Shown piece after piece: positions 1 to 64,000 of a DNA stretch of 64,000 nt. The stretch is taken from assembly GCA_041684965.1 (NCBI GenBank), contig JAWLGR010000017.1, positions 28,599-92,598 of the forward strand, given 5' to 3'. The notes beneath the pieces were generated by a model that was not told the DNA's origin, made no database searches, and saw only the letters and a program-made list of their open reading frames with translations. Both the position numbers and the translations under genes were made by a program. Within the stretch, counting starts at the first letter, position 1. Every line of letters starts with the position of its first letter. The DNA is from Mariniphaga sp. (lineage in GTDB: Bacteria > Bacteroidota > Bacteroidia > Bacteroidales > Prolixibacteraceae).

Positions 1-451
1 CGGCAACTTTTCCCTTCAGAGAATTTACCACGTTAACTTCCCTGGCTTCTGTCAATTGTTCCGATCGAATTTCCTGAACAGAATACCCCAGGGCTTTCCT
101 GTCCCTTCTGATCCCAAGTGCTGTAACAACAACCTCATCCAATGCTTCGGTTGAGGGTTCCAAAGTAACATTGACTACATTAGAGGTGCCAATGTTCACT
201 GCCTGTGTTTCCATACCAATAAACGAGAAAACGAGTGTTCCTGAGCCTGCAGGAACATTAAGGGAAAACTGCCCGTTTGCATTGGTAACTGTGCCCATAG
301 CAGGAGCATCCTGCACAATTACTGTTACTCCCGGCAAGGGCAAACCATCTGTGGCAGAAGTAACAGTACCCGTAACAGTACGCTGCTGAGCAAACGCACT
401 ACCCGCACTAAAGAGGATAAGTGCAAACATAATTAGAAAGAAATTTTTCAT
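1..451 (-). CDS. SusC/RagA-type TonB-dependent receptor, N-terminal part (continues beyond the window edge)
   Basis: The reverse complement reads from an ATG at 449-451 as MKNFFLIMFALILFSAGSAFAQQRTVTGTVTSATDGLPLPGVTVIV...EVVVTALGIRRDRKALGYSVQEI. This is a signal peptide, a carboxypeptidase-regulatory-like domain and the start of the plug. The + strand ORF 171-389 is its antisense shadow. Confidence 0.85.
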   Translation of the reverse strand, partial: MKNFFLIMFALILFSAGSAFAQQRTVTGTVTSATDGLPLPGVTVIVQDAPAMGTVTNANGQFSLNVPAGSGTLVFSFIGMETQAVNIGTSNVVNVTLEPSTEALDEVVVTALGIRRDRKALGYSVQEIRSEQLTEAREVNVVNSLKGKVA

Positions 452-768
452 ACAAATGATAGTTTAAGTTGAAACTCAAAACAGTTATGTTTTGACATCC
501 CAAGATTAATTTTAAAAATTCACACTCTATATTACAACCTATTTACAAATATCAGCAAATATTTCTTTTTAACAAATTTTAAAGAAAAAATAATTAAGAA
601 AAAATTTCATTCGAAAGAAAAACATAAACTCGATATTTACGTTACAAAAGGTTATTACATATGAATTAAACGATTTGACAAGATTTCATTTAATATCGAT
701 TTATAAATCAAAAGGATACGAAACATTTGAAATACACCTCCCTTTAATTCCTTCATGTATAATGCATT

Positions 769-2211
769 TCATCTTCGAACATTGACAGTGCCCAACTGAT
801 ACCATCCATCCGGCATCTTCCCTTCAATTGCCAGATTAATCTTTGGCTCAAGTGTGTATTCATCGAGTAAAGCTATCTGAATATTATACTCCCCATTGGG
901 GGTATCGTTGGGTATAAAGATAGCCTCATCGAAAATAATATCACCCGGCAACCATTCTTTTACGTCAGCACCCGTAAAAAAGATTCTGTTATATCCATCT
1001 TTTTGTAATCGAAAGGCCAGTTTATAATCCTTGTATACAGGAGCCACTCCTTTGTTCTCCCACCAGGAGTTCAAATTTACTTTTTGACCGGGCTTCACCA
1101 CATCCGGCAAAGTGAGCATCCTAAGTACAAACCGGTAACCCATTTTCTTCATGAACTCTTCAAACTGAGGCAGGTACTCTTCAGGAACTGCAGAAGATTT
1201 ACCATTCACAGAAGAAACATGCCACTTTAATGCCTGGTCGAAAATATATTTCACATCGTCAGCAGTATAGCCCTGTGCCTTTTTCCAGCTCGGAAATGTT
1301 CCGCAGATTTCAAATGATACCGGTGCTTTTTTCCATGCATCATTCAACCCATTCTCAACAATTGAGCGAGGATAATAGTCGTACATATGTGTCCATCCGT
1401 TCTGATCTTTAGCCCAAAATCCCAAATCTCCCAAACAGTCGGCCCGGTAACCCACATCCGCTTTTGAAATGGAATAGCTGTTGGAAAACTTGTCAGTCAA
1501 CAACAACTTTACAGGTGTTTTTTTGAATGACTCAAGGTACAAATCCATCAAAGCCATCGACGTTTCAGTCTCCAGCAGGGCGGTTCCTCCTCCCTCACCC
1601 CAGGCTCCCACAATCCTCATGTCCACACTTTCCAATGCAGGATGACCATCGTATCTTTCACCGAAGGTACGTATCAGTTTACCATAATGCTCCAGATAAC
1701 GTGGATCTTCAGGATCAACAAGCCACATATTCACCGGGTTGTTGTGCTTAAAGTTTGTTTCATCACCTACCATTTCCCTGTACCACGGCGGAACATCGTG
1801 CCGGTTGATATTGGACCCATATGGCATCAGACTCAACATCAGTGTCTGACCCCTTTCATGAGCCATTTCCAGCGCCCTGTCAATGATATCCCACCGGTAT
1901 TTTCCCTGTTCGGGTTCAATAAATATCCAGTATATCCTTAAATAAGCAATTGTAGTAAACGGGTAATTCGGATTCCTTAATCTGTTATTCTCATCTGTTA
2001 ACAAGTCATACGGGTACTCATCATAAAAGTCCCCGCAATCATGGATTGCATTTTTAGGATCCCCGTTAAACTGCTGGAATGTAGTAAATCCAATACCCGG
2101 GTTAAAAAGTATGTCATCAATTTCTTTGGGTTTAATTTTCTTTATGTTCTGGGCCATTCCATGATAACCTGTCACAAAAAAAAGAAGCACGAGCAAGCTG
2201 ATTAATTTCAT
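769..2211 (-). CDS. secreted TIM-barrel glycosidase-like protein (GH-A-like, reminiscent of DUF4874/DUF4832 proteins)
   Basis: 480-aa ORF with a signal peptide (MKLISLLVLLFFVTGYHGMAQ). It has the FNPGIGFTTFQQF and IFIEPEQGKYRWDIIDRALEMAHERGQTLML segments typical of GH-A type barrels. The family assignment is from memory only. Confidence 0.4.
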   Translation of the reverse strand: MKLISLLVLLFFVTGYHGMAQNIKKIKPKEIDDILFNPGIGFTTFQQFNGDPKNAIHDCGDFYDEYPYDLLTDENNRLRNPNYPFTTIAYLRIYWIFIEPEQGKYRWDIIDRALEMAHERGQTLMLSLMPYGSNINRHDVPPWYREMVGDETNFKHNNPVNMWLVDPEDPRYLEHYGKLIRTFGERYDGHPALESVDMRIVGAWGEGGGTALLETETSMALMDLYLESFKKTPVKLLLTDKFSNSYSISKADVGYRADCLGDLGFWAKDQNGWTHMYDYYPRSIVENGLNDAWKKAPVSFEICGTFPSWKKAQGYTADDVKYIFDQALKWHVSSVNGKSSAVPEEYLPQFEEFMKKMGYRFVLRMLTLPDVVKPGQKVNLNSWWENKGVAPVYKDYKLAFRLQKDGYNRIFFTGADVKEWLPGDIIFDEAIFIPNDTPNGEYNIQIALLDEYTLEPKINLAIEGKMPDGWYQLGTVNVRR

Positions 2212-2286
2212 TTTTTCTAAATTTTATTTTTAAAAATACCAACTGAAAAATAATTATTTCCATTCATTTTTATAAGTTCTGCAGTT

Positions 2287-4707
2287 TTAAAATTTAATAA
2301 TCTTCTGACTGCTCCGGTTGTATTGATCAAAAACCGATAAAAAATAAGTACCTGAAGGATACCCACTCATATCAATGGTTGTTTCCTTCGCAAAATCGTT
2401 CCTGAATAATTTTTGTCCGTTCATATTTTTAAGTTCAAGGCTTAACAACGATTCAGAATTGGTTGATAAGTAAACGATACCATGGGTAGGGTTAGGCCTG
2501 ACCCATACCTGAAAATTTGCTTTTCCGGGAATGTATGAAGTACCTGTCGGAATTTCAAAATCGACAGTTACCCCGGATCCCCGCATTCCAACCGATACCG
2601 GCAATGAGATATTCTTTTCGTAAGTTTCTCCATTACTTCCAATTGTAACCAGAATGCCGGATTTATTTTGAGACGGATCGGAAACGGAAACAACCGAACC
2701 GTTCTTTAGCATTAATGCACAAGGTTTATCAACCTGAACCGACCGGTTTCCAAAGATTAACGTGCCGGCCTGATGGAAAATTACCTGCAGGATATCAAGC
2801 GACTTATGCAATACGGCCTGAATCTCAGAATTATTTTGAATGATTTCGATATCTGATACATCATAGGCCTGTGCTTTTTCGGGAGAATCAATGCCCGGCA
2901 CAACCACGTAGCTGTAGGTTTCATCTTCAGGATTTATTCCATGGTCGACCCAGAGAGAAAACACATTTCCAGCTACAATATTTGTTGAGCCATTGTTGTT
3001 GATATCACGCCATCTACCGGTTTGCTGCTTCATGGTATACTTAATGTTTTCCTGGTTTGGGAAATAATAGCCTATTTTTCCATTTCGAATGTATTTTAAA
3101 TCAGCACTTGAATATTCCAGTGAACTCATGCTCTGTAGGGTTTCACCCGTTTTCCCCTTTTCCAGAATATAAGATGGTTTTTCCATTTTAGCCTGATTAA
3201 TTGTGGTACGCACCTCAAGCCCACTATTATCGGATATTCCAGCTCCAAGGCAAACAATTTCATCATCAAAAAAGAACCAGCTTTTTTTAGCTTTCGTGGT
3301 CCCTTTATCCTGGTCCAACACAGTTGCTCCGTGCATTCCATCGGAAACACCGCCTACAAACGATGTTTTTCCATAATTCCCCCCCCAGTTTGGGCGTGTA
3401 GGGAATTCCGTTGTGTGAGGGAATGTGCTTCCCGGTATCATCGACCAATCCCAATAGGGCATAATGTTTTTATATTCATTCCCATCAACGGAAATGAAAT
3501 TTGCACCGTAAGAAAAATAATTCGCTTTCAGGTTTTCTCCGTTCCCTGACTCCGCTTCAACAGTGCGTGTAGAAACATTCCTTACCGCAAAAAGATACCC
3601 GCTCCGGGCATGTTGCGTATAATCAGAAGCCCAGTAATGTTTATTAAATTCCCTGACATTATATTCCGGTGGTTTAACTCCACTCATTCTGTCCAGTGCA
3701 TCCTGATAAACAGAATTATTCACCGAATCAATTTTAGAATTTATCAGCGTTTTAAGGTAACCTAAATTGGCATTTAATGCATTGCTGCGACTTATTTCAC
3801 GCCCCATAACACTGAAGTCCCATGAACTTCCCCTGATGGAGGACAATTGTGTTTCCCTGATAAATCCAATTACTTTACTAAAATTCTTGCTATTCACATC
3901 AAAGGCAGCAGGTGTATCTGCCAGATACGAAGCAATTCTTAACAGGCCATTACAGAAAACCTTACCATAACTGGAAATTTGAATCTGTGGCCCATGATCA
4001 AGATAAACTAAATCTTCTCTGATATTGTCGACAAGAATACTCTCCAGCTTATCGCGTGTCATTAACAACAAGTTACAATCACCTGTAATTAATCCCCTGT
4101 AAATGTAATGCTGGGAAATATCAATTGCATTGGCCCCGGTGCTCCATAGTGTGATGTCTTTGATTTCCTGCGGAAAGAATAGGGAAACAATTTTTAATTC
4201 ATCAATCCCTTCTGAAGAACTGTGGGGAATAAAACCTTCATACCCCCTCATAAAGATTAGAATCTCTCCCAGTTTCTGAGGGATATCAATCTGGTTGTAC
4301 CACCAGTTTGGGTCTACCGTGTTGGAACCGTACCAGAATTCAAGTCCTTTTAATACTGCATTTTTATACTGCTCATTGTTATACCTGGAGTGTGAAGGTT
4401 CCGTTGCGGCTGCTGAGATATGCCAAAGCCTGCCGACATGGTCGCCTACAGTACCTGTTCCAATGGATACCGGTAATTTTCCATACGTCACATCGTTCCA
4501 GCTGCCATCCGGATTTTGAGACGAAACCCATTCATCAATAGTGCCTACATAACGTATTCCGGTACGCTGGTCCTTTTGAATTCTGCTCATTATCAATTCA
4601 AGGTCACAAGTCTGGGCATTAACGGACGATGGGAAAAACACCGGCAATGAAAATAATATCAGCAACAGCAATTTCCATCCGGCACTTTCACTTTTAAAAT
4701 TTACCAT
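2287..4707 (-). CDS. polysaccharide lyase family 8-like (chondroitin AC / hyaluronate / xanthan lyase type) with a T9SS C-terminal sorting domain
   Basis: 806 aa with a signal peptide. PL8-like blocks: NWWYNQIDIPQKLGEILIF, YLDHGPQIQISSYGKVF, VMGREISR, NLKANYFSYGANFISVDGNEYKNIMPYWDWSMIPGSTF. The C-terminal ~80 aa (VRPNPTHGIVYL...GTYFLSVFDQYNRSSQKIIKF) looks like a T9SS type A CTD. Confidence 0.75.
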   Translation of the reverse strand: MVNFKSESAGWKLLLLILFSLPVFFPSSVNAQTCDLELIMSRIQKDQRTGIRYVGTIDEWVSSQNPDGSWNDVTYGKLPVSIGTGTVGDHVGRLWHISAAATEPSHSRYNNEQYKNAVLKGLEFWYGSNTVDPNWWYNQIDIPQKLGEILIFMRGYEGFIPHSSSEGIDELKIVSLFFPQEIKDITLWSTGANAIDISQHYIYRGLITGDCNLLLMTRDKLESILVDNIREDLVYLDHGPQIQISSYGKVFCNGLLRIASYLADTPAAFDVNSKNFSKVIGFIRETQLSSIRGSSWDFSVMGREISRSNALNANLGYLKTLINSKIDSVNNSVYQDALDRMSGVKPPEYNVREFNKHYWASDYTQHARSGYLFAVRNVSTRTVEAESGNGENLKANYFSYGANFISVDGNEYKNIMPYWDWSMIPGSTFPHTTEFPTRPNWGGNYGKTSFVGGVSDGMHGATVLDQDKGTTKAKKSWFFFDDEIVCLGAGISDNSGLEVRTTINQAKMEKPSYILEKGKTGETLQSMSSLEYSSADLKYIRNGKIGYYFPNQENIKYTMKQQTGRWRDINNNGSTNIVAGNVFSLWVDHGINPEDETYSYVVVPGIDSPEKAQAYDVSDIEIIQNNSEIQAVLHKSLDILQVIFHQAGTLIFGNRSVQVDKPCALMLKNGSVVSVSDPSQNKSGILVTIGSNGETYEKNISLPVSVGMRGSGVTVDFEIPTGTSYIPGKANFQVWVRPNPTHGIVYLSTNSESLLSLELKNMNGQKLFRNDFAKETTIDMSGYPSGTYFLSVFDQYNRSSQKIIKF

Positions 4708-4717
4708 GATTTATCCT

Positions 4718-7492
4718 TTATAATTGAACATTCAAAATAGTTTTCTTGTCAAGATTCACAGTTTCAGTTTTCTCTGTGCCTCCTTTGGTTACTTTAATGG
4801 TGTAGGGAGTAAAAAACTCTTCCTGATACTGTGATTTTTTTGTCACCTCGAGCTCTTTGCCTTCCGGATTCCATTCCATGGGTCTTATGATGCTTTGAAC
4901 CAAAGGGACAGAAACGGTTCCCTCAGAACCTGAATTTCCTGAAAATACTTCATTTCCTGCTTTGTCGGAAATGGTAACAACAGCCTCTTCAGCTGTATTC
5001 ACCGTCAGAGTCCATTTAACACGATAATCGCTTTGCGATAATGTATTGGTCCAATATACATCATCGTATCTTGCCCCTCCAATAAATTCACAGTCGAGCA
5101 ATCCATGATTGAACAACGAACGGTGGCCATCAAATTCAAAAGTATGGTATTTGGGATGGTCTTCCAGCTTAATAATCCTGCATTCAATAAACTGATGGTT
5201 GCTTCCCTGTCCGTAATCATCTCCAAACCGTACATTACAGATATTGGAAATCAAATCATTGTTTTTATAAAACAGGGGAAGATGTGTTGAGCGGTCATTG
5301 TATGCACCTTGTGTATCCACACAGGCTGCTTTACGCACCTTATCATCCTGGGCCATAATTTTTATGATGGAATTTTTGCAAACAAGGTTTTTAACTGAAT
5401 AATCGGAATAAAACTCTGTTCCTCTCATCTCAACATCACCCCTGCACCTTCCAAGGATTACATTATCTGAATAAGTAAGATTATCCCTTTGCTGACCTCC
5501 ACTGCTGTAATTCGTGAGACGCAATCCGGCAAGTACATCCTGCTCTCCCCAGGTCTCTATCAGCCTTCTGCCCTTGTTCGGTCTTTCAATCATTGTAGTG
5601 ATGCTTTCCATATGAATGAAATTGTGATGAGCATTGAGGTTGGCAGTAGCCCATAATATACCACAGCCATAATATCCGGTCAGAAAGATGTTATTATTGT
5701 ATACCTGTGCATCGCGCTGATGTGGCTGAATAGCAAACGAATTTACCACCCAGCTGTCTACATACACTTCATTATCATAAATATTCTGTGCAATATTCAA
5801 ACCATTTTGCCGGGTACGTTTTATCAGATTGTGATGGATTTGAATCTCATTATTATCATGATTCAGGTCACCGGTTCCAGATCCCACAAATCCCATTGAC
5901 CGGGCCCCTCCGGCGCCATGCCTGCTGAACATTTGGGTTCCCTTATCCAGGCACACATTATGATGGATGTTAAATTTGCCAAAAGCATTTTCAAAACGCA
6001 TCCCCCAGGTCTGGTGCCAACGGTATTCAACAGTTATACCGGCAATTTCAACATCTTCATACCAGGCAAGTTCAATGTTGTTAAATCCTTTTCCCATATT
6101 GTTGTAGAGTATATCTTGCCTTTCCTTCTCCGGATTCAGCATATTTTCTGCAGCATAATAATCTGTATTGTTCTCAGCGCTCCCTTGTTTCAGGATCCCG
6201 TTATAAATTTTTAAACCTGTCTGCTTTTCTCTGCTGCCTTTACGCCTGATTCCAACACCCGACTTTTCCAGTACTGCATGGTTAAGATCCTCAATCAACT
6301 CATTGCCATGAGTAATCGTATGACCTCCAAGATCGAGCGTGATATTATTTGCGCGAATTTCAAATGCAGTGCGATCAGCATTTATATCTTCTGTTACAAT
6401 ATAAACTGCATTCTCCTGATCCAACAAGTAAGGTGGAGAACCTAAATTACCGGGAATATAAACTGCGCCTGAAATGCTTTTCGTGGTAAATGTATAATCT
6501 GGTGATTCTGATACATTCCCGCGCTCATCAAAGGATACCATCCGGTAATGATAAGTTGTGTTGTTTTCCAGTCCTTTCAGATAGTGCAAATGAATATAAA
6601 AATACCTCTCAGGCATTTCTGTCCTTTTCCCATAAGCCGTGGTGGTTCCATATTCAATGTAGCTTTTGGCCGGAAGATTTGTTTTCCATGAAACGGAGGC
6701 TGAACTTTCAGAAATATAATCCCACCTGCTTCCTTCTTTTACTTCCAGCCTGTCTCCAAATGTTTCATACACGAGCGGATCAATTTCAGCCCCGTAATGA
6801 GTTAGGCAAAACTGATTGAACAAATTATAGAGGTCTTCCGAATCAACATTGACTGTTAACTCACCGAACGCTTTCGCTATCGAATCGGCCCGTGCTCTTT
6901 TTAAATCAGAAATTAATCCTTCATAATCGAGATTGATTACACCCCCCTCTATTTTGATACCTCTGCCGGCAACCAGCTGATCCTGCTTGTTGTTCCACAA
7001 AGATACATCTGAATTTGTAATGCCACCGGAAGCTGAAGCTTCAAAAACAGGGTCCTGCTCAGCAACTGTGGTTAAAGAAGTTTCAGCCGTTTTTGCATAA
7101 AGCGCATAAGGCACACTTAATAACTGACTTGTTCCCTCAATGGTGTAGTTTTCATAACCGTTGAGATCCGTTCTGATTTTCAGATAATAAGGACCTTCGC
7201 TCCAGTTAATATCTTTAAAACCTGGCCGCCACCATGATTTGGTTCCTGAACCGATTTCAAAACCGATAACTCCGTTGCCATCGGTAGTGGATTTATGGGT
7301 TTCAGTAAAAACAACCGGCCCATCTTCCGAACCCTGGGAAATACTGACTTCTATACCAACAGTTGAATTTGCGATTAAATGATTATCGTTGTTTCGGATA
7401 ACCGACTGCCATTTGATATTTTGCGGTACCTGCGCCCATATAACCACTGCTAAAAGGAAGGCGGTTAAAGTTGTAATAAATTTCTGCATCAT
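4718..7492 (-). CDS. surface/secreted protein: N-terminal stalk module + FN3-like domain + right-handed parallel beta-helix + C-terminal beta-sandwich
   Basis: 924 aa with a signal peptide. The N-terminal ~190 aa are shared with the ORFs at 51331 and 53456 (KSWWRPGFKDINWS, LLSVPYALYAKTAET, DPVFEASASGGITNSD..WNNKQ). An FN3-like segment follows (SVSWKTNLPAKSYIEYGTTTAYG...TTYHYRMVSFD). Repeated NN/HHN turn motifs are typical of beta-helix proteins. It is a paralog of 58931-61099. Confidence 0.6.
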   Translation of the reverse strand: MMQKFITTLTAFLLAVVIWAQVPQNIKWQSVIRNNDNHLIANSTVGIEVSISQGSEDGPVVFTETHKSTTDGNGVIGFEIGSGTKSWWRPGFKDINWSEGPYYLKIRTDLNGYENYTIEGTSQLLSVPYALYAKTAETSLTTVAEQDPVFEASASGGITNSDVSLWNNKQDQLVAGRGIKIEGGVINLDYEGLISDLKRARADSIAKAFGELTVNVDSEDLYNLFNQFCLTHYGAEIDPLVYETFGDRLEVKEGSRWDYISESSASVSWKTNLPAKSYIEYGTTTAYGKRTEMPERYFYIHLHYLKGLENNTTYHYRMVSFDERGNVSESPDYTFTTKSISGAVYIPGNLGSPPYLLDQENAVYIVTEDINADRTAFEIRANNITLDLGGHTITHGNELIEDLNHAVLEKSGVGIRRKGSREKQTGLKIYNGILKQGSAENNTDYYAAENMLNPEKERQDILYNNMGKGFNNIELAWYEDVEIAGITVEYRWHQTWGMRFENAFGKFNIHHNVCLDKGTQMFSRHGAGGARSMGFVGSGTGDLNHDNNEIQIHHNLIKRTRQNGLNIAQNIYDNEVYVDSWVVNSFAIQPHQRDAQVYNNNIFLTGYYGCGILWATANLNAHHNFIHMESITTMIERPNKGRRLIETWGEQDVLAGLRLTNYSSGGQQRDNLTYSDNVILGRCRGDVEMRGTEFYSDYSVKNLVCKNSIIKIMAQDDKVRKAACVDTQGAYNDRSTHLPLFYKNNDLISNICNVRFGDDYGQGSNHQFIECRIIKLEDHPKYHTFEFDGHRSLFNHGLLDCEFIGGARYDDVYWTNTLSQSDYRVKWTLTVNTAEEAVVTISDKAGNEVFSGNSGSEGTVSVPLVQSIIRPMEWNPEGKELEVTKKSQYQEEFFTPYTIKVTKGGTEKTETVNLDKKTILNVQL

Positions 7493-7519
7493 GTCTTTTT
7501 TCTTTTTTTATTCGCTTAT

Positions 7520-9271
7520 TTAATGTTTGTTTTCAATAACAGGCAATACAATACAGGAGGGATACTTTTCATTGTGAAAAACCACTTGTTCTGCCTTAAC
7601 CATTGATGTTTCGTTTGCGAAACAGGTACCTGTATTCAGGTTTCTGTCGAACCGGGGAAACGAACTGCTTGAAATTTCAACCCTGATTTGATGCCCCGCC
7701 TTAAATAAATTGCTTGTTGCCCACAAATCAATTTCGTATTCATATACTTCGCCCGGGTTGATATTATTTGGCGTTTCACCGGCAATACGATAACTTGCTC
7801 TTATAATCCCTTCACAAAGCCGGATTGCCCTGCCATCGGGATAAACATCAACAAGTTTTGCTGTAAAGTCAGTGTTTATTGCAGAGCTTGAAGCATACAG
7901 AATAACTTTAACAGGTCCTGTAACCTCCAAATCCTCTTTCAATGCCGGGGTAGAATAAACCAGAACATCTTTACGCATTTCTATAGAAGATTGGTCCCAG
8001 GGCCCCATTTCCTCTTTTGAAACTACCGGATTGGCAGGATTGTAAGTAAATTTATCAGCCGGTTCATTTTTTGCTTTTACCAAACTTAGACTGCCATCAC
8101 CATTTAATGTATTGGCATTGCCTCCGCTATGGAAGTAATATTTTTGATAATCTGTCCGGGCCAGTGGCCATTCATTCTCAAAACGCCATTTATTGGCTCC
8201 CATCACAAATATTTTAACCGGTGGTTCTTCCATAATCCCATTATTCATATCTTTTAACTGACTATCGAACCACCGCAGTTGAAATTCTCTGTTATTGAAA
8301 GCTGCATCTTCACCAAAATCGATATCGCCAACCTGTTGCCTGCCCCAATTATGAAGCCATGGGCCAATAAGCAATTTTTGTTTTTTTCGGATTTCAGGAG
8401 CAATATCATCACCTGTCATAAATAAGTAATTATCAATTGTATTTCCAAGAAGAATATCAAACCATCCGCCAATATTGCAGATTGATGCATCAATTTTAAA
8501 ATAGTTGTTTCCTACCTGTGTGGCCTCCCAAAACTTATCACGCACAGGATGTGAAAGCCAGTCACGTAAAAAAGGAATTCTCCAGCCCATTTCTTTATCC
8601 TGTTCAATCAATGGAAGCGATTGGAGAACTTTTTGCATTCTGTTTTGCACAGTATCAGCCGGGATAATGAAAGGTGTTGTCATTTCAATGCTCCAGGGCA
8701 CAAACAATCCAAGCCGGAAGGCCCCGTTTTGATATACTGCACTGTAAAAGTCTGAAAAAGTAACTGCCGGAATCATGGTTTTTAGCAAAGGTTGTTGATA
8801 AGGAGCAGGCATCCATTGTGTGAATCCCACATAGGAGCCACCAGTTGTACCTAATTTCCCATTACACCAGTTTTGCTGACCGACCCAATTCTGCATATCG
8901 CAGCCATCTTCTGTTTCATGCTGCATTGCATAAAATAATCCTTCTGACTCATACCTGCCCCGGGTATCCTGAACAATGTATACATACCCCCGCTGTGCAT
9001 AAAAATGCCCGTCTCTATTTCCTGTCCCTCCGTTACCGTAAGGGCTGCGGATTAATATCACAGGAAAACTACCTGCTGTATCCGGCCGATAAATATTGGT
9101 TGAAAGCCTGATTCCATCACGCATTTCTACTTTTACATCCAACTCCTCAATGACCTTATATACAGGCATTGATTCTCCGGCGGTTAACTTTTCCTGAGCT
9201 GTTAGCCGACCGGCAGTTAAAAGCAGTAATAAAACAGAAAGTAAAAGACTTTGAAATTGAACGCTTTTCAT
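7520..9271 (-). CDS. CocE/NonD family hydrolase (peptidase S15, Xaa-Pro dipeptidyl-peptidase-like)
   Basis: 583 aa with a signal peptide. Motifs: VKVEMRDGIRLSTNIYRPD..FPVILIRSPYG, the nucleophile motif GGSYVGFTQW, and a C-terminal jelly-roll (EISSSSFPRFDRNLNTG). Confidence 0.85.
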   Translation of the reverse strand: MKSVQFQSLLLSVLLLLLTAGRLTAQEKLTAGESMPVYKVIEELDVKVEMRDGIRLSTNIYRPDTAGSFPVILIRSPYGNGGTGNRDGHFYAQRGYVYIVQDTRGRYESEGLFYAMQHETEDGCDMQNWVGQQNWCNGKLGTTGGSYVGFTQWMPAPYQQPLLKTMIPAVTFSDFYSAVYQNGAFRLGLFVPWSIEMTTPFIIPADTVQNRMQKVLQSLPLIEQDKEMGWRIPFLRDWLSHPVRDKFWEATQVGNNYFKIDASICNIGGWFDILLGNTIDNYLFMTGDDIAPEIRKKQKLLIGPWLHNWGRQQVGDIDFGEDAAFNNREFQLRWFDSQLKDMNNGIMEEPPVKIFVMGANKWRFENEWPLARTDYQKYYFHSGGNANTLNGDGSLSLVKAKNEPADKFTYNPANPVVSKEEMGPWDQSSIEMRKDVLVYSTPALKEDLEVTGPVKVILYASSSAINTDFTAKLVDVYPDGRAIRLCEGIIRASYRIAGETPNNINPGEVYEYEIDLWATSNLFKAGHQIRVEISSSSFPRFDRNLNTGTCFANETSMVKAEQVVFHNEKYPSCIVLPVIENKH

Positions 9272-9314
9272 AGCTGCGATTTAAAATTATTTAAGCCTTG
9301 AAAACTCTGTCGTA

Positions 9315-10427
9315 TCAAACTACCTCTTTCTCCATTCCTTCAAGAAAATCATTATCAAAGTCAGCCCCTATTCCAGGTGTATCCGGAAGCACCCATTTTC
9401 CTTTTCCTTTATATTGTATTCCTCCGGTTACCGGATCTTCGGCATGTGCAAAGGAAGAATCGATATCAAAATGGACGATGTTATTTCTGGCCGCAACCAG
9501 GTGTGTTAATGCTGTTAAGGCATAACGGCTTTCCGACATGCAACCTACCTGTGATTTAATTCCTGCTGCTTCACCAACAGCTATAATTTTTAAAGCATTA
9601 TGAATTCCTCCTGTTTTTGACAATTTAATATTGAAGTAATCACATGCCCCCATACTGGCAAGCCTGAAAGCATCTTTATGATCAAATACGGATTCATCGG
9701 CCATAATTGAAATCGGACTGTTATTTCTGACCCTTACAAGATCACGGTTGTTCCAGTGTGGAATTGGCTCTTCACAATGCTCAATATCAAACTTTTCAAG
9801 GGCATTAAGCGTGCGAATGGCTGTAACGGTATCCCATCCCTGGTTGGCGTCTATCCGTATAGGGATATCATATCCTACGGCGTCACGGATTGCTTTAATC
9901 CGGGCAATATCCTCTTTTTCGCCAGTTCCTAATTTCACTTTAATTGCTGGATATCCTTCTTCTTTGTATAATAGTGCTTCTTTAGCCATTTTTTCAGGTG
10001 TACCGAGATAAACAGTCATATCGGTATATATTTCACGGGAATTTCCACCGCCAAATAATTGATACAGCGGCATTTCAGCCTTTTTGGCCAATATGTCATA
10101 CAGTGCCATATCGAATGCACTTTTAATTGTATAATTACCTGCAATTTCCCGATCGATTTCATGCAGCCTGTCTTCTATGGCAAGTGGGTTCCGGCCTATT
10201 AAAACTGAAGCAAGATGTTTGGCTATTTCAAATTCAGATGCCTGTATTTCACCTACTATTTGTCTTAAGGGACTCGCCTCACCAATCCCTGTTAACCCTG
10301 AATCGGTGTGGATTTTAATTAACAGGTTCTCTGTTTTATAAATGGCACCCAACGAAATAAAGACAGGCTCCTTTAATGCAATATTTAATTTTATAACTTC
10401 AATTTTTTCTATGCTGATACGGCTCAT
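9315..10427 (-). CDS. dipeptide epimerase (L-Ala-D/L-Glu epimerase type; enolase superfamily, MLE subgroup)
   Basis: 370 aa with no signal peptide. It has KVKLG (the KxK pair), IRIDANQGW, CEEP and IMADES as metal ligands, and the second catalytic Lys in FNIKLSKTGG. Confidence 0.85.
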   Translation of the reverse strand: MSRISIEKIEVIKLNIALKEPVFISLGAIYKTENLLIKIHTDSGLTGIGEASPLRQIVGEIQASEFEIAKHLASVLIGRNPLAIEDRLHEIDREIAGNYTIKSAFDMALYDILAKKAEMPLYQLFGGGNSREIYTDMTVYLGTPEKMAKEALLYKEEGYPAIKVKLGTGEKEDIARIKAIRDAVGYDIPIRIDANQGWDTVTAIRTLNALEKFDIEHCEEPIPHWNNRDLVRVRNNSPISIMADESVFDHKDAFRLASMGACDYFNIKLSKTGGIHNALKIIAVGEAAGIKSQVGCMSESRYALTALTHLVAARNNIVHFDIDSSFAHAEDPVTGGIQYKGKGKWVLPDTPGIGADFDNDFLEGMEKEVV

Positions 10428-10459
10428 TTTAATTGATTTTTAGTATTATATTTATTTCA

Positions 10460-11650
10460 TTAAAACATAGACTGAAGTAAAATTCCCATCAGATATCCTA
10501 TGTAATTTCCAATAACATACCCCCATACACCAAGCATTAGTGATGAAAAAATCAGGTTGTGCCAATTTTTGGAAATTGCAACAGCAACGCCATTCATTGG
10601 GCCTCCGGAAGTAATGATTGCAGCAAGAGCAAGCTCCTCCAGCTCATATTTGAACCATTTCCCAAGAATAAATGTAACCAGAAAGTTAAAAAAAAGAATG
10701 ATGGTACAAAACAAAATCATTACTGGCGCTTCGAGTATTACCTGCGATATGCTTGCAGGAAGACCAATCATCACAAAAAACAAAAAGATGAAAAAGGTAC
10801 CCAATTCTTCATTACCGGCAATATTTTTGGCAGTCTTTGGCATAACTATGGGAAACAATACAGAAAGGGTTGTAAGTATCAGGTACTGTTGTCCCAATAA
10901 CATTTTAACGATAACAGGCATATGTCCGGCATTGAAATAGCTGCTGATCTTTACTGAAAGAAGGGAGATCAAAAAAGCTACCGATAAGGATTTACCAATA
11001 TCAATCAGTCCAATAGGTTTGGGTTTCCAGTAATCACTGTTTACCTTACCATTATTTGTTCCGGTAATTTCAATTGATTTGTCTGTTACCGGGAAATACC
11101 GTCTGACGATTGCCATTCCGGGTAAAGTTATCAGTAGCAGAAAGTACAGAATCATTATTCCGTTATCGGCTACAAGTGTTGCATTCACAAGATCAGGCGG
11201 CGGGTTAAACATTGCAACTACGGATACAAAATTCACGGAACCACCGATATAACTTGCAGTCATTGCCGGGCCTATCAATTCAAGATCATTTATAAAAGTA
11301 TGCAATGCTGCCACTGCAACAATACTTCCTATAACAGTACCCAACGCACTTAAATGAAATGCACCTGCAAAACGTCCGGTTTCTTTGAAAATTTTCCGGA
11401 TATCCGTTTTCATTAAAAGAAGTGGAATAACCAGGGGCACTATATAATTCCAAACTATGTCGTAAGAAGGTGACGCTGCCGGCATCAGACCAATATTTGA
11501 TACCAGCATTCCGGCAACTATTGCAACAGCAGCACCTGTAATTCTCTTTACAAACAGGAATCTTTGCTCAAGATACAAGCTTAAGGCGGCAGTACCTATT
11601 AAAAATGTCCAGATAACCCAGTGGTCATCCGGTGAAATTATGCTATTCAT
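10460..11650 (-). CDS. polytopic inner-membrane protein, DUF819-like putative permease
   Basis: 396 aa, hydrophobic throughout (about 10-12 predicted helices by eye). Its start overlaps the upstream stop by 8 nt. The DUF819 assignment comes from my recollection of similar proteins next to dipeptide epimerases. Confidence 0.5.
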   Translation of the reverse strand: MNSIISPDDHWVIWTFLIGTAALSLYLEQRFLFVKRITGAAVAIVAGMLVSNIGLMPAASPSYDIVWNYIVPLVIPLLLMKTDIRKIFKETGRFAGAFHLSALGTVIGSIVAVAALHTFINDLELIGPAMTASYIGGSVNFVSVVAMFNPPPDLVNATLVADNGIMILYFLLLITLPGMAIVRRYFPVTDKSIEITGTNNGKVNSDYWKPKPIGLIDIGKSLSVAFLISLLSVKISSYFNAGHMPVIVKMLLGQQYLILTTLSVLFPIVMPKTAKNIAGNEELGTFFIFLFFVMIGLPASISQVILEAPVMILFCTIILFFNFLVTFILGKWFKYELEELALAAIITSGGPMNGVAVAISKNWHNLIFSSLMLGVWGYVIGNYIGYLMGILLQSMF

Positions 11651-13520
11651 CCAGTTCTATATAAGCCTGCGGGTATTCTCCAAAGACCTGGCCGTTGAAT
11701 TCAATATCTGCTGTAACTATATGAATTCCTTTCCCCGCAAAATTTTCGACACGAATCCTTACAGGAAAATCTTTCGTTTCTCCCGGATTCAGAGTATAAT
11801 TAATTATTTCATTTTCAAAAGCAATATCCCCATAACTTTTTAATTTAAAATGTCCCGTTACAGGGTTTTTCGTATAATTCTTAAGACGAATATTTTTCTT
11901 CACTTCCTGCCCCGATTTTATCTTCGTACGAACAGGATAAAATGAAACCCAGTAGGGATCAAATCCCAAATCCTGGATGGGAGGTGATAAAAGAGCCCGG
12001 ATTGCATCGGTTGTTACTACCGACCAGTTGTAAAATTCGTATTTATCATCCGGAGCAACAGCAAAAACATTTGAATGAGCTGGTAAACAAATGTAAGGAC
12101 TGGCTTTTAGAAACGATTGTGCAGTTTTAATTATGCCGGAATTAAGTGACAGTCCATTGTAGCAATGAATGGGGCTGCGAATGCGTCCGTCCCTGGTATA
12201 TCCGGTGCCATCAGCAACCAGATAAAAGTCCAGGCCATCAACCTTTGCATATAGCCCCATCTGCTGTTCGGTATGAACAGGATGATGGTACACCTGAAAA
12301 GAATACCCTCCCCATTCAAATGTTTCATTCTCCTTTAATACCCGGTCTATTTCAATGCTTTGTCCTGTCCAGCAGGTTGTGGGGAAACGTTCCGGATGTT
12401 CAAGGTATTCAGCCAGACCTTCCCAAACCCAAACTTCCGCACCTTCTGCATCAGCAATTGCTTCAATACCGTCAACATGATCGTAATGCCAGTGGCTGGG
12501 AATAATCACATCAACACGGTCGAAACCAAATTTTGCCTTAGCTTCTTTGAGCCTTTCCAGGGAAAATTCTTTTCCGCAATCAAAGAGCAGAGCTTTTCCA
12601 TTTTCTGAAACAACAATTTGGGTGGTACTTCCACCATCTTGTATTACATGTTCAGAAACCTGCACTAACTGGCTCCAGTTCCACCGGCCAGCCCTGTTAT
12701 AATTAAATGCATCTTTTACCCTAAGTAAGCGGGCAGTTAATAAATCAATGTGTTCCTGCGGGCTCTCTATGATTTCTCCGTGAGAAGGCAACAAAATATC
12801 TGCACCCGTTTTTGTGATCTTATTAAGTGACACCAGGGAAGTATCTACACCAGGATTTTGAAGATAAACCCACTGCAAACTGTAAAAGTCCCGGACATAG
12901 CCCCCATTCATAATTAAATCCCCGGTAAAACATAATTTCTGACCGTTTACTTCAACTAAAAATGAATTGCTTCCCTGTGTATGTCCAAGTGTTGAAATTG
13001 TTGTTATAGTGAATTCTTTCCATCTGAAAACTTCTCCATGTGTAAGTTTTTTATCAATCCCCGGGGTTTTAAATGGTGCCAATCGGGTTCCCCAGCCAGG
13101 CAATTCTCCATTCAGCAGGAATTTTTCAGGTAATGAAAAGGGAGCATTCTCTTCGGGATTACCCAGCAAACCGGCTTCAGAAGCCCCAATAGCAATCTTA
13201 GCTCCTGCCTGTTTTAACATAAAGCTGCCCAAACATTGATCGCGGTGATAGTGGGTATGAAAAACCCATTCCACGTTTTCCACCCCAATATCCGGCAGGT
13301 AGTCCTTAATCTTTCCGGAACCCGCATCAATTAATAAGGCCGTGGTACCGGATTTTAAAACATACACATTACAAATATCCTGAAAAAGATATACGTCAGG
13401 AGCAATTTTTTTAAAATTGGATTCCAACAAGGAATTTTCAGCTGACTTCACCCCTGGCAGAAAACCAGACAGCAAAACAGTATAGGTAATGACTTTGATA
13501 AAAATACCCCTGAAATTCAT
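11643..13520 (-). CDS. secreted protein with two metallo-beta-lactamase-fold domains and a C-terminal Ig-like domain
   Basis: 625 aa with a signal peptide. The first MBL motif is THYHRDQ (HxHxDQ, with the last His replaced). The second, SHWHYDHVDG, is the canonical HxHxDH. The start lies 1 nt after the upstream stop. Confidence 0.75.
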   Translation of the reverse strand: MNFRGIFIKVITYTVLLSGFLPGVKSAENSLLESNFKKIAPDVYLFQDICNVYVLKSGTTALLIDAGSGKIKDYLPDIGVENVEWVFHTHYHRDQCLGSFMLKQAGAKIAIGASEAGLLGNPEENAPFSLPEKFLLNGELPGWGTRLAPFKTPGIDKKLTHGEVFRWKEFTITTISTLGHTQGSNSFLVEVNGQKLCFTGDLIMNGGYVRDFYSLQWVYLQNPGVDTSLVSLNKITKTGADILLPSHGEIIESPQEHIDLLTARLLRVKDAFNYNRAGRWNWSQLVQVSEHVIQDGGSTTQIVVSENGKALLFDCGKEFSLERLKEAKAKFGFDRVDVIIPSHWHYDHVDGIEAIADAEGAEVWVWEGLAEYLEHPERFPTTCWTGQSIEIDRVLKENETFEWGGYSFQVYHHPVHTEQQMGLYAKVDGLDFYLVADGTGYTRDGRIRSPIHCYNGLSLNSGIIKTAQSFLKASPYICLPAHSNVFAVAPDDKYEFYNWSVVTTDAIRALLSPPIQDLGFDPYWVSFYPVRTKIKSGQEVKKNIRLKNYTKNPVTGHFKLKSYGDIAFENEIINYTLNPGETKDFPVRIRVENFAGKGIHIVTADIEFNGQVFGEYPQAYIELDE

Positions 13521-13521
13521 G

Positions 13522-14619
13522 TTACCTTGCTAAAACAACTTTATGCTCCGGACCGGTAACCCCGGCAAAGTTCACTGCCCTGAATGCCAGTTCGTACTTT
13601 TGATCCTCCAGGTCAATTTCAATTTCGGGGCGAACCGTTTCCCATTTATCTCCCGGTATTTTTCTCATCTGGTATTCTTTAAAACCAGGTGTATCCGAAA
13701 CCAGTTTAATTTTTGCAGTACCTCCGTCTATCGCAACATGCGATGCAATGGTGTTGGGAGTAAAATAAATCTCATCAATATCTTCAACTACCCGCAAACT
13801 TTCCGGGCTCCCATAAATCCAATGCGGTCTTTTCCCCCTAATCCATGTATTGTTTTTGAAATAATCATCTCCATACATGATTAGCAATACATTGTGTTTG
13901 GGCCATTGGGTAAACATATCGGTATAAGCGTCCCAGGTAATCCAGGTGTAAGTCTGGGCAAATTCCTCTTTCGACATATCCACCTCATCGTCGTATTCCA
14001 GTGGCTTTCTGTCAACTCCTTTTACCAATTGTATATCGGCAGCACTATTCTTCAGGTACTCATTTCTGATTTCCACTGCTGAAAGCGGTACCTCATCCTT
14101 TTCAAAATGGTGATCGTATTTTGCATCTGCCAGGAACCATTTATTGAACGTATTGCTCCAGATTTCATTTACCCCGTGATGTTCAAACCGGGTTCCCAGG
14201 ACACCGGGGCCTGCTCCCAACGACCTTGTAATATGCCCCATAGAGGTCAAAACAGCATTTTGTACCCGCATATAATGACCGCAATGATACCCCTGACCTT
14301 CCATTGCATAATCCAGGATGCGTTCAACATTCCCCTCACCAGGATAAGGATCACCATAGTCCTCAATAGGTATAACCGATTTAATCCAATGCCTGAGCTT
14401 TAGAATCCTTCTGAATTCATCCGTTTCTCCGGTAACAACTGTATCCAGCTGATATTTTGAAATTAATTGTGCTGCTTGTGGTGAGGTCATATCCTCAAAT
14501 GCTTCAAAAGCTTTATTTGGTTTGTAAACCGGATTCTCAACCTCAACCAACCGATAGTTACTTTTTTCACAACTGAACAAAAGAATAACAATAACTCCAA
14601 GAATTAATCTTTGTTTCAT
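13522..14619 (-). CDS. transglutaminase-fold (papain-like Cys-His-Asp) lipoprotein, paralog 1
   Basis: 365 aa with a lipobox (LLFSCEKS). Core: GQGYHCGHYMRVQNAVLTSMGHITRSLGAGPG...HHGVNEIWSNTFNKWFLADAKYDHHFEKD. This matches the Cys / His / Asp spacing of the transglutaminase core. A ~110-aa beta-sandwich-like tail follows. Confidence 0.65.
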   Translation of the reverse strand: MKQRLILGVIVILLFSCEKSNYRLVEVENPVYKPNKAFEAFEDMTSPQAAQLISKYQLDTVVTGETDEFRRILKLRHWIKSVIPIEDYGDPYPGEGNVERILDYAMEGQGYHCGHYMRVQNAVLTSMGHITRSLGAGPGVLGTRFEHHGVNEIWSNTFNKWFLADAKYDHHFEKDEVPLSAVEIRNEYLKNSAADIQLVKGVDRKPLEYDDEVDMSKEEFAQTYTWITWDAYTDMFTQWPKHNVLLIMYGDDYFKNNTWIRGKRPHWIYGSPESLRVVEDIDEIYFTPNTIASHVAIDGGTAKIKLVSDTPGFKEYQMRKIPGDKWETVRPEIEIDLEDQKYELAFRAVNFAGVTGPEHKVVLAR

Positions 14620-14685
14620 ATTTAATTTTCAAATTAAAGTTGACATAATTTTTAACAAATATTAAAATCCCAGCTTAAATCTGCT

Positions 14686-15807
14686 TTATTTACTGGCAAT
14701 AACAACCCTGTGCTCAGGTCCTGTAACACCGGCCAGATTAACTGCCCTAAACAAAAGATCATAATTGGGATTTTTTAATTTCAGCTCCAACAGGGAATCT
14801 GCCCGGACCCATTCCTCCTCCGGATTTTTTTTCATTTGATATTCTTTCAATCCGGGGGTATTTGAAGTTAACTTTATCCGGGCATTGTTTTTTTCAATTT
14901 GCACCTCCGACCGGATTGTATTTGGTGAAAAATAAATTTCATTCATCTCGCTTGTCAGCCTCAGATAATCAGGAGCATTATATATCCATGCCGGTTTACC
15001 CCCCCTGTACCAGGTATTACTTTTATAATAATCATCCTCATACATAATTAAAAGAGTCTTTTGTTTCGGCCAACTGGTAAAACGGTCGTTATAGGCATCC
15101 CATGTTACCCAGGTATAGGTTTGGATAAATTCAGTTTTTGGTCTTTCCATTTCCTCATCAAAATCAATAGCAATCCGTTTGGGTCCTTTTACCATAAGCA
15201 CGTCAGCACCTTCATTTTTAAGGTATTCATTTCTGACTTCGAGAGCCGAAAGCGGAATGCCGTCCTTCTCAAAATGATGATCGTACTTGGCATCGGAAAG
15301 AAACCATTTATTGTACTGGTTCAACCATATTTCATTTATACCATGATGCCCGTCCCTGACATCCTTTACACCCGGGCCTGCACCAAGAGTTCGTGTAACA
15401 TATCCAAAGGATCCCATAATTGCACTCTGCACTCTCATAAAATACCCGCAATCATACCCTTGTCCCTGAAGCGCATAATCCAGAATCCGTTCAACATTTC
15501 CTTCTCCGGGATAAAATGCTGCGTAATCCTTTATAGCAATAACAGATTTAATCCAGTGCCTCAGCAGCAAGATTCTTTTGAATTCATCTGTTTCCCCCTT
15601 AAATATTGTATCAATCTGAAATTTGGTTATCAGATGTTCTGTATCCGGAGTGGCCATTTCATCAAACGCTTCAAAAACTTTATTTGGTTTATATTCAGGG
15701 TTCTCAACTTCTGTTACATAATATTCTTTATCGCTGCAGCCTGCCAAAAAAATCACAACGATACCCGTTATAATTTTCATCATTATTCTATTATTTCCTG
15801 TATTCAT
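14686..15807 (-). CDS. transglutaminase-fold lipoprotein, paralog 2
   Basis: 373 aa with a lipobox (FLAGCSDK); the true start is perhaps at the internal MMK. It carries the same core (GQGYDCGYFMRVQSAIM...HHGINEIWLNQYNKWFLSDAKYDHHFEKD). Confidence 0.65.
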   Translation of the reverse strand: MNTGNNRIMMKIITGIVVIFLAGCSDKEYYVTEVENPEYKPNKVFEAFDEMATPDTEHLITKFQIDTIFKGETDEFKRILLLRHWIKSVIAIKDYAAFYPGEGNVERILDYALQGQGYDCGYFMRVQSAIMGSFGYVTRTLGAGPGVKDVRDGHHGINEIWLNQYNKWFLSDAKYDHHFEKDGIPLSALEVRNEYLKNEGADVLMVKGPKRIAIDFDEEMERPKTEFIQTYTWVTWDAYNDRFTSWPKQKTLLIMYEDDYYKSNTWYRGGKPAWIYNAPDYLRLTSEMNEIYFSPNTIRSEVQIEKNNARIKLTSNTPGLKEYQMKKNPEEEWVRADSLLELKLKNPNYDLLFRAVNLAGVTGPEHRVVIASK

Positions 15808-15824
15808 ATTAGTTGCTATTTAGT

Positions 15825-16928
15825 TTATTTATTGCCAATAATAATTCTGTGTTCAGGACCGGACACTTCAGCAAGATTCACTGTACGAAATGCAAATTCA
15901 TATCCCGACTCCTTTAATTCCATCTCAAATTTCGGTTCAACCCGCGACCAATTGCCATTGGGTTTATTTTTCATCTGATATTCTTTCAGATTTGGGGTGT
16001 CAGAGGTGAGCTCTACCGACAGTTTATTCCCTTTAATTTTTACCTCCGATGCAATCGTATTTGGCGTCCATTCAATCGCATCCCTGTCCTGAATTAATTT
16101 CCGGTATTCCGGCTTATCATAAGTCCAATGAGGTTTCCCTCCCCAAATCCAGGTGTTGTTCCTAAAAAATTCATCTTCATACATGATATTCATTTCACGA
16201 TGCTCCGGCCACACGGTGTACATATCATTGTTACCATGGAAACCAATCCAGGTATATGTCTGGGCGCTCCGTTCCTTTTTCGTTCCCGTTTCCGGATCTT
16301 CGTCAATAACAACCCGGCCGGGGCCTTTTACTTTGACAATATCTGCGGCCTTATTCTTTAAGTATTCCTCCCGCACCTCGAGGGAGGATAACGGAATGCC
16401 ATTTTTCTCAAAATGATGGTCGTATTTGGCATCCGACAAAAACCATTTGTTGTATCCGTTCAGCCAGATTTCATTGATCCCGTGGTGTCCGTCGGGTCCC
16501 CCCTTTACCCCAGGACCTGCTCCCAGCGTTCGGGATACGTATCCGTATGCATTCATAATGGCATTCTGAATCTGCATGTAATGACCGCAATGATAACCCT
16601 GCCCTTCCATAGCCAAATCCAGCATCTGTTCAACTTCATTGTTTCCCGGATAAGGATCGCCATGATCGTCAATTTTTACTTTCGATTTGATCCAATGCCG
16701 AAGCATGAGAATGCGTTTCAATTCATCGGTTTCTCCATGAAAGATAGTATCCAGCTGGTATTTTTCAATCAACCTGCCGAATTTTGGAGAGGTGAGATCT
16801 TCGAAGGAATTAAAAACAGTATTGGGTTTATATTGAGGATTTTCAACAGCTATTTGGGTATATTCATTCTTCCCGCACCCAATCAATAACAACAGAAAAA
16901 ATATATAGAATAACTTTTTAGCTTTCAT
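15825..16928 (-). CDS. transglutaminase-fold lipoprotein, paralog 3
   Basis: 367 aa with a lipobox (LLIGCGKN). It carries the same core (GQGYHCGHYMQIQNAIM...HHGINEIWLNGYNKWFLSDAKYDHHFEKN). Confidence 0.65.
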   Translation of the reverse strand: MKAKKLFYIFFLLLLIGCGKNEYTQIAVENPQYKPNTVFNSFEDLTSPKFGRLIEKYQLDTIFHGETDELKRILMLRHWIKSKVKIDDHGDPYPGNNEVEQMLDLAMEGQGYHCGHYMQIQNAIMNAYGYVSRTLGAGPGVKGGPDGHHGINEIWLNGYNKWFLSDAKYDHHFEKNGIPLSSLEVREEYLKNKAADIVKVKGPGRVVIDEDPETGTKKERSAQTYTWIGFHGNNDMYTVWPEHREMNIMYEDEFFRNNTWIWGGKPHWTYDKPEYRKLIQDRDAIEWTPNTIASEVKIKGNKLSVELTSDTPNLKEYQMKNKPNGNWSRVEPKFEMELKESGYEFAFRTVNLAEVSGPEHRIIIGNK

Positions 16929-17052
16929 TTCATTTTTATTAGAATTTTTGTAAAATTAAAAAGTTTTGTTTTTTTGCCAAAACCTTATGAATTATAATTT
17001 CTTTTAATTTTGCATTCTACTTTTATAAAAAATTAATGAGTATCTAATTCCA

Positions 17053-18216
17053 ATGATAATGACACCAAAAGAGCGTTTTATTACAGCACTGAACAGAAAT
17101 AAACCCGACAGGTTACCGGTTACTACCCATCATGTTATGCCCTCCTTTCTAAAAAACTATATGAATGGAATATCGGATCAGGATTTTTTTAACACTTTTG
17201 GGCTCGACCCCATAAACTGGGTAATGGCTTATGATTGTTCTCCTGGAAATGGGGAATATTTCGATCCGGAACACCTTGAAATGGGATTTCTTGAAGCACG
17301 AAGGGTGGTATCGGATAACTGGCAGGTTAAAATAGAAAAGCTTGACGGGCTCTCCTATCCGACCGAACGGTTCAACATTATTACCCCCAAAAAAACCTTA
17401 TCCATGGTAATGCAATCCGATCAGCATTCAGCGTGGATAAAAGAGCGGTTGATAAAGGAGAAATCAGATATTGATGTGGTTGCAAAATATATGACCAAGC
17501 CAAAATGCAACGTCGGAGAAATAAACAAGGCAGCTGAAGAGTACGGCACCCGGGGTTTATTACGTGGTCATATTATGGCTTTTGAAGGATTTGGACAACC
17601 GGGGTGCTGGCAGGACGCGGCTTGTTTATATGGAATTGAAAACCTGATAATGGCAACTTTTGAAGACCCCACGTGGGTACACCAATTCCTTGCAATTCTT
17701 CAGGAAAGAAAAAAATTCTACATCGAATCGATGAAAGGTGCCAGATACGATTTGCTCGAACTCGGTGGTGGTGATGCCTCCACAACAGTTATCTCTCCCG
17801 ATATTTTTAATGAGTTTGTTGCACCTTACGATTCTGTCCTGATAGAAACGGCTCATCAGGCAGGGCAGAGAATTGTTTATCATACATGCGGCGGGATGAT
17901 GCCGATACTGGAAGACATTGCTGCAATGAAACCCGATGCCATGGAAACTTTTACTCCCGTTGATATGGGAGCTGATGTTATACTGGGCGAGGCAAAAAAA
18001 AGAATTGGGGACAAAGTATGTATGATTGGCGGATTTGATCAATTCCATTTTTTTAACGGATGCAGCGAAGCAGATGTAAGGAAAGAAGTACGGCGTTGTT
18101 TTAACGAAGCCGGCACTGATGGCGGATTTATCCTGTCGCCCTCCGACCATTTCTTTGATGCCGAACTGAACCTCATTGAAGCATTCGCTGATGAGGCACG
18201 AAAATGTACGTATTAA
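17053..18216 (+). CDS. uroporphyrinogen decarboxylase (URO-D)-like / MtaA-CmuA-like family protein
   Basis: 387 aa, cytoplasmic. Motifs: MTPKERFITALNRNKPDRLPVTTH at the N-terminus, LGGGDASTTVISPDIFNEFVAPY, and IVYHTCGGMMPILEDIAAMKPDAMETF. Confidence 0.65.
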   Translation: MIMTPKERFITALNRNKPDRLPVTTHHVMPSFLKNYMNGISDQDFFNTFGLDPINWVMAYDCSPGNGEYFDPEHLEMGFLEARRVVSDNWQVKIEKLDGLSYPTERFNIITPKKTLSMVMQSDQHSAWIKERLIKEKSDIDVVAKYMTKPKCNVGEINKAAEEYGTRGLLRGHIMAFEGFGQPGCWQDAACLYGIENLIMATFEDPTWVHQFLAILQERKKFYIESMKGARYDLLELGGGDASTTVISPDIFNEFVAPYDSVLIETAHQAGQRIVYHTCGGMMPILEDIAAMKPDAMETFTPVDMGADVILGEAKKRIGDKVCMIGGFDQFHFFNGCSEADVRKEVRRCFNEAGTDGGFILSPSDHFFDAELNLIEAFADEARKCTY

Positions 18217-18296
18217 TACCAATAAGCAATTCTTTCAAGTACTAATTTAAAAACCATAATCGGGCAAACTGGATGGGTTTTAAAAGTTTTTTGTAA

Positions 18297-18908
18297 GTGC
18301 AAAAAAAATCAGGTAACAAGCTGTTCAAATACCTTTATAAGTTTCATATTTATGGAGGACTCTTCAGCTCTGCATTCTTTATAATTATCGGGATAACTTC
18401 TATTAATTACAACCACCCCAACCTGTTAAAAAAAGAGAAATTCAGAGAAAAAACCTATTATAAACAGTTTACTTTTAAATCAGACAGTACCGATATAATT
18501 GTGCAACACGCTACCGACAGTCTGAAACTTTTTGGTCACCGCCCCTGGTGGATGCAGGGGAGAGATAAGGAAAATAATTTTTATTTTCAGATAATCAGAC
18601 CGGGAAAACAATACCTGATAGTAGTTCTGGAAGATGAAAAGCAGTTAAAAGTTACAGAACGATCGATGGGAATTATCCATGCCCTTTCAGGAATGCATGT
18701 TGCATCAGGCGGATTGCCAAAATCAACAGTATTTTCAATCTGGTCAGTCTATTCCCACGCTGCAGTTTTGACGGGACTCATTTCATTATTTCTTAGTATC
18801 TATTTCTGGTTGAAAAAATCAAAACTCAAAAGGTGGCAATGGATAGGAACCGGCAGTGCTTTTGCAATTTCTTTAACATTCATACTTTATATATGGCTAA
18901 TCGGTTAA
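18297..18908 (+). CDS. PepSY-associated-TM-like membrane protein
   Basis: 203 aa with a GTG start. It has an N-terminal helix (KFHIYGGLFSSAFFIIIGITSI), a soluble middle part, and C-terminal helices (LHVASGG..WSVYSHAAVLTGLISLFLSIYFWLKK). Confidence 0.45.
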   Translation: MQKKSGNKLFKYLYKFHIYGGLFSSAFFIIIGITSINYNHPNLLKKEKFREKTYYKQFTFKSDSTDIIVQHATDSLKLFGHRPWWMQGRDKENNFYFQIIRPGKQYLIVVLEDEKQLKVTERSMGIIHALSGMHVASGGLPKSTVFSIWSVYSHAAVLTGLISLFLSIYFWLKKSKLKRWQWIGTGSAFAISLTFILYIWLIG

Positions 18909-19492
18909 AATTCAGGAAAATATTAAGAAAAATCCACCTGGCTTCAAGTATTGTTATTTTTGCCTATCTGTTGATGTATTTTGTTACTGCTTTTATTTTA
19001 ATCAGGCACGATTGGTTTCCCCATGCCAGTCCTGTAACAACAAGACAAACAGTCGATTTTAAAATTGAATCCAAATCAACCGATTTTACATCACTGACTC
19101 CGGCAATAAAAAAACATTTAGATATCACAGGCAGGACAGATATTCCATTTCAAAGAAAAGACGGTTGCTGGGTTTACAATGTTTATCGACCAGGAATAAG
19201 CCATCATATTGTCCTGAATCAGGAACAAGAAAAGCTTACAGTGTCAACAACAGAACAACTCACTGTAGCAAGAGTTTCGAGCCGGTTGCATTTGATGCGG
19301 TTTTACAAGGGAAGCATTAAATATTACATCTGGGCCTTTTTTTACGATTTATCTGCCATTTCGATGCTTTTATTTGGACTATCCGGAATTCTTATCTGGT
19401 TGAAAATGAAAAAAGCATACAGAAATGGCTTGTATTATCTTCTTTCCGGAACAGCAATTTCGGTGGCAGTGTTGGTTTATTTACTGATTTGA
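18893..19492 (+). CDS. PepSY-associated-TM-like membrane protein (paralog of the previous gene)
   Basis: I chose the internal ATG at 18893 (MANRLKFRKILRKIHLASSIVIFAYLLMYF). This overlaps the upstream gene by 16 nt. The topology is the same, including SRLHLMRFYKG...LSGILIWLKMKK. Confidence 0.45.
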   Translation: MANRLKFRKILRKIHLASSIVIFAYLLMYFVTAFILIRHDWFPHASPVTTRQTVDFKIESKSTDFTSLTPAIKKHLDITGRTDIPFQRKDGCWVYNVYRPGISHHIVLNQEQEKLTVSTTEQLTVARVSSRLHLMRFYKGSIKYYIWAFFYDLSAISMLLFGLSGILIWLKMKKAYRNGLYYLLSGTAISVAVLVYLLI

Positions 19493-19699
19493 TGATTTTA
19501 AGTTCAACTGTTTGGCTTTTGAAATAAAGCAACTTTTTTGATAAAATTAATAATTAGATGTCATCAGGTAGCTTCAGATATATTTTATTTTTCTTACAAT
19601 ACTAATTAATCTCCCGATGTAAAAACCCGCTCTAAGAATTTCATCGCAGGAGATATTCTTTATATCTTCCCGGCAATCAGCTCCTCTATCCTTCTCCCA

Positions 19700-19795
19700 T
19701 TACAAATTCGCTACAAATTCGCTATAAATTCGCTACAAATTCGTGATTTTGCGAATTTGTAGCGAATTTGTTCCGAATTTAATGCGAATTTAAAC
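19700..19795. repeat. palindromic array of 11-bp phased repeats (4 direct + 4 inverted copies of CTACAAATTCG), copy 1
   Basis: Sequence: ttacaaattcg ctacaaattcg ctataaattcg ctacaaattcg tgattttg cgaatttgtag cgaatttgttc cgaatttaatg cgaatttaaac. A second copy lies at 56468-56548. It sits in a convergent intergenic region. Confidence 0.85.
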
Positions 19796-20160
19796 CGGTG
19801 ATGAATCAGAGTTATTTCTTCGGAACAGCTCACAGACTATTCCTACCTGACAGCAGTAAGCACTAAAAATTAGTTACAGGCTAAAAACGAAAAATACGGT
19901 CAATTACAATAGCAATTAATATAAATATCCCCAATAAAATCAGGCTTGCTGGTGGATATTTGGGAGGAATAAATCACCGGGTTTAACTAACCAATCCCGG
20001 GAACAACCTGATATTCTGAGTACCGGAATGACTTCCAATAGCTGGTTGTTTGTAAAACCATTGGTCATTGATATACCTGGAAAGAAGAATCGGCTGTTCA
20101 ATACTTGGTTTTCACCAATGCCGGGTTAAAGCGCAGTGTAAATAACACTATAGCCTTCTG

Positions 20161-21594
20161 TCATTCGCTGTAGGAATGTTTTACGGATTCAACATGAGCC
20201 TCACTCTCCCGGAGGTTTTCTTCAATAGCTTCCAGCGATAATCCTTTGGTTTCAGGAATTTTCTTTAAAATAAACGGTACGGGGATACAACACAGGGCAA
20301 ATATAAAAAACGTGCCTGAAGGAGTAAGGTTCTCCAGCATCCATGGTACAACCTGTCCGATTATTGCAGTTCCAACCCATAAAGCAAGTGTTGCAACCGA
20401 CATGGCACGTCCACGAATCCGGGTTGGGTAAATCTCAGACAACAATACCCATATAACAGGACCGTAACCTATAGCAAAAGAGGTAATGAAAGTCAGGATA
20501 AACAACATCAACAGAAAACCGGTGGTTTGCCCCACCATAAACAGTATGCCTACAATAACCAGTGAAACAAACATACCGCTGACACCTCCCAGCATAAGTT
20601 TTTTTCTGCCGTACCTGTCAATGGTCATAATAGCATAAATGGTAGCAAGCATATTTACCAAACCTATAATTACCTGACCACCAAATGCGTCGCTGAGTTT
20701 CAATCCGGCCTCTTCCATAATACGTGGTCCGTAATAGATAATTGCATTTATGCCTGTAAACTGTGAAAGAATTCCCAATCCAATACCGGCAAACAGTGTT
20801 ACTTTCGTGCTTTTAGAAAACAAAGACTTCCAGGAGCTGTTTTTCTCTTTCAAAATTGCTGCTCTGATTGATTCCATCTGTGATTGAATAGTATCAGGTG
20901 GATTGATTCTTGCCAAGACACTTCTTGCTTTTCCGCTTTTATTTTTTGCCACCAACCATCTTGGGCTGGATGGAACAAAAAACATCAGTATTAAGAATAA
21001 CAATGCCGGCAAGATTTCACTTCCAAACATTGCCCTCCAGGCTTCATTGATTAATATCGGGTTTAAAAATCTATTCGCTTCAACCATCCCGGTCGTTTCA
21101 CTAATTCTTAAAAAAAACGCATTGGCAAAATAAGCACTTACAATACCAATTGTAATTGCAAACTGATAGATAGCAACCATTCGTCCACGGATATTTGCCG
21201 GTGATACTTCCGAGATATAAAGCGGGGAAACCATAGAGGCAATACCTACTCCCATTCCTCCAAGCAATCTGTACAGAATCAATTCTGTATAGGAAACACT
21301 GAAAGCACATCCGATAGCTGAAACTGAAAACAAAAAACCAGATACAATCAATGAACTCTTTCTTCCAAATTTATCAGACATTGCCCCGGCAGTACTAACG
21401 CCAATTATACAGCCTACCAATGCCGAACTGACGAACCAGCCTTCCATTGCAGTACTCAGGTTAAATCCTGATTTTACAAAGCTGATGGTACCAGAAATTA
21501 CTGCAGTATCATAGCCAAACAAAAATCCGCCCATTGCGGCTGTGAATGATATAAAGAATAAGTAGCCCTGGTTGTAGTTTCGATTTTTGGTCAT
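20161..21594 (-). CDS. MFS sugar porter family transporter (sugar:H+ symporter)
   Basis: 477 aa. Motifs: GGFLFGYDTAVISG, GRKSSL, VPSSPRWLVAKNK, RYGRKKLML, and PETKGLSLEAIE at the C-terminus. Confidence 0.9.
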   Translation of the reverse strand: MTKNRNYNQGYLFFISFTAAMGGFLFGYDTAVISGTISFVKSGFNLSTAMEGWFVSSALVGCIIGVSTAGAMSDKFGRKSSLIVSGFLFSVSAIGCAFSVSYTELILYRLLGGMGVGIASMVSPLYISEVSPANIRGRMVAIYQFAITIGIVSAYFANAFFLRISETTGMVEANRFLNPILINEAWRAMFGSEILPALLFLILMFFVPSSPRWLVAKNKSGKARSVLARINPPDTIQSQMESIRAAILKEKNSSWKSLFSKSTKVTLFAGIGLGILSQFTGINAIIYYGPRIMEEAGLKLSDAFGGQVIIGLVNMLATIYAIMTIDRYGRKKLMLGGVSGMFVSLVIVGILFMVGQTTGFLLMLFILTFITSFAIGYGPVIWVLLSEIYPTRIRGRAMSVATLALWVGTAIIGQVVPWMLENLTPSGTFFIFALCCIPVPFILKKIPETKGLSLEAIEENLRESEAHVESVKHSYSE

Positions 21595-21606
21595 AGTTTA
21601 TCAAAT

Positions 21607-22710
21607 TTATTTCTTCTCAAAAACAACTTTATGTTCTGGTCCGGGAACTCCTGCAAGGTTGACCGACCGAACTGCAAAAGCAGGATTACTGCCCTTCAAT
21701 TCCAGTGAAAATACATCATATGTCCTGTTCCAGTTCCTCGATGGGAGTTCCTTAATTTGGTATTCCTTAAAATTTGGAGTATCAGATTGCAATCTGATTT
21801 GAGCTGTATTTTTATCAATTTCTATACTTGATTCAATGGTATTGGGAGTCCAGTTAATGGCATCGCGATCTTCAACAAGGGTTAAAATTCCGGGATTATT
21901 GTATGCCCAGTGAGGCCTTCCGCTGCGTATCCAGGGATTGTTTTTATGATACGTGTCGTTGTACCACAGCACAGTTTCCTTATGGTTGGGCCAAACTGTA
22001 AACATATTGCCGTTGATCTGCCAGGTAATATAGGTGAATGTCCGGATAAAGTCCTCTTTGCTTTCACCGATTTCTTCATCGAACTCCGTTGGAACCAAAT
22101 CCGGTCCCTTCAGCATTACTACATCCTTACCTTTGTTCTTCAGGAATTCGTCCCGTATTTCCAAAGCCGATAAAGGCACACCATCTTTTTCGAAGTGGTG
22201 CTCGTATTTGGCATCAATTACCATCCACTTGTTGTACCGGTTAAGCCACACCTCATTGGTTCCGTGATGCGGGTCAAACTCCCGGGGAACACCCGGGCCT
22301 GCCCCCAGGAAACGGGTAATGTACCCATAGGCATTTAATATGCCGTGTTGAACGGTTGCAAAATGACCGCAATGAAACCCTTCCCCCTGAAGTGCTGCAT
22401 CAAGAATCCCTTCAACAGCTCCTTTCCCGCTGTAATTTGGATTATCCAGATCGATTGCAATATGCGATTTAATCCAGTGACGTAATAAAATGATTCGTTT
22501 AAATTCATCCGTCTCCCCATGAAACAGGGTGTCCAGCTGATACTTCTCAATCAGATTAGTAAATTTGGGAGAAGTCAAATCCTCAAAGTTGGCAAAAACA
22601 ACATTTGGTTTGAATTCGGGGTTTTGTATCTCTGCCTGTTTATACTCTTTTGGACTACAACCAATAAAAAATAAAAAGATTAGTATAAAAAAAAGTTGTA
22701 TTCGTTTCAT
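21607..22710 (-). CDS. transglutaminase-fold lipoprotein, paralog 4
   Basis: 367 aa with a lipobox (FFIGCSPK). Core: GEGFHCGHFATVQHGIL...HHGTNEVWLNRYNKWMVIDAKYEHHFEKD. Its stop is 12 nt from the start of the sugar porter. Confidence 0.65.
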   Translation of the reverse strand: MKRIQLFFILIFLFFIGCSPKEYKQAEIQNPEFKPNVVFANFEDLTSPKFTNLIEKYQLDTLFHGETDEFKRIILLRHWIKSHIAIDLDNPNYSGKGAVEGILDAALQGEGFHCGHFATVQHGILNAYGYITRFLGAGPGVPREFDPHHGTNEVWLNRYNKWMVIDAKYEHHFEKDGVPLSALEIRDEFLKNKGKDVVMLKGPDLVPTEFDEEIGESKEDFIRTFTYITWQINGNMFTVWPNHKETVLWYNDTYHKNNPWIRSGRPHWAYNNPGILTLVEDRDAINWTPNTIESSIEIDKNTAQIRLQSDTPNFKEYQIKELPSRNWNRTYDVFSLELKGSNPAFAVRSVNLAGVPGPEHKVVFEKK

Positions 22711-22990
22711 TTCATATGATTAAAATTGTAAGTTTTCAATGGTCCGCCAGCTGGCGGATGGAATTCGCATGTCCCGATAGCCATCGGGATTAATAATTTC
22801 CGGTTGTTGTATACAACTGCTCACGCTCATTTCATGCTATTAAAATTGTTTGTTTTCTAAGGTATAGTAAGCCTGCCGGTCGGCAGACAGGGAACCCGCA
22901 TGTCCCGGTTGCCATCGGGATTAATCATCCCCCTGGGCGTAAATATTTTAAATGCTCGTTTCATTTTATTTATCAGTTTGTAAAAATAGA
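22711..22990. repeat. about 2.5 tandem copies of a ~120-nt unit, each holding the start-codon context of the paralog-4 gene plus two hairpins
   Basis: Unit A is ~22705-22825 and unit B is ~22826-22955. Both contain a (c/t)tcatttcat..attaaaattgt block, hairpin 1 (tccgccagctggcgga versus ctgccggtcggcag) and hairpin 2 (tcccgatagccatcggga versus tcccggttgccatcggga). Confidence 0.75.
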
Positions 22991-23261
22991 AAGTTTTTAC
23001 TTTCACGGTATGTTAACTACGTTATTTTACTAAACAGCTAATTAAAACGGATATGCAGTCAAAAATCATATAACTTGGTTTCATGATGCAATCGCGAGGG
23101 AGCGAGGGGTATTTCACTGCGCACATACTGAGAAATAGAATAGTTTATCAGGTTACTGATGAACGTTTTCTGGTAGCAATAGTGAATATGTTCCAACCCA
23201 TACAAGCTTATTTGTCCATTATTTATTTTAAACGAATATAAATATTTGTATCTTCGTTATT

Positions 23262-23653
23262 ATGGAAGATAGGATTGAAAATATAGATAAAATAATTCAT
23301 TATTGGAAAGAATCTTCCGACCTCAATTATAAGACAATGCATAATCTATTGCATTCAGGGGATTATAGTTGGGCTTTGTTTTTAGGTCATTTAGTTTTGG
23401 AAAAATTACTAAAGGCACATTACGTAAAATCAACGGGCAAACATCCATTTTTCACACATGATTTATTGAGGCTATTAAGAAAATCAGGATTAGCCGCAAC
23501 AGAAGAAACTGAGCAATGGTTAGATGATATTTCGACATTTAATTTAAATGCCAGATCAAACAAGATTTCTACCGGCTTTGTACTAGAGAATTTACCAGCA
23601 TATGGATTGAAAGAATTGAAATACTAAGAGAATGGTTGATCAGGAAATTTTAA
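23262..23653 (+). pseudogene. HEPN-domain toxin-like gene with a frameshift near 23553
   Basis: The frame-0 ORF (23262-23627) reads like HEPN up to DDISTFNLNAR and then turns to nonsense. Another frame from 23552 reads QIKQDFYRLCTREFTSIWIERIEILREWLIRKF*. That is the expected HEPN C-terminus, ending at 23653 and overlapping the next gene. Confidence 0.6.
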
Positions 23654-23946
23654 ACACAGTAAAACAATATATAAATCTAATACCCAAAGAAATTGGGGTT
23701 AAGAAAGCATACCTTTTGGGTTCTTATGCCAGGGGAAAAGAAAGAGAGGAAAGTGATTTCGACATTGCTGTTATCGTGGAAAACATGCCTGACTTTTTTA
23801 TAATTCAAAGATTGTTAATGCGATTAAGAAGAAATGTTGACCTTCGGATTGAACCTCATCCAATAATGGAAAAAGATTTCAATTCCTCCAATCCTTTTGC
23901 CTGGGAAATTGAAAAAAATGGTATTAAAGTTTACCCTGCAAAATGA
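23632..23946 (+). CDS. minimal nucleotidyltransferase (MNT) domain protein, partner of the HEPN gene
   Basis: 104 aa with LGSYARGKEREESDFDIAVIV (the GSxxRG...DxD nucleotidyltransferase motif). Confidence 0.8.
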   Translation: MVDQEILNTVKQYINLIPKEIGVKKAYLLGSYARGKEREESDFDIAVIVENMPDFFIIQRLLMRLRRNVDLRIEPHPIMEKDFNSSNPFAWEIEKNGIKVYPAK

Positions 23947-23955
23947 AAAACTTCT

Positions 23956-24398
23956 ATGAAAGGGCAACCTTCGGCTTGGACTGATACAAATTTCGTGTGG
24001 CCCTTGACCTCAGCGAGGTCAAATGTTTATACTTCTATACCGGTGACGAACCGGTTAAACAACAGAAAGCTACTGACATTGCAACTGATACACATACATT
24101 TATCAGCACTCAGGTACTTACCGAACTTTCCAATACACTCAGGGAAAAGTTTAAACTGGACTGACAGGCTGTTGAAACAGTTATTTCGGAAGTAAGCTTA
24201 AATTTTAACGTATACATAAACAAACCCGCTACCATAGAACAGGCCTGCCGGATTGCCGATAAATACCAGTATTCCTTTTATGATTCGCTGATTATTGTTG
24301 CTGCCTTGTCCTGTAATTGCAAAAAGCTGTATTCTGAAGATATGCAGGCGGGAAAGATTATTGAAAACCACCTTACAATAGTAAATCCATTTGAATAA
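23956..24398 (+). pseudogene. PIN-domain (VapC-like) toxin remnant with a frameshift and an in-frame TGA
   Basis: The N-terminus reads MKGQPSAWTDTNFVW (a DTN Asp motif) in one frame. The rest sits in another frame: YFYTGDEPVKQQKATDIATDTHTFISTQVLTELSNTLREKFKLD*QAVETV...YSFYDSLIIVAALSCNCKKLYSEDMQAGKIIENHLTIVNPFE*. Confidence 0.6.
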
Positions 24399-24661
24399 AA
24401 CCTTCTGGACCGGATTTGCAATCCGTTCTCTTATATTTCAGAATTTTGAAATCCTGCTAAAGTTTATGAATCCAACATTAGCAAGGTCAGGATTACAAAT
24501 CCTGACCAGCAGCATATTTAATATGATTTTCCAGTGTAATAGCAATATAACCTGTTTTCCGTAATAAAACTCCGCCACTGAATGTTTTCTGTTTCCTTTC
24601 TCAGATTTCCCGGATCCTAAAAAAGTAAAAATATGCTATTTTTGTATAAAACATTTTTAAT

Positions 24662-24814
24662 ATGGCAACATTAACAATTACAGTAAACGAAAAAACAGTT
24701 AAGGGAAGAAAATTTGTTGAGTTCATAAAAACACTTGACTACATAAAAGTTGACGAAAGCCCTTATAATCCTAATTTTGTTAAAGAAATTCAGACAAAAG
24801 ATTTATGGAAATAA
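24662..24814 (+). CDS. small hypothetical protein (50 aa), possibly antitoxin-like
   Basis: MATLTITVNEKTVKGRKFVEFIKTLDYIKVDESPYNPNFVKEIQTKDLWK. A TATTTTTG (-7 type) box at 24637-24644 lies 17 nt upstream. The ORF is too short for the ORF track. It resembles small Bacteroidota proteins I recall, but this is unverified. Confidence 0.3.
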   Translation: MATLTITVNEKTVKGRKFVEFIKTLDYIKVDESPYNPNFVKEIQTKDLWK

Positions 24815-24840
24815 TTTAAAATCATAATCGCGTAGAAACT

Positions 24841-25041
24841 ATGGATTTGCAATACATAACAGACAAAAAAGGGCACAAAAGTGCTGTACAGCTTTCTATA
24901 AAGGACTGGGAACAGATACAAAAAGAACTCGGTGAATTGAATCGCTTAAGAAATAAAAAGCTGTTCCTGACCGAGCTGGCTGAAGCAGTTGAAGAAATGA
25001 AGCTGATTAAACAGGGTAAAATGCAAGCCCGCAATGCATAA
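24841..25041 (+). CDS. putative type II antitoxin (66 aa)
   Basis: MDLQYITDKKGHKSAVQLSIKDWEQIQKELGELNRLRNKK.... It sits 10 nt upstream of a decayed RelE/HigB-like toxin ORF. Confidence 0.5.
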   Translation: MDLQYITDKKGHKSAVQLSIKDWEQIQKELGELNRLRNKKLFLTELAEAVEEMKLIKQGKMQARNA

Positions 25042-25051
25042 GATTTCCTCA

Positions 25052-25375
25052 ATGAGCTTTAACGTTAAAACCATAACCGTTTTGAACGCCAGGCTAAACG
25101 CCTGATTAAAAAATTCCCATCGCTCAAAAAGGAAATTCAGAAACTCATAAAAGAATTAAAGGAAAACCCCATAAAGGTACTGCCATAGGCCATAACTGCT
25201 ATAAAATACGACTTGCCATTTCCAGCAAGGGTAAAGGAAAATCAGGTGGCGCGCGGGTTATAACACATTTTTTTTTAAGGAAGATACCCTTTACCTACTT
25301 ACTATTTATGACAAATCAGAAATTGATAACCTGACCGATAAAGAAATTATAGAACTGATTAAATTAATACCATAA
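25052..25375 (+). pseudogene. RelE/ParE (HigB-like) toxin remnant with two frameshifts
   Basis: Three frames join into MSFNVKTITVFERQAKRLIKKFPSLKKEIQKLIKELKENPIK / GTAIGHNCYKIRLAISSKGKGKSGGARVITHFF / EDTLYLLTIYDKSEIDNLTDKEIIELIKLIP*. The second shift falls in a T9 homopolymer at ~25268-25276. Confidence 0.6.
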
Positions 25376-25443
25376 AAATCTTTAAGTTCATTTTGTTAAT
25401 ATTCATCAAAAGTATACCACAAATAATCATTAAAAGTGTACCA

Positions 25444-25507
25444 CTTTCCCAGCGCTCTCATTGATGAATGAGCGTAGCGAAATGAAGAAATGAGAGCGCT
25501 GGGAAAG
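25444..25507. repeat. 19-bp perfect inverted repeat (hairpin) inside the IS left end, upstream of istA
   Basis: ctttcccagcgctctcatt (25444-25462) pairs with aatgagagcgctgggaaag (25489-25507), separated by a 26-nt spacer. Confidence 0.85.
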
Positions 25508-25553
25508 CTTATTATTAACTTGCCTTTTGTAATATCCATAAACAAAAGGCTAA

Positions 25554-26990
25554 ATGTATCAAATCAGTATGTGGTATACAGTAAAAACACTTCTTGCCAG
25601 AGGAAAAAGCCTCAGAGCCATTTCCCGAGAACTGGGCATCAGCCGTATTACGGTAACTAAAATCCGTGACGAACTTCAAAAAGGTATCATTCAGCCAGAG
25701 GCAATTGAGAAGTTTGGTATCCTGGATGACTATCACGATTACATTCTGGAACTGCATGAAAAGCAGCTTACCAGTGTACTTATTCACCAAAAGCTTTCAC
25801 AAGATAAAGGTGTGCTGGTTTCATATCCTACAGTTTTGCGGTATGTAAACCGGCTGAAACAAAGTGAGGTATACGTTCCGGTAGAACTGCCTCCCGGAGA
25901 AGAAGGGCAGGTAGATTTTGGCTACCTCGGTGAATTTAAAAAGGAAGGTAAAACTGCTAAACTGTGGGTTTTTTGCATGACACTTTCATTTAGCCGGTAT
26001 GCTTTTTATGAGATTGTCACCAATCAGAAAACTGATACCTTTATCCGTTGCCACATCTATGCTTTTGAGTTTTTTTGTGGCGTACCCAAAACAGTAAAAA
26101 TTGATAATTTAAAAGCAGCCGTTTTGGAGGCCAATTTTTACGAGCCGGTATTCCAACAGCAATACAGCCAGTTTCTTGCACATTATAACTGTGCGCCCAT
26201 TACAGCCCGTGTAAGGCGTGGACAAGATAAAGGGAAAGTTGAATCGGGCATTAAATATGTAAAAAACAACTTCCTGAAAGGACTTGGCCACAGGGATTAT
26301 TACAAGGCTATTGATGAAATCAGGCATTGGAACGCTAATGTTTGTAACATACGGATACACGGTACTACCCGAAAAGTACCAGCAGAAGTATTCTTTCAAA
26401 AAGAAAAAAAAGAGCTTTATCCATTGCCCCAAAAGCGTTATGAAGTTTTTTCGGTGGAAAAACGGAAAGTAAAACCCAATGGTCATTTTTCCTTTCAACT
26501 TAACTATTACTCTGTGCCCCATGTGCATGCTAACCAGGAAATCATGGTTAAAAGCAATGATAACCTACTTAGAGCATATTACGGACTGGAACAAATTGCT
26601 CTGCACCCCATTGAAAAGTACCAAAAAGGTATTTATATAACCACTGAAGTGCATAAGCCACCGGGCAAGCAAAAAAAGCCTGAAAGCTACTACACTGAAA
26701 AGGCTGAACAAATGGGCCCTAATGTGGCTGCTTTTCTTATTGCCCTAAAACAGTATAAGCCTTTTAGCTGGCAAAAATCAATCCTGGGCATCTTTAACCT
26801 GACAGGCCAGCATACTGCACCGGTTGTAGATATGGCCTGTAAAAGAGCCTTGTTTTATGGTGCTTACAGCTATCAAAGCGTTAAAAACATTTGTTGTAAA
26901 GGATTATATCAGAATCCTGCTGAAATCCTTTCAGTAAAAGGTAAAAATGGTTTTGAACACGATTTAAGCATCTACGATAAATTATCTTAA
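25554..26990 (+). CDS. istA: IS21 family transposase IstA
   Basis: 478 aa. It has an N-terminal HTH (GKSLRAISRELGISRITVTKI) and a DDE integrase core (GEEGQVDFGYLGEF ... HGTTRKVPAEVF). Confidence 0.9.
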   Translation: MYQISMWYTVKTLLARGKSLRAISRELGISRITVTKIRDELQKGIIQPEAIEKFGILDDYHDYILELHEKQLTSVLIHQKLSQDKGVLVSYPTVLRYVNRLKQSEVYVPVELPPGEEGQVDFGYLGEFKKEGKTAKLWVFCMTLSFSRYAFYEIVTNQKTDTFIRCHIYAFEFFCGVPKTVKIDNLKAAVLEANFYEPVFQQQYSQFLAHYNCAPITARVRRGQDKGKVESGIKYVKNNFLKGLGHRDYYKAIDEIRHWNANVCNIRIHGTTRKVPAEVFFQKEKKELYPLPQKRYEVFSVEKRKVKPNGHFSFQLNYYSVPHVHANQEIMVKSNDNLLRAYYGLEQIALHPIEKYQKGIYITTEVHKPPGKQKKPESYYTEKAEQMGPNVAAFLIALKQYKPFSWQKSILGIFNLTGQHTAPVVDMACKRALFYGAYSYQSVKNICCKGLYQNPAEILSVKGKNGFEHDLSIYDKLS

Positions 26991-27004
26991 TAAAAATAAC
27001 AAAA

Positions 27005-27739
27005 ATGGAAGCATTAAAATCAAAATTAAGGGAATTGAAACTGGCAGGTGTGGTAAAATCAATTGAGATCAGGAATAAATATGCTCTCGAACACAACATC
27101 TCTTACATTGAATTTGTGGAAATGCTGGTGGAAGATGAATATGCCAACCGCCTGTCAAACTCTTATCGAAACCGTTTCCGCAAATCAAGACTCAACCCAG
27201 ATAAAAGTATTGATGAGTACGATTTTAAATACCAGCCTGAGTTGGATAAAAAGCTCATTATGGAACTTGCCTCATGCCGCTTTTTAAATCAAAATAAAAA
27301 TATTGTTTTAATGGGGAAGCCAGGTGTAGGCAAAACTCACCTGGCCAATGCTATCGGACTTGAGGCCATAAAACAAGGCTACAGCGTTGTTTTTATCCAT
27401 GTAAACGAGCTTATTGAACGCCTCACTGCATCCAGGGCTGACGGAACCTACAGTTACATCCTGAGCCAGTTTTTGAAAGCAAATTTACTTGTACTCGATG
27501 AAATCGGCTTTAAAAAACTGCCAACAAGTGGATTGGACGACTTTTTTGAAATCATCCGCAAACGCTATGAAAATGGTTCAATCATTATTACAACCAACCG
27601 GAATTTTGAAGACTGGGGAAATGTTTTTGGTGATAATGTTCTGGCTTCAGCTATTATTGACCGAATTGTTCATCATGCCTATATCATCAAAATTAACGGA
27701 GAAAGTTTTAGAATAAAAGATTATGCAAAAAATGAATAA
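27005..27739 (+). CDS. istB: IS21 helper ATPase IstB
   Basis: 244 aa. Motifs: Walker A GKPGVGKTHLANAIG, Walker B LLVLDEIG, and IITTNRNFEDWG. Confidence 0.95.
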   Translation: MEALKSKLRELKLAGVVKSIEIRNKYALEHNISYIEFVEMLVEDEYANRLSNSYRNRFRKSRLNPDKSIDEYDFKYQPELDKKLIMELASCRFLNQNKNIVLMGKPGVGKTHLANAIGLEAIKQGYSVVFIHVNELIERLTASRADGTYSYILSQFLKANLLVLDEIGFKKLPTSGLDDFFEIIRKRYENGSIIITTNRNFEDWGNVFGDNVLASAIIDRIVHHAYIIKINGESFRIKDYAKNE

Positions 27740-27794
27740 TTTATGTCTATTTTAGTGGTACACTTTTCGTGAACATTATTGGTATACTTCTTCC

Positions 27795-28232
27795 TTATTT
27801 TAACAAGTTCATTTTACCGTCAGCAGTTGTTTTGGACAGTAAACGATCCATGTGGTCCTTGTGGATGTAATACAGGTTCCCGGAAGCACTGGTCTTGTCA
27901 AAAATAGCTGCCAGGCCATCGCTGCCATAAACGTAATGAAGCTTGCGCTCATTGCCCGATGCATCAACCTCCACCTCGTAATTGCCGCCAACGTAGTATT
28001 TAGTTTTCTCCAACACATTATTGTTGTACAGCCGGGTAATCTTACGTGCTTCATCAGGGCCGTAGGTGATTTCAAGCCGGTAATTGCCTTCACGTATGGT
28101 ATCTACCTTACTGAAGGGGGGTATCTTACAATCTGCTGTCTTACATGGTTACTGGCCAGGGTGTCATACTCAACGTTCTGGATTCCCAGGGTGGCCTTAA
28201 TTCGTTGCCCAGGTGGTAGCATCACTGGTTAA
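27795..28232 (-). pseudogene. Rhs/YD-repeat protein fragment
   Basis: The minus strand reads ...VDTIREGNYRLEITYGPDEARKITRLYNNNVLEKTKYYVGGNYEVEVDASGNERKLHYVYGSDGLAAIFDKTSASGNLYYIHKDH..TTADGK. An upstream piece (NVEYDTL) lies in another frame. There is no start or core domain, and the last codons run into the IS21 end. Confidence 0.55.
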
Positions 28233-28397
28233 GGTTGAAAACACTTTGCAGCATGGTATCCCATAAATGATTTACCGGATAAATATTCTCTCAGGCTTCT
28301 TTTAGATCATAAATCACAGTAAATCCGGGGCATTCAAAATTAATTATTTAATTTTGGGGAAAGTCAAGTAAAAACTAAATTAAATTCTGCAAAGAAA

Positions 28398-29777
28398 ATG
28401 TCCGGATTCAATTTTAAAGCGGGTTCATTAATATCCTTCACAGCCTTGGTACTGCTGTTGTTTATTCGCTGTTCTGATACTTCAAATGAAAAACAGTCAA
28501 AAACAAAGGTTTCCATAGTAAATAAAAGCTGGTATTTTAACGATGAAATTATCAATCCTGATTCACCAGCTGAAGGATTGTTAATGAATGTCCGTATGGT
28601 CAATGCTGTTTTCGAAGACAGGGGCCCTGAACTGGAGAAACAAACTGGCCTTTTTGATCCGGAAGGAAACATGCAGGAGTTTATAGATAAAATTCCTGAA
28701 TATGTATCCAACGGGGTGAATGCCTTTACAATTTCACTTCAGGGAGGAATGCCAGGCTATGAAGGGGCTGTTAATACTGCTTACAACCCGGACGGGTCAA
28801 CCAGGGAGGAGTATTTGCAAAGGGTTGAAAAGGTGATCAGGGCATGTGATGCAAACAATGCAGCCGTAATATTGACACTTTTTTACCAAAGACAGCATTC
28901 ACATGAATCTGCACTTACCGGAAAAGAAAGCATTAAGCAAGCGCTTGAAAATGTAATTAAATGGATAGTTGAAAAAAAATTCACCAATGTTCTGCTGGAG
29001 ATTTCTAATGAATACCGCCATGGAGGTTACCGCAACTGGCCCGACGGGGACTGGTTAATAAGTGAAGCCGGCCAGGTTGAATTAATAAATCTGGCAAAAG
29101 AGCTGGCTCCGGGCCTGCTGGTTAGTACCAGCGGAATGGGCAACGGATTGTTTCATGACGATCTGTCCAGGGCAGCTGACTTTCTGCTTATCCATTTCAA
29201 CAACACCTCACTGGAAGATTACGCTGAAAAAATTAACAACCTAAAAAAGTATGACAAGCCAATTGTTTGCAATGAAGACGATAAAATAAAAACAGAGGGT
29301 GCTGCCGGACTTGCTCTTGCAGTTTTAAACGGCTCAGGCTGGGGGTATATGAACATTGGAGTAAACCAATCCTTTCCATTCACTTTTTCGGGAATTGATG
29401 ATGACAAGGATGTGTACCGGATGTTCAGGAAAGTTACTACTCCCGGGTACCGTATCGATGCTGATTCCCTGAGACAAACTGCCATTACAATAATTTCCCC
29501 AAATGACGGAGATATTTTTCACTTAAGTGAAATAGTGAACATTAAATTATCCCACCTGTATCCGGACAATTCGGTTCCCTTCACAATTGAACTTCATGCC
29601 AACAACAATATAGTTGCCCTGGTTAAAGAAAAGCTTCAGGTTTCATGGAAACCGGAAGCCCCTGAAACTTATATCCTGGAGGCCGTTGTGAAAACCAGGC
29701 AGGGAATGGAAATCTACCGCTCACCTAAAGTGGACATAATAGTGGGACCAGCACTGCAGAAAGAAAAAGTAGAATAA
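28398..29777 (+). CDS. lipoprotein, clan GH-A (GH5-like) TIM-barrel glycoside hydrolase with a C-terminal Ig-like domain
   Basis: 459 aa with a lipobox (LLLFIRCSD). The candidate acid/base is in NVLLEISNEY and the candidate nucleophile is in KPIVCNEDD. The spacing is typical of (beta/alpha)8 clan A enzymes. Confidence 0.5.
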   Translation: MSGFNFKAGSLISFTALVLLLFIRCSDTSNEKQSKTKVSIVNKSWYFNDEIINPDSPAEGLLMNVRMVNAVFEDRGPELEKQTGLFDPEGNMQEFIDKIPEYVSNGVNAFTISLQGGMPGYEGAVNTAYNPDGSTREEYLQRVEKVIRACDANNAAVILTLFYQRQHSHESALTGKESIKQALENVIKWIVEKKFTNVLLEISNEYRHGGYRNWPDGDWLISEAGQVELINLAKELAPGLLVSTSGMGNGLFHDDLSRAADFLLIHFNNTSLEDYAEKINNLKKYDKPIVCNEDDKIKTEGAAGLALAVLNGSGWGYMNIGVNQSFPFTFSGIDDDKDVYRMFRKVTTPGYRIDADSLRQTAITIISPNDGDIFHLSEIVNIKLSHLYPDNSVPFTIELHANNNIVALVKEKLQVSWKPEAPETYILEAVVKTRQGMEIYRSPKVDIIVGPALQKEKVE

Positions 29778-29816
29778 AGTATGTCCAATATCTTTTAGAG
29801 CAAAATATTTACCTGT

Positions 29817-30822
29817 ATGACAGTACTGCTAAAAATGCCTGGATATGTTTTTTTATTGCTCAGTTTATACAGCAGCAATCCAACAACCCTATATACAGAG
29901 CAACCGGAGCAGGCTTTACTTCGAAAAACAGAAAAAGCACTCTCCTTTCTTGAAGCGAACTGTGGAGAAGACGGCATTAAAAAAGATTTTTAAAGGCCCT
30001 GAGGCTGATATCGCCCAGAATGTATGGTCATGTACCAAAACGTTCACCAGTATCGTCCTGGGCCTTTTAATCGCAGAAGGGAAATGTTCCCTTGACAGTA
30101 AAGTCAGTGATTTTCTTCCTGAATTGAAAGACCATTATCCGGAATTAACATTCAGGCATTTTGCCACACACACTTCCGGTTATAAAGCGGCCGGAGATAA
30201 AACCGCCGGAGGACACGGTCAGAGCAGCACACCGTTTACCCCATCATCAGACCCGCTGTTTGCACCGGGCTCAGCATTCAAATATTGGGATTCAGCAATG
30301 AATGTATTTGCAAAAGCACTAACAATGGTTGCAGGTGAACCACTTGAAGATTATTTTAAACGAAAAGTTGCTGAACCAATTGGCATGGATGATGATAAAT
30401 GGGGGTGGAAAGATTTTGGAATAATAGATGGAGTAATTGTAAACGGAGGGGCCGGTAACAAGGGAAGGGGAATTTTCATTTCTGCATCCGAAATGGCAAA
30501 ACTTGGTCAGTTGTATCTGAATAAAGGGAGTTGGAATGGCCGGTAAATTATTTCGGAGAATTGGGTGAAAGAAGCCACTCAACCACAAATTCATAAAATC
30601 ATTTCAGATGAAAACATTCCTTATGGTTTCAACTGGTGGACTTCAGATATATTCCCCGATGCCCCGGCAGGTACTTTCGCCGCCAAAGGCTTCAACAACA
30701 ATTTGTGTATTGTTATTCCCGAACTGGAGCTGATAATTGTTCGATTGGGCCTGGATGGAAATATCGACGATCAAATCTGGAATCAGTTTATTAAATTATT
30801 GATGCAGATCGACTGGAAATAA
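29817..30822 (+). pseudogene. beta-lactamase-family serine hydrolase, disrupted (5' frameshift and in-frame TAA)
   Basis: The signal-peptide-like start MTVLLKMPGYVFLLLSLYSS is in a different frame from the SxxK segment (VWSCTKTFTSIVLGLL). GSWNGR-TAA-IISENWVKEATQPQ is continuous in frame across the stop at 30544-30546. Confidence 0.65.
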
Positions 30823-31189
30823 TAAGACCTGTTCGCTTTTATGAGGATATACCAGGCAATTTACACAAACCGTGTAATTGTAATAAACGATGCTTAAAAA
30901 CATACTGAACATTTAAATCAAAAATAGGTACCGTTCTATATCAAATAATCAATTCTTTACTGTCATTCTTCCAATTCTTAACACAATTTCTCCAAGAATA
31001 TGTGATACGGGATACAGGATCTTCGAACATTCTAAGTTTCCTTTCTTTGGAAAATTAATGATAAACCAACGGATATATACAAACAAAAATTGGGAAAAGT
31101 ATGAACACCTTTCCCAATCCTGATTGAATATTTTTTTTGGATTACATATTTAAACAATTATATAACCCGGATCTAATTATACATCCTGC

Positions 31190-33046
31190 TTAATCAAAAT
31201 AATTGATGTACCAGTTTTGTTCATTCAGCAACAGGTTATAAATTTCATCTCTTCTTTCTTCAGGGAACTTTTGGGCGACAGCGTTAGCAAGGAACGAAGG
31301 ATCGTTCCGGCGTTTGGCCACTCGCATAAGGTCATAGAAGCGTTCACCTTCAAATGCAAGTTCCCTGGCACGTTCGTCCATAATGTATGTTTCAAGGAGT
31401 TCCTGTAACTTATTAAATTTTCCGGTTAAATCGATGTAACCTACAACTTCATTTGTGAACGGATCGTGGACATAATTTATATTCCCAACTTTAATTCCAT
31501 CATTGGAACCACCAAAACCAACACGCCCCCTTACACCTCTTTGCGGACGGTTACTGGCTGAACTGTAATTTCTTCCGTCGTTCACAATATTAACCGAATT
31601 GGTAGTAAATGTACTTATAATATTATTTCTTTCAAATGCCCAGTAAACATAAACTTCAGCAAGCCATAAATGAACACCGGCAGCTCGATAAATAATAAAG
31701 TTTGCATCCTGATCAAAAATATTCTTATTCCAGGAATATTTCCAAACTACGGTATCGGCATTGTGCCCGATTAAATTTGCATTACGGAAATCGTTGTGCG
31801 ATTTGAGGTAAAGCATATTTTCAATATCTTCTCTGGGAATAGGCACCCCATTGCGAAGATAAATATAAGAAACACCGTAACCTCTGTGAAAATCACCCGG
31901 AGTCCCTTTGTTGGTAGTCCTGGTTCTCCAGGGTTGGCTGTTATTTATCGAAACAGTGTAATTATCCCATATAGTCTCCCAGTTCAGTACAGCCTGTCTT
32001 GAAGGTTTTAACATATACTGATGAGGATTTCTAGGCTCAAAAATCTTCTGCAGCTCATTTTGTTGCTGGTTCCCTTTATTAAACCAAAGAGCAAGAATAT
32101 GTTCACGTGTATCAACGTTTCCAAAAATATTACGCCATCCTGCGTTCGAAAAAGTAGCATCCAGCTGGTATCTGTTGTTATCAGAAGGCAGGTATACAAT
32201 TCTTTCAAAATAGTGTGCTGCTTTGGAAAGGTCACCTTCAGTAAGATGCATTAACCCCAACAAGGTATTCATAGCATGAACATTCCAAATGGTAACTTCC
32301 CAGGTATTGTCATTGTTCTCAATAAAATGATTAACACCAACATCCTTAACTTTAGTTTTCAGCTCATTAGTAAAATAATCAATTACCAGTCTTTCATCAA
32401 AATATTGTCTTGTAAGAGTATCAATTGCATTATAAATAGTATCGTTATAGTATCCATCTGGTTTAAATTTTATATCAACATTATGAATATAGTATGACTC
32501 CGATTCAAGATAATTTTCAACGTCATCGATGGTTGTAAGTGATTCATGAATAAAAGGAATTTTCCCATAGATTCTCACGGCATTAAAATATGCCCATGCC
32601 CTCATACAAAGTGCTTCACCGTAAAGCCGGTCGTAATTGGTAACCGGGCTCTGAGGATCCATAACCTGCGGATGTTCCCGCTGAAGTATTCTTATCAGAT
32701 TATTACTGGCCGAAATTAATTTAAAGAAATTGGTAGGCGATACGTACTTATTCTCTTTTGATACATTGAAATTGTATATCTCAATCATATCGGCATCGGC
32801 ATTCTCAGTAACAGAAAGTAAATCCCCCCTCAGTTCACCTAATATTAATATCTGTTCAACCAGTTTTTGCTGAATGCCGTACATTCCCATCGCTGCTGAC
32901 CGGTACTCATACCAGTCGTCGAATAACTTGTCTTCTGTGACATTAATTTCCTGATCAGGTGTCAAAAAATCTTTACACGAATAAAGGAAAGAAACTGACA
33001 CTACTAAAGACAAAATTATAACCTTGTATTTACTGAAATTTTTCAT
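31190..33046 (-). CDS. SusD/RagB family nutrient-binding outer-membrane lipoprotein (pair 2)
   Basis: The start is taken at MKNFSKYKVIILSLVVSVSFLYSCKDF. Motifs: CMRAWAYFNAVRIYGKIPF and ERARELAFEGERFYDLMR. Confidence 0.9.
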   Translation of the reverse strand: MKNFSKYKVIILSLVVSVSFLYSCKDFLTPDQEINVTEDKLFDDWYEYRSAAMGMYGIQQKLVEQILILGELRGDLLSVTENADADMIEIYNFNVSKENKYVSPTNFFKLISASNNLIRILQREHPQVMDPQSPVTNYDRLYGEALCMRAWAYFNAVRIYGKIPFIHESLTTIDDVENYLESESYYIHNVDIKFKPDGYYNDTIYNAIDTLTRQYFDERLVIDYFTNELKTKVKDVGVNHFIENNDNTWEVTIWNVHAMNTLLGLMHLTEGDLSKAAHYFERIVYLPSDNNRYQLDATFSNAGWRNIFGNVDTREHILALWFNKGNQQQNELQKIFEPRNPHQYMLKPSRQAVLNWETIWDNYTVSINNSQPWRTRTTNKGTPGDFHRGYGVSYIYLRNGVPIPREDIENMLYLKSHNDFRNANLIGHNADTVVWKYSWNKNIFDQDANFIIYRAAGVHLWLAEVYVYWAFERNNIISTFTTNSVNIVNDGRNYSSASNRPQRGVRGRVGFGGSNDGIKVGNINYVHDPFTNEVVGYIDLTGKFNKLQELLETYIMDERARELAFEGERFYDLMRVAKRRNDPSFLANAVAQKFPEERRDEIYNLLLNEQNWYINYFD

Positions 33047-33068
33047 GGTATACAAACTAACTAACATG

Positions 33069-36000
33069 TTATAAACCTAATTTAACACCAACCATAAATT
33101 GGCGCGGTTGTGGACTCATTCCATAATCGATTCCCTGATCTGCCTGCCTGAAAGAATAAGCGAATTCAGGATCATAACCCAGGTACTTTGAAAATGTGAA
33201 TACATTACTGGCAGATATATAAAACTGAGAATTTCTAAAAAACAGGAATTCTTCAGGAATCGTATAGCTTAATGAAAGATTTTTCACTCTGACATAGGAA
33301 CCGTCTTCAATCCAACGGGTAGAGAAGGCAGCGTTTCCGACCGGATCGTTCCAGAGTGCACGGGGCACTGAGGTTTGATGTCCTTCATACTGCCATCTGT
33401 TTAATACACTGGTACTTTGATTCTGCAGGCCGGTCATGCTCTCATTTTTGTAGCGCACATAATTAAATACTTCGTGTCCGTAGGCAAACTGAAAGAAAGC
33501 ACTTAATTCCCAGCGTTTCAAAGTGAAAGTATTTGAGAAACCACCAAAATACACAGGTAAAGAAGACCCGATAACTGTTTTGTCATAGTTATTAATGATT
33601 CCATCAGGTACACCCTGAGGCCCGGAAATGTCAGCAAATTTAGCATCGCCACCACGGAATCGAATCAACCTCTCATTCCGCAGTCCTGAATTTAATGCTT
33701 CTTCAGTAGATGTGAATACCCCTTCAAAAATATACCCATAAAAACTGTTGGCGCGGGCTCCCGGTATATTAATAATTTCAGCACCTTCAATTTCCGTTAT
33801 CAAACGGTTCCCTTTAATTTCCAGCACTTCATTTTTTACCGTTGACAGGGCAGTCTGCATATCCCATTTAAAAACAGGTCTGTCAACCAACCTGAAAAAG
33901 ATTCCAAGATCAATACCTTCATTTTGCATTTTACCACTGTTTTCAGGCCTGAAATCATATCCGAAATAAGCCTTCAAAGGGGTATAAATGAGCATATTTT
34001 CAGTAGTTGATTTATAAAGGTCTACACTGGCCACAAATCTGTTTCCGAACAGAGAAAGGTCAACTCCGGCATTCATTTGTTCAACAGTTTCATAGGTAAG
34101 CTCTTCGTTGGGTATTAATGCCGGATACAAACCAACAGTCTCTCTGAATTTAATAGAAGTGTAATAATTTGTTGCATTTGATTCACCAATATCATCATTA
34201 CCGGTAACACCATAGGTAGCCCTTATTTTTAATTCTTCCAGCCAGGATATATTCCGGAAACCAGGTTCGTTTGAAATGCGCCAGCCTACACCCCCTCCAT
34301 AAAAGAGGCCAAATGGAACATCATTGATTTTATAGGTATCGGCAGCGTTTCTCCCAAGCCGTGAAGAACCATCAAGGGAAACTGAACCCGAAAGAAGGTA
34401 CTTATCTTTATAGCTGTAAGAAATATGTTCATAGAAGGAAAGCCAGTTCCAGTTTTTGTTTTCTCCGCCCATTTCCCTCAGGTTGTTTGTACCATCCTGT
34501 AACATACGGTACTGGTCGTTCTCATGGGCATTTTTTGTCAACCCCCAGTCCAGTTCAAAATCATTTGTTAACAGGTTAAACCCTGTATTGCTGGATATAT
34601 GATGGTTCTTACCTATATTGTTCGAATATCTCAGGAATGTATTATTATAAAGAGAGGTAAGCGTATTGGTAGTACCCTTTGATACATTTATTGCTTCATT
34701 ATCGTAATAGGTTTCCATACCTCTGTTCGGCATAAAAACCAACTCCTTTAATACATTGTAAGTTAAGCCAAAATTAGATTTAAGACTCAGGTTTTTATGA
34801 AGTGTAGCCTCTGCTCCAATCGTTGAAATAAAATGCACATTGTTATTGGAAGCCTCATAATTATCTATTATAGCTTGTGGATTGCTAACTCCAAGCTCAT
34901 CAACCGGAGACAATATAAGAATTTCTCTTCCTTCCCTGTCATAACGAAATGGATTCAACATAGGCGATTTACCAAGACTGGCTAAAATTGGATTGGTTTG
35001 TGAAACCTTTGCCGATTCCTTTAAATTGGAAGTACTGTAATTCAAAGACATACCAGCATCCATAGTCAACCAGGGAAATATGTTTAACAGACTGACAAAC
35101 CGCAGATTAAAACCATCGTAATCAGTTGTTTTTATGATACCGTTTGCATTCATATACCCAAAGGATAAGCCATACCGTGCAATCTCATCTCCTCCTTTAA
35201 CATTAACGTTTATGTTTGAAAAAACAGCATTACCGAAAATAGCATCCTGCCACCTGGTATCGTGCTGGTAATCGATAAACCGGTCGTCTCTGGGAGTTAA
35301 AAACAGGTTAGGAAAGTCAAGAAGGGTCAGTTCTTCGTATTTACCTGAAGAAACCAGCACTTCACTAATCAATGTTTTATGCTGGCCTGCATTTAACTGC
35401 GGTATCTGCCGGATAGGAGAAAGTGAGTACCCACTTCGGAAATCAAAATCAATAACTGTTTGAGTTGCAGAAGGTGCTAGTGTTTCAATAAGGATAAGGC
35501 CATTTGAAGCCTTAGACCCATATGCAGCAGTTATAGCAGGATCTTTAACAACAGTTACTTTAGATATATCAAGGTTATTAACACTGAGCAATGGATTGTA
35601 TGAATATCCATCAAGGTTGGAACCAAAAACATTATGCGGAGTTAAAGGTATACCGTCAACTATTATTAGCGGCTGGGTGGATGCATTTAATGAATTTATT
35701 CCCCGCAATAACATGAAAGCTCCACTACCCGGGTCACCTGAGCGGCTTACAACATGCATACCTGAAACTTTTCCCTGAAGAAACTGATCGACAGTAAGGG
35801 CAGGAAACTTTTTAATATTCTCAGTACTAACTGTTGAAAGTGATGAAACTATATCCTGTTTCAATACAGGCTGCGACAATAATTTTATTTGGTCGTCACC
35901 AGATTCTAAATCATTGGAAGTCAGAAATATTTTTATCTCATCCCGATTATTTAGAAAAACTCTTTTTGATTTATAATTACTTGAAGGTTCAATATTTAAC

Positions 36001-36236
36001 CAATCCGATTTTGATGAAGCAACTACAGTAAAATTTCCATCTGCATCTGTCACGGCAGGTAGTTCATACGACCCTTCAACAGCTACTGAAACATTTGGAA
36101 CAGGTTCATTTATCCCGTTAACTATTTTTCCTTTGACTACAATTGATTCCTGCTCCTGAGCATAAGTAAATGTAAATCCGAAAACAAATAGTATTGTTAT
36201 CAGGATGAGCTTTTCGAGTTTAGTAAGATTGTACAT
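33069..36236 (-). CDS. SusC/RagA family TonB-dependent receptor (pair 2)
   Basis: The start is taken at the internal MYNLTKLEKLILITILFVFGFTFTYAQ (ATG 36234-36236). The longer ORF would overlap the upstream gene. It has a carboxypeptidase-regulatory-like domain (VVKGKIVNGINEPVPNVSVAVEG), a plug (MLLRGINSLNASTQPLIIVDGIPL) and a beta-barrel end (FMVGVKLGL). Confidence 0.9.
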   Translation of the reverse strand: MYNLTKLEKLILITILFVFGFTFTYAQEQESIVVKGKIVNGINEPVPNVSVAVEGSYELPAVTDADGNFTVVASSKSDWLNIEPSSNYKSKRVFLNNRDEIKIFLTSNDLESGDDQIKLLSQPVLKQDIVSSLSTVSTENIKKFPALTVDQFLQGKVSGMHVVSRSGDPGSGAFMLLRGINSLNASTQPLIIVDGIPLTPHNVFGSNLDGYSYNPLLSVNNLDISKVTVVKDPAITAAYGSKASNGLILIETLAPSATQTVIDFDFRSGYSLSPIRQIPQLNAGQHKTLISEVLVSSGKYEELTLLDFPNLFLTPRDDRFIDYQHDTRWQDAIFGNAVFSNINVNVKGGDEIARYGLSFGYMNANGIIKTTDYDGFNLRFVSLLNIFPWLTMDAGMSLNYSTSNLKESAKVSQTNPILASLGKSPMLNPFRYDREGREILILSPVDELGVSNPQAIIDNYEASNNNVHFISTIGAEATLHKNLSLKSNFGLTYNVLKELVFMPNRGMETYYDNEAINVSKGTTNTLTSLYNNTFLRYSNNIGKNHHISSNTGFNLLTNDFELDWGLTKNAHENDQYRMLQDGTNNLREMGGENKNWNWLSFYEHISYSYKDKYLLSGSVSLDGSSRLGRNAADTYKINDVPFGLFYGGGVGWRISNEPGFRNISWLEELKIRATYGVTGNDDIGESNATNYYTSIKFRETVGLYPALIPNEELTYETVEQMNAGVDLSLFGNRFVASVDLYKSTTENMLIYTPLKAYFGYDFRPENSGKMQNEGIDLGIFFRLVDRPVFKWDMQTALSTVKNEVLEIKGNRLITEIEGAEIINIPGARANSFYGYIFEGVFTSTEEALNSGLRNERLIRFRGGDAKFADISGPQGVPDGIINNYDKTVIGSSLPVYFGGFSNTFTLKRWELSAFFQFAYGHEVFNYVRYKNESMTGLQNQSTSVLNRWQYEGHQTSVPRALWNDPVGNAAFSTRWIEDGSYVRVKNLSLSYTIPEEFLFFRNSQFYISASNVFTFSKYLGYDPEFAYSFRQADQGIDYGMSPQPRQFMVGVKLGL

Positions 36237-36426
36237 GTTTTGTAAGCTTTTCCCTTTTGGTTTATTTATGGAACAGGATAATTGCTCCCGTTCCTGTAAT
36301 TCGGTTTTTATTCTGGTCCTGGTTATTCCACTCATAACAAAATCTTTGAAGCGGTTTAAAGAACAACAATCCGGAATGTATTTAGCATTCGTCATTCTGT
36401 ATATTTCCTTATTAACATCCATTAAT

Positions 36427-37971
36427 TTAAAAATTAGATGCAGGCACAAAATCGATGTAATCTATAACCAACCCATTATTGGGTACGAACCCAGGGCCTT
36501 TATATTCAAACCGGATTTTAGCCCGACCATATTCCTGTATATTATCTACCCACATATCAAACCTGTTAAAATTACCTTGCGGTAAATAGCGTCTTCCGGG
36601 AATTACACTCGGCATTATTTGTCTGTACCGTGTATAATCATACCAGTCAAACGTTCTGACAAGTTCATCATTGACATATATATCATAAATACCTCCAATA
36701 TTCATATGGGTGGCCACAATCATCAAATATTTTCTGGGAAACATCTTTTTGGTATTGAATTCCAGCGAGAATTTTTTGTTGTATCCCTTCGGAAATAAAA
36801 CCCTAATGATTGTATCGTTTGATGCAGTACTGATGTATTCCTGAAGTGGTGGGAAGAATTGATCACTTTTAACCATATCACTGGTTATCCATGAGTATCT
36901 GTTGATCCCCGTTTCATTCAGAAGCCACTCAGCCTCAAAAACATTTGAGCCTGAATGAAGTGAATCAGGAATTTGATAATTTCTATAGTTGTATGCATAC
37001 CCATTACTTAACAGCACCTTATCGACCGGCTTGTAGAAAATCCAGATACTGTCACCAAGTATATTTCTAAGTTTTAAAGTATCTTTTGCTGATTTGGCAA
37101 CAAAATCTTCAGGTTCCAGCAGGTTCTCAAATATTCCCTGTTCCAGCAAATGAGGTATCAAGACTTCATTCTGCCAGTCAAGAGGGATGTCAGTATGATC
37201 AACATAACCAGGTATTTCAAGTTTTTGTGCCATTTCTGTCAGTGCTCCCCTGTAATCTTCCTCTTTTGGAAATACGATTGTGGCAGTCTGATTCCGGAAT
37301 TCTTTACTCACAGGAAAAAATTCAGCTTCAAATTTATTGTAATCTATAATTACAGAATCGAAAATTGTATTGCCATTCTCATCAAATCCAATGGGTTTAC
37401 TCTTTTCCCTGTCAAGAATTACAGAGTCCTGGCTGTCGATATAGTCTTTAAGAATAGGATTCGTTAAAGCAAAATATTCGTAAAGATTGGGTAGTGGCTT
37501 TGCTACCTGTTCCAGTATATAAAACTTACCATTCTTATACAAGGGACTTTCCTTACTGATTGTTATCTCATCCAGTTTTAATTCGCCACCTGATTTTCTA
37601 AAATAGGCAAACTTTTTAGCCAGTGTTTGTATCTGCCTCGTTCCGACAATATTCCCCGATTGGATGAAATGTGTTGAAATGTGATATTCAACAAGTTTTT
37701 TATCAATTTCATTTTCACTTCTGAAAGCCTGAACAGCTTCGTTAGTCGGAAGAAACAAAGTATACGAGTTATCAGTTAAAAAAAGTGTATCGTACTTAAA
37801 ATCTTTTAAAATCTGTACAAATTCCGATAATTCCGGCTGCTGTTGCACTGCGTTCCAGACATTTTCATTAACCGTTTCGGGGTAAATATCATAATGGTCT
37901 TCCCAATCTCTCTCACAGGAAACTATAAAAAGGAAGGCCAGCGGTATTAATATGTATGATTTCAACTTCAT
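36427..37971 (-). CDS. fasciclin (FAS1) domain lipoprotein with a C-terminal beta-sandwich (CBM-like) domain
   Basis: 514 aa with a lipobox (LFIVSCER). FAS1 signature: LSEFVQILKDFKYDTLFLTDNSYTLFLPTNEAVQAF and VEYHIS. The C-terminus is GLVIDYIDFVP. Confidence 0.7.
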   Translation of the reverse strand: MKLKSYILIPLAFLFIVSCERDWEDHYDIYPETVNENVWNAVQQQPELSEFVQILKDFKYDTLFLTDNSYTLFLPTNEAVQAFRSENEIDKKLVEYHISTHFIQSGNIVGTRQIQTLAKKFAYFRKSGGELKLDEITISKESPLYKNGKFYILEQVAKPLPNLYEYFALTNPILKDYIDSQDSVILDREKSKPIGFDENGNTIFDSVIIDYNKFEAEFFPVSKEFRNQTATIVFPKEEDYRGALTEMAQKLEIPGYVDHTDIPLDWQNEVLIPHLLEQGIFENLLEPEDFVAKSAKDTLKLRNILGDSIWIFYKPVDKVLLSNGYAYNYRNYQIPDSLHSGSNVFEAEWLLNETGINRYSWITSDMVKSDQFFPPLQEYISTASNDTIIRVLFPKGYNKKFSLEFNTKKMFPRKYLMIVATHMNIGGIYDIYVNDELVRTFDWYDYTRYRQIMPSVIPGRRYLPQGNFNRFDMWVDNIQEYGRAKIRFEYKGPGFVPNNGLVIDYIDFVPASNF

Positions 37972-37986
37972 TTTGCTAATGGTTTA

Positions 37987-39540
37987 TTAATATGGAGTAA
38001 ATTGAATGTAATCCCACAAGAGTCGACCAGGTATTAATGAACGGATTTCAACATCGTGTTCAATATATCTGTTAAATTCGATTGTCCCAACTTCGATATT
38101 ACGGAACGGACTGGTAGGGGAACTACCGACAGATAAATCAATCATACCCCCCACTTTCTTCCTGTCGACAAAGAGTTCAACAACTGCATTTGCAGCATTA
38201 AATGATTCAGCTCTTAATATTACCCGGTATCTTCCCTGTACTATCCGCGGAACTTTATAAGTGATATTAAAATCACCAATAATCTGTAAATAATCGTTGT
38301 TGGATGCATTTGAGGATCCAGATTCCCCGGCAACATAAAACAAATCGGCACCCGACCACGTGAAGCGGCTTAATGAATTCTCCTCAATCAGGAATTCTCC
38401 TTTTTGCTGATAATATTTATTGATTACCGGGTCCTCCCGGAAATGAAAGCTTACACTTGCCCGTGATGGTTGTTTTTGCTTCATAATCTGGTCGATATAA
38501 TGAACTGCACCACTTTGGGTAACGATGTTGCTTTCATCGTACAAAATCTTAATGAAATTGACAATTGTTGTATCTCCCTGAAATACCAGTGTATCAAAGT
38601 TTTCTTTCCCCGGATTAATTGCGATATCCAATCCGCGACCATCAATATGCAATGGAACTTCAGAATAGGTATTGTAATTGGTGTTTCTGTTAACAAAATC
38701 ATCAATAAAATAATTCCCTGCTAAAAAATGATAAGCAATATAATTGTATAAAGGATTTGCAGGACTGGTATAATTGGTGTTATTCGGACTAATAGCAGAA
38801 ATCAAATCATTTAACGAATTAATTCCTCTTTTTTGGTACACAGAATTCGGTTCAGCAAGTACTGTAACAGGCAGAGCATTTTGATCAACTTTCATATTAT
38901 AATTGATCGCCGATTTCCACCCTGTAAGTTCAACAGCTTCTTTGAATATTGAAATCCCGGGATTTTGATCAATTATTTGCCATGAAGTTTGCGTAACCGG
39001 CTCAAGAGCTGTTTCCAAATGATGTACAAAACCATTCGAAGTTTCAATATTCAATTTTGCCAGAGAAGCCTGATTATTAATTCTGTAATAGGCTGTATCA
39101 TCTTCCAGTACAAAATTAACTATAAGGTAATCACCCGAAAGAGTTGGTTCCGGAAATGCACCAAATGGAAAATCATTGGAACGTACACGCATTTTCACAA
39201 CATGGTACCGGCAAAAAGCAGCTGCCACTTCAGGATTGTTTAGAATATCGTTCAGTGAAGAAAATTGCTGACTCTCATTAATAAGTCTGTTAACAGCATT
39301 ATTATCGGGAGCAAAAAGTGTATACCCATTCCCATCTGGATTATATGCACTAAGGGTTTGAACGAGATTTCCCTTTTCGAGGATAGCCAGGAAGTTTGAA
39401 AAAATATCTTTGTTTGCCTCCAGGTAATCATAAATAGTGAGTTTTAAGGTATCCTCAAAAACAGCTTCACGTTTTTCCTCCCTACAGGAAAATCCGATAC
39501 TCACAATAAAAAGCAGGAGTATGTAAGTGATATTTTTCAT
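37987..39540 (-). CDS. fasciclin (FAS1) domain lipoprotein with a C-terminal beta-sandwich (CBM-like) domain
   Basis: The start is at MKNITYILLLFIVSIGFSC. FAS1 signature: GYTLFAPDNNAVNRL and CRYHVV. The C-terminus is LLWDYIQFTPY. It begins 1 nt after the upstream SusD stop. Confidence 0.7.
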   Translation of the reverse strand: MKNITYILLLFIVSIGFSCREEKREAVFEDTLKLTIYDYLEANKDIFSNFLAILEKGNLVQTLSAYNPDGNGYTLFAPDNNAVNRLINESQQFSSLNDILNNPEVAAAFCRYHVVKMRVRSNDFPFGAFPEPTLSGDYLIVNFVLEDDTAYYRINNQASLAKLNIETSNGFVHHLETALEPVTQTSWQIIDQNPGISIFKEAVELTGWKSAINYNMKVDQNALPVTVLAEPNSVYQKRGINSLNDLISAISPNNTNYTSPANPLYNYIAYHFLAGNYFIDDFVNRNTNYNTYSEVPLHIDGRGLDIAINPGKENFDTLVFQGDTTIVNFIKILYDESNIVTQSGAVHYIDQIMKQKQPSRASVSFHFREDPVINKYYQQKGEFLIEENSLSRFTWSGADLFYVAGESGSSNASNNDYLQIIGDFNITYKVPRIVQGRYRVILRAESFNAANAVVELFVDRKKVGGMIDLSVGSSPTSPFRNIEVGTIEFNRYIEHDVEIRSLIPGRLLWDYIQFTPY

Positions 39541-39541
39541 G

Positions 39542-41017
39542 TTAATAGTCATAATAAGGATTTTGTACTAAATTAATATTCCTTTCTATTTCAATTTGGT
39601 ATATGGGCAGATACCAACCTAAAGGATTAGATAACTTGGCTGCAAGTACCCTTTTTTGGGTAGATGGTGCATTGGCCACAATAATTTCAATTAGTTTACC
39701 TTTACGGGCAAAATTATTTCTCCTGCCCATCCGTAATAGATCAAACCATCTTTTTCCTTCATAAGCCAATTCAAGGGCTCTTTCTTCAAGGATGGCATCT
39801 TCAAAGGCTACCGGAGTGAATGCAATGCTCTTGGCTGGAACATTGGCTCTTTCCCTGATTTCTTCATTAACGATTCTCAAAGCCTCATTATACCTTCCCA
39901 ATTGGGATAAGGCTTCTGCTTTCATTAATAAAATATCGGCATACCGGTAAACAATCCAGTTGGCACTGTACTGATCATTACCAGCACGGAACGATTGTCC
40001 GTCGGGAGCGCGTCCTATGTACTTCCAGATGATGTAATTGTTTTCACCGATTTTTGCAATGGTCGCATCCTCACCTCTAAGCAGTTCAAAAGAAAATTCA
40101 TGTGCAAACAATTCCAACGACTTTTGACTGGGCAAATATTGATTGGCGGTTCGATGAGTTAAGCCATACATATTATTTCTTTGATTCCGGTCACCATCAA
40201 ACTGAAATTCAAAAATGCCTTCAAGCGAATTCCCGGGATAGAATATTTCGAACCATTTACCGGGAGGCATTAAATCAAGCTCTTCAACAGCATCAATTTT
40301 TTGTATATGCTCCAACACCTCCTCGTATTGGAATCGCCACAAAGCGATATCGGCAAGTAATGCATCGTAAGCAGTTTTCGAAGCTCTTCCTTTATTCTCT
40401 TCGATTGTTATAAAACTGCCTGAAGGAGCAAATGCACGGTTATTTTTTAAATCCTGAACTATTTGATTCAACACAGCCTCTTCAGATGATTTTGGCACAT
40501 AGAAATCAACATTGTCACTTTCAGAAGGCCCTAGTATTAATGGGACTTCGTGATAAATACGAACCAGATAAAAATAGCTTAAGCTTCTTAAAAAATAAGC
40601 TTCAGCCATATAACTTTGTCTTTGAAAATCTGTAAAGGTATTATCTACTTGCTGCACAAGAGGTGCATTTTTTATTACTTCATTACAATAGTTTATTATC
40701 TTGTAAAAGGCGCTCCAATCAGAAAAATTATTATCCGGATAAATATTATTCTCCATGATATTTTGTTCTCTGGAAGATTGGTTATTTCCACGTTGCACAA
40801 GATCACCCCTTAGTTCTCCGTGCAGGAAGAGCATTCTGTCCATTGAAGCAAACGATTCATATGCAGCCATCAATACAGCTTCAACATCTTCTTTTGACTT
40901 CCAGAATTCTTCCTTTATCAAACCACGCGGAGGTAGAAGTTCAAGCCAGTCAGTGCTACATGAAAACTGGAATAATGCCACCAATACAATTGTAAAATAT
41001 TTTATTCTGAGTTTCAT
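39542..41017 (-). CDS. SusD/RagB family nutrient-binding outer-membrane lipoprotein (pair 1)
   Basis: 491 aa with a lipobox (LFQFSCSTD). Motifs: FLRSLSYFYLVRIYHEVPLI and ERALELAYEGKRWFDLLR. Confidence 0.9.
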   Translation of the reverse strand: MKLRIKYFTIVLVALFQFSCSTDWLELLPPRGLIKEEFWKSKEDVEAVLMAAYESFASMDRMLFLHGELRGDLVQRGNNQSSREQNIMENNIYPDNNFSDWSAFYKIINYCNEVIKNAPLVQQVDNTFTDFQRQSYMAEAYFLRSLSYFYLVRIYHEVPLILGPSESDNVDFYVPKSSEEAVLNQIVQDLKNNRAFAPSGSFITIEENKGRASKTAYDALLADIALWRFQYEEVLEHIQKIDAVEELDLMPPGKWFEIFYPGNSLEGIFEFQFDGDRNQRNNMYGLTHRTANQYLPSQKSLELFAHEFSFELLRGEDATIAKIGENNYIIWKYIGRAPDGQSFRAGNDQYSANWIVYRYADILLMKAEALSQLGRYNEALRIVNEEIRERANVPAKSIAFTPVAFEDAILEERALELAYEGKRWFDLLRMGRRNNFARKGKLIEIIVANAPSTQKRVLAAKLSNPLGWYLPIYQIEIERNINLVQNPYYDY

Positions 41018-41027
41018 ATTTTTTATT

Positions 41028-44000
41028 TTAAAATCCGATTCCTAAACTGAAAGTATAAATTTTTGGAGGAGGAGTACGTGCTCTGTCAACACCCATCCAA
41101 AATGGGTCGGAAGCATTCTGCCCAACCTCAGGGTCCTGTCCTGTATATCTCGTAAATGTATATAATTTCCTTCCACTCAAAGCAAATGTGGCTCTGCGGA
41201 TGCCTAACTTGGCACAGGTTTCCTTACTTAGCTCATAACCAATTTTCATGCTGTTAAGTCGGATGTAATCACCCTTTTCCACATAACGATCTGAACCCAG
41301 GTTATTTGCAGGATGGTTCATATATGCACGGGGAAGCATACCTTTTTCATCCTGTCCCTGAACACGCCATCTGTTCAAAACTGCTTTACTTTGGTTGTTT
41401 CGGTTATTCATACCTTCTGTTTGAATTGCTATGTTATTTACAATATCAAATCCAAGCCTGTAGTGAAACGCAGCAGAAAAATCGAATCGTTTGTACTTCA
41501 TATTGGTTCCAAAGCCTCCAATAAAATTTGGGTTGGAATCACCAAGGTAAACAACATCATTGAGGTCAATAACTCCGTCATAATTTACATCTTCATAAAT
41601 CGGGTCTCCACCCTTAAAAGTATATGTATCGGAATAACGTAACGGTATTGGCCTGCCTTCACTGTCTCTCATAACATTCCCATTTCTGTCTCTGGCAACA
41701 GCATCTTCATCTTGAACCCACACACCGAGGTACCTGAATCCGAAAAAGGAACCAATAGGTTCACCTTCCTGAACAAGTTGCGGGTATTGGCCATTACCGA
41801 TAGAAGTTGAACGTTCGGTATTAAAATTATCAGGCAATTTATTAAACACGTTAATATTCTGAGAAGTATTGAAATTAAACGAGACAAACCAATCCTTTGT
41901 CCTGACTATCTTGTAATCAAACATTAATTCCCATCCGGTATTTGTCATTTCACCACCATTTAAATATTGTAGTCCCTGAAATCCGGAAGAATAAGGAATA
42001 GGATAAAACAGGTTCACGTTCCAATCATGACCAAAAAGAATATCTTTAGTAACTTTTTTATAAATATCACCCTGGAAGTATATCCTGTCTTTGAACAGGC
42101 TCATATCGAGCCCAAAATTATCAGACACAATCGTTTCCCACCTTAAATTATCAAGTTGTGGTTTGGTAGGAGCAATAGCAGGATTATTTATATAACTTCC
42201 TGTGCCGGTTGTTTCATAAATAGCAAAACGTGCATAAACATCGCCCGGTTTACGTCCGGAAACTCCCCAACTATAACGTAGTTTGCTTTCACCTAAAAAT
42301 TCAAGTCCTTCTAAAAATGTTTCATCAGAAAACCTCCATCCAACAGAAACCCCCTTAAATAGACCCCATCGGTTATTTGACCCGAAGGAAGAGTGTGCAT
42401 CTGCGCGAAGAATTGTTTGAAGCATATACCTATCCAGAAATTTATAATTAATGTTTCCTAATCCACTTAATTCCCTACGTTGGGTAGAACTTGAACTAAG
42501 GTAATCAATTTGCGCATTAACTGCCGGATCCTGGATATCAACTGTAGGAGTTTTTGTACCATACAAGTTCATAGTCTCAGACCATGCATCATCAGTTATC
42601 CATGTTACTGCACCTGAAAGCACATGTTTCTGATTTCTGATTGGAGAGCCAAAAGTTAATTGCGACTCTGTATGGAAACCTTGATTTAAACCATTCGTTT
42701 CCCTTGCCTGATTAACATTATAATCTAACCAATCTACACCGATAGCATTGTATGGCAGAAAAATATTTCTTTTAGTTCCCTGATATTGAAACGAAACTGT
42801 CTCTCTAAATGTTAACCAATCATTGATACGATATTGCAATACAAAAGTATTTTCAAGTTGATTAACAAGACGGTTATCCTTACCAAGTGTTCCAACCGCA
42901 ACAGGATTATAGAAAGTTCCTCCATATCCCTGATAACTGTTTATGGGGGTAAAATATTCACCAGTGGGGTTTCCACGGCTATCATATTCCCAGATACTCA
43001 TGTTCGGCGCTTTTATATATGCCATTTCTCGAATATTCCGGCCCCCAATAGTAACATTTCCCAAGGTTGAGTTATTGGTAAAATTAAATTTAATCTGAAA
43101 CAATAATTTTTGTGACAGGAAATAATCAAGATTTATACGTGTTGATAAACGCCTTGAGTTGGTATTTATGGTTGTTCCACCCTCATCAATATATCCAAAT
43201 GAAGTAAAATACCTGGTTTTTTGACCACCACCTGAAATGCTAAAATAATGATCGTGGGTTTTGGCATCCCGTGTAATTTCAGAAATCCAGTCGGTATTTG
43301 CTGAATAATTATAAAAATCGATAAAATCCCTGTCGTAAGCTATTTCCGGCGGAACAACAAAAATTCCCCTGCTGTTGTGCCACTCTTCCAACTGAAGCAT
43401 AATGTATTCATCACCATTTAACATAGGAATGGGAGGCGGTTGAACGTTTAAGTTGAATTTGTACTGGTAATCAAAACGTACCTGCCCCATCCTTCCTTTC
43501 TGAGTTTCGATTAGCAATACACCATCGGCACCGCTTGAACCATATACGGCAGTAGAGGCAGCGTCTTTTAATACTTCAATTGATTTGATATCCTGAAGGG
43601 CAATATTTATAAGGTTGCTGATATCTTCTGTATCAGCAGAACTTAAATCAAAGCTATCTGAAATTCTGAACTGGGGTATCCCGTCAATCACAATCAACGG
43701 CCTGCTGTTCCCCATGGAACTGAGCCCACGGATTACCAGCTGAGAGCCCGATCCGGGGTCACCTGATGCACTGATAATATCAAGCCCGCTCACTTTCCCC
43801 TGCAATGCATCGGCTGCAGAAATCACACCCACATCCTGCATGTCCATTAAATCAACTTTAACGGAAGAAGAGGCTCTGTCACGATCTTCAATATTCGTTA
43901 AGCTCCCTGTGGTTCGTGCTTCGGCAGTTACGGTAACCTCTCCCAGTGCTACATCGGACGGTTGCAGTTCAACCATGATGGTTTTTGTGGGATCTACAGC

Positions 44001-44276
44001 AATCTCCAGGGCATTGTAGCCAATTACACTCACTTTAACAGTATTGGCTGGGTTCGTCATCTGGAGCACAAAGTCACCGTTCACATTGGTGGTTGTACCA
44101 TTTATAACCCTTTCCTCGCTGTCGTATTCTACAATGTTGGCCCCAATAATTGTTGTCTTATCCATTCTATCAATGACCCTCCCCCTGATAATGGTTCTTT
44201 CCTGGCCAATTGCATAAAAATTACAGAATAATACAATAAGAAGTATGGTAATCTTTATTCTTTTCATCTCATTCAC
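41028..44276 (-). CDS. SusC/RagA family TonB-dependent receptor (pair 1)
   Basis: 1082 aa. Motifs: IIRGRVIDRMDKTTIIGANIV, VIRGLSSMGNSRPLIVIDGIP, and the terminal ...IYTFSLGIGF. Confidence 0.9.
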   Translation of the reverse strand: MNEMKRIKITILLIVLFCNFYAIGQERTIIRGRVIDRMDKTTIIGANIVEYDSEERVINGTTTNVNGDFVLQMTNPANTVKVSVIGYNALEIAVDPTKTIMVELQPSDVALGEVTVTAEARTTGSLTNIEDRDRASSSVKVDLMDMQDVGVISAADALQGKVSGLDIISASGDPGSGSQLVIRGLSSMGNSRPLIVIDGIPQFRISDSFDLSSADTEDISNLINIALQDIKSIEVLKDAASTAVYGSSGADGVLLIETQKGRMGQVRFDYQYKFNLNVQPPPIPMLNGDEYIMLQLEEWHNSRGIFVVPPEIAYDRDFIDFYNYSANTDWISEITRDAKTHDHYFSISGGGQKTRYFTSFGYIDEGGTTINTNSRRLSTRINLDYFLSQKLLFQIKFNFTNNSTLGNVTIGGRNIREMAYIKAPNMSIWEYDSRGNPTGEYFTPINSYQGYGGTFYNPVAVGTLGKDNRLVNQLENTFVLQYRINDWLTFRETVSFQYQGTKRNIFLPYNAIGVDWLDYNVNQARETNGLNQGFHTESQLTFGSPIRNQKHVLSGAVTWITDDAWSETMNLYGTKTPTVDIQDPAVNAQIDYLSSSSTQRRELSGLGNINYKFLDRYMLQTILRADAHSSFGSNNRWGLFKGVSVGWRFSDETFLEGLEFLGESKLRYSWGVSGRKPGDVYARFAIYETTGTGSYINNPAIAPTKPQLDNLRWETIVSDNFGLDMSLFKDRIYFQGDIYKKVTKDILFGHDWNVNLFYPIPYSSGFQGLQYLNGGEMTNTGWELMFDYKIVRTKDWFVSFNFNTSQNINVFNKLPDNFNTERSTSIGNGQYPQLVQEGEPIGSFFGFRYLGVWVQDEDAVARDRNGNVMRDSEGRPIPLRYSDTYTFKGGDPIYEDVNYDGVIDLNDVVYLGDSNPNFIGGFGTNMKYKRFDFSAAFHYRLGFDIVNNIAIQTEGMNNRNNQSKAVLNRWRVQGQDEKGMLPRAYMNHPANNLGSDRYVEKGDYIRLNSMKIGYELSKETCAKLGIRRATFALSGRKLYTFTRYTGQDPEVGQNASDPFWMGVDRARTPPPKIYTFSLGIGF

Positions 44277-44315
44277 AATCCTTGGTTTTTATTTAAATCG
44301 AATAGTTTTAAAAGT

Positions 44316-46622
44316 TTATCGTGTATTTAATTCCTGGAAATTTAATACATTATCGACTTCATGAATTACAGCGTTGTTGAAGGTATTCGGAAAAACCTCC
44401 GTTCCGGTCCCCTGCATGATTCCACACAGTAAATTAGACCGGGCAGATTCAACAGCTCTGGACTTAAGTGAATAATTCACATCTTTAAAGTAAATAACGT
44501 CAATTCCCGGTTCTATGAACACACTTGAATATACAGTTGAAAATGGGGTTGACTTTTCATCAATCCTGGCTGTCTGATAATAATCTGCTCTTGCATTTCC
44601 ATCTGTAAAAATCAGCTCTCCCTGCACAAAATGAAACAGCAGTACTTTTCTCAATTCATCTATGGGCAGTGCGTTTAATCCGGCACTGACAATGGCTTCC
44701 TGAGTAGGAACAAACACAGTATAAAATTCACTGTTTGAAATGAAACTGTATCGTGACTCCTTATCCAGGTCGTATCCGGCTTTTCTTAATAAAGCATGAA
44801 AAGCAGGGAACTGGGATGAGATTCTTGCATACAGGCTCGGACTGCCAAAGCTAAACCAGTCATTAATGTCGTAAGTTGTTCCATTGTCTGTTTCAGCCAA
44901 AATTCTTGGAGCATCCGTTGAAGGAACAGTACCATTATACCCAACTGTAGTATTGGATGTACCTGACATTTCGCCTGTTTCATTATTTACAATTATGTAA
45001 TTACCGGCAAGGTTGGCAATAAATTCTTTTCTTGCAAAACCTTTTGGGTTATCAACAGCGATGTGGTTTAGCAAAAGGGTACGAAGATCGTTTTTTGTTA
45101 AAAGCCGCTGTGTAAACTGTGCACTGTTTTCCTGTATTTCAAAAACTGAAAACCGGTTGCGTTCCTGGTCGTAAATCAATGATGAGTCGATCGAGGTATT
45201 CATATCCGATTCTACAAAGAACATATAATTTCTGTTCTGTCGTTTTAATAAAGGCAATAAATCAGAATTCTCAATCGCGTACATGACCTTTGCATATCCC
45301 TGTCTCAGGTAAACAGGCCCGGTTACACTGCTGAAAGCCCTTGGTACAATAGCACTGTTCAGTCCCACAAAAGTACTGTTGCTTCCAAATTCCTTATATA
45401 TTACATTAGAAGGATCAACCCGTACCAAATCATTTTCCCCGTTGTAAAATCCTTTTATCATATCGGTTACATACACCGGATTTATAGACATATGGGTATT
45501 GGCAATAATCCTTCTGATGTGCTGGGGTGCTCCCTGTAATGTTCCCCAGCCATTTGGTATTTTAATATAATCATCTATAAGCTTATTAAAGGCATCGTTT
45601 GTAGGTGCCAGTAATCCATGATGATACCGGATGGTAACATTTTGAGGAAGCCCGTAAGTTCCTGAAGGGGGTTGGGTTCTTTCTCCCTTAACATTAAATG
45701 TAAGCTGAGGAAAAGTCAAATCAAACAGTGAATCAACCTGTATTCCCTGTTGTGCTCCTTCCTGTGCAAATGTCCTGGATTGGTTGTAGGTAAATCTTGG
45801 AAAGTTGTTTATAAGGTCCAGAAACTGGGAATAAGAATGTTCACCTGCAGGTTGTTCCAAAATTTCATAGGCATTCCTGAATGGTTCCACTACCTGATCG
45901 ATCCTGTAGATAAAACCGTTTTCAGCAAAAATCTCCTCCCCTACAATAACGGCATTCCCAAAATGGATATCCCGTCCTCCACTGAATGGCCGGTCAAAAT
46001 AAAACTCATAGTCAGAACCGTGCAATTCATATATATCAAAATATTCCTTGAAAAAAACAGGCACGTATTTTCTTGAGTCGGTAATAACCCTCCTGTGAAG
46101 ATTGGTATTTAAAGTATCCGTTATACGGGTACCTATTCCATAAGCATAATTCCAGCCGAATTTTCTATCCGGTTCCCTAAGCAAAGTTTCCCGTTTAAAA
46201 CCTCTGGGTTTGTCATTGGTAACATCCAGAGTATCAATCCAGCCAAATACATCGAGCGATCTAAGCTGAGCTTTGGTCCATGGATTTTGTACAATATGAT
46301 ATTTAACCAAATCTGTTAAAACAGAGATTGGTACACTTTCTATAGATGTGTAATTTGGATTTTTTGCAAGCCATTCGTTCATTGCCTGATTGGTAGGGGC
46401 AAATATGGTATAACTCCCTGAAACATCTATAATTTTATCATATTCCGTTATTTCAATGCACTTGGCAAAAATAGAAAGTTCCTCTACATCCTGGATTTGG
46501 GTGTATAATTTACCTGCCAACCAATCAGGTCTCTCATACTTATCATCGTCATCACGACAACCTGAAATCACCAGGACTGTTCCGAGGAAGATTGCTATTA
46601 TTAGTTTTAACCGATACATCAT
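44316..46622 (-). CDS. multi-FAS1 (fasciclin) domain lipoprotein, first gene of the SusC/D locus
   Basis: The start is at MMYRLKLIIAIFLGTVLVISGC. There are at least three FAS1 signatures: YTIFAPTNQAMNEWL with VKYHIV, LLAPTNDAFNKL, and YTVFVPTQEAIVSAG with LLFHFV. Confidence 0.75.
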   Translation of the reverse strand: MMYRLKLIIAIFLGTVLVISGCRDDDDKYERPDWLAGKLYTQIQDVEELSIFAKCIEITEYDKIIDVSGSYTIFAPTNQAMNEWLAKNPNYTSIESVPISVLTDLVKYHIVQNPWTKAQLRSLDVFGWIDTLDVTNDKPRGFKRETLLREPDRKFGWNYAYGIGTRITDTLNTNLHRRVITDSRKYVPVFFKEYFDIYELHGSDYEFYFDRPFSGGRDIHFGNAVIVGEEIFAENGFIYRIDQVVEPFRNAYEILEQPAGEHSYSQFLDLINNFPRFTYNQSRTFAQEGAQQGIQVDSLFDLTFPQLTFNVKGERTQPPSGTYGLPQNVTIRYHHGLLAPTNDAFNKLIDDYIKIPNGWGTLQGAPQHIRRIIANTHMSINPVYVTDMIKGFYNGENDLVRVDPSNVIYKEFGSNSTFVGLNSAIVPRAFSSVTGPVYLRQGYAKVMYAIENSDLLPLLKRQNRNYMFFVESDMNTSIDSSLIYDQERNRFSVFEIQENSAQFTQRLLTKNDLRTLLLNHIAVDNPKGFARKEFIANLAGNYIIVNNETGEMSGTSNTTVGYNGTVPSTDAPRILAETDNGTTYDINDWFSFGSPSLYARISSQFPAFHALLRKAGYDLDKESRYSFISNSEFYTVFVPTQEAIVSAGLNALPIDELRKVLLFHFVQGELIFTDGNARADYYQTARIDEKSTPFSTVYSSVFIEPGIDVIYFKDVNYSLKSRAVESARSNLLCGIMQGTGTEVFPNTFNNAVIHEVDNVLNFQELNTR

Positions 46623-46709
46623 AATGGTAAAATTTTTGATTTCCAAATAATAGGTTTTTCAAATCTTTTAAATATTTTATATAAGTATATTTAATTAATT
46701 TTCCTTGCG

Positions 46710-46739
46710 CAAAAGTAGAAGATTTTATGGTTTTGCAAA
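46710..46739 (-). promoter_or_regulatory. candidate Bacteroidota sigma-A promoter for the FAS1/SusCD operon
   Basis: The minus strand has TACTTTTG (plus strand CAAAAGTA, 46710-46717) as a TAnnTTTG -7 box. TTTG (plus strand CAAA, 46736-46739) lies 18 nt upstream. That spacing is one short of the usual 19-21. Confidence 0.3.
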
Positions 46740-46798
46740 GAAAAATTAAAAAAATAAAACGAAAAATAAATTTTTTAAAAAAAACTTATTGAAAACCA

Positions 46799-46829
46799 TT
46801 TGAATATAAAAAAAAAAAATATAGTTTTG
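46799..46829 (+). promoter_or_regulatory. candidate Bacteroidota sigma-A promoter for the LTD protein gene
   Basis: TTTG at 46799-46802, then 19 nt, then TAGTTTTG at 46822-46829. This is an exact TTTG-N19-TAnnTTTG match, 27 nt before the ATG at 46856. Confidence 0.45.
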
Positions 46830-46855
46830 GGTTTTTTAACTTTAATTTAATTACT

Positions 46856-49800
46856 ATGAGATTGAAAGTTTTACTTTTCTTAGTATTATCTGTTGGTATT
46901 CTGCATGCCCAGGAACCATACAGACAGTTGATGATCACCGAGGTCTATACTCAAAGGCCCAATCGAAATTATTGTGAAATCACAAACATGGGAAATGAAA
47001 CCATTAATTTGGGAGAATTTAAATTTGGAACATTAAATCTTTCCCATGGACGAATCTATGATGTTCACAACGACCCATGGGTTCCTCAAAATTTCAACAA
47101 TGATGTTTTCATGTTGCCCGATGTTGAACTGGCACCTGGTGAATCCTATCTAATCACAGGTGCATATGATTTTGGCCCAAGACAATATAAATTACGCCCT
47201 CCCGGTCTTGGCGCCAGCGAACGCCCAAAAAACCCTGAGTGGTACGATTTGGCTGATTTACTGCTTCATTTTCCTGAAACCAACGGTGATGAAACAGACA
47301 GCATTACTACAGGCAGATTCCATTACAATCCAATGAACATTTGGGACGGACGTAACAACTATTACCTGGAACATCATTATGCAGAAGGTGACTCTGCAGT
47401 TATCGACCAGGTTGGTGGTGTTTTTGATAACGACGGCCGTAATTTTAGTCAGGGGTACGACGTTGCTGGTGTGGAAAACGCAACAGCCAACAGTGTACTT
47501 GTCCGCAAGGCTAAATTTACCAGCGGAAACCTTGATTTTGCCAATGCCCGTGGCTTGGGATACGATGATTCGGAATGGATAGTTATTACCTATCCCAGTG
47601 GCCATGACAGCTGGCGTGATGTATGGTGGACAGTAGGAAGCCATGGCGAATATGTTCTTGATGAAAACACACTGGAATCAGATGTTATTGATGTCGATTT
47701 CGCAAATAAAAAACTTACTGTGCCATGGGGAGTTCGCCGTCTGGACGGTATCATGAACTTCATGGAGAAAAAACCAGGTATTGCATGGCATTATTACCTG
47801 AATAACGTACGTGCTGATTCAGTATACCGGTCAGTAAAAACAGGCGATACCCTGGAAGTAATTGTTACGGGTAAGGAAAGGTATGCATCTAAATTTCTGA
47901 TTGAAGTAAGTGAACCTACCAACGATGCAAATATTGTTGTCCCGATAGCACATCAAAATGTTTCTTTGGATGGCACGGGCCCAATTGTAGGCGGAACTCA
48001 AAGCGGCAATCTCAGCTGGCCAAGGGTAACCACCCATGCACATGGAACAGATACCATTTCAGGTTCGGGCCATGGACTAGCCTATGCCATGAGGTCGGAC
48101 TCCCTATTAAAATATCTGGAAAAACCAGCTAATGCAACCTGGGAGTTTGTTTGGGTCGACGGAGTTGAACGGCCTGATTTGAAAGACGGCGATAAATTGA
48201 AAGTAACTGCTGCAAACGGCGATGTGAAGGAATATCACATTGAAGTCAAGCCTCCATCCAAAAGCCACAGTGCATTGTTAAGTGCCATCACCTGGCCCGA
48301 TGTACCTGAATATTTAAAAGGAATATTTGGATGGAAGGGTGACACTATTCCCGGATTCAGTATGTCGGTTACTGACTACAAGCTTAATATTCCGCTGGAA
48401 GTAGATGGAATTCCGGCACTGGTTGCAAAAACCTTCGACATGAATGCCACGGTAGAAGTGAAGCGTGCAAAATCGCTTACCGGAACCCTGGAAGACCGTA
48501 CCATCTCCTTTATTGTCACTGCTGAAGACGATAGCGTAACCACTACGTACAATATTGAGTTGATTAAGGAAAAAGATCCAAACAAGATTCAACCTTTCTA
48601 TGGAGATCCCTTCCTGTCAGAATTTATTTATCAAGATCTCTGGTTCAACAATATGGCTGAAGTAGCTAACCCCGGTAACCAGCCACTTGACATGAGTAAT
48701 TATATGTTTGTAATGGGCTGGGGTAGTGATCCTGCTTCTCATATTACAATGAATTCAGCGCCGGAAAGCTGGTCAAACCGGTATCAAAAGTATATACCGG
48801 GTTACAAATGGGTAAATGAAACCCAGTGGCAGGTAACACCTGCAATCGCTGAACCCGATTTGAGCATTAATCCAATTGTTCAGCCGGGTGATGTATTTGC
48901 CATGGGTCACATTATTAATTCAGCAGAAAATCGTTTTGGATATATTGTGAACTATCCACAGTGGACATGGGGCGGTTTTAGGGTAGATATTAACTTCGCT
49001 ACCCGTCCAAACGATCCGGGTTTAAACAGGCACAATCTTCAAAACCCCTGGGGTGAAGATCCTGCACGTGGGGGAACACCTCTTGTGAATCCTTCCAACT
49101 ACAGTTTCATGATATTCAAAATTTTGAATGATTCTGTTAAAAATGGATTAAAACCGGCTACCGATCCAAACGATTTCCAACTGGTGGATTTGGTTGGAAA
49201 CGCCCCTGACCAATCTGGAGTCTGGAGAATCGAAGGCAAAGGTTTTAGCAACAGGGAAAGCTGGATGCGTAAACCTGAAGTATGGAAAGGAACTACAGAA
49301 CCCGGGGAATCTTTTGCCTATGGCAGCAGCTGGGAAGAATCGCAATGGAAATACTGGAATGTAGCCTACTGGAACAGTGTTGGACACCCTATCAATATTT
49401 CATGGTTCCACACTGAAACTGCCGTTGCCGAAGATATGGGAAGACATACCATGATTGAACCTACACATTATAAATCAACAGTGTCGTCCCTTGTATATAA
49501 AGTAAGTGATGGTTATTCTCTGAATGAGCAGATTAGGGGTGTAAAAACCAATACAACAGCGAGTAATTTTCTGAACAATATTATTAAACAAGATGAAAAT
49601 CAAACGCTTACACTTAAAGCAACTGCCGATGGTTCAACACTTGCTTCCGATGCAGTATTAACTCATAACGATACATTGGTTGTTCTTTCAGCCGACAGCA
49701 CCAATACCTCTAAATACATTCTGGAAGTTACTGAAGAGGGATTAAATTCAGATGCAGTCCTGACTTCAAACCTCTATAATGTTACTATTGAAACCGATCC

Positions 49801-50842
49801 GAATGGTGAAGGGGAAGCAGGAGTTGGCTCTGTTTCAGGATTTGAATACGGAACCCGATTGAGAACTGTACTGAACAACATCTCCGTTCCAATGGGAGCA
49901 ACTATGGATGTCGTAAACAGTGATGGTGCTTATGTTTCTACTAAAATCCTGAATTTTGATACGGCTTATGTAGATGTAACAGTTAACTCAGGTATTTATC
50001 TTGATGTACTGGCAGAAGATGGACTTACTCGTATTAATTACCGGTTGCTTCCATCTTCATCAGAAAACGATGCATTTATTCTTTCTGATTATTATACAAT
50101 ATCCCAGAGCAACAATCTGATCCAACTCGTTCCCCGCGGTTCCAACGTACAAACTTTTCTTTCTTATCTTGTTCCATCTACAGGTGCAACCCTTAAACTG
50201 GTTGACAAAATGGGACACGAAAGAGTTGACGGCGGAATTGCCCAGGATGACAAAGTTATTGTTACTTCTGCCAATGGACTGGTAACTAATGTTTATCATC
50301 TGTCAATGCTGAGGACTCAGTACATCCTTGATTCCAATTACCTGGCTTACATCCTTTCTAATGAATATGCAGTAGACCAGGTTAGTTACAAAGTTACAGG
50401 ACCTACCGGAAGTACCGCTGTTGCTGACTTTAATTCAAAAATCACAGCTGCAATGGGCGCTACTGCTGTTGTTGTAGATGCCGACGGCAATGAAAAAGCT
50501 TCTGGTGAATTAAGTCAGGGTGACAAAGTGAAAGTAACCTCTGCCGACGGGAAAATGGTGGTTATGTACAGTATCGAGCTTGATGTTACCTCTTCAAGGA
50601 AGCTTGCAGAAAGCAGCATCAAAGTTTACCCGAATCCAACCTCAGGAAAGGTTAACATTCAGGGACTGGAACAGGGAACACGCATCCAGGTTTACAACTA
50701 TAACGGTGCGTTGCTCAGAGATGTAAGAACCAGCTCTACACTTGAAGTGATTTCACTCGACAACCAGCCTTCCGGAATGTACCTTGTAGTACTAACAAAA
50801 GATTCCAGACTGGTAGGTCAATACAAAGTGATTCTCAGATAA
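46856..50842 (+). CDS. 1328-aa secreted protein: two lamin-tail-like domains, about six ~75-aa beta-sandwich repeats, and a T9SS C-terminal sorting domain
   Basis: It has a signal peptide. LTD-like segments: LMITEVYTQRPNRNYCEITNMGNETINLGEFKF and FLSEFIYQDLWFNNMAEVANPGNQPLDMSNYMF. The repeats end in ..KEYHIEV / TTTYNIEL / TSKYILEV / RINYRLL / NVYHLSM / VMYSIEL. The CTD is KVYPNPTSGKVNIQGL...GMYLVVLTKDSRLVGQYKVILR. Confidence 0.65.
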   Translation: MRLKVLLFLVLSVGILHAQEPYRQLMITEVYTQRPNRNYCEITNMGNETINLGEFKFGTLNLSHGRIYDVHNDPWVPQNFNNDVFMLPDVELAPGESYLITGAYDFGPRQYKLRPPGLGASERPKNPEWYDLADLLLHFPETNGDETDSITTGRFHYNPMNIWDGRNNYYLEHHYAEGDSAVIDQVGGVFDNDGRNFSQGYDVAGVENATANSVLVRKAKFTSGNLDFANARGLGYDDSEWIVITYPSGHDSWRDVWWTVGSHGEYVLDENTLESDVIDVDFANKKLTVPWGVRRLDGIMNFMEKKPGIAWHYYLNNVRADSVYRSVKTGDTLEVIVTGKERYASKFLIEVSEPTNDANIVVPIAHQNVSLDGTGPIVGGTQSGNLSWPRVTTHAHGTDTISGSGHGLAYAMRSDSLLKYLEKPANATWEFVWVDGVERPDLKDGDKLKVTAANGDVKEYHIEVKPPSKSHSALLSAITWPDVPEYLKGIFGWKGDTIPGFSMSVTDYKLNIPLEVDGIPALVAKTFDMNATVEVKRAKSLTGTLEDRTISFIVTAEDDSVTTTYNIELIKEKDPNKIQPFYGDPFLSEFIYQDLWFNNMAEVANPGNQPLDMSNYMFVMGWGSDPASHITMNSAPESWSNRYQKYIPGYKWVNETQWQVTPAIAEPDLSINPIVQPGDVFAMGHIINSAENRFGYIVNYPQWTWGGFRVDINFATRPNDPGLNRHNLQNPWGEDPARGGTPLVNPSNYSFMIFKILNDSVKNGLKPATDPNDFQLVDLVGNAPDQSGVWRIEGKGFSNRESWMRKPEVWKGTTEPGESFAYGSSWEESQWKYWNVAYWNSVGHPINISWFHTETAVAEDMGRHTMIEPTHYKSTVSSLVYKVSDGYSLNEQIRGVKTNTTASNFLNNIIKQDENQTLTLKATADGSTLASDAVLTHNDTLVVLSADSTNTSKYILEVTEEGLNSDAVLTSNLYNVTIETDPNGEGEAGVGSVSGFEYGTRLRTVLNNISVPMGATMDVVNSDGAYVSTKILNFDTAYVDVTVNSGIYLDVLAEDGLTRINYRLLPSSSENDAFILSDYYTISQSNNLIQLVPRGSNVQTFLSYLVPSTGATLKLVDKMGHERVDGGIAQDDKVIVTSANGLVTNVYHLSMLRTQYILDSNYLAYILSNEYAVDQVSYKVTGPTGSTAVADFNSKITAAMGATAVVVDADGNEKASGELSQGDKVKVTSADGKMVVMYSIELDVTSSRKLAESSIKVYPNPTSGKVNIQGLEQGTRIQVYNYNGALLRDVRTSSTLEVISLDNQPSGMYLVVLTKDSRLVGQYKVILR

Positions 50843-50871
50843 AAAATAATTATTATAATTTATTATTAAAA

Positions 50872-50901
50872 AGAACCTGTATTTGCAGGTTCTTTTTTTT
50901 T
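50872..50901 (+). terminator. rho-independent terminator after the LTD protein gene
   Basis: The stem agaacctg / caggttct (8 bp) has a 6-nt loop and is followed by a T run of 9. It sits about 30 nt after the stop codon. Confidence 0.8.
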
Positions 50902-51330
50902 GCAAAATTTTGCTTTATTTTACTATTCTTTAAGCACATGGAGGAGTAACTTCGGTTTTGACCTGAATTCTACCCTGAATAATACCCCACTGAATCCAGG
51001 AGAAACCTATCAGGTATACTATAATAAATCAAAAGAAACCAAAACATATATTGTTTCCGGGAATAATATAAAAGATGCAGACCAGAATCCTGTCTCAGAG
51101 TTTACCCTGGAGCCATACCGTTCTATCGTATTACGGGGCACAAATATTACTTAAACAGAAATTTAATGCCAGGGGTTTCCCCGATATTTTTTGCTAGTAA
51201 ATTTCTTTCCTGAGTTCAGATTTCTGATTAATCTTGTTCCTATTTTTTAAATAAAATTGTAATAAATTCTAAATTTTTATAGATTTACTGTTTTATTACC
51301 GGTTTGAATTTGAATTATAAACCTTATCCG

Positions 51331-52953
51331 ATGAAACATCTGTTGATTTTAATTATTGTCCTCTCTTTCCCGGCTTTAATAACTGCGCAGCCACCTGCAA
51401 AATTCAGTTATCAGAAAGTAATCCGGAACAGCAATAATGAGCTTGTTTTGAATACCAGAATCGGACTAAAAATAGATATACTTCAGGGTTCGGAAAGCGG
51501 AAATTCAGTCTATTCGGAAGTTCATACCACTACGACCAATAAGAACGGATTGGCAACCATTACTATTGGTTCAGAGCCAGGTGAAAGCTTAATGATTGAG
51601 AACATTGATTGGACTATCGGCCCATACTATATTAAAACAGAAATAGACCCTGCAGGAGGTACGGAATACACCATTTCAGAAACAACTCAAATTCTTAGCC
51701 TGCCTTTTGCATTGCATGCAAAGTCTGCAGAAAGATTAACCGGTCCGCTTCCTGAAACAGATCCTGTATATAAAACATCGGCAGCAGCTGAAATAAAAAA
51801 AGCAGATACCACCTTCTGGAATCAGAAACAAAGTGTTGTAACAGTCGGCAAAGGATTAAAATTATCAGGAAATGTAATTAGCATCGATGATAAATATTTT
51901 AAAGGTGACACTACCAAAGCTGTTGACCAGTTGGGAGAAGGAATTGCTGCCCGGTTTCCCGGGGATGAAGGAATAGAAAACCATGCAGCGGTTGTTTTTA
52001 CAGAGAACTTTGAAGCCGGAACACTTGCAGCTGTTCTTAATAACTGGACATGGAGCCGGGGTGCAGATGACCATCGGCTCTCACTTGACACAATTCCCGG
52101 ACCGGAAGGTTCAACGGGGAATAAAAGCCTTAAAATGACGATAAAAAACGGAGTTGGAGGCGATGGTAGCGATTTGCGAAAAATACTGGATGAAGGTCAT
52201 GAACAACTTTTCTTTCGATTTTATGTAAAGTTTGCTGAAGATTACGGATACAATCACCATTTTAACAGCCTTTCGGGTCAGATTGACCCAACCCCCTGGC
52301 CGGTAGGAAGCGCAGGTCAAAAACCAACCGACCGATTCAGCAGTACCATTGATCAGCTAACCAGGAATATCAATTTAACAGGACCTGATCATACACCTCC
52401 GGGTTATTGGATGATGTATTCCTACTGGCCGGAAATGCGGTCCTGGCAAACTGTTGAAGGAGAACCCGATGGCCGTCCGAATCCTTATTACGGAAACAAT
52501 TTTATGCCTTACAATCCGGTTCCGGCAAAACGGGGTGAATGGCAATGCATTGAGATAATGATACGTCTGAATTCCGCACCCGATAAAGCCGATGGTGCCC
52601 ATGCCTTTTGGATCGACGGAGTACTTGCCGGTCATTGGGACCCAAAGGAAGCAAACCCCGTTGAAGGTTACTGGATAAGGGAAAACTTCCGGCACAATCC
52701 AACTCATGCAAGCGCTCAACCATTCGAAGGCATGAAATGGCGTACACTGGAAGATCCTGAACAATTTGAGAAATTAAAAATAAACATTATCCGGCTCCAG
52801 AATTATGTATCCTCAACCTCATGGGAAAGTGCCCAAAATTATTTAAACAATAATCCGGGATTTAATATCAATATGGAGGAAGCTACAGTCTGGAAAGACC
52901 ATGTTGTTGTTGCTACTGAATACATCGGACCTATGGTACCTAAAGAAGAATAA
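51331..52953 (+). CDS. stalk module + jelly-roll (concanavalin-like, candidate polysaccharide lyase) domain protein, divergent member
   Basis: The ATG at 51331 (MKHLLILIIVLSFPALITAQ) is preferred over the TTG at 51304. The N-terminal ~170 aa are homologous to those of 4718-7492 and 53456-54943. The C-terminal domain has LFFRFYVKF, PDGRPNPYYGNNF, GEWQCIEIMIRLN and AFWIDGVLAGHW. Confidence 0.55.
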   Translation: MKHLLILIIVLSFPALITAQPPAKFSYQKVIRNSNNELVLNTRIGLKIDILQGSESGNSVYSEVHTTTTNKNGLATITIGSEPGESLMIENIDWTIGPYYIKTEIDPAGGTEYTISETTQILSLPFALHAKSAERLTGPLPETDPVYKTSAAAEIKKADTTFWNQKQSVVTVGKGLKLSGNVISIDDKYFKGDTTKAVDQLGEGIAARFPGDEGIENHAAVVFTENFEAGTLAAVLNNWTWSRGADDHRLSLDTIPGPEGSTGNKSLKMTIKNGVGGDGSDLRKILDEGHEQLFFRFYVKFAEDYGYNHHFNSLSGQIDPTPWPVGSAGQKPTDRFSSTIDQLTRNINLTGPDHTPPGYWMMYSYWPEMRSWQTVEGEPDGRPNPYYGNNFMPYNPVPAKRGEWQCIEIMIRLNSAPDKADGAHAFWIDGVLAGHWDPKEANPVEGYWIRENFRHNPTHASAQPFEGMKWRTLEDPEQFEKLKINIIRLQNYVSSTSWESAQNYLNNNPGFNINMEEATVWKDHVVVATEYIGPMVPKEE

Positions 52954-52969
52954 TTAAAATAATAATATT

Positions 52970-53452
52970 ATGAATTTAAAACTCATTTTAAATACGGCGC
53001 TGTTCGTATTCTTTTTAACCACTGCGAATGCACAGGTTGGTTTCTCAAGTTTTGGGGGAGATGCCTCCGGAACAGGTGGCTCAATCAGCTTTACAGCAGG
53101 ACAAGTGGTATATACTGCCCATACAGGTGTTTCTGGTTCAATCACCCAGGGTGTTCAGCAACCCTATGAAATTTCATTGATTGCAGGGATAGAAACTCCC
53201 TATGATATTAATCTTACGTTGTCAGTTTATCCAAATCCGGTAACTGATTTCCTTTACCTTAATGTCATGAATTTCAGCTCTCAAAAACTGAATTACCATC
53301 TATACGATATAAATGGCAGCACCATCGAAATGAAAAGAATTGTTTCGGATATTACAAATATAAACATGAGAAATTTTACCCCGGCTTCTTATTTTTTAAA
53401 AGTAATGGATGGTAATGAAATTATAAAAACTTATAAAATTATTAAAAACTAA
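52970..53452 (+). CDS. small secreted protein with a T9SS C-terminal sorting domain
   Basis: 160 aa with a signal peptide. It has a Gly/Ser-rich segment ending in GVQQPYEI, then LSVYPNPVTDFLYLNV...ASYFLKVMDGNEIIKTYKIIKN. Confidence 0.6.
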   Translation: MNLKLILNTALFVFFLTTANAQVGFSSFGGDASGTGGSISFTAGQVVYTAHTGVSGSITQGVQQPYEISLIAGIETPYDINLTLSVYPNPVTDFLYLNVMNFSSQKLNYHLYDINGSTIEMKRIVSDITNINMRNFTPASYFLKVMDGNEIIKTYKIIKN

Positions 53453-53455
53453 AAA

Positions 53456-54943
53456 ATGAAAAAGCTTATACTTATTGCTTTTATACACTTTATTATTTTA
53501 AACCTGACAGCCCAGGTACCTGAAAAGATGAGTTACCAGGCAGTTATTCGAAACACCGACGAACATCTGGTTGCCAATACCACCATTGGCATGCAGGTAA
53601 GTGTATTAAAGGGGTCGGAAGCCGGAGAAGTGGTTTATTCTGAAATACATACACCTAAGACCAACGCCAACGGCCTGATAAGCATTGAAATCGGTGCCGG
53701 AAGTAAATCGTGGTGGCGACCTAATTTCAAAGATATTAACTGGTCTGATGGCATTTATTTTATTAAAACAGAAATCGATCTTTATGGTGGTAGCAACTAT
53801 ACCATTACCGGAACCAGCCAGGTTTTAAGTGTTCCGTATGCCCTTCATGCAAAAACAGCTGAAACCATATCAGGTACAATCACTGAAACAGACCCGGTGT
53901 TCGGTGCTTCGGTAGCTGCAGGAATAACGAATGCCGATACTTCAAGATGGAACAACAAACAAAATAAACTTATTGCGGGTAAAGGTATTATCATTGAAGG
54001 GGATATCATCAGCATCAACCCCAATTACTTTAATGATTCCATTGAGGGAGTTGCAAAAAACTATGTGAACGACAAAAACATTGAATACGATCAGGATGTA
54101 ATTTTTGCGTCAGGGTTTGAAAACGGTTTCGCGGGATGGAGCTCCTACAATAACAATGTGAGTAAGATTATCAACCATTCCGATTCAGCTTTTTCAGGCA
54201 GCAAGGTGCTAAAAACTACTGCTACCAGATATGTAAACACAGGAGGAGACGTTACATTTAAGTTTCCGCAAGGCCAGGATCAGATATACCTGCGCTTTTA
54301 CACCAAACTGGATGAGAACACGATTATTCCCCACCATTTTGTTAAAATACAGGCTATGAGGGATGGTTTCTGGGGAAGTGCAGGGCAGGCGCCTCCTGGT
54401 GATAAGGGATATTGGACGGGAATTGAACCCCGGAGCGACCACACATGGAATTTTTACACATACTGGCACGAAATGCACAGCTGGCAAAGCTGGTCGGGTG
54501 TACCCGATGGCCGGCCGAACCCTTATTACGGAAATGTGTTTCACATGCCCGGACAAACACCTTTGGTAAAAGGTGAATGGGTTTGTGTTGAAGCAATGTT
54601 TAAAGCAAATACTCCGGGACAATACGACGGTGAACAGGCATTCTGGATCAATGGAGAAAAAATAGGCCATTGGAGAACCGGCGAACCCCTGGGGGAATGG
54701 AGGGGTGACAAGTTTACATACAACTACGGCACCAATCCGCAACCATTTGAAGGATACAACTTCAGGACCGTAGATGATTTAAAAATCAACAGTATTATCC
54801 TGCGCTGGTATGTAAGCGAGGAACACATGCAAAGTAAAAAGGCAACACACATCAACAACAGCGTATTTTTTGATAATATTGTGATTTCAACAAAATACAT
54901 TGGTCCCATGTACGACGAGAACGGACCGGTGCTGGGAAAATAA
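53456..54943 (+). CDS. stalk module + jelly-roll (candidate polysaccharide lyase) domain protein
   Basis: 495 aa. The N-terminus is very similar to the 924-aa protein (GSKSWWRPNFKDINWS, VLSVPYALHAKTAET, DPVFGASVAAGITNAD..WNNKQ). The C-terminal ~290 aa are close to 62316-63296 (IYLRFYTKLDENTIIPHHFVKI, PDGRPNPYYGNVF, EQAFWINGEKIGHW). Confidence 0.55.
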   Translation: MKKLILIAFIHFIILNLTAQVPEKMSYQAVIRNTDEHLVANTTIGMQVSVLKGSEAGEVVYSEIHTPKTNANGLISIEIGAGSKSWWRPNFKDINWSDGIYFIKTEIDLYGGSNYTITGTSQVLSVPYALHAKTAETISGTITETDPVFGASVAAGITNADTSRWNNKQNKLIAGKGIIIEGDIISINPNYFNDSIEGVAKNYVNDKNIEYDQDVIFASGFENGFAGWSSYNNNVSKIINHSDSAFSGSKVLKTTATRYVNTGGDVTFKFPQGQDQIYLRFYTKLDENTIIPHHFVKIQAMRDGFWGSAGQAPPGDKGYWTGIEPRSDHTWNFYTYWHEMHSWQSWSGVPDGRPNPYYGNVFHMPGQTPLVKGEWVCVEAMFKANTPGQYDGEQAFWINGEKIGHWRTGEPLGEWRGDKFTYNYGTNPQPFEGYNFRTVDDLKINSIILRWYVSEEHMQSKKATHINNSVFFDNIVISTKYIGPMYDENGPVLGK

Positions 54944-55019
54944 TGCAGGATCAGGCAGAGGTTTTATGGTTGTTTGACAGGGTTGATATCGTTGATTAAA
55001 CGGGTGAATAATATTGGCT

Positions 55020-56000
55020 ATGATACAATTAATACACCATACTGTTTATAGAAAATATCTGATCCTGTTTGCAGGTTTGATTCTGTTTATGGCAGCCTGT
55101 AACGTGAGAAATGTTGATTCACTGGAGCCAAAAGAGATGGAGTCCTTTGCAACTGCAACGGTTGAGGGAGGAAACCTGAGGGCTGTGTTTGCCGATAACC
55201 AGGCTTTTGCTCCCGACCACCGGGCAGGGTATAACGGAATAGCTGAATTGTACCATACCGCACAGGATTCAACTTTATTTGTGCCTGCGTTTGCCGGGTT
55301 CAACCTCGAACACATCTTCAGTGGCGACAGTCTTGAAGAGTTTTTTGAACCGCGAGTACATCCAATGTCCCTGTACAAAAAAAATGACTTCGAAGTGCTG
55401 CTTTACCAGAAAACAACTCCGGTATCCGGGGTAGAAAGCATCACTGAATTTAAGCTGGTGCCTCCTCATTACATCGATGTTACTTTCCGGTGCGTGCTGC
55501 ATGATGATAGTTACTTCCGGCACAACTATGCAGGCTTCTTTTGGGCAAGCTATATTCATCAGCCATCCGATAAAAAAATTTATTTTAAAGGTGTCCGTGA
55601 AGGTCAGACAAAAGAAGAATGGGTTTCTGCCTTTTCTGAGGAACACGGCTACAAAAGCACTCATAGAGACATAAACGACGATTTAAACCTGTATTTTATT
55701 CCCGGCTTCAGAGCACGCCTGGCCAGCAATTTCTCAGATTACCGGTTTTCTGAACCAATTTACTATGGCCGCTTTCATAATATGGCCCTGGCGTTTTTCT
55801 TCGATTCCGATGAAATTATACGATTTACCCAGTCTCCCACAGGAGGCGGCAAGCTCAATCCGGCATGGGATTTCCAGTATATCATCTCCCACCCTGTAAC
55901 CGGCAAAGAATACAGCTTTAAGGCAAGATTGGTTTATAAACCGTTTCAAAGTAATGCGGATATTGTAAAGGAGTATGAACAGTGGAAAAAGGAGAAGTAA
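55020..56000 (+). CDS. hypothetical lipoprotein
   Basis: The ATG at 55020 gives MIQLIHHTVYRKYLILFAGLILFMAACNV (lipobox). The ORF is long and clean with no family I can name. It is co-directional with the jelly-roll genes. Confidence 0.5.
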   Translation: MIQLIHHTVYRKYLILFAGLILFMAACNVRNVDSLEPKEMESFATATVEGGNLRAVFADNQAFAPDHRAGYNGIAELYHTAQDSTLFVPAFAGFNLEHIFSGDSLEEFFEPRVHPMSLYKKNDFEVLLYQKTTPVSGVESITEFKLVPPHYIDVTFRCVLHDDSYFRHNYAGFFWASYIHQPSDKKIYFKGVREGQTKEEWVSAFSEEHGYKSTHRDINDDLNLYFIPGFRARLASNFSDYRFSEPIYYGRFHNMALAFFFDSDEIIRFTQSPTGGGKLNPAWDFQYIISHPVTGKEYSFKARLVYKPFQSNADIVKEYEQWKKEK

Positions 56001-56467
56001 AATAAATCGATTCATCTCACAAATTAATCTTCCGGCTTTTTCTCTGCTCACCCCCGGGCACCAGCATTGCTGTTTTACTTCAGCCAATGGATTACAGATC
56101 ACAAAACTGCTGAGAGGCTTAAACCTCATACAACCGGACACCAATAAGAGCAGAAAATTTAATTGGTGGGATTTTGGGAATTTGTGATTTGGTGGTAAAA
56201 AGAATAAGAAAGCGATACCCCCATACAATAAAAAAGAATATAAAAAAGTGGCTGCAGCCAATTAAAACTACTGCTTGCAAAACCTGCAATTCTCTTTCAA
56301 AAAATAAATCAACGACCACGTAATATCCAGGCTTCCGAAAATCGCAATACCCTAAAATACATAAATCTAACACCCAGGCCTGATGCCTTCAATCGAATCT
56401 ATTCCAAATAACATCAGACTTAAATAAAGGAGATTGTTTGCATCGTTTTTATTCGATATATCTTCGT

Positions 56468-56548
56468 ATTAAATTCGATACAAATTCGCTATAAATTCGC
56501 GATTTTGCGAATTTGTTGCGAATTTAATCCGAATTTAATCCGAATTTA
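56468..56548. repeat. palindromic array of 11-bp phased repeats, copy 2 (3 direct + 4 inverted)
   Basis: Sequence: attaaattcg atacaaattcg ctataaattcg cgattttg cgaatttgttg cgaatttaatc cgaatttaatc cgaatttaca. It has the same orientation and the same upstream ggagat...tatatcttc flank as copy 1. It sits in a convergent intergenic region. Confidence 0.85.
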
Positions 56549-56779
56549 CAATGGGATATCTATAACTATGAGCTACTGATTAACTTCCTGAAAAATTTTA
56601 ATCTGCCCCTTACCTGATTGATAACTTGTATAAAAATAAGGCTGTCTTGAACAATAAGGTTATCTAAGCAGGGCATACTAAACATAAAAAAATATTTTTA
56701 TCTGCAGATCGTAAGGGTTGCACTTATTCCGGGGAAAATTATTCGTTATCTGAAAACGGCAAAGGATGATTTCGTGCAA

Positions 56780-58834
56780 TCACCGTTCCAATACAATCAC
56801 TTTATAAACCCTGAGGTTTGGAACTTTCAAAGTAACCCTTCCATTTTCTTCAATAAAGGAAACAGGCGACTTTTCTTCCTCGTCGGGTGAGATGCACCAG
56901 GCATTCTTAATATTGCCTTTGTACTGAAGCTGAATGCCGGCCACATTCTTCTCTGTGTTGTAATTAAACAAGTGAATGACTTCCCTGTTGGATTGGGTAT
57001 CGTGCGAGACACCCACCCATTCGGGAGCTTTCACTTCAAGCGGAAGCTTATCTCCGGCTGTAAAATGAACCGCTGATGCAAGCTCATTTGCATTATCAGG
57101 CATATGCCAGATGGATTCGAATCCAAGCTTCACTTCACCCCCGGGATGTATCAGTTCCGGGATGTAAACCACTTTTCCCTTTTTGTAGTTAAAGGATAAA
57201 GATTGACCGGAAGTTAAATCAATCCCCTCACCTGCTCCGGCAGCTAATTCCTCCAAAAAGCTTTGCTTTCGGAGCCGTCGCCAGCCATCGTACCTTCCGG
57301 TGCTTCCTGATAACACCAGTCCGCCTCCGCCTGCCGTAAATGTTTTAATTGCTTCGATATTTTCGTCTGTCAGGCTTTCCTGATTGGCAAGCACCAATAC
57401 AGCATAATCCGCTAATTTATCAATCTGCTGGTCGAATACAATATCAAAAGGAATTTGTCTCTGCTGAAGAGCCTGCTCTGCCATATTAACTGCCACCTGT
57501 GTCTCCAGCGTATTATAAGCCATTGAAGGATAACTCCGGAGGACAGCCACCTTTTCTGCTCCACGGGCATTTGTATACAAATCTTTATTTGCTGTCCAAA
57601 AATCAAGATAGTGTTTTCCTGCACCCGAAGGCACACCTCTTCCCAGTGATCCTATCGTCCGGTTCAGTGCCAGATTTTCAGCAAAATCGTTGGGAGAATG
57701 ATTGCCTGTCATGATAAAGTTATTTGTGGTGCGCCCCAGTTTGTAATGACGGAATTTTCCTATTGCCACGCCATTCTCCCAGCGGGGATTGTTCCTGTCT
57801 TCGGTCCAGATAACATTGGTGTACTGCATCAGGTCGGGGTGGTTGATGCCTGCTTCCCAGGCTCTGTTACTGCCCACCAGGCCGTGCGGGTTTACCTCAA
57901 TTACCACTTCCCTGTTCAGTTTACGGGCAAACCGGGCACATTCGGCAAGTCGATCGGTGAATGTATGGCAACGGAAGTCAATCCATTCCTGGATGACGGG
58001 ATCGTTTATGGCAATCATTTTATCAGCCGGATTCGGTTCGTTCCACATCGGTGGCAGGACATGAGACACATTTTCAAAACCAAACCGTTCAATCCGTTGT
58101 TCAGGAGAATATTTTTCCGTGATGTGGTTCCTGAAAGCATCAATGGTTACCGGATTAAAATCGGCTTCAGGTGGATAATTGTAATCGAAATTATCGAAAT
58201 GAATGAAATCCGTTTTTACCTTCTCCACCGCATACCGTATGATTTTTTCCTTAAAATACTCCATATACCCGTCGTGGTTGAAGCAAGGCCTGTAGCGGAA
58301 CGACTGCTGATACCCATAGGTCAGCATGATTGGTTTGCCGCTGACATCGATCTGGTACCACATATCCGTTTTCGCCTCAGGTACCTCCGTAAAGAAGGTT
58401 TCATAGGCCATCGTGTTCCACTGGATGTAGGTATCCACTTTCATCCCATATTTATGCGCCAGGGCGGCAGCTTCTGCCACCTGATCCATATATTCTTTTT
58501 CAGCTTCGAAGCCAAAACCTTTGTAAAAACCTACGTGGTAAACGGTAACTCCTGCTTCGGCCAGCTGTTTAATGAACTCTTCCGACAGCTGGTATTCAAA
58601 TTCTTCTTTCTGCCACTGGTTAAACCGGGGATTGTTTCGACGCACCTGAAATATCCAGGGTTCATGAGTTGCTCCGGCATCGGCAAATCCATTTCGAATC
58701 CATTCAGGAGTGTACCGGGCTAAATCTTCACTCTCCTGTGCAAAAACAGGACTATTAATATCAACTAAAAGGCAAAAAAAACCAATTGAAAGAATAAGCC
58801 TAAAGGAATTCTGCACTTTATCCTTTGTATACAT
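56780..58834 (-). CDS. secreted TIM-barrel glycosidase-like protein with a GH42-like architecture (barrel + Rossmann-like trimerisation-type domain)
   Basis: 684 aa with a signal peptide. Motifs: LAEAGVTVYHVGFYKGFGFEAEKEYMDQVAEAAALAHKYGMKVDTYIQWN and ADYAVLVLANQESLTDENIEAIKTFTAGGGGLVLSG. The family is not verified. Confidence 0.4.
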   Translation of the reverse strand: MYTKDKVQNSFRLILSIGFFCLLVDINSPVFAQESEDLARYTPEWIRNGFADAGATHEPWIFQVRRNNPRFNQWQKEEFEYQLSEEFIKQLAEAGVTVYHVGFYKGFGFEAEKEYMDQVAEAAALAHKYGMKVDTYIQWNTMAYETFFTEVPEAKTDMWYQIDVSGKPIMLTYGYQQSFRYRPCFNHDGYMEYFKEKIIRYAVEKVKTDFIHFDNFDYNYPPEADFNPVTIDAFRNHITEKYSPEQRIERFGFENVSHVLPPMWNEPNPADKMIAINDPVIQEWIDFRCHTFTDRLAECARFARKLNREVVIEVNPHGLVGSNRAWEAGINHPDLMQYTNVIWTEDRNNPRWENGVAIGKFRHYKLGRTTNNFIMTGNHSPNDFAENLALNRTIGSLGRGVPSGAGKHYLDFWTANKDLYTNARGAEKVAVLRSYPSMAYNTLETQVAVNMAEQALQQRQIPFDIVFDQQIDKLADYAVLVLANQESLTDENIEAIKTFTAGGGGLVLSGSTGRYDGWRRLRKQSFLEELAAGAGEGIDLTSGQSLSFNYKKGKVVYIPELIHPGGEVKLGFESIWHMPDNANELASAVHFTAGDKLPLEVKAPEWVGVSHDTQSNREVIHLFNYNTEKNVAGIQLQYKGNIKNAWCISPDEEEKSPVSFIEENGRVTLKVPNLRVYKVIVLER

Positions 58835-58930
58835 GCTTTTATTTTTTTAATTTCTTATTTTTGGTCATTACAGTTTGCTATGCAAGATAATAAAAAAGCG
58901 TGGCAGGCAATAATTCAAACCAATTGTAAC

Positions 58931-61099
58931 ATGATTAAAAGATTTTATACAGCCAAACTTATTGTGGCTCTTCTGCTTACGGCCCTGTATATTCTGCCGG
59001 CTGTCGCTCAATCGAAGGATTCATCTAACGGAGTTATACCGGTCTCAGAGCCGGGAAGTTACGACCAGCCAGGTGCAGTTTACAGACTAACCAAAGACAT
59101 TGTAAGTGAAAAAAGCGCTGTTTTTTTAGGGAAAGACATTACGCTTGATCTGAATGGGTATACCATTACTTATGCAGGAGGAAATTATGAGCATTTACCC
59201 AATGCAGGTTTTGAGGAAGGACTGAAAGGATGGGACGTTTCAAATGCGCCCGGGGCCAAAGTCGTTAATACAGCCGAAGTTCATTCGTTTATCGGGGAAA
59301 AAATCCTTAGTCTTCAGCCGGGCGATGTGATCCGTTCCCCATACATCAATTTACCGGTTGAAGGACGTTCTTATTTTGCCATGTGCGGCCTGACCGGAAG
59401 GTATTATCATGATATGAAGGGAGATTTGAACAACGACATGAAAATTAGCATCTATGTGGAAGATGAAAACGGGAACGAAGTAGAATGCATCAATCCGTAT
59501 GGAGATACAACGATGGTAGGTACTCCGGTACTGAAGCGTTCCACCCGTTTGGGAGGCGGATTTATATTTGCTCATTTGAAAGATATTCCGGCAGGCAAAT
59601 ACCGGGTAAAAGTAAAGGCGGATACCGATTGCCTGGTAGATGAAATAGACATCCGCCCGGCTATGGATGTGGGTATTGGAATTGTGGAGAAAACCCACCC
59701 CTACAGTCATTACAGTCATTTGCACGAAGGAGTACACGGTGCATTTTACGATTACACCGAAGATTTCAGCACCGGGAAACCTGTCCCTGGAATACCCATA
59801 GCTGAAGGAAGAGGAACCGTTACCATAAAAAACGGGACCATAAGAAGTGGTACGCCCGGAATAGTATCATGGGGAATACAGTCCACAGCGAATGATGTCA
59901 GGGTTATTCTCGACAACGTAAAAATTGAAACCGAAGGCATCAATGCTACCGCAGTGGATGTACCCCATGCCACCATTACCAACTGTAAATTTTATGTAGA
60001 CAATCCCTTTATCATCAACCGTCACGGTTCTTCCTTTTATGCGGTCGACCTGCGCGGCACAACGGCTTCGGAAGTATCCTACAGCGAATTTTACGGAGGC
60101 CAGGGGAACCTTGTTGTTAAGGGTATAAACTCCATTGTTCATCACAATTATTTTGTGAATGAGCAATACGTTACAAACCATTACAGCATTATGGCCATGG
60201 GTGACGGAACGATGATCTTTGAAAATAAGTTTGAACCCATAATCGGTTCAGGACTGGAGATTTTCAGGCACAAAAACATCGATATTTTTAACAACGAATT
60301 TCATATAAAGGCATCTCCTCCCTCGTGCGAATACCATGAACAATACAGCACCAATGCCATCCGGATAGCCGATTACGGTGCGGAATGGGGGTCCCCGCGC
60401 GGAGCATACGGAAACCGTATTTACAACAACAAATTCTATATTACAGGGAAAAAGTTTAAGGAGTATCCCAACTACATTCCTTCAGCAAATGCTTTTTTCT
60501 TCAGTACCAGCGCAGGAGATAATTACATCTTCGGGAATGAAATTGTGCTTGACCAGCAAGACCCTGATACCGATGCACAGGCGTATGCATTTTATATCGG
60601 AAACGCATACGGCGGAAAGATATACAATAACCGGATTGTTTCAAACGTAACCCCAATGTGGGTTGCAAGCGCTTATGGCACAGCATCCGAAACGGAGTTG
60701 TACAACAACACATTTATCAAGGCAGAAAACACTGCCACTGAATTTGTTCCTGTAAGAATGGGCCGTCAGAAAGCTGAGAACATTAAATTCCGCTCAAATG
60801 AATTTGAGGGGATGGATTTTAAAATCGATGCCTCCGGTTCAAATCACAGCTATACCGTTGCATGGACGTTGAATATTAATACCAGTGCGGGAACCCAAAT
60901 CCGGATTACAGACAAGACCGGCAATGAAGTAGTGAATGTCACTGCCGGGGAAACAGGACAGGTTAGTATTGAGTTGCCCGAATATTCAGTTGACGGAGCG
61001 GAAAAAACTAACTATTCTCCCTATACTGTGGTTACCGGTAAAAAGAAGAAACAAGTTTTAGACTTGAAGAAAAACACTACTATAAACATAATAAATTAA
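58931..61099 (+). CDS. secreted right-handed beta-helix protein, paralog of the catalytic part of 4718-7492 (no stalk module)
   Basis: The start is at MIKRFYTAKLIVALLLTALYILPAVAQS. It shares AVYRLTKDI..ITLDLNGYTITY with AVYIVTEDI..ITLDLGGHTITH. It also shares the C-terminal domain (YTVAWTLNINTSAGTQIRITDKTGNEV versus YRVKWTLTVNTAEEAVVTISDKAGNEV). Confidence 0.6.
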   Translation: MIKRFYTAKLIVALLLTALYILPAVAQSKDSSNGVIPVSEPGSYDQPGAVYRLTKDIVSEKSAVFLGKDITLDLNGYTITYAGGNYEHLPNAGFEEGLKGWDVSNAPGAKVVNTAEVHSFIGEKILSLQPGDVIRSPYINLPVEGRSYFAMCGLTGRYYHDMKGDLNNDMKISIYVEDENGNEVECINPYGDTTMVGTPVLKRSTRLGGGFIFAHLKDIPAGKYRVKVKADTDCLVDEIDIRPAMDVGIGIVEKTHPYSHYSHLHEGVHGAFYDYTEDFSTGKPVPGIPIAEGRGTVTIKNGTIRSGTPGIVSWGIQSTANDVRVILDNVKIETEGINATAVDVPHATITNCKFYVDNPFIINRHGSSFYAVDLRGTTASEVSYSEFYGGQGNLVVKGINSIVHHNYFVNEQYVTNHYSIMAMGDGTMIFENKFEPIIGSGLEIFRHKNIDIFNNEFHIKASPPSCEYHEQYSTNAIRIADYGAEWGSPRGAYGNRIYNNKFYITGKKFKEYPNYIPSANAFFFSTSAGDNYIFGNEIVLDQQDPDTDAQAYAFYIGNAYGGKIYNNRIVSNVTPMWVASAYGTASETELYNNTFIKAENTATEFVPVRMGRQKAENIKFRSNEFEGMDFKIDASGSNHSYTVAWTLNINTSAGTQIRITDKTGNEVVNVTAGETGQVSIELPEYSVDGAEKTNYSPYTVVTGKKKKQVLDLKKNTTINIIN

Positions 61100-61130
61100 A
61101 AATAAAATTATTAAACAAAATTATTTAACC

Positions 61131-61943
61131 ATGATTAAGACAGTAATTATAGCAGTATTAACATTTTTTGTTTTTACATATTGCACCGGACAGAAAAAGG
61201 GAAATATTCTGTTCACAGAATCTTTCGAAGATGAAAACCTGAATTCCAGGGAGTGGTACGATGGCTCAGTCGCCCGGATTTCAAAAGATGCATACAAGGG
61301 AAAAGGAAGTATTGAATACGAGTGGGTGAAGGGGGTACAAAAAGTACAGGGGTCCAATGGTTTCAGGCGCCTGTTTGAGCCCTCTGAAGAAATCTACCTC
61401 CGTTATTACCTTAAACTGTCGAAAGGCTGGCAATGGACAGGTGTAAACTACCATCCCCATCTGACTCATTTTTTGACTACCGAAAATTCAGCATATCACG
61501 GCCCCGCAGCGAGTCACCTCACCCTGTACATCGAACCGGTGAACGGCAAGCTGCGGCTGGCTGCCACGGATATCCAGAATAAAGATATGCCCCACGGACT
61601 GACACAGGGAGAACTGAGAGGCGGCTTTAACGGAAAATTGTACGATAGCAAAGAAATTCTCTTTGATGACGATGAATGGCATTGCATAGAGGCTTACTTT
61701 AAGCTTAACACACTTGACATGACAAATGACAAGCCAAATAAGGATGGTATTATCAGAGGCTGGTTCGACGGCAAAGAGGTAATTAACCTAACCGATGTTG
61801 TTTTAAGATCAACCGATTTTCCTGATATGAAATTTAATCAGTTCCTGATAACACCTTATTTCGGGCCCGGTCTGCTGGACAACAACCAGAAGCTCTGGAT
61901 TGACGAGATGGTGGTGGGAACAAGTCGGGCAGGATGTGAGTAG
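61131..61943 (+). CDS. small jelly-roll (concanavalin-like, candidate polysaccharide lyase) protein, distant member of the family
   Basis: 270 aa. Motifs: ILFTESFEDENLNSREWYDG, IYLRYYLKLSKGW, EWHCIEAYFKLNT, IIRGWFDGKEV and KLWIDEMVVGT. The motif order matches that of the 62316 family. Confidence 0.45.
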   Translation: MIKTVIIAVLTFFVFTYCTGQKKGNILFTESFEDENLNSREWYDGSVARISKDAYKGKGSIEYEWVKGVQKVQGSNGFRRLFEPSEEIYLRYYLKLSKGWQWTGVNYHPHLTHFLTTENSAYHGPAASHLTLYIEPVNGKLRLAATDIQNKDMPHGLTQGELRGGFNGKLYDSKEILFDDDEWHCIEAYFKLNTLDMTNDKPNKDGIIRGWFDGKEVINLTDVVLRSTDFPDMKFNQFLITPYFGPGLLDNNQKLWIDEMVVGTSRAGCE

Positions 61944-61952
61944 ATGAAGAGG

Positions 61953-62064
61953 GTTCCATTGTTCCATTGTTTCATTGTTCCATTGTTCCATTGTTTCATT
62001 GTTCCATTGTTTCATTGTTTCATTGTTTCATTGTTTTATTGTTTTATTGTTTTATTGTTTGGTG
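61953..62064. repeat. 8-bp tandem repeat array (13 units and one degenerate unit)
   Basis: Units of GTTCCATT x5, GTTTCATT x5 and GTTTTATT x3 run in the order CC,CC,TC,CC,CC,TC,CC,TC,TC,TC,TT,TT,TT, followed by GTTTGGTG. The array starts 9 nt after the stop of 61131-61943. Confidence 0.9.
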
Positions 62065-62315
62065 TTTTTAGTGTTTTGGTGGTAAAAAAGAATGGGGGCT
62101 GGAAGACGGAAGACCAAAGCAAGAAGGATTTGAATGTTTCAATGTTTGAGGGTTTTAGTGTCTAGGGAAGTTTGGTGTTTTTAGTGTTTTAGTGGTAAAA
62201 TAAACAATTGTTTGAATTTGAATGGGTAAGCATTTCATTGGTATTAGTCTTGATACTTGATACTCTTAGTCTTGTTACTCGATATCGAAATAAACAATTA
62301 AAAATTAATTAATAA

Positions 62316-63296
62316 ATGAAAACTGCTATTTTAATTTTAACGCTTGCATTTCTTTTTGCTGGCGCAACAGCTCAAGGCAATGCTTCAGGAAAGAATCAGG
62401 AAGGAATTGCAAAGAATTATTTGCATGACAAGAACATACAGTCCAATCCTGCCGTAATTTTTGCTTCGGGATTTGAAAATGGTTTTGAAGGCTGGACTGC
62501 CTACAATGAAAAGATCAGCGAAATTATTACCGATCCCAAAGCTGCATTTTCAGGTAGCAAGGTATTAAAATCAACTGCTACCCGTGGTGTCAATACCGGC
62601 GGAGATGTGGATTATAAAATTGTTCCCGGACAGGACCAGATATACGTGCGGTTTTACACCAAATTAGATGAAAACACCGTTATTCCACACCATTTTGTAA
62701 AAATACGTGCCATAAAGGAAGGATTCTGGCCCAATGCAGGACAAAAACCTCCCGGCGATAAAGCTTTCTGGACAGGTATTGAACCACTTCCTGACCATAC
62801 CTGGAATTTATATACCTACTGGCACGATATGCACAGCTGGCAAAGCAGGGAAGGCAAACCCGACGGTCGGCCAAACCCATATTTCGGCAATGTATTCCGG
62901 GTGCCGGGACAGGAACCGTTGAAAAAAGGAGAATGGATTTGTGTGGAAGCTATGATGAAGGCCAATACGCCCGGTCAGAATGATGGGGAGCAGGCATTCT
63001 GGATAAACGGGGTAAAAATTGGTCACTGGAAAAAAGGAGAGCCAATGGGTGAATGGAGAAACGATCGGTTTGTTATCGGTGGGGATAACCCAAAGCCTTT
63101 TGAAGGATATAACTGGAGAACAGCTGAAGATGTAAAAATCAATATGATAAAATTACAATGGTACATCAGCAAGGAACACATGGAACGTAAAAAAGCCACA
63201 CAGGATGACAACAGCGTTTTTTTTGACAATGTTGTGGTGGCAACCGAATACATTGGCCTGATGTATGACGAAAAGGGTGCTGTTGTTAAAAGGTGA
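62316..63296 (+). CDS. secreted jelly-roll (candidate polysaccharide lyase) domain protein, stalk-less form
   Basis: 326 aa with a signal peptide. Motifs: VIFASGFENGFEGWTAY, IYVRFYTKLDENTVIPHHFVKI, PDGRPNPYFGNVF, GEWICVEAMMKANTPGQNDGEQAFWINGVKIGHW and VFFDNVVVATEYIG. Confidence 0.55.
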   Translation: MKTAILILTLAFLFAGATAQGNASGKNQEGIAKNYLHDKNIQSNPAVIFASGFENGFEGWTAYNEKISEIITDPKAAFSGSKVLKSTATRGVNTGGDVDYKIVPGQDQIYVRFYTKLDENTVIPHHFVKIRAIKEGFWPNAGQKPPGDKAFWTGIEPLPDHTWNLYTYWHDMHSWQSREGKPDGRPNPYFGNVFRVPGQEPLKKGEWICVEAMMKANTPGQNDGEQAFWINGVKIGHWKKGEPMGEWRNDRFVIGGDNPKPFEGYNWRTAEDVKINMIKLQWYISKEHMERKKATQDDNSVFFDNVVVATEYIGLMYDEKGAVVKR

Positions 63297-63322
63297 AGAG
63301 TTTGAATTTGTCTGACATTTGT

Positions 63323-63384
63323 AGTTTGAAAAGTTCGAATAGTTTGAAGAGTTCGAAAGAGTTCGAAGAGTTTAAAAGTTTGAC
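63323..63384. repeat. 9-10-bp tandem repeat array (about 6.5 units of AGTTYGAAR)
   Basis: Sequence: agtttgaaa agttcgaat agtttgaag agttcgaaag agttcgaag agtttaaaa gtttgac. It starts ~26 nt after the stop of 62316-63296, the same relative position as the 8-bp array one unit upstream. Confidence 0.85.
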
Positions 63385-63696
63385 CCCTTTAGCGTTCGGA
63401 GGTTTGAATGTTTCAATGTTTGAGGGTTTCAGTGTTTAGGGAGGTTTGGTGTTTTTAGTGTTTTGGTGGTAAAAAAGAATGAGGGCTGGAAGACGGAAGA
63501 CCAAAGCAAGAAGGATTTGAATGTTTCAATGTTTGAGGGTTTTAGTGTCTAGGGAAGTTTGGTATTTTTAGTGTTTTAGTGGTAAATATACAAACGTTTG
63601 AATTGGGTATGCATTTCATTGGTCTTAGTCTTGATACTTGATACTCTTAGTCTTGATACTCGATATCGAAATAAACTATTAAAAATTAATTTATAA

Positions 63697-64000
63697 ATGA
63701 AAACTGCTATTTTAATTTTAACGCTTGCATTTATTTATGCTGGCGCAACAGCTCAAGGCAATCCTTCAGGAAAGAATCAGGAAGGTATTGCAAAGAAATA
63801 TTTGCACGACAAGAACATTCAATCCAATCCTGCCGTAATTTTTGCTTCGGGGTTTGAAAACGATTTTGAAGGCTGGTCGTATCATAACAGCAAGATAAGC
63901 CAAATCATCAATCATCCCGATTCCGCCTTTTCAGGAAACAAGGTTCTAAAATCAACAGCAACGCGCGGTGTCAATACAGGTGGCGATGTGGATTATAAAA
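63697..64000 (+). CDS. secreted jelly-roll domain protein, tandem duplicate of 62316-63296 (5' part only)
   Basis: MKTAILILTLAFIYAGATAQGNPSGKNQEGIAKKYLHDKNIQSNPAVIFASGFENDFEGW.... There are 15 differences from the upstream copy in the 101 alignable residues. Confidence 0.6.
   Translation, partial: MKTAILILTLAFIYAGATAQGNPSGKNQEGIAKKYLHDKNIQSNPAVIFASGFENDFEGWSYHNSKISQIINHPDSAFSGNKVLKSTATRGVNTGGDVDYK

Follow-up and report, generated by a model that had tools for sequence, protein, structure and literature searches.

The locus examined here raises the question of why peptide-processing genes share an array with a polysaccharide lyase and a SusC-type transporter. The window, the whole stretch of DNA that was analysed, comprises 64,000 nt of Mariniphaga sp. 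(assembly GCA_041684965.1, contig JAWLGR010000017.1, positions 28,599-92,598). It was compared with about 95 related loci (L numbers below), and co-occurrence was counted in the 35 of them that are at least 18 kb long (long loci). The original prediction described a peptide module hard-wired into a polysaccharide-lyase operon. The features discussed are listed below.

1..451 (-): N-terminus of a SusC/RagA-type TonB-dependent transporter; the window edge cuts the gene
769..2211 (-): secreted TIM-barrel (GH42-like) + DUF4832 glycosidase (DUF4832 60.6 bits, partial GH42 match)
2287..4707 (-): PL8 polysaccharide lyase, T9SS sorting domain at its C-terminus (Lyase_8_N, Lyase_8, Lyase_8_C, Por_Secre_tail)
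4718..7492 (-): BH, secreted, 924 aa; FN3-like domain plus putative beta-helix region
7520..9271 (-): periplasmic CocE/NonD (S15) serine hydrolase (Peptidase_S15 + PepX_C; TIGR00976 451.7 bits, cutoff 66.3)
9315..10427 (-): cytoplasmic dipeptide epimerase, enolase superfamily, MLE subgroup (MR_MLE_N + MR_MLE_C)
10460..11650 (-): DUF819 polytopic inner-membrane transporter (Pfam DUF819 264 bits, full length)
11643..13520 (-): MBL2, periplasmic hydrolase with a double metallo-beta-lactamase fold and an Ig-like domain at the C-terminus (two Lactamase_B stretches)
13522..14619 (-): TG3, TG-fold lipoprotein paralogue 3 (55% identity to TG1)
14686..15807 (-): TG2, TG-fold lipoprotein paralogue 2 (55% identity to TG1)
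15825..16928 (-): TG1, transglutaminase core + C-terminal beta-sandwich (Transglut_core 27.9 bits, cutoff 23)
17053..18216 (+): divergent URO-D/MtaA-like gene, a conserved neighbour (Pfam URO-D; MtaA/CmuA matches sub-cutoff)
20161-21594 (-): MFS sugar porter, after TG4 (Sugar_tr 401 bits; TIGR00879 above cutoff)
21607-22710 (-): TG4, fourth TG-fold lipoprotein (Transglut_core 26.9 bits; triad kept)
56780..61943: second TG-associated set, GH42M-like 684 aa (-), beta-helix-like 739 aa (+), and PL14-like 270 aa (+)

Gene Array and Predicted Localisation

The ORF list places ten minus-strand ORFs in one array, from 16928 down to 769, with gaps in transcription order of 17, 66, 1, -8, 32, 43, 27, 10, and 75 nt. 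A further 317 nt separate the DUF4832 gene from the SusC gene, whose translated fragment starts at an ATG at 451 and contains a signal peptide, a CarboxypepD_reg-like segment, and the start of a Plug domain. Homologous loci have both SusC and SusD after the DUF4832 gene. Recomputed coordinates reproduced the strand, the gaps, and the SusC position of the original prediction exactly. The operon-like character of the array also stands. Judged by spacing only, the ten genes may be co-transcribed. No terminator-like hairpin was found in any intergenic gap of the array, nor a Bacteroidetes -7 motif in any gap searched, including the region upstream of TG1. The URO-D/MtaA-like gene adjoins the TG array in L087, L088, and L094.

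A Pfam profile search returned Transglut_core, Lactamase_B, DUF819, MR_MLE, and Peptidase_S15 matches, in agreement with the gene identities first assigned. As read from the sequences, cleavable signal peptides are predicted for MBL2, S15, BH, PL8, and the DUF4832 protein. The TG proteins carry lipoboxes, DUF819 is polytopic, and the epimerase has no signal peptide. These features agree with the suggested pipeline of lipoprotein TGs, secreted MBL and S15, inner-membrane DUF819, and a cytoplasmic epimerase. Domain searches found no sulfatase gene anywhere in the window, a result more in keeping with an unsulfated microbial polymer than with an animal glycosaminoglycan.

The array was recognised correctly, its three TG genes are confirmed, and the original interpretation is supported in part, but two parts of the window had been overlooked. 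The first is the fourth paralogue with its sugar porter (20161-22710), a pair that recurs in L088. The second is a co-conserved group at 51-63 kb. Homologues of the second set (58-70% identity) adjoin TG genes in L003, L031, L033, L049, L060, L070, L081, and L083; Pfam hints for its proteins are weak.

The TG-Fold Lipoprotein Family

TG2 and TG3 gave no match in the Pfam search and keep the lipobox Cys and the Cys/His/Asp motifs of TG1. The lipobox Cys and residues C114, H149, and D166 of TG1 are invariant in an alignment of 38 homologues. Foldseek matches of the AF2 model of TG1 (pLDDT 90.4) include TG2, TG3, factor XIII (animal transglutaminases), and 3ISR; uncharacterised bacterial 'putative proteases' are also among the 50 listed. 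The model and the alignment together bear out the proposed transglutaminase fold with a Cys-His-Asp set. The suggested likeness to YkfC or PNGase is not supported, as neither YkfC/NlpC-P60 nor PNGase is among the 50 listed matches. The nearest PNGase-type transglutaminase fold, XPC/Rad4, is at rank 42 of these 50. XPC/Rad4-type folds and the psiM2 pseudomurein endoisopeptidase (rank 31, E 1e-2) are weak matches. The pseudomurein endoisopeptidases PeiP/PeiW and cytoplasmic PNGase share the fold and the Cys-His-Asp chemistry with the TG proteins. However, this likeness is at the superfamily level only, and the TG family has its own invariant motifs, KYDHHFEK and QTYTW.

The homology search listed more than 1244 TG1 homologues, and the exhaustive search grouped the family into 1328 representative clusters. 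The source MAGs come from sediment, wetland, soil, and digesters. TG domains are naturally fused to S15 (P0358), to GH parts (GH67N/GH20b-DUF4838+TG; TG+apiosidase-like domain), to a beta-helix (Pel9A-like beta-helix+TG), and to CBM6/35/32-like modules (CBM6/CBM35+TG; TG+F5/8-type-C). With such partners, the family behaves as a carbohydrate-active module.

The Conserved Core and the GalNAc/GalN Link

The DUF4832 glycosidase accompanies the TG family most consistently, being present in 26 of the 35 long loci, followed by S15 (19), SusC (18), MLE (13), PfkB (12), MBL2 (11), and DUF819 (10). Gene-neighbourhood comparison thus supports the claim that the 'peptide' genes accompany glycan-degrading genes across many genomes. 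On this comparative evidence, the conserved core is an uncharacterised pair, the TG-fold Cys-His-Asp lipoprotein with the TIM-barrel/DUF4832 glycosidase. CocE/NonD (S15), SusC/D, and GalNAc/GalN catabolic genes (AgaR, others) usually join it.

GalNAc/GalN catabolic genes were found in other genomes and none in the window. They include a match to the AgaR equivalog model above its cutoff and, in L002, AgaS/GatZ/aldolase/PfkB with GH31- and GH36-like genes. A GH109_C protein is encoded in L090, and GH20 with a CN_hydrolase-GH20 fusion in L084 and L086. Pel is an alpha-1,4 GalN/GalNAc polymer; no peptides are known on the familiar GalN/GalNAc polymers (Pel, fungal galactosaminogalactan, methanochondroitin), a point against a peptide-bearing substrate of this type. 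Annotation places the DUF4832 glycosidase in no known CAZyme family, and its E206 and E301 are unchanged across 49 homologues. Its architecture, TIM-barrel + DUF4832, is that of Streptococcus intermedius SIR_1591, which is reported to disperse Pel-dependent aggregates (PMC12345266). The two proteins, compared by architecture and not by sequence, are similar in domain content and size (468 aa in SIR_1591 vs 480 aa). Unlike the secreted, catabolic Mariniphaga protein, SIR_1591 is membrane-anchored and lies in a pel biosynthetic operon. The likeness fits the GalNAc/GalN catabolic genes beside the Bacteroidota homologues.

The D-Dipeptide Cassette and the S15 Hydrolase

The AF2 model of MBL2 (pLDDT 90.3) has subclass B3 MBLs and HARLDQ-motif proteins as its top Foldseek matches. 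Domain 1 contains the motif HxHxDQ (H90, H92, D94, Q95) and domain 2 the canonical H343xH345xD347H348. The epimerase has the catalytic motifs K163xK165, D193, E219, D244, K268, and D321xD323. Its best solved relative is the Cytophaga hutchinsonii D-Ala-D/L-Ala epimerase (PDB 3Q45; also 3Q4D), with a gap-free alignment (44% identity, E 3e-89) and the same DxD motif. Gly27 aligns with Arg24 of YkfB, the Glu-binding residue, and is also Gly in the Cytophaga enzyme. A YkfB-type Ala-Glu epimerase, as first proposed, is thus not supported. However, the Cytophaga gene stands alone, with no TG, MBL2, DUF819, or S15 gene nearby, so specificity is not transferable by context and, at only 44% identity, may differ. 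An Asp/Glu-racemase gene comes after the epimerase gene in L094. The epimerase motifs, the Cytophaga likeness, this racemase, and the B3-like fold of MBL2 together suggest a D-amino-acid link.

Wherever the cassette (double MBL, DUF819, and epimerase) occurs, which is in about 30% of long loci, a TG gene always lies upstream of it. An 8-nt overlap joins the MBL2 and DUF819 genes, both here and among the genes called in L087, L088, L090, L094, and L095. Of 19 listed contigs that carry DUF819, 18 have the epimerase gene next after it (MLE was undetected in L011, and the match in L004 is partial). A TG gene always precedes DUF819, and does so directly in L004, L009, L011, and L018. The order TG(n)-MBL2-DUF819-MLE-S15 recurs, beyond what chance would give, in over 10 independent contigs, whose proteins are 50-90% identical. 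Allowing for absence of MBL2 or S15, it is kept in L006-L009, L018, L019, L023, L039, L045, L059, L061, L087-L090, L094, and L095. No DUF819-epimerase cassette was found within 10 kb in 25 of the 35 long TG loci, so the peptide branch is either accessory or encoded elsewhere.

The presumed S15 'peptidase' does contain a Peptidase_S15 domain. However, among solved structures it is closest to cocaine esterase (1e-104) and alpha-amino-acid ester hydrolases, and X-Pro DPP models score far under their cutoffs. The S15 gene is downstream of TG in 19 of the 35 long loci, and the two are adjacent without the cassette in L002 and L003.

These patterns could reflect two functions that share a neighbourhood and perhaps a transcript. 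TG and S15 would then be esterases or N-deacylases of a de-acylase PUL, alongside DUF4832, BH, PL8, and SusC/D, acting on a peptide-free glycan. MBL2-DUF819-epimerase would separately salvage peptidoglycan D-dipeptides from the same necromass. In line with this, the cassette is dispensable, being present in 10 of the 35 long loci, and TG and S15 can be adjacent without it (L002, L003) or even fused. Every TG fusion partner is a carbohydrate module, with no peptidase among them, and many neighbouring genes are esterases and amidohydrolases typical of glycan de-decoration. However, the cassette, if present, is always immediately 3' of TG, on the same strand, between TG and S15, a placement that is difficult to account for unless these enzymes draw on one substrate stream. 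TG is also directly followed by DUF819-MLE in L004, L009, and L018. We consider this separation of functions possible but somewhat doubtful.

The substrate could also be eukaryotic mucin-type O-glycoproteins (alpha-GalNAc on Ser/Thr), with TGs as glycopeptidases and S15 as an X-Pro dipeptidyl peptidase, the Pfam name of S15. Families that contain alpha-GalNAc-ases (GH109-like, GH31, GH36-like) and AgaR are nearby. This reading is very improbable. The MAG sources are environmental, with no gut Bacteroides among 120 listed TG1 homologues or 80 TG-centred loci, and the X-Pro DPP scores oppose it. Eukaryotic proteins need no D-dipeptide epimerase or Asp/Glu racemase, and lyase genes (PL8, PL11-like) are unsuited to mucin.

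PL8 and BH Are a Probable Clade-Specific Addition

The PL8 lyase scores 555 bits against the chondroitinase-AC model, under the cutoff of 1000. In none of 83 TG-centred loci was a PL8 gene found within 10 kb of TG; the lyase gene is kept only in the close relatives L087, L088, L089, and L095. BH matches only Pur_ac_phosph_N/FN3 and a Bdello_MAT_N-like N-terminus, and Pfam detected no beta-helix fold. Its 'beta-helix' label is weaker than first put and comes from distant paralogy to the protein at 58880-61099, an orthologue of which gives a sub-threshold Beta_helix match. BH orthologues come after SusD or S15 in L084, L086, L087, L088, and L095. From these distributions, PL8 and BH appear to be a clade-specific add-on outside the conserved core. 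A lyase hard-wired to the peptide module is contradicted by its restriction to four close relatives and by the constancy of the DUF4832 glycosidase.

The corresponding model is a PL8-centred operon acting on peptidoglycan or an amino-acid-amidated uronic-acid polymer, with YkfC-like TGs (gamma-D-Glu) and an L-Ala-D/L-Glu epimerase. Here and in four relatives, PL8 and BH form a contiguous run with the peptide genes, although rearrangements have occurred (insertion of a GDSL gene in L087, loss of S15 in L095, one vs three TG genes). Thiol-amidase cleavage of uronic-acid amides would be chemically sensible. Peptidoglycan is also the main natural source of X-D-amino-acid dipeptides. However, PL8 is missing from all more distant loci that keep the module, Gly occupies the YkfB Arg24 position, no NlpC/P60-type match is among those listed, and the associated sugar catabolism is of GalNAc/GalN rather than MurNAc/GlcNAc type. 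This model is therefore unlikely.

Proposed Pathway and Relation to Known Systems

From the gene content, fold and motif assignments, conserved gene order, and domain fusions observed, we infer every catalytic activity, the substrate, and the attachment of peptide to glycan. The preferred reading, held with confidence and doubt in about equal measure, is that the locus is an arm of a SusC/D-linked PUL built on the TG/DUF4832 pair, a proposed route for a decorated glycan. The substrate is best read as an amino-sugar or uronic-acid envelope or matrix polymer with acyl or peptidyl substituents. The PL8 lyase, BH, and the DUF4832 glycosidase would cut a GalNAc/GalN polymer of microbial envelopes or biofilm matrix, which in the Mariniphaga clade may also contain uronic acid. 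The four TG-fold lipoproteins, as thiol amidases or esterases, would strip the glycan, or oligosaccharides derived from it, of acyl, aminoacyl, or peptidyl groups, with the CocE/NonD (S15) hydrolase acting in series. Periplasmic MBL2 would make or trim a small peptide, which DUF819 would import. The epimerase would convert a C-terminal D-residue to L, allowing ordinary peptidases to complete breakdown. Sugars would pass through SusC/D and the MFS porter into a GalNAc/GalN-type pathway, encoded beside the locus in other genomes.

Like Bacteroidota PULs of the SusC/D paradigm, including those with PL8 for chondroitin/hyaluronan, the system has SusC adjacent here and SusC with SusD in homologous loci. 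Surface lipoproteins, secreted glycan cutters, a T9SS-tailed PL8, and an inner-membrane sugar porter are also shared. Unlike chondroitin/hyaluronan PULs, the Mariniphaga locus has no sulfatases and embeds a D-dipeptide import and epimerisation cassette. Moreover, its constant enzymes are the TG-fold family and the DUF4832 glycosidase, and PL8 is dispensable across the family. Murein recycling (B. subtilis ykfABCD; E. coli ycjG/mpaA) likewise places an MLE-subgroup epimerase beside papain/transglutaminase-superfamily hydrolases and a transporter, and all catalytic and ammonium-binding epimerase motifs are conserved. However, Gly replaces YkfB Arg24, the fold is transglutaminase and not NlpC/P60, DUF819 takes the place of a Dpp/Opp transporter, and the whole lies inside a SusC/D glycan locus. 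As the original prediction held, no characterised PUL of such composition, or description of such a system, was found in the searchable literature. The locus is real and widely conserved in environmental Bacteroidota, and it points to an undescribed use of a decorated cell-envelope polymer.

Organization of the Gene Array

The ten open reading frames running on the minus strand from 16928 to 769 are present exactly as the original prediction described, with gaps of 17, 66, 1, -8, 32, 43, 27, 10, and 75 nt in transcription order:

15825-16928, minus strand, TG1, transglutaminase (TG)-fold lipoprotein
14686-15807, minus strand, TG2, TG-fold lipoprotein
13522-14619, minus strand, TG3, TG-fold lipoprotein
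11643-13520, minus strand, MBL2, protein with two metallo-beta-lactamase (MBL) stretches
10460-11650, minus strand, DUF819 protein
9315-10427, minus strand, MR/MLE enzyme (predicted dipeptide epimerase)
7520-9271, minus strand, S15 hydrolase
4718-7492, minus strand, BH, putative beta-helix protein
2287-4707, minus strand, PL8 lyase
769-2211, minus strand, DUF4832 glycosidase

A SusC-type N-terminus begins at 451, after a gap of 317 nt at the 3' end of the array, and the position of SusD lies beyond the window edge. HMM profile searches upheld most of the gene labels (TG1, MBL2, DUF819, MLE, S15, PL8, and DUF4832), and the N-termini of the translated proteins agree with the predicted localizations. 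Two labels proved softer, the "beta-helix" of BH and the "peptidase" of the S15 protein. BH has no Pfam beta-helix match, even at E-values up to 1, and its label comes solely from its paralogy to the protein at 58880-61099; the Beta_helix match of that protein's orthologue is itself below threshold. The S15 protein is a CocE/NonD hydrolase (TIGR00976, 451.7 bits vs. a cutoff of 66.3) with the GxSxG nucleophile motif GGSYVG from residue 144, and its nearest solved structures are those of cocaine esterase (1e-104) and alpha-amino-acid ester hydrolases. Its identity as a Xaa-Pro dipeptidyl peptidase (PepX) was rejected (91, 24, and 23 bits in the PepX models vs. cutoffs of 642, 711, and 881).

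No terminator-like hairpin occurs in any intergenic gap of the array, none of the gaps contains the Bacteroidetes TAnnTTTG motif, and sigma-70 promoter-like and terminator-like sites in the gaps do not exceed shuffled expectation. Because these scans do not rise above background, co-transcription of the array is something we infer from gene spacing and conservation.

The TG-Fold Family

TG1 passes the Pfam Transglut_core cutoff, as does TG4, a fourth paralogue in the window (21607-22710, minus strand) that is 51-54% identical to TG1-3 and has an intact triad. TG2 and TG3 have no Pfam match but share 55% identity and the same motifs with TG1. The AF2 model of TG1 (pLDDT 90.4) displays the transglutaminase core fold, in agreement with Pfam and Foldseek. 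In the PDB, Foldseek pairs the model with animal transglutaminases (TG2, TG3, and factor XIII) and with bacterial proteins that are labelled "putative cysteine proteases" and are uncharacterised (3ISR, 3KD4); the E-values for the three animal proteins and 3ISR are about 2e-5 to 1e-4. In sequence alignment, C114, H149, and D166 lie in canonical motifs and are invariant in 38 homologues and all four window paralogues. These motifs extend to distant fusion proteins, which bears out the Cys-His-Asp set expected of this fold. The lipobox Cys is likewise invariant in 38 homologues.

A resemblance to YkfC had also been proposed. NlpC/P60 is absent among the 50 Foldseek PDB matches listed for the TG1 model, so this likeness did not hold. 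The same 50 matches include no PNGase entry, and the nearest PNGase-type transglutaminase fold among them is XPC/Rad4, at rank 42. Sequence searches of PDB chains with the TG profile gave no match, and a BFVD fold search returned just weak, superfamily-level matches. The family is large, with more than 1244 homologues listed at E <= 0.001 (90%-identity clusters) and 1328 representative clusters at 50% identity in an exhaustive profile search.

Longer members of the family are natural fusion proteins:

P0358, TG with S15/PepX_C
P0357 and P0441, GH67N/GH20b with DUF4838 and TG
P0393, TG with an apiosidase-like barrel
P0403, Pel9A-like beta-helix with TG
P0485, CBM6/CBM35 with TG
P0492, TG with an F5/8-type-C galactose-binding-like domain

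The triad motifs are retained in all three fusion proteins read. These fusions are the strongest evidence that the TG family may act on carbohydrates or glycoconjugates and partner the S15 hydrolase. Judged by gene order and by its fusions to CBMs, GH-like domains, and S15, the family behaves as a putative new carbohydrate-active module.

The MBL2-DUF819-Epimerase Cassette

Profile searches place the protein encoded at 9315-10427 among the MR/MLE enzymes. Alignment with YkfB and 3Q45 shows every catalytic residue in place: the KxK that ends strand 2 (K163xK165), the Asp/Glu/Asp metal ligands (D193, E219, and D244), and the Lys that ends strand 6 (K268). D321-I-D323 aligns with FDFD of YkfB and YDFD of 3Q45, the DxD motif with which this family binds the ammonium group at the dipeptide's N-terminus. 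The original prediction of an Ala-Glu, YkfB-type epimerase fared poorly. Gly27 occupies the position of YkfB Arg24, the 20s-loop residue that holds the carboxylate of the Glu side chain, which leaves the Ala-Glu assignment without support. The NCBIfam Ala-Glu epimerase models also score below their cutoffs (194 vs. 500 and 102 vs. 343). A Gly is found at this position in the Cytophaga and Enterococcus enzymes as well. Among solved structures, the closest match is to the Cytophaga hutchinsonii enzyme, which UniRef names D-Ala-D/L-Ala epimerase (E 3e-89, 44% identity, gap-free). Its gene has no neighbours in common with this locus, so its specificity is not transferable by context. From its conserved residues, the enzyme is predicted to be a bona fide dipeptide epimerase that is not of the YkfB type.

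The AF2 model of MBL2 (pLDDT 90.3) contains two MBL domains and an Ig-like tail, and Foldseek places the fold closest to subclass B3 beta-lactamases and HARLDQ-motif proteins. The likeness to B3 enzymes is at the fold level only, and MBL2 was rejected as a member of that subclass (NCBIfam B3, 78.5 bits vs. a cutoff of 240). Domain 2 carries a canonical HxHxDH motif (H343-W-H345-Y-D347-H348) that is invariant in 43 homologues, and domain 1 a variant HxHxDQ (H90-Y-H92-R-D94-Q95). PDB sequence searches with MBL2 gave weak or generic matches only. Full-length double-MBL homologues, about 29% identical, occur in Cyclobacterium xiamenense (locus L091) and in a Promethearchaeota genome (L092). The former sits in a sulfatase-rich SusC/D PUL, a setting that suggests a glycan role for that homologue and proves nothing for the present locus; the Asgard locus is uninformative.

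The DUF819 protein is matched by its domain over the full length. Its gene overlaps MBL2 by 8 nt in this array, as do the genes called in relatives, with the epimerase gene following, and from this arrangement a three-step route can be proposed. Periplasmic MBL2 would release or trim a small D-residue-containing peptide, DUF819 would take it into the cytoplasm, and the epimerase would act on it there. In one related locus (L094), which has no S15, BH, or PL8 gene, an Asp/Glu racemase family gene (14519-15271 of that locus) lies directly behind the epimerase, which supports D-amino-acid metabolism in the cassette.

Conservation across Related Loci

The comparison covered 80 TG-centred loci from species-representative genomes, three BH-centred loci from metagenomes, and twelve annotated neighbourhoods. 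Partners were counted in those loci that span 18 kb or more, 35 in all.

Partners of TG genes in the 35 long loci
DUF4832 glycosidase, 26
S15 hydrolase, 19
SusC, 18
SusD, 17
MLE enzyme, 13
PfkB kinase, 12
Amidohydro_2 lipoprotein, 12
MBL2, 11
DUF819, 10
DeoR regulator above the AgaR equivalog cutoff, 7

Gene order follows a fixed syntax: at least one TG gene, often with a divergent DUF4832 gene, is followed by an optional MBL2, then DUF819, the epimerase, and S15. DUF819 always lies 3' of a TG gene, and directly after it in L004, L009, L011, and L018. This conserved order indicates that the peptide-type genes are wired into a glycan locus, as had been proposed. In an alternative reading, the cassette is a passenger with a function of its own; we regard this as improbable, if not very much so.

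The choice of PL8 as the glycan partner did not stand. None of the 83 TG-centred loci has a PL8 gene within 10 kb of a TG gene. The BH, PL8, and DUF4832 block behind the module is confined to the closest relatives (L087, L088, L089, and L095), in which MBL2 is 66-73% identical. There the block survives rearrangement, including an inserted GDSL gene, loss of S15, and one vs. three TG genes. BH was seen at locus edges with relaxed settings and missed with a 50% coverage filter and 10-kb flanks. Thus, the constant glycan enzyme is the DUF4832 glycosidase, and PL8 is a clade-specific extension. With both PL8 and the Ala-Glu assignment at odds with these results, the original version, centred on PL8, murein, and Ala-Glu, is unlikely. 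One glycan-plus-substituent utilization system working as proposed here has roughly even chances, and its mechanism is half-supported.

Two more distant loci have other endings: L090 carries genes for a GH109_C protein, an amidohydrolase, and a LacI regulator, and L094 has the racemase gene behind its epimerase. Cultured genera among the matches, represented by genomes, are Proteiniphilum saccharofermentans and Reichenbachiella; Draconibacterium and Mariniphaga appear as MAG labels.

Glycan Enzymes and Candidate Substrates

The locus works like a PUL, combining SusC/SusD with PL8 and the DUF4832 GH-like enzyme, and both SusC and SusD flank the corresponding genes in L001-L003, L009, L059, and L084. 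PL8 scores above the cutoffs of all three Pfam domains (N-terminal helical domain, central super-sandwich, and C-terminal sandwich) and has a T9SS tail. It falls short of the NCBIfam equivalog for chondroitinase AC (555 bits vs. a cutoff of 1000). The DUF4832 protein consists of a GH42-like barrel followed by DUF4832. PDB sequence searches returned weak or generic matches only for this protein and for BH, and DUF4832 is named without a function in a paper on amphioxus.

Several neighbours point to a GalNAc/GalN substrate. These are the AgaR regulator, above its cutoff; the AgaS-, GatZ-, and aldolase-type, PfkB, and GH31- and GH36-like genes of L002; the GH109_C protein of L090; and the GH20 and CN_hydrolase-GH20 fusion of L084 and L086. 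Pel is an alpha-1,4 GalN/GalNAc polymer. A streptococcal protein with a TIM barrel and DUF4832 disperses Pel-held aggregates (PMC12345266; PMC7112168). In some lineages, lyases bring in a uronic-acid component: PL8 at this locus, and PL11-like and weakly PL14-like proteins elsewhere. The many esterases and amidohydrolases nearby point to a heavily substituted polymer. The L084 fusion is a 1062-aa protein (11734-14922 of that locus) that joins a carbon-nitrogen hydrolase (nitrilase-superfamily amidase) to a GH20 hexosaminidase. The fusion, another coupling of amidase and glycosidase, has a tandem Amidohydro_2 protein as its neighbour in a locus with DUF4832, SusCD, and BH genes.

Three kinds of candidate each fit part of the picture: Pel or fungal galactosaminogalactan, GlcA/GalNAc teichuronic acids attached to peptidoglycan, and unsulfated methanochondroitin. 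The last is an unsulfated [4-beta-GlcA-1,3-GalNAc-1,4-GalNAc]n polymer (PMC12369344). Among these, only the peptidoglycan-linked candidate explains the D-amino-acid genes. The window contains no sulfatase. Degradation of eukaryotic mucin-type glycoproteins is highly improbable given the habitat, the lack of sulfatases, and the D-amino-acid genes, and the same three points speak against animal chondroitin sulfate as the substrate.

Other Genes of the Window

Further genes of the window are as follows:

17053-18216, plus strand, URO-D/MtaA-CmuA-like gene without signal peptide, divergent from TG1 and beside the array in relatives
20161-22710, minus strand, TG4 with a XylE-like MFS sugar porter directly after it, the same pair kept in L088
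23262-23946, plus strand, HEPN/nucleotidyltransferase pair, toxin-antitoxin-like
25554-27739, plus strand, IS21-type element (IstA-like transposase and IstB ATPase)
29845-30546, plus strand, 233-aa ORF with a PF00144 (serine beta-lactamase/PBP-like) match only to 51-238 of 329
31190-46646, minus strand, two more SusC/SusD pairs interleaved with three fasciclin-domain proteins, a separate PUL-like array
46856-50842, plus strand, 1328-aa T9SS cargo protein, weakly matching a lamin-tail domain
51304, 53456, and 62316, three or four paralogues that resemble PL14 below the threshold
52970-53452, plus strand, small T9SS-tailed protein
56780-58834, 684-aa GH42M-like protein, its orthologue flanking TG genes elsewhere
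58880-61099, 739-aa beta-helix-like protein, with orthologues by TG genes in seven loci (58-64% identity)
61131-61943, 270-aa protein, its orthologue flanking TG genes elsewhere

The URO-D-like gene and two PepSY_TM-like membrane genes (17053-19492, plus strand) keep their position in L087 and L088, and a URO-D gene precedes a TG gene in L094; O-demethylation is one possibility for the role of these genes. The TG4-porter pair was not mentioned in the original prediction. TG4 is separated by the IS21-type element from a GH5-like gene (28398-29777), and the two are adjacent in L088. The 233-aa ORF may be truncated. Orthologues of a second gene group (51304-63296) flank TG genes in other genomes with 58-70% identity.

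Possible Implications for Envelope-Polymer Turnover

In the literature searched, no description was found of the TG-fold family, the double MBL, or their combination with the DUF819-epimerase pair, which appear undescribed. Searches pairing PUL with transglutaminase-like or with dipeptide epimerase, galactosaminogalactan with PUL, or peptidoglycan with PUL and necromass returned nothing relevant. To our knowledge, very few PULs have been described that target the envelope polymers of bacteria, fungi, or archaea.

A broader reading is possible but doubtful as a whole: the TG lipoproteins would found a new CAZyme family, and the locus would be the first PUL for a D-amino-acid glycopeptide-type polymer of microbial envelopes. 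The TG proteins would be thiol amidases or esterases that remove peptidyl or aminoacyl groups from amino-sugar or uronic-acid polymers, and the PUL would be defined by TG with the S15 hydrolase and the cassette. Under this tentative reading, the polymer could be teichuronic acid linked to peptidoglycan, a Pel-like GalN polymer with peptides attached, or, in methanogenic habitats, an archaeal wall polymer such as methanochondroitin or pseudomurein.

In sediments, soils, and digesters, much carbon and nitrogen passes through the turnover of microbial necromass and biofilm matrix, a flux that is poorly resolved. The analysis brings to light a very widespread, uncharacterised enzyme family, with a predicted cassette for D-amino-acid dipeptide import and epimerization directly behind the TG module. 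It is of interest for CAZyme and necromass biology, and may give a physiological context to orphan dipeptide epimerases of "hydrophobic/Ala-Ala" specificity. TG1-4, MBL2, DUF819, and the epimerase are testable candidates, and the cultured genera offer a route to the use of decorated amino-sugar polymers.

Follow-up and report, generated by a model that had tools for sequence, protein, structure and literature searches.

The window, that is, the whole stretch of 64,000 nucleotides analysed here, contains towards its 3' end a cluster of genes encoding jelly-roll proteins, divergently arranged beside two SusC/SusD pairs. The genes and features of the cluster are as follows:

51331..52953, + strand: stalked copy A, 540 aa from ATG 51331 (ORF open from TTG 51304)
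52970..53452, + strand: 160-aa T9SS-tailed protein (Pfam Por_Secre_tail, E 4e-11, above threshold)
53456..54943, + strand: stalked copy B, 495 aa
55014-56000, + strand: uncharacterised ORF of 328 aa lying between copies, with no match above threshold
56780-58834, - strand: uncharacterised protein of 684 aa with a weak match to the GH42 trimerisation domain, the TIM-barrel candidate of the initial annotation
58880-61099, + strand: uncharacterised protein of 739 aa with NxF-type repeats typical of beta-helix proteins
61131..61943, + strand: distant relative of 270 aa, from a separate, highly conserved family
61953-62060: 8-bp tandem array, immediately 5' of the duplicated upstream region
62056..62315, + strand: duplicated upstream region of ~260 bp, with a near-exact second copy at ~63443-63696 that precedes the truncated copy
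62316..63296, + strand: stalk-less copy, 326 aa, with a signal peptide followed by the jelly-roll (residues ~30-320)
63697..64000, + strand: second stalk-less copy (fifth gene), first 101 codons, the gene being cut by the end of the window

The five jelly-roll ORFs were all intact at these coordinates on the + strand, and a signal peptide was recognised by eye on each of the encoded proteins. Copy A consists of a signal peptide, an N-terminal beta-sandwich 'stalk', a linker and the jelly-roll (~nt 51919-52947). As read from its sequence, this gene most plausibly starts at ATG 51331, the position given in the initial annotation, rather than at TTG 51304, since a normal signal peptide then results. 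In copy B, a signal peptide is followed by a beta-sandwich (~24-123), a linker predicted with low confidence (128-200) and the jelly-roll (~194-489, ~nt 54035-54922); the AF2 model of this protein had a pLDDT of 88.2. The 270-aa relative may be a lipoprotein via Cys18. By our own reading of the alignment, the duplicated upstream regions are ~97% identical, versus ~87% in the coding part, and a shared promoter and 5' leader are probably located in the ~260-bp region. An Rfam scan of the whole window identified no family.

A search of the whole window, translated in six frames, with a profile built from 66 family members picked out exactly these five genes and nothing else (E 8e-149 for 62316-63296, 2e-137 for 53456-54943, 3e-94 for 51331-52953, 5e-30 for 63697-64000 and 1e-11 for the 270-aa ORF at 61131-61943). 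The window holds exactly four copies of the ~290-aa domain and one distant 270-aa relative, in agreement with the initial annotation, which had placed four domain genes and a shorter relative at these positions. Identity to the 326-aa protein was 67-70% for copy B (P0016), 39% for copy A (BLASTP E 2e-58), 85% over 101 aa for the truncated copy and 20% for the 270-aa relative (BLASTP E 3e-4). This last protein has at least 1,380 homologues, many of them 65-87% identical, and its family aligned with the main family in HHalign with a probability of 99% (E 4e-18). The window profile search and the tandem arrays in related loci indicate that the multigene expansion proposed for this cluster is genuine. 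An artefact (chance resemblance, low complexity or pseudogenes) was ruled out by the paralogue E-values (~1e-30 to 1e-149), the intact ORFs, the hundreds of homologues across phyla and the confident structure model, and we give it practically no chance of being the explanation.

Scans of all the cluster proteins against Pfam, NCBIfam and PHROGs yielded nothing above threshold for the jelly-roll domain; the initial annotation could not place it in a CAZy family, and no curated model in these libraries claims it. The sole recurrent weak Pfam matches were to PF21294 (PL14) and PF14099 (Polysacc_lyase, of the PL20/PL13 type), the latter being the heparinase I/glucuronan lyase model. Among 96 family representatives, 41 matched PF21294 weakly (E <= 0.01, best 2.9e-8), 10 matched PF14099 and two the Cip1-like PF21340, and no other fold family recurred. 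In the cluster, PF21294 scored 13.0 and 14.4 bits for two copies and 21.3 bits (E 2e-4) for the 270-aa relative, all under the threshold of 27 bits, and did not match the 495-aa copy; a distant multidomain intermediate member, P0316, passed this threshold with 83 bits. The likeness to Polysacc_lyase suggested initially held in part: PF14099 is among the recurrent weak matches, but below threshold (15.6 bits, E 0.015, for the 270-aa relative, against a gathering score of 29.9 bits), and it did not match the four main copies. A single-sequence search of the PDB returned only noise. With the family profile (hmmsearch), Cip1 was the sole PDB match (E 3.4e-4); the profile of the 270-aa family had none, P0316 used as a bridge to vAL-1 in a PDB sequence search gave only Ig-domain matches and a marginal 2zzj, and no PDB sequence relatives were found for the 739-aa, 684-aa and 328-aa neighbour proteins. 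A tblastn search with the stalked protein against phages gave no match. Nothing matching the family was found in the literature on new jelly-roll PL families, PL41-PL46 and Cip1-like/X122 proteins; PL41 and PL44 are families of the beta-helix type (PMC11890756), the PL families treated in a 2026 GAG-PUL paper are PL8, PL35 and PL38 only, and we found no named or characterised family member.

The 326-aa stalk-less protein was taken for structure modelling, and the AF2 model is an all-beta jelly-roll (pLDDT 94.7, pTM 0.89), the fold that had been proposed for the domain. The best Foldseek matches in the PDB were lyases of PL36 (Aly36B, E 6e-12), PL20 (2zzj, E 3e-11) and PL14 (5gmt, E 2e-10), followed by X122 (E 1e-9) and Cip1 (E 1e-7), at 13-19% identity, and the resemblance to concanavalin-like lyases seen at the outset was reproduced in these nearest folds. 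Lectins scored lower; calreticulin, legume lectins and CBM-like domains, which share the fold, occupied ranks 16-50, and the jelly-roll glycoside hydrolase family GH131 was found at rank 45 (E 1e-5). A fold search against viral models recovered proteins of Paramecium bursaria Chlorella virus together with a mixed set of phage proteins, most of them unnamed and some associated with tails. According to the predicted structure, the domain belongs to the fold class of PL14, PL20, PL36 and the orphan Cip1/X122 domains, and the family is, at the level of the model, an unclassified variant of this known class, outside every curated model scanned.

The top three Foldseek matches were all structures of PL36 Aly36B (6KCV, 6KCW and 6KZK; E 6e-12 to 1e-11, TMt 0.62-0.63), with 13-14% identity and no match at the sequence level. 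The catalytic pair of PL36 is Lys143/Tyr185. PL14 (vAL-1 from Chlorella virus, 3GNE/3A0N; AkAly30 from Aplysia, 5GMT) has the beta-jelly-roll in common with the window domain and gave the best target-normalised TM scores (0.66-0.73), with 3gne and 3a0n at E 6e-9 to 9e-9, TMt 0.71-0.73 and an rmsd of 4.4-4.5 over ~285 columns. However, the identity to PL14 was only 12-17%, the window domain is ~45 residues longer, with extra loops at AGQxPPGD and PDGRPNPY, and the alginate/glucuronan context is not evident here. The cleft residues of PL14 vAL-1 are Lys197, Ser219, Arg221, Tyr233 and Tyr235. PL20 matched the fold at 18% identity; it is mainly fungal, whereas the window family is bacterial.

At the sequence level, PL36 reportedly cross-matches PL14 (PMC11890756). 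The structural Ca2+ 'grip' site of the fold class, a motif of N- and C-terminal acidic residues common to PL20 (TrGL) and Cip1 (PMC3764139), appears to be kept as the invariant residues E54 and D304: in the profile alignment to Cip1, E54 falls on the Ca2+ ligand Glu7, D304 on Asp206 and H126 on the cleft residue His83 (ligands according to PMC3764139). The alignment is confined to residues 52-126 and 298-320, in the N- and C-terminal thirds; it provides no counterpart for the central cleft strands (YTYWHxM), and the position of Cip1 Arg100/X122 Arg118 lies in an unaligned region. Cip1 (Hypocrea jecorina, 3ZYP) and the CAZy module X122 (TtX122A/B, 8Q29/8Q2A) are likewise orphan lyase-like jelly-rolls with a conserved concave-face patch, formed by His83, Arg100, Glu194 and Tyr196 in Cip1 and by His100, Arg118, Met131 and His213 in X122, and a structural Ca2+ is the sole metal seen in their crystals (PMC3764139, PMC10916295). 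X122 domains, with their conserved His/His/Met/Arg patch, occur in extracellular redox proteins (PMC10916295). In tests of Cip1 and X122, neither gave convincing signs of lyase or hydrolase activity or of binding (PMC3764139, PMC10916295), so the resemblance transfers no function.

The conserved sequence blocks listed in the initial annotation were all present in the alignment of the copies. PDGRPNPY(Y/F)GN, which had been regarded as the family signature, was rejected as such: the exact string was found in 18 of 263 family proteins and is specific to one clade, and only Y190, G191 and N192 of the motif are conserved family-wide. Sixteen columns, including R112, Y168, E211, N217 and R268, are invariant among members at 31-83% identity, and most of them are retained in 96 more distant representatives. 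M172 is invariant, H125, H126 and H170 are near-invariant, and E211 and D223 vary little or not at all. In the lyase reading, a cleft in the concave sheet would be lined by invariant or near-invariant residues, namely R112, Y114, H125/H126, Y166, Y168, H170, E211, K215 and N217. This cleft would bind a polysaccharide chain, with a Tyr/His pair serving as base and acid and Arg/Asn neutralising the carboxylate.

The family comprises ~3,600 clusters at 50% identity, with at least 541 matching stretches in a collection of species-representative genomes, and its hosts belong to Planctomycetota, Bacteroidota, Verrucomicrobiota and Myxococcota. Tandem arrays are frequent, with four copies in the window and seven or eight in some Pirellulales loci, and such copies may be specificity variants that attack a single complex polymer at different linkages or decorations. 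Fusions to a dockerin, a CBM96-like region, Ig-like repeats, Laminin_G_3 or a second lyase-like jelly-roll were found, those to Ig-like repeats or Laminin_G_3 in many members, and ~20% of the homologues have a lipobox-like N-terminus. Related loci contain AXE1-like and SGNH esterases, GH5, beta-helix proteins, a sulfatase and GH20. The 684-aa and 739-aa genes are syntenic in the closest relative, a Prolixibacteraceae MAG in which synteny was observed for the 684-aa, 722-aa and 270-aa genes.

The cluster had been described as flanked by PL8, beta-helix and TIM-barrel candidates. The PL8 gene is genuine (2287-4707), but it is separated from the cluster by 47 kb that include an IS21 element and does not flank it, and neither the beta-helix candidate (58880-61099) nor the TIM-barrel candidate (56780-58834) had a match above threshold. 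Uronate lyase systems would often include GH88, GH105 or Kdu-type (KduI/KduD) enzymes, an association that would support a lyase assignment without defining it. No match to these unsaturated-uronate families was found among the window ORFs of at least 150 aa (upstream) or at least 100 aa (cluster), and they were absent from the 25 most frequent Pfam families of the 118 immediate neighbours in 55 related loci. The Pfam census of these neighbours revealed weak enrichment only (Gfo/Idh/MocA, 7; GDSL esterases, 4; GNAT, 4), and the context therefore names no substrate. The acidic glycan initially put forward as the substrate found no backing: nothing shows it to be acidic, and there was no uronate-processing match in the window ORFs scanned or the frequent neighbour families. 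A crude ORF call and all-against-all BLAST on 80 loci yielded no partner family in more than six loci and no neighbour conserved across phyla.

A ~160-aa T9SS-tailed protein is the partner of the two stalked copies in a two-gene cassette conserved in Bacteroidota. In the window, this partner has a conserved Gly/Ser-rich N-terminal segment of ~55 aa and a T9SS C-terminal sorting domain, and a homologous gene of 161-162 aa was found directly upstream of the stalk-module gene in all five of the other Bacteroidota loci examined. Por_Secre_tail was absent from the five jelly-roll proteins in the Pfam scan and present in three of 96 distant family representatives. Given that the stalk belongs to this cassette, surface display is probable for the two stalked copies; those without a stalk, which apparently carry a plain signal peptide only, may stay in the periplasm or be released. 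Over their N-terminal ~70 residues, the two stalked copies matched NCBIfam Bdello_MAT_N (NF053851) at 43.6 bits (E 2.6e-11) and, for copy A, at 28.1 bits (E 1.5e-6), under the cutoff of 60 bits, and a weak similarity links the stalk to a phage tail-fibre PHROG. Elsewhere the same stalk bears other small C-terminal domains, such as Lcl_C. The tips of adhesin or fibre scaffolds are usually binding domains. Bdellovibrio MAT (mosaic adhesive trimer) fibres (PMC10769870) likewise combine a constant N-terminal module with variable C-terminal tips, a likeness that concerns the stalk only, whereas the Bacteroidota stalk module was always paired with the small T9SS-tailed gene in the loci examined.

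Since its predicted fold matches known polysaccharide lyases, the family is a reasonable candidate for a new family of sugar-degrading enzymes. We suggest that these exported, lyase-class jelly-roll proteins are most plausibly metal-independent beta-elimination lyases acting on glycans, a reading to which we give about even chances; lyase activity, or any glycan-cleaving activity, is something we infer from the predicted fold alone. Against this reading, the closest sequence relatives, Cip1 and X122, gave no convincing activity in tests (PMC3764139, PMC10916295), GH88/GH105/Kdu-type matches were missing from the scanned window ORFs and the 25 commonest neighbour families, the stalk resembles adhesin or fibre scaffolds, and no neighbour is conserved across phyla. 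The domain could instead be a non-catalytic glycan-binding module (a lectin, a surface glycan-binding protein or an adhesin tip) whose conserved concave face binds a polysaccharide or cell-surface glycan, the stalked copies being adhesins of a fibre-like kind and those without a stalk soluble or periplasmic binders. We consider this rather unlikely, although it would agree with the occurrence of the fold in calreticulin, legume lectins and CBM-like domains, the lack of detectable activity of Cip1 and X122 (PMC3764139, PMC10916295), the weak similarity of the stalk to Bdellovibrio MAT fibres and a phage tail-fibre PHROG and its association with other tips, the many fusions to Ig-like repeats or Laminin_G_3, and the absence of uronate-processing families among the frequent neighbours (118 neighbours, 55 loci). 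However, lyases outrank lectins by four to six orders of magnitude in Foldseek E-value, and the invariant set, made up mostly of Arg, Tyr, His, Glu and Asn, is not a simple aromatic platform; its conservation down to ~30% identity is more often a mark of active sites. Furthermore, fusions of the domain to a dockerin and a CBM96-like region imply that it is functional cargo of the kind usually served by CBMs, and tandem arrays with carbohydrate esterases on either side have the appearance of degradative loci.

Another chemistry, that of a glycoside hydrolase acting on a neutral glycan or of a Cip1/X122-like helper, possibly metal-dependent, seems to us improbable. Cip1 is the sole PDB sequence match, M172, H125, H126 and H170 recall the His/His/Met/Arg patch of X122 (PMC10916295), E211 and D223 could be hydrolase-type carboxylates, and the neighbours, if enriched at all, are Gfo/Idh/MocA oxidoreductases and esterases, not uronate enzymes. 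Nevertheless, the structural Ca2+ is the sole metal in the Cip1/X122 crystals (PMC3764139, PMC10916295), the structures that match best are those of true lyases, and no jelly-roll glycoside hydrolase family appears near the top of the Foldseek ranking. Beyond the lyase reading, which we prefer, a bolder and doubtful proposal is that these genes are founding members of a new family of carbohydrate-active enzymes (PL or another glycan-cleaving class) acting on a polymer without a known depolymerase, together with an undescribed Bacteroidota display route in which a ~160-aa T9SS-tailed protein would carry or anchor a tail-less fibre protein with an exchangeable tip.

The family is concentrated in phyla that dominate the degradation of complex marine and soil polysaccharides, in which many loci have no identified backbone-cleaving enzyme. 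Should the domain be catalytic, the known glycan-degrading enzymes would gain a family of thousands of members, and its tandem arrays of four to eight paralogues would provide a natural system for specificity diversification. If it is non-catalytic, the family would constitute a third large orphan branch of lyase-like jelly-rolls beside Cip1 and X122, and would sharpen the question of their role. The cassette of stalk and T9SS partner, if confirmed, would bear on the export by Bacteroidota of proteins without a sorting domain.

The family profile, built from 66 members and searched against all six reading frames of the 64 kb, recovered four genes carrying the main ~290-aa jelly-roll domain (E 8e-149, 2e-137, 3e-94 and 5e-30) and, at E 1e-11, a 270-aa ORF; this search found no further family copies in the 64-kb window. 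The ORFs called in this cluster are as follows.

ORFs called in the jelly-roll cluster (window positions)
51331 (ATG) to 52953, + strand: 540-aa ORF, stalked family copy; frame open from TTG 51304
52970-53452, + strand: 160-aa ORF, T9SS-tailed partner
53456-54943, + strand: 495-aa ORF, stalked family copy
55014-56000, + strand: 328-aa ORF
56780-58834, - strand: 684-aa ORF
58880-61099, + strand: 739-aa ORF
61131-61943, + strand: 270-aa ORF, distant relative
62316-63296, + strand: 326-aa ORF, stalk-less family copy
63697 to beyond the window end, + strand: last family ORF, stalk-less

The 495-aa, window-end (truncated) and 540-aa copies are 67-70%, 85% and 39% (BLASTP E 2e-58) identical, respectively, to the 326-aa protein, and the 270-aa protein is 20% identical to it. 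HHalign linked the 270-aa family to the main family with a probability of 99% (E 4e-18). Since the profile search, which returned exactly these genes, the identities and HHalign agree, the initial annotation of a four-gene domain family with a shorter, distant relative is confirmed. The PDGRPNPY motif, proposed there as the family signature, was present in just 18 of the 263 family proteins, and marks a subset of members, mostly the closest relatives of the window proteins. The separate family to which the 270-aa protein belongs yielded more matches than the main family in a word-indexed search (at least 1,380 proteins, every source name returned being 'hypothetical protein'), and it is unusually conserved, with many members 65-87% identical and 82 invariant columns in 33 sequences. 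PF14099 was reached by some of its members only, and this family may itself merit study.

For the main family, the word-indexed search gave 347 clusters at 90% identity, again with 'hypothetical protein' as every source name returned, and an exhaustive profile search gave 3,611 clusters (50% identity) at E <= 1e-3, including 1,439 at E <= 1e-10 and 419 at E <= 1e-30. A collection with a single genome for each species contains at least 541 matching stretches that encode a relative; the closest (82% identity) comes from a Prolixibacteraceae MAG. Further carriers were found in Mariniphaga, Roseivirgaceae, many Planctomycetota, Verrucomicrobiota, Lentisphaerae, Gemmatimonadales, Balneolaceae and Sorangium, and Roseiconus, Stieleria and Novipirellula are among the cultured ones. 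Tandem copies are present in two Pirellulales loci (8 and 7), in a further locus of the Prolixibacteraceae MAG (5) and in several other loci (3). This MAG is syntenic with the window: several copies follow the same 684-aa, ~722-aa and 270-aa genes, and a 1,331-aa T9SS protein, a stalked protein of 540 aa, the 161-aa gene and a stalked protein of 497 aa stand in the order seen in the window. From this synteny, the source of the window is most likely a Prolixibacteraceae-like bacterium within the Bacteroidota.

The jelly-roll fold suggested in the initial annotation was borne out by the AlphaFold2 model of the 326-aa protein (66-sequence alignment; mean pLDDT 94.7, pTM 0.89), an all-beta domain after a signal-peptide helix, for which lyases were the nearest PDB structures by Foldseek. 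The top match was PL36 Aly36B (E 6e-12), followed by the PL20 glucuronan lyase 2ZZJ (E 3e-11), PL14 AkAly30 (E 2e-10), TtX122A/B (E 1e-9), PL14 vAL-1 (E 6e-9; target-normalised TM 0.71-0.73), Cip1 (E 1e-7), and calreticulin and legume lectins (E about 1e-6 to 1e-5). All these structures share just 13-19% sequence identity with the 326-aa protein. No Pfam, NCBIfam or PHROG model matched the jelly-roll domain at threshold; below it, two copies scored 13-14 bits with PF21294 (PL14), and the 270-aa protein 21 bits with PF21294 and 15.6 bits with PF14099 (Pfam 'Polysacc_lyase'). Among 96 family representatives at <= 50% identity, weak matches were obtained to PF21294 (41/96), PF14099 (10/96) and a Cip1-like model (2/96), and no other recurrent fold family was seen. 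The distant multidomain family protein P0316 lies above the PL14 threshold (83 bits) and matches the main-family profile at E 1e-66, so sequence intermediates chain the main family to the Pfam PL14 model. Against PDB sequences, the sole match of the family profile was Cip1 (E 3.4e-4), with the invariant E54 and D304 (326-aa protein numbering) aligned on Glu7 and Asp206, which are among the Ca2+ ligands of Cip1 (PMC3764139), and H126 on His83. Given the weak Pfam matches, the P0316 intermediate and the Cip1 alignment, the main family is placed within the Ca2+-stabilised lyase-like jelly-roll superfamily, outside its defined families. That it is a real, large and uncurated family of this superfamily we regard as very probable.

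Conservation was measured over 66 sequences (31-83% identity). No variation was seen at E54, R112, Y168, W169, M172, G191, N192, W207, E211, N217, G245, F262, R268, D304, V307 and G314, columns conserved at >= 90% include Y114, H125, H126, Y166, Y190, D223 and W229, and most conserved columns are kept in the 96 more distant representatives. In the model, Y166 and Y168 share one strand and H170 and M172 extend the alternation into the next loop; because of this alternation, the four residues may point to one face, as read from the DSSP string. Jelly-roll lyases (PL7, PL14, PL20, PL36) use an Arg/Tyr/Tyr/His/Glu/Asn set for charge neutralisation and acid/base catalysis, and the conserved Arg/Tyr/Tyr/His/Glu/Asn set of the main family bears a resemblance to it. 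The X122 domains of extracellular redox proteins have a conserved His/His/Met/Arg patch (PMC10916295), paralleled in the core of the main family by the invariant M172 and the near-invariant H125, H126 and H170.

The model of the 495-aa copy (pLDDT 88.2) consists of a confident beta-sandwich (~24-123), a low-confidence region (128-200) and the jelly-roll. In the two stalked copies, this N-terminal stalk scored 43.6 and 28.1 bits, below the cutoff of 60, with the Bdellovibrio MAT fibre N-terminal model, and a tail-fibre PHROG is also weakly similar to it (E 5e-4). Searched by itself, the stalk sequence gave 2,441 homologues, all those with a source name coming from Bacteroidota; among the matches listed, they are of 147-302 aa, a few with other C-terminal domains (e.g. 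Lcl_C). In 5/5 look-ups on other contigs, the gene directly upstream of the stalk gene encoded a protein of 161-162 aa that carries a T9SS sorting domain (Por_Secre_tail), an arrangement also seen in the window (52970-53452 in front of 53456-54943). Partner and stalk genes thus make up a two-gene cassette that is conserved among Bacteroidota.

Partner and stalk cassettes
Window: 52970-54943
L084, related locus: 4507-5708
L085, related locus: 4507-5879
L086, related locus: 5513-7494
L087, related locus: 3519-4714
L088, related locus: 3448-4714

The spacing between partner and stalk genes ranges from an overlap of a few bases to 67 nt. Identity among the six partner proteins is 39-51%, and they have the segment GGDASGSGGSVSYSVGQVVYT...QGVQQPYEI in common. 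In a Mariniphaga locus, too, a 190-aa ORF with a T9SS tail lies upstream of a family member. The stalked proteins begin with a plain signal peptide (by eye), and neither a lipobox Cys (sequence by eye) nor a sorting domain (domain scan) was found in them; elsewhere in the family, about 20% have a lipobox-like N-terminus and 3/96 representatives their own T9SS tail. On the simplest reading, the small partner would take the stalked protein to the surface or anchor it there, and through the T9SS the cassette may offer a piggy-back or an anchoring route.

The window cluster, preceded by a 1,328-aa T9SS protein, is divergent from an operon (31190-46646, - strand) in which two SusC/SusD pairs are interspersed with three fasciclin (FAS1) proteins of 514-776 aa, which may be the surface glycan-binding proteins of the locus. 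The initial annotation also placed a PL8 gene at the flank of the cluster; the gene (2287-4707) is real, but it lies 47 kb away, beyond an IS21-type element (25554-27739; a rve/Mu-transposase-like gene and an IstB ATPase gene) that parts the SusC/D and jelly-roll cluster from the left side with its PL8 and GH42/DUF4832 genes. Related arrays are bracketed by AXE1-like and SGNH esterases, and related loci also hold GH5 and beta-helix proteins, a sulfatase and GH20. In the Pirellulales MAG locus L081 (CAZIKS010000065.1, 2063-17288), seven consecutive paralogues of 294-744 aa are flanked by an AXE1/S9-like and a GDSL/SGNH esterase, and in a second planctomycete locus (L082) a GDSL esterase is directly upstream of a single copy; esterases adjoin both, a hint that the substrate is an esterified (acetylated?) polymer. 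Among 118 genes immediately next to family members in 55 loci, just Gfo/Idh/MocA (7), GDSL esterases (4) and GNAT (4) stood out, the 25 most frequent families included no GH88, GH105 or Kdu family, and no partner conserved across phyla was found among the related loci. The context therefore points to 'carbohydrate', perhaps to 'esterified polymer', and not to 'uronate'. A 680-885-aa protein with no Pfam match, itself uncharacterised, adjoins family arrays in four loci from Bacteroidota and Planctomycetota (L058, 14100-16256; L043; L019; L023) and is the most specific recurrent neighbour seen.

The domain is fused elsewhere to dockerin, a CBM96-like region, Ig-like repeats, Laminin_G_3, BNR sialidase-like, Sde182-type and CN-hydrolase domains and a second PL14-type jelly-roll; the dockerin and CBM fusions suggest that it is the functional cargo. 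We give about an even chance to its cleaving glycans, and hold lyase chemistry specifically only tentatively. A binding or adhesin domain, the main rival reading, is rather unlikely, and is favoured by the likeness of the stalk to fibres, the fusions to Ig-like repeats, the lectin folds near the domain in the structure search and the negative results of assays on Cip1 and X122 (PMC3764139, PMC10916295). Some other chemistry, or a Cip1/X122-like auxiliary role, we consider improbable; it would fit the invariant Met/His cluster and neighbourhoods in which no uronate-pathway genes were found.

The regions preceding the two stalk-less copies (61953-62315 and 63322-63696) were aligned and compared by eye. 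About 260 bp upstream of both are ~97% identical, versus ~87% in the coding sequence that follows, and identity falls at about codon 60, which suggests either gene conversion of promoter, leader and signal peptide or a mature domain that has diversified. Just 5' of the near-identical region lies a tandem array with an 8-bp unit (GTTTCATT x13.5, 61953-62060), and the other copy is preceded by different short repeats (63322-63437). No Rfam family matched the duplicated upstream regions.

In late 2024, CAZy comprised 44 PL families, the alginate-active jelly-roll ones being PL7, PL14, PL18 and PL36 (PMC11890756); PL20 is likewise a jelly-roll, as seen in the Foldseek match. No published description of the main family was found in the literature, its unclassified status resting on Pfam, NCBIfam and PHROG scans and not on CAZy/dbCAN. 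The fold and the logic of the superfamily are known, and the family itself is unclassified and unstudied. The main family is no surprise in kind; it is a good, testable lead for enzyme discovery, with an unexpected export cassette.
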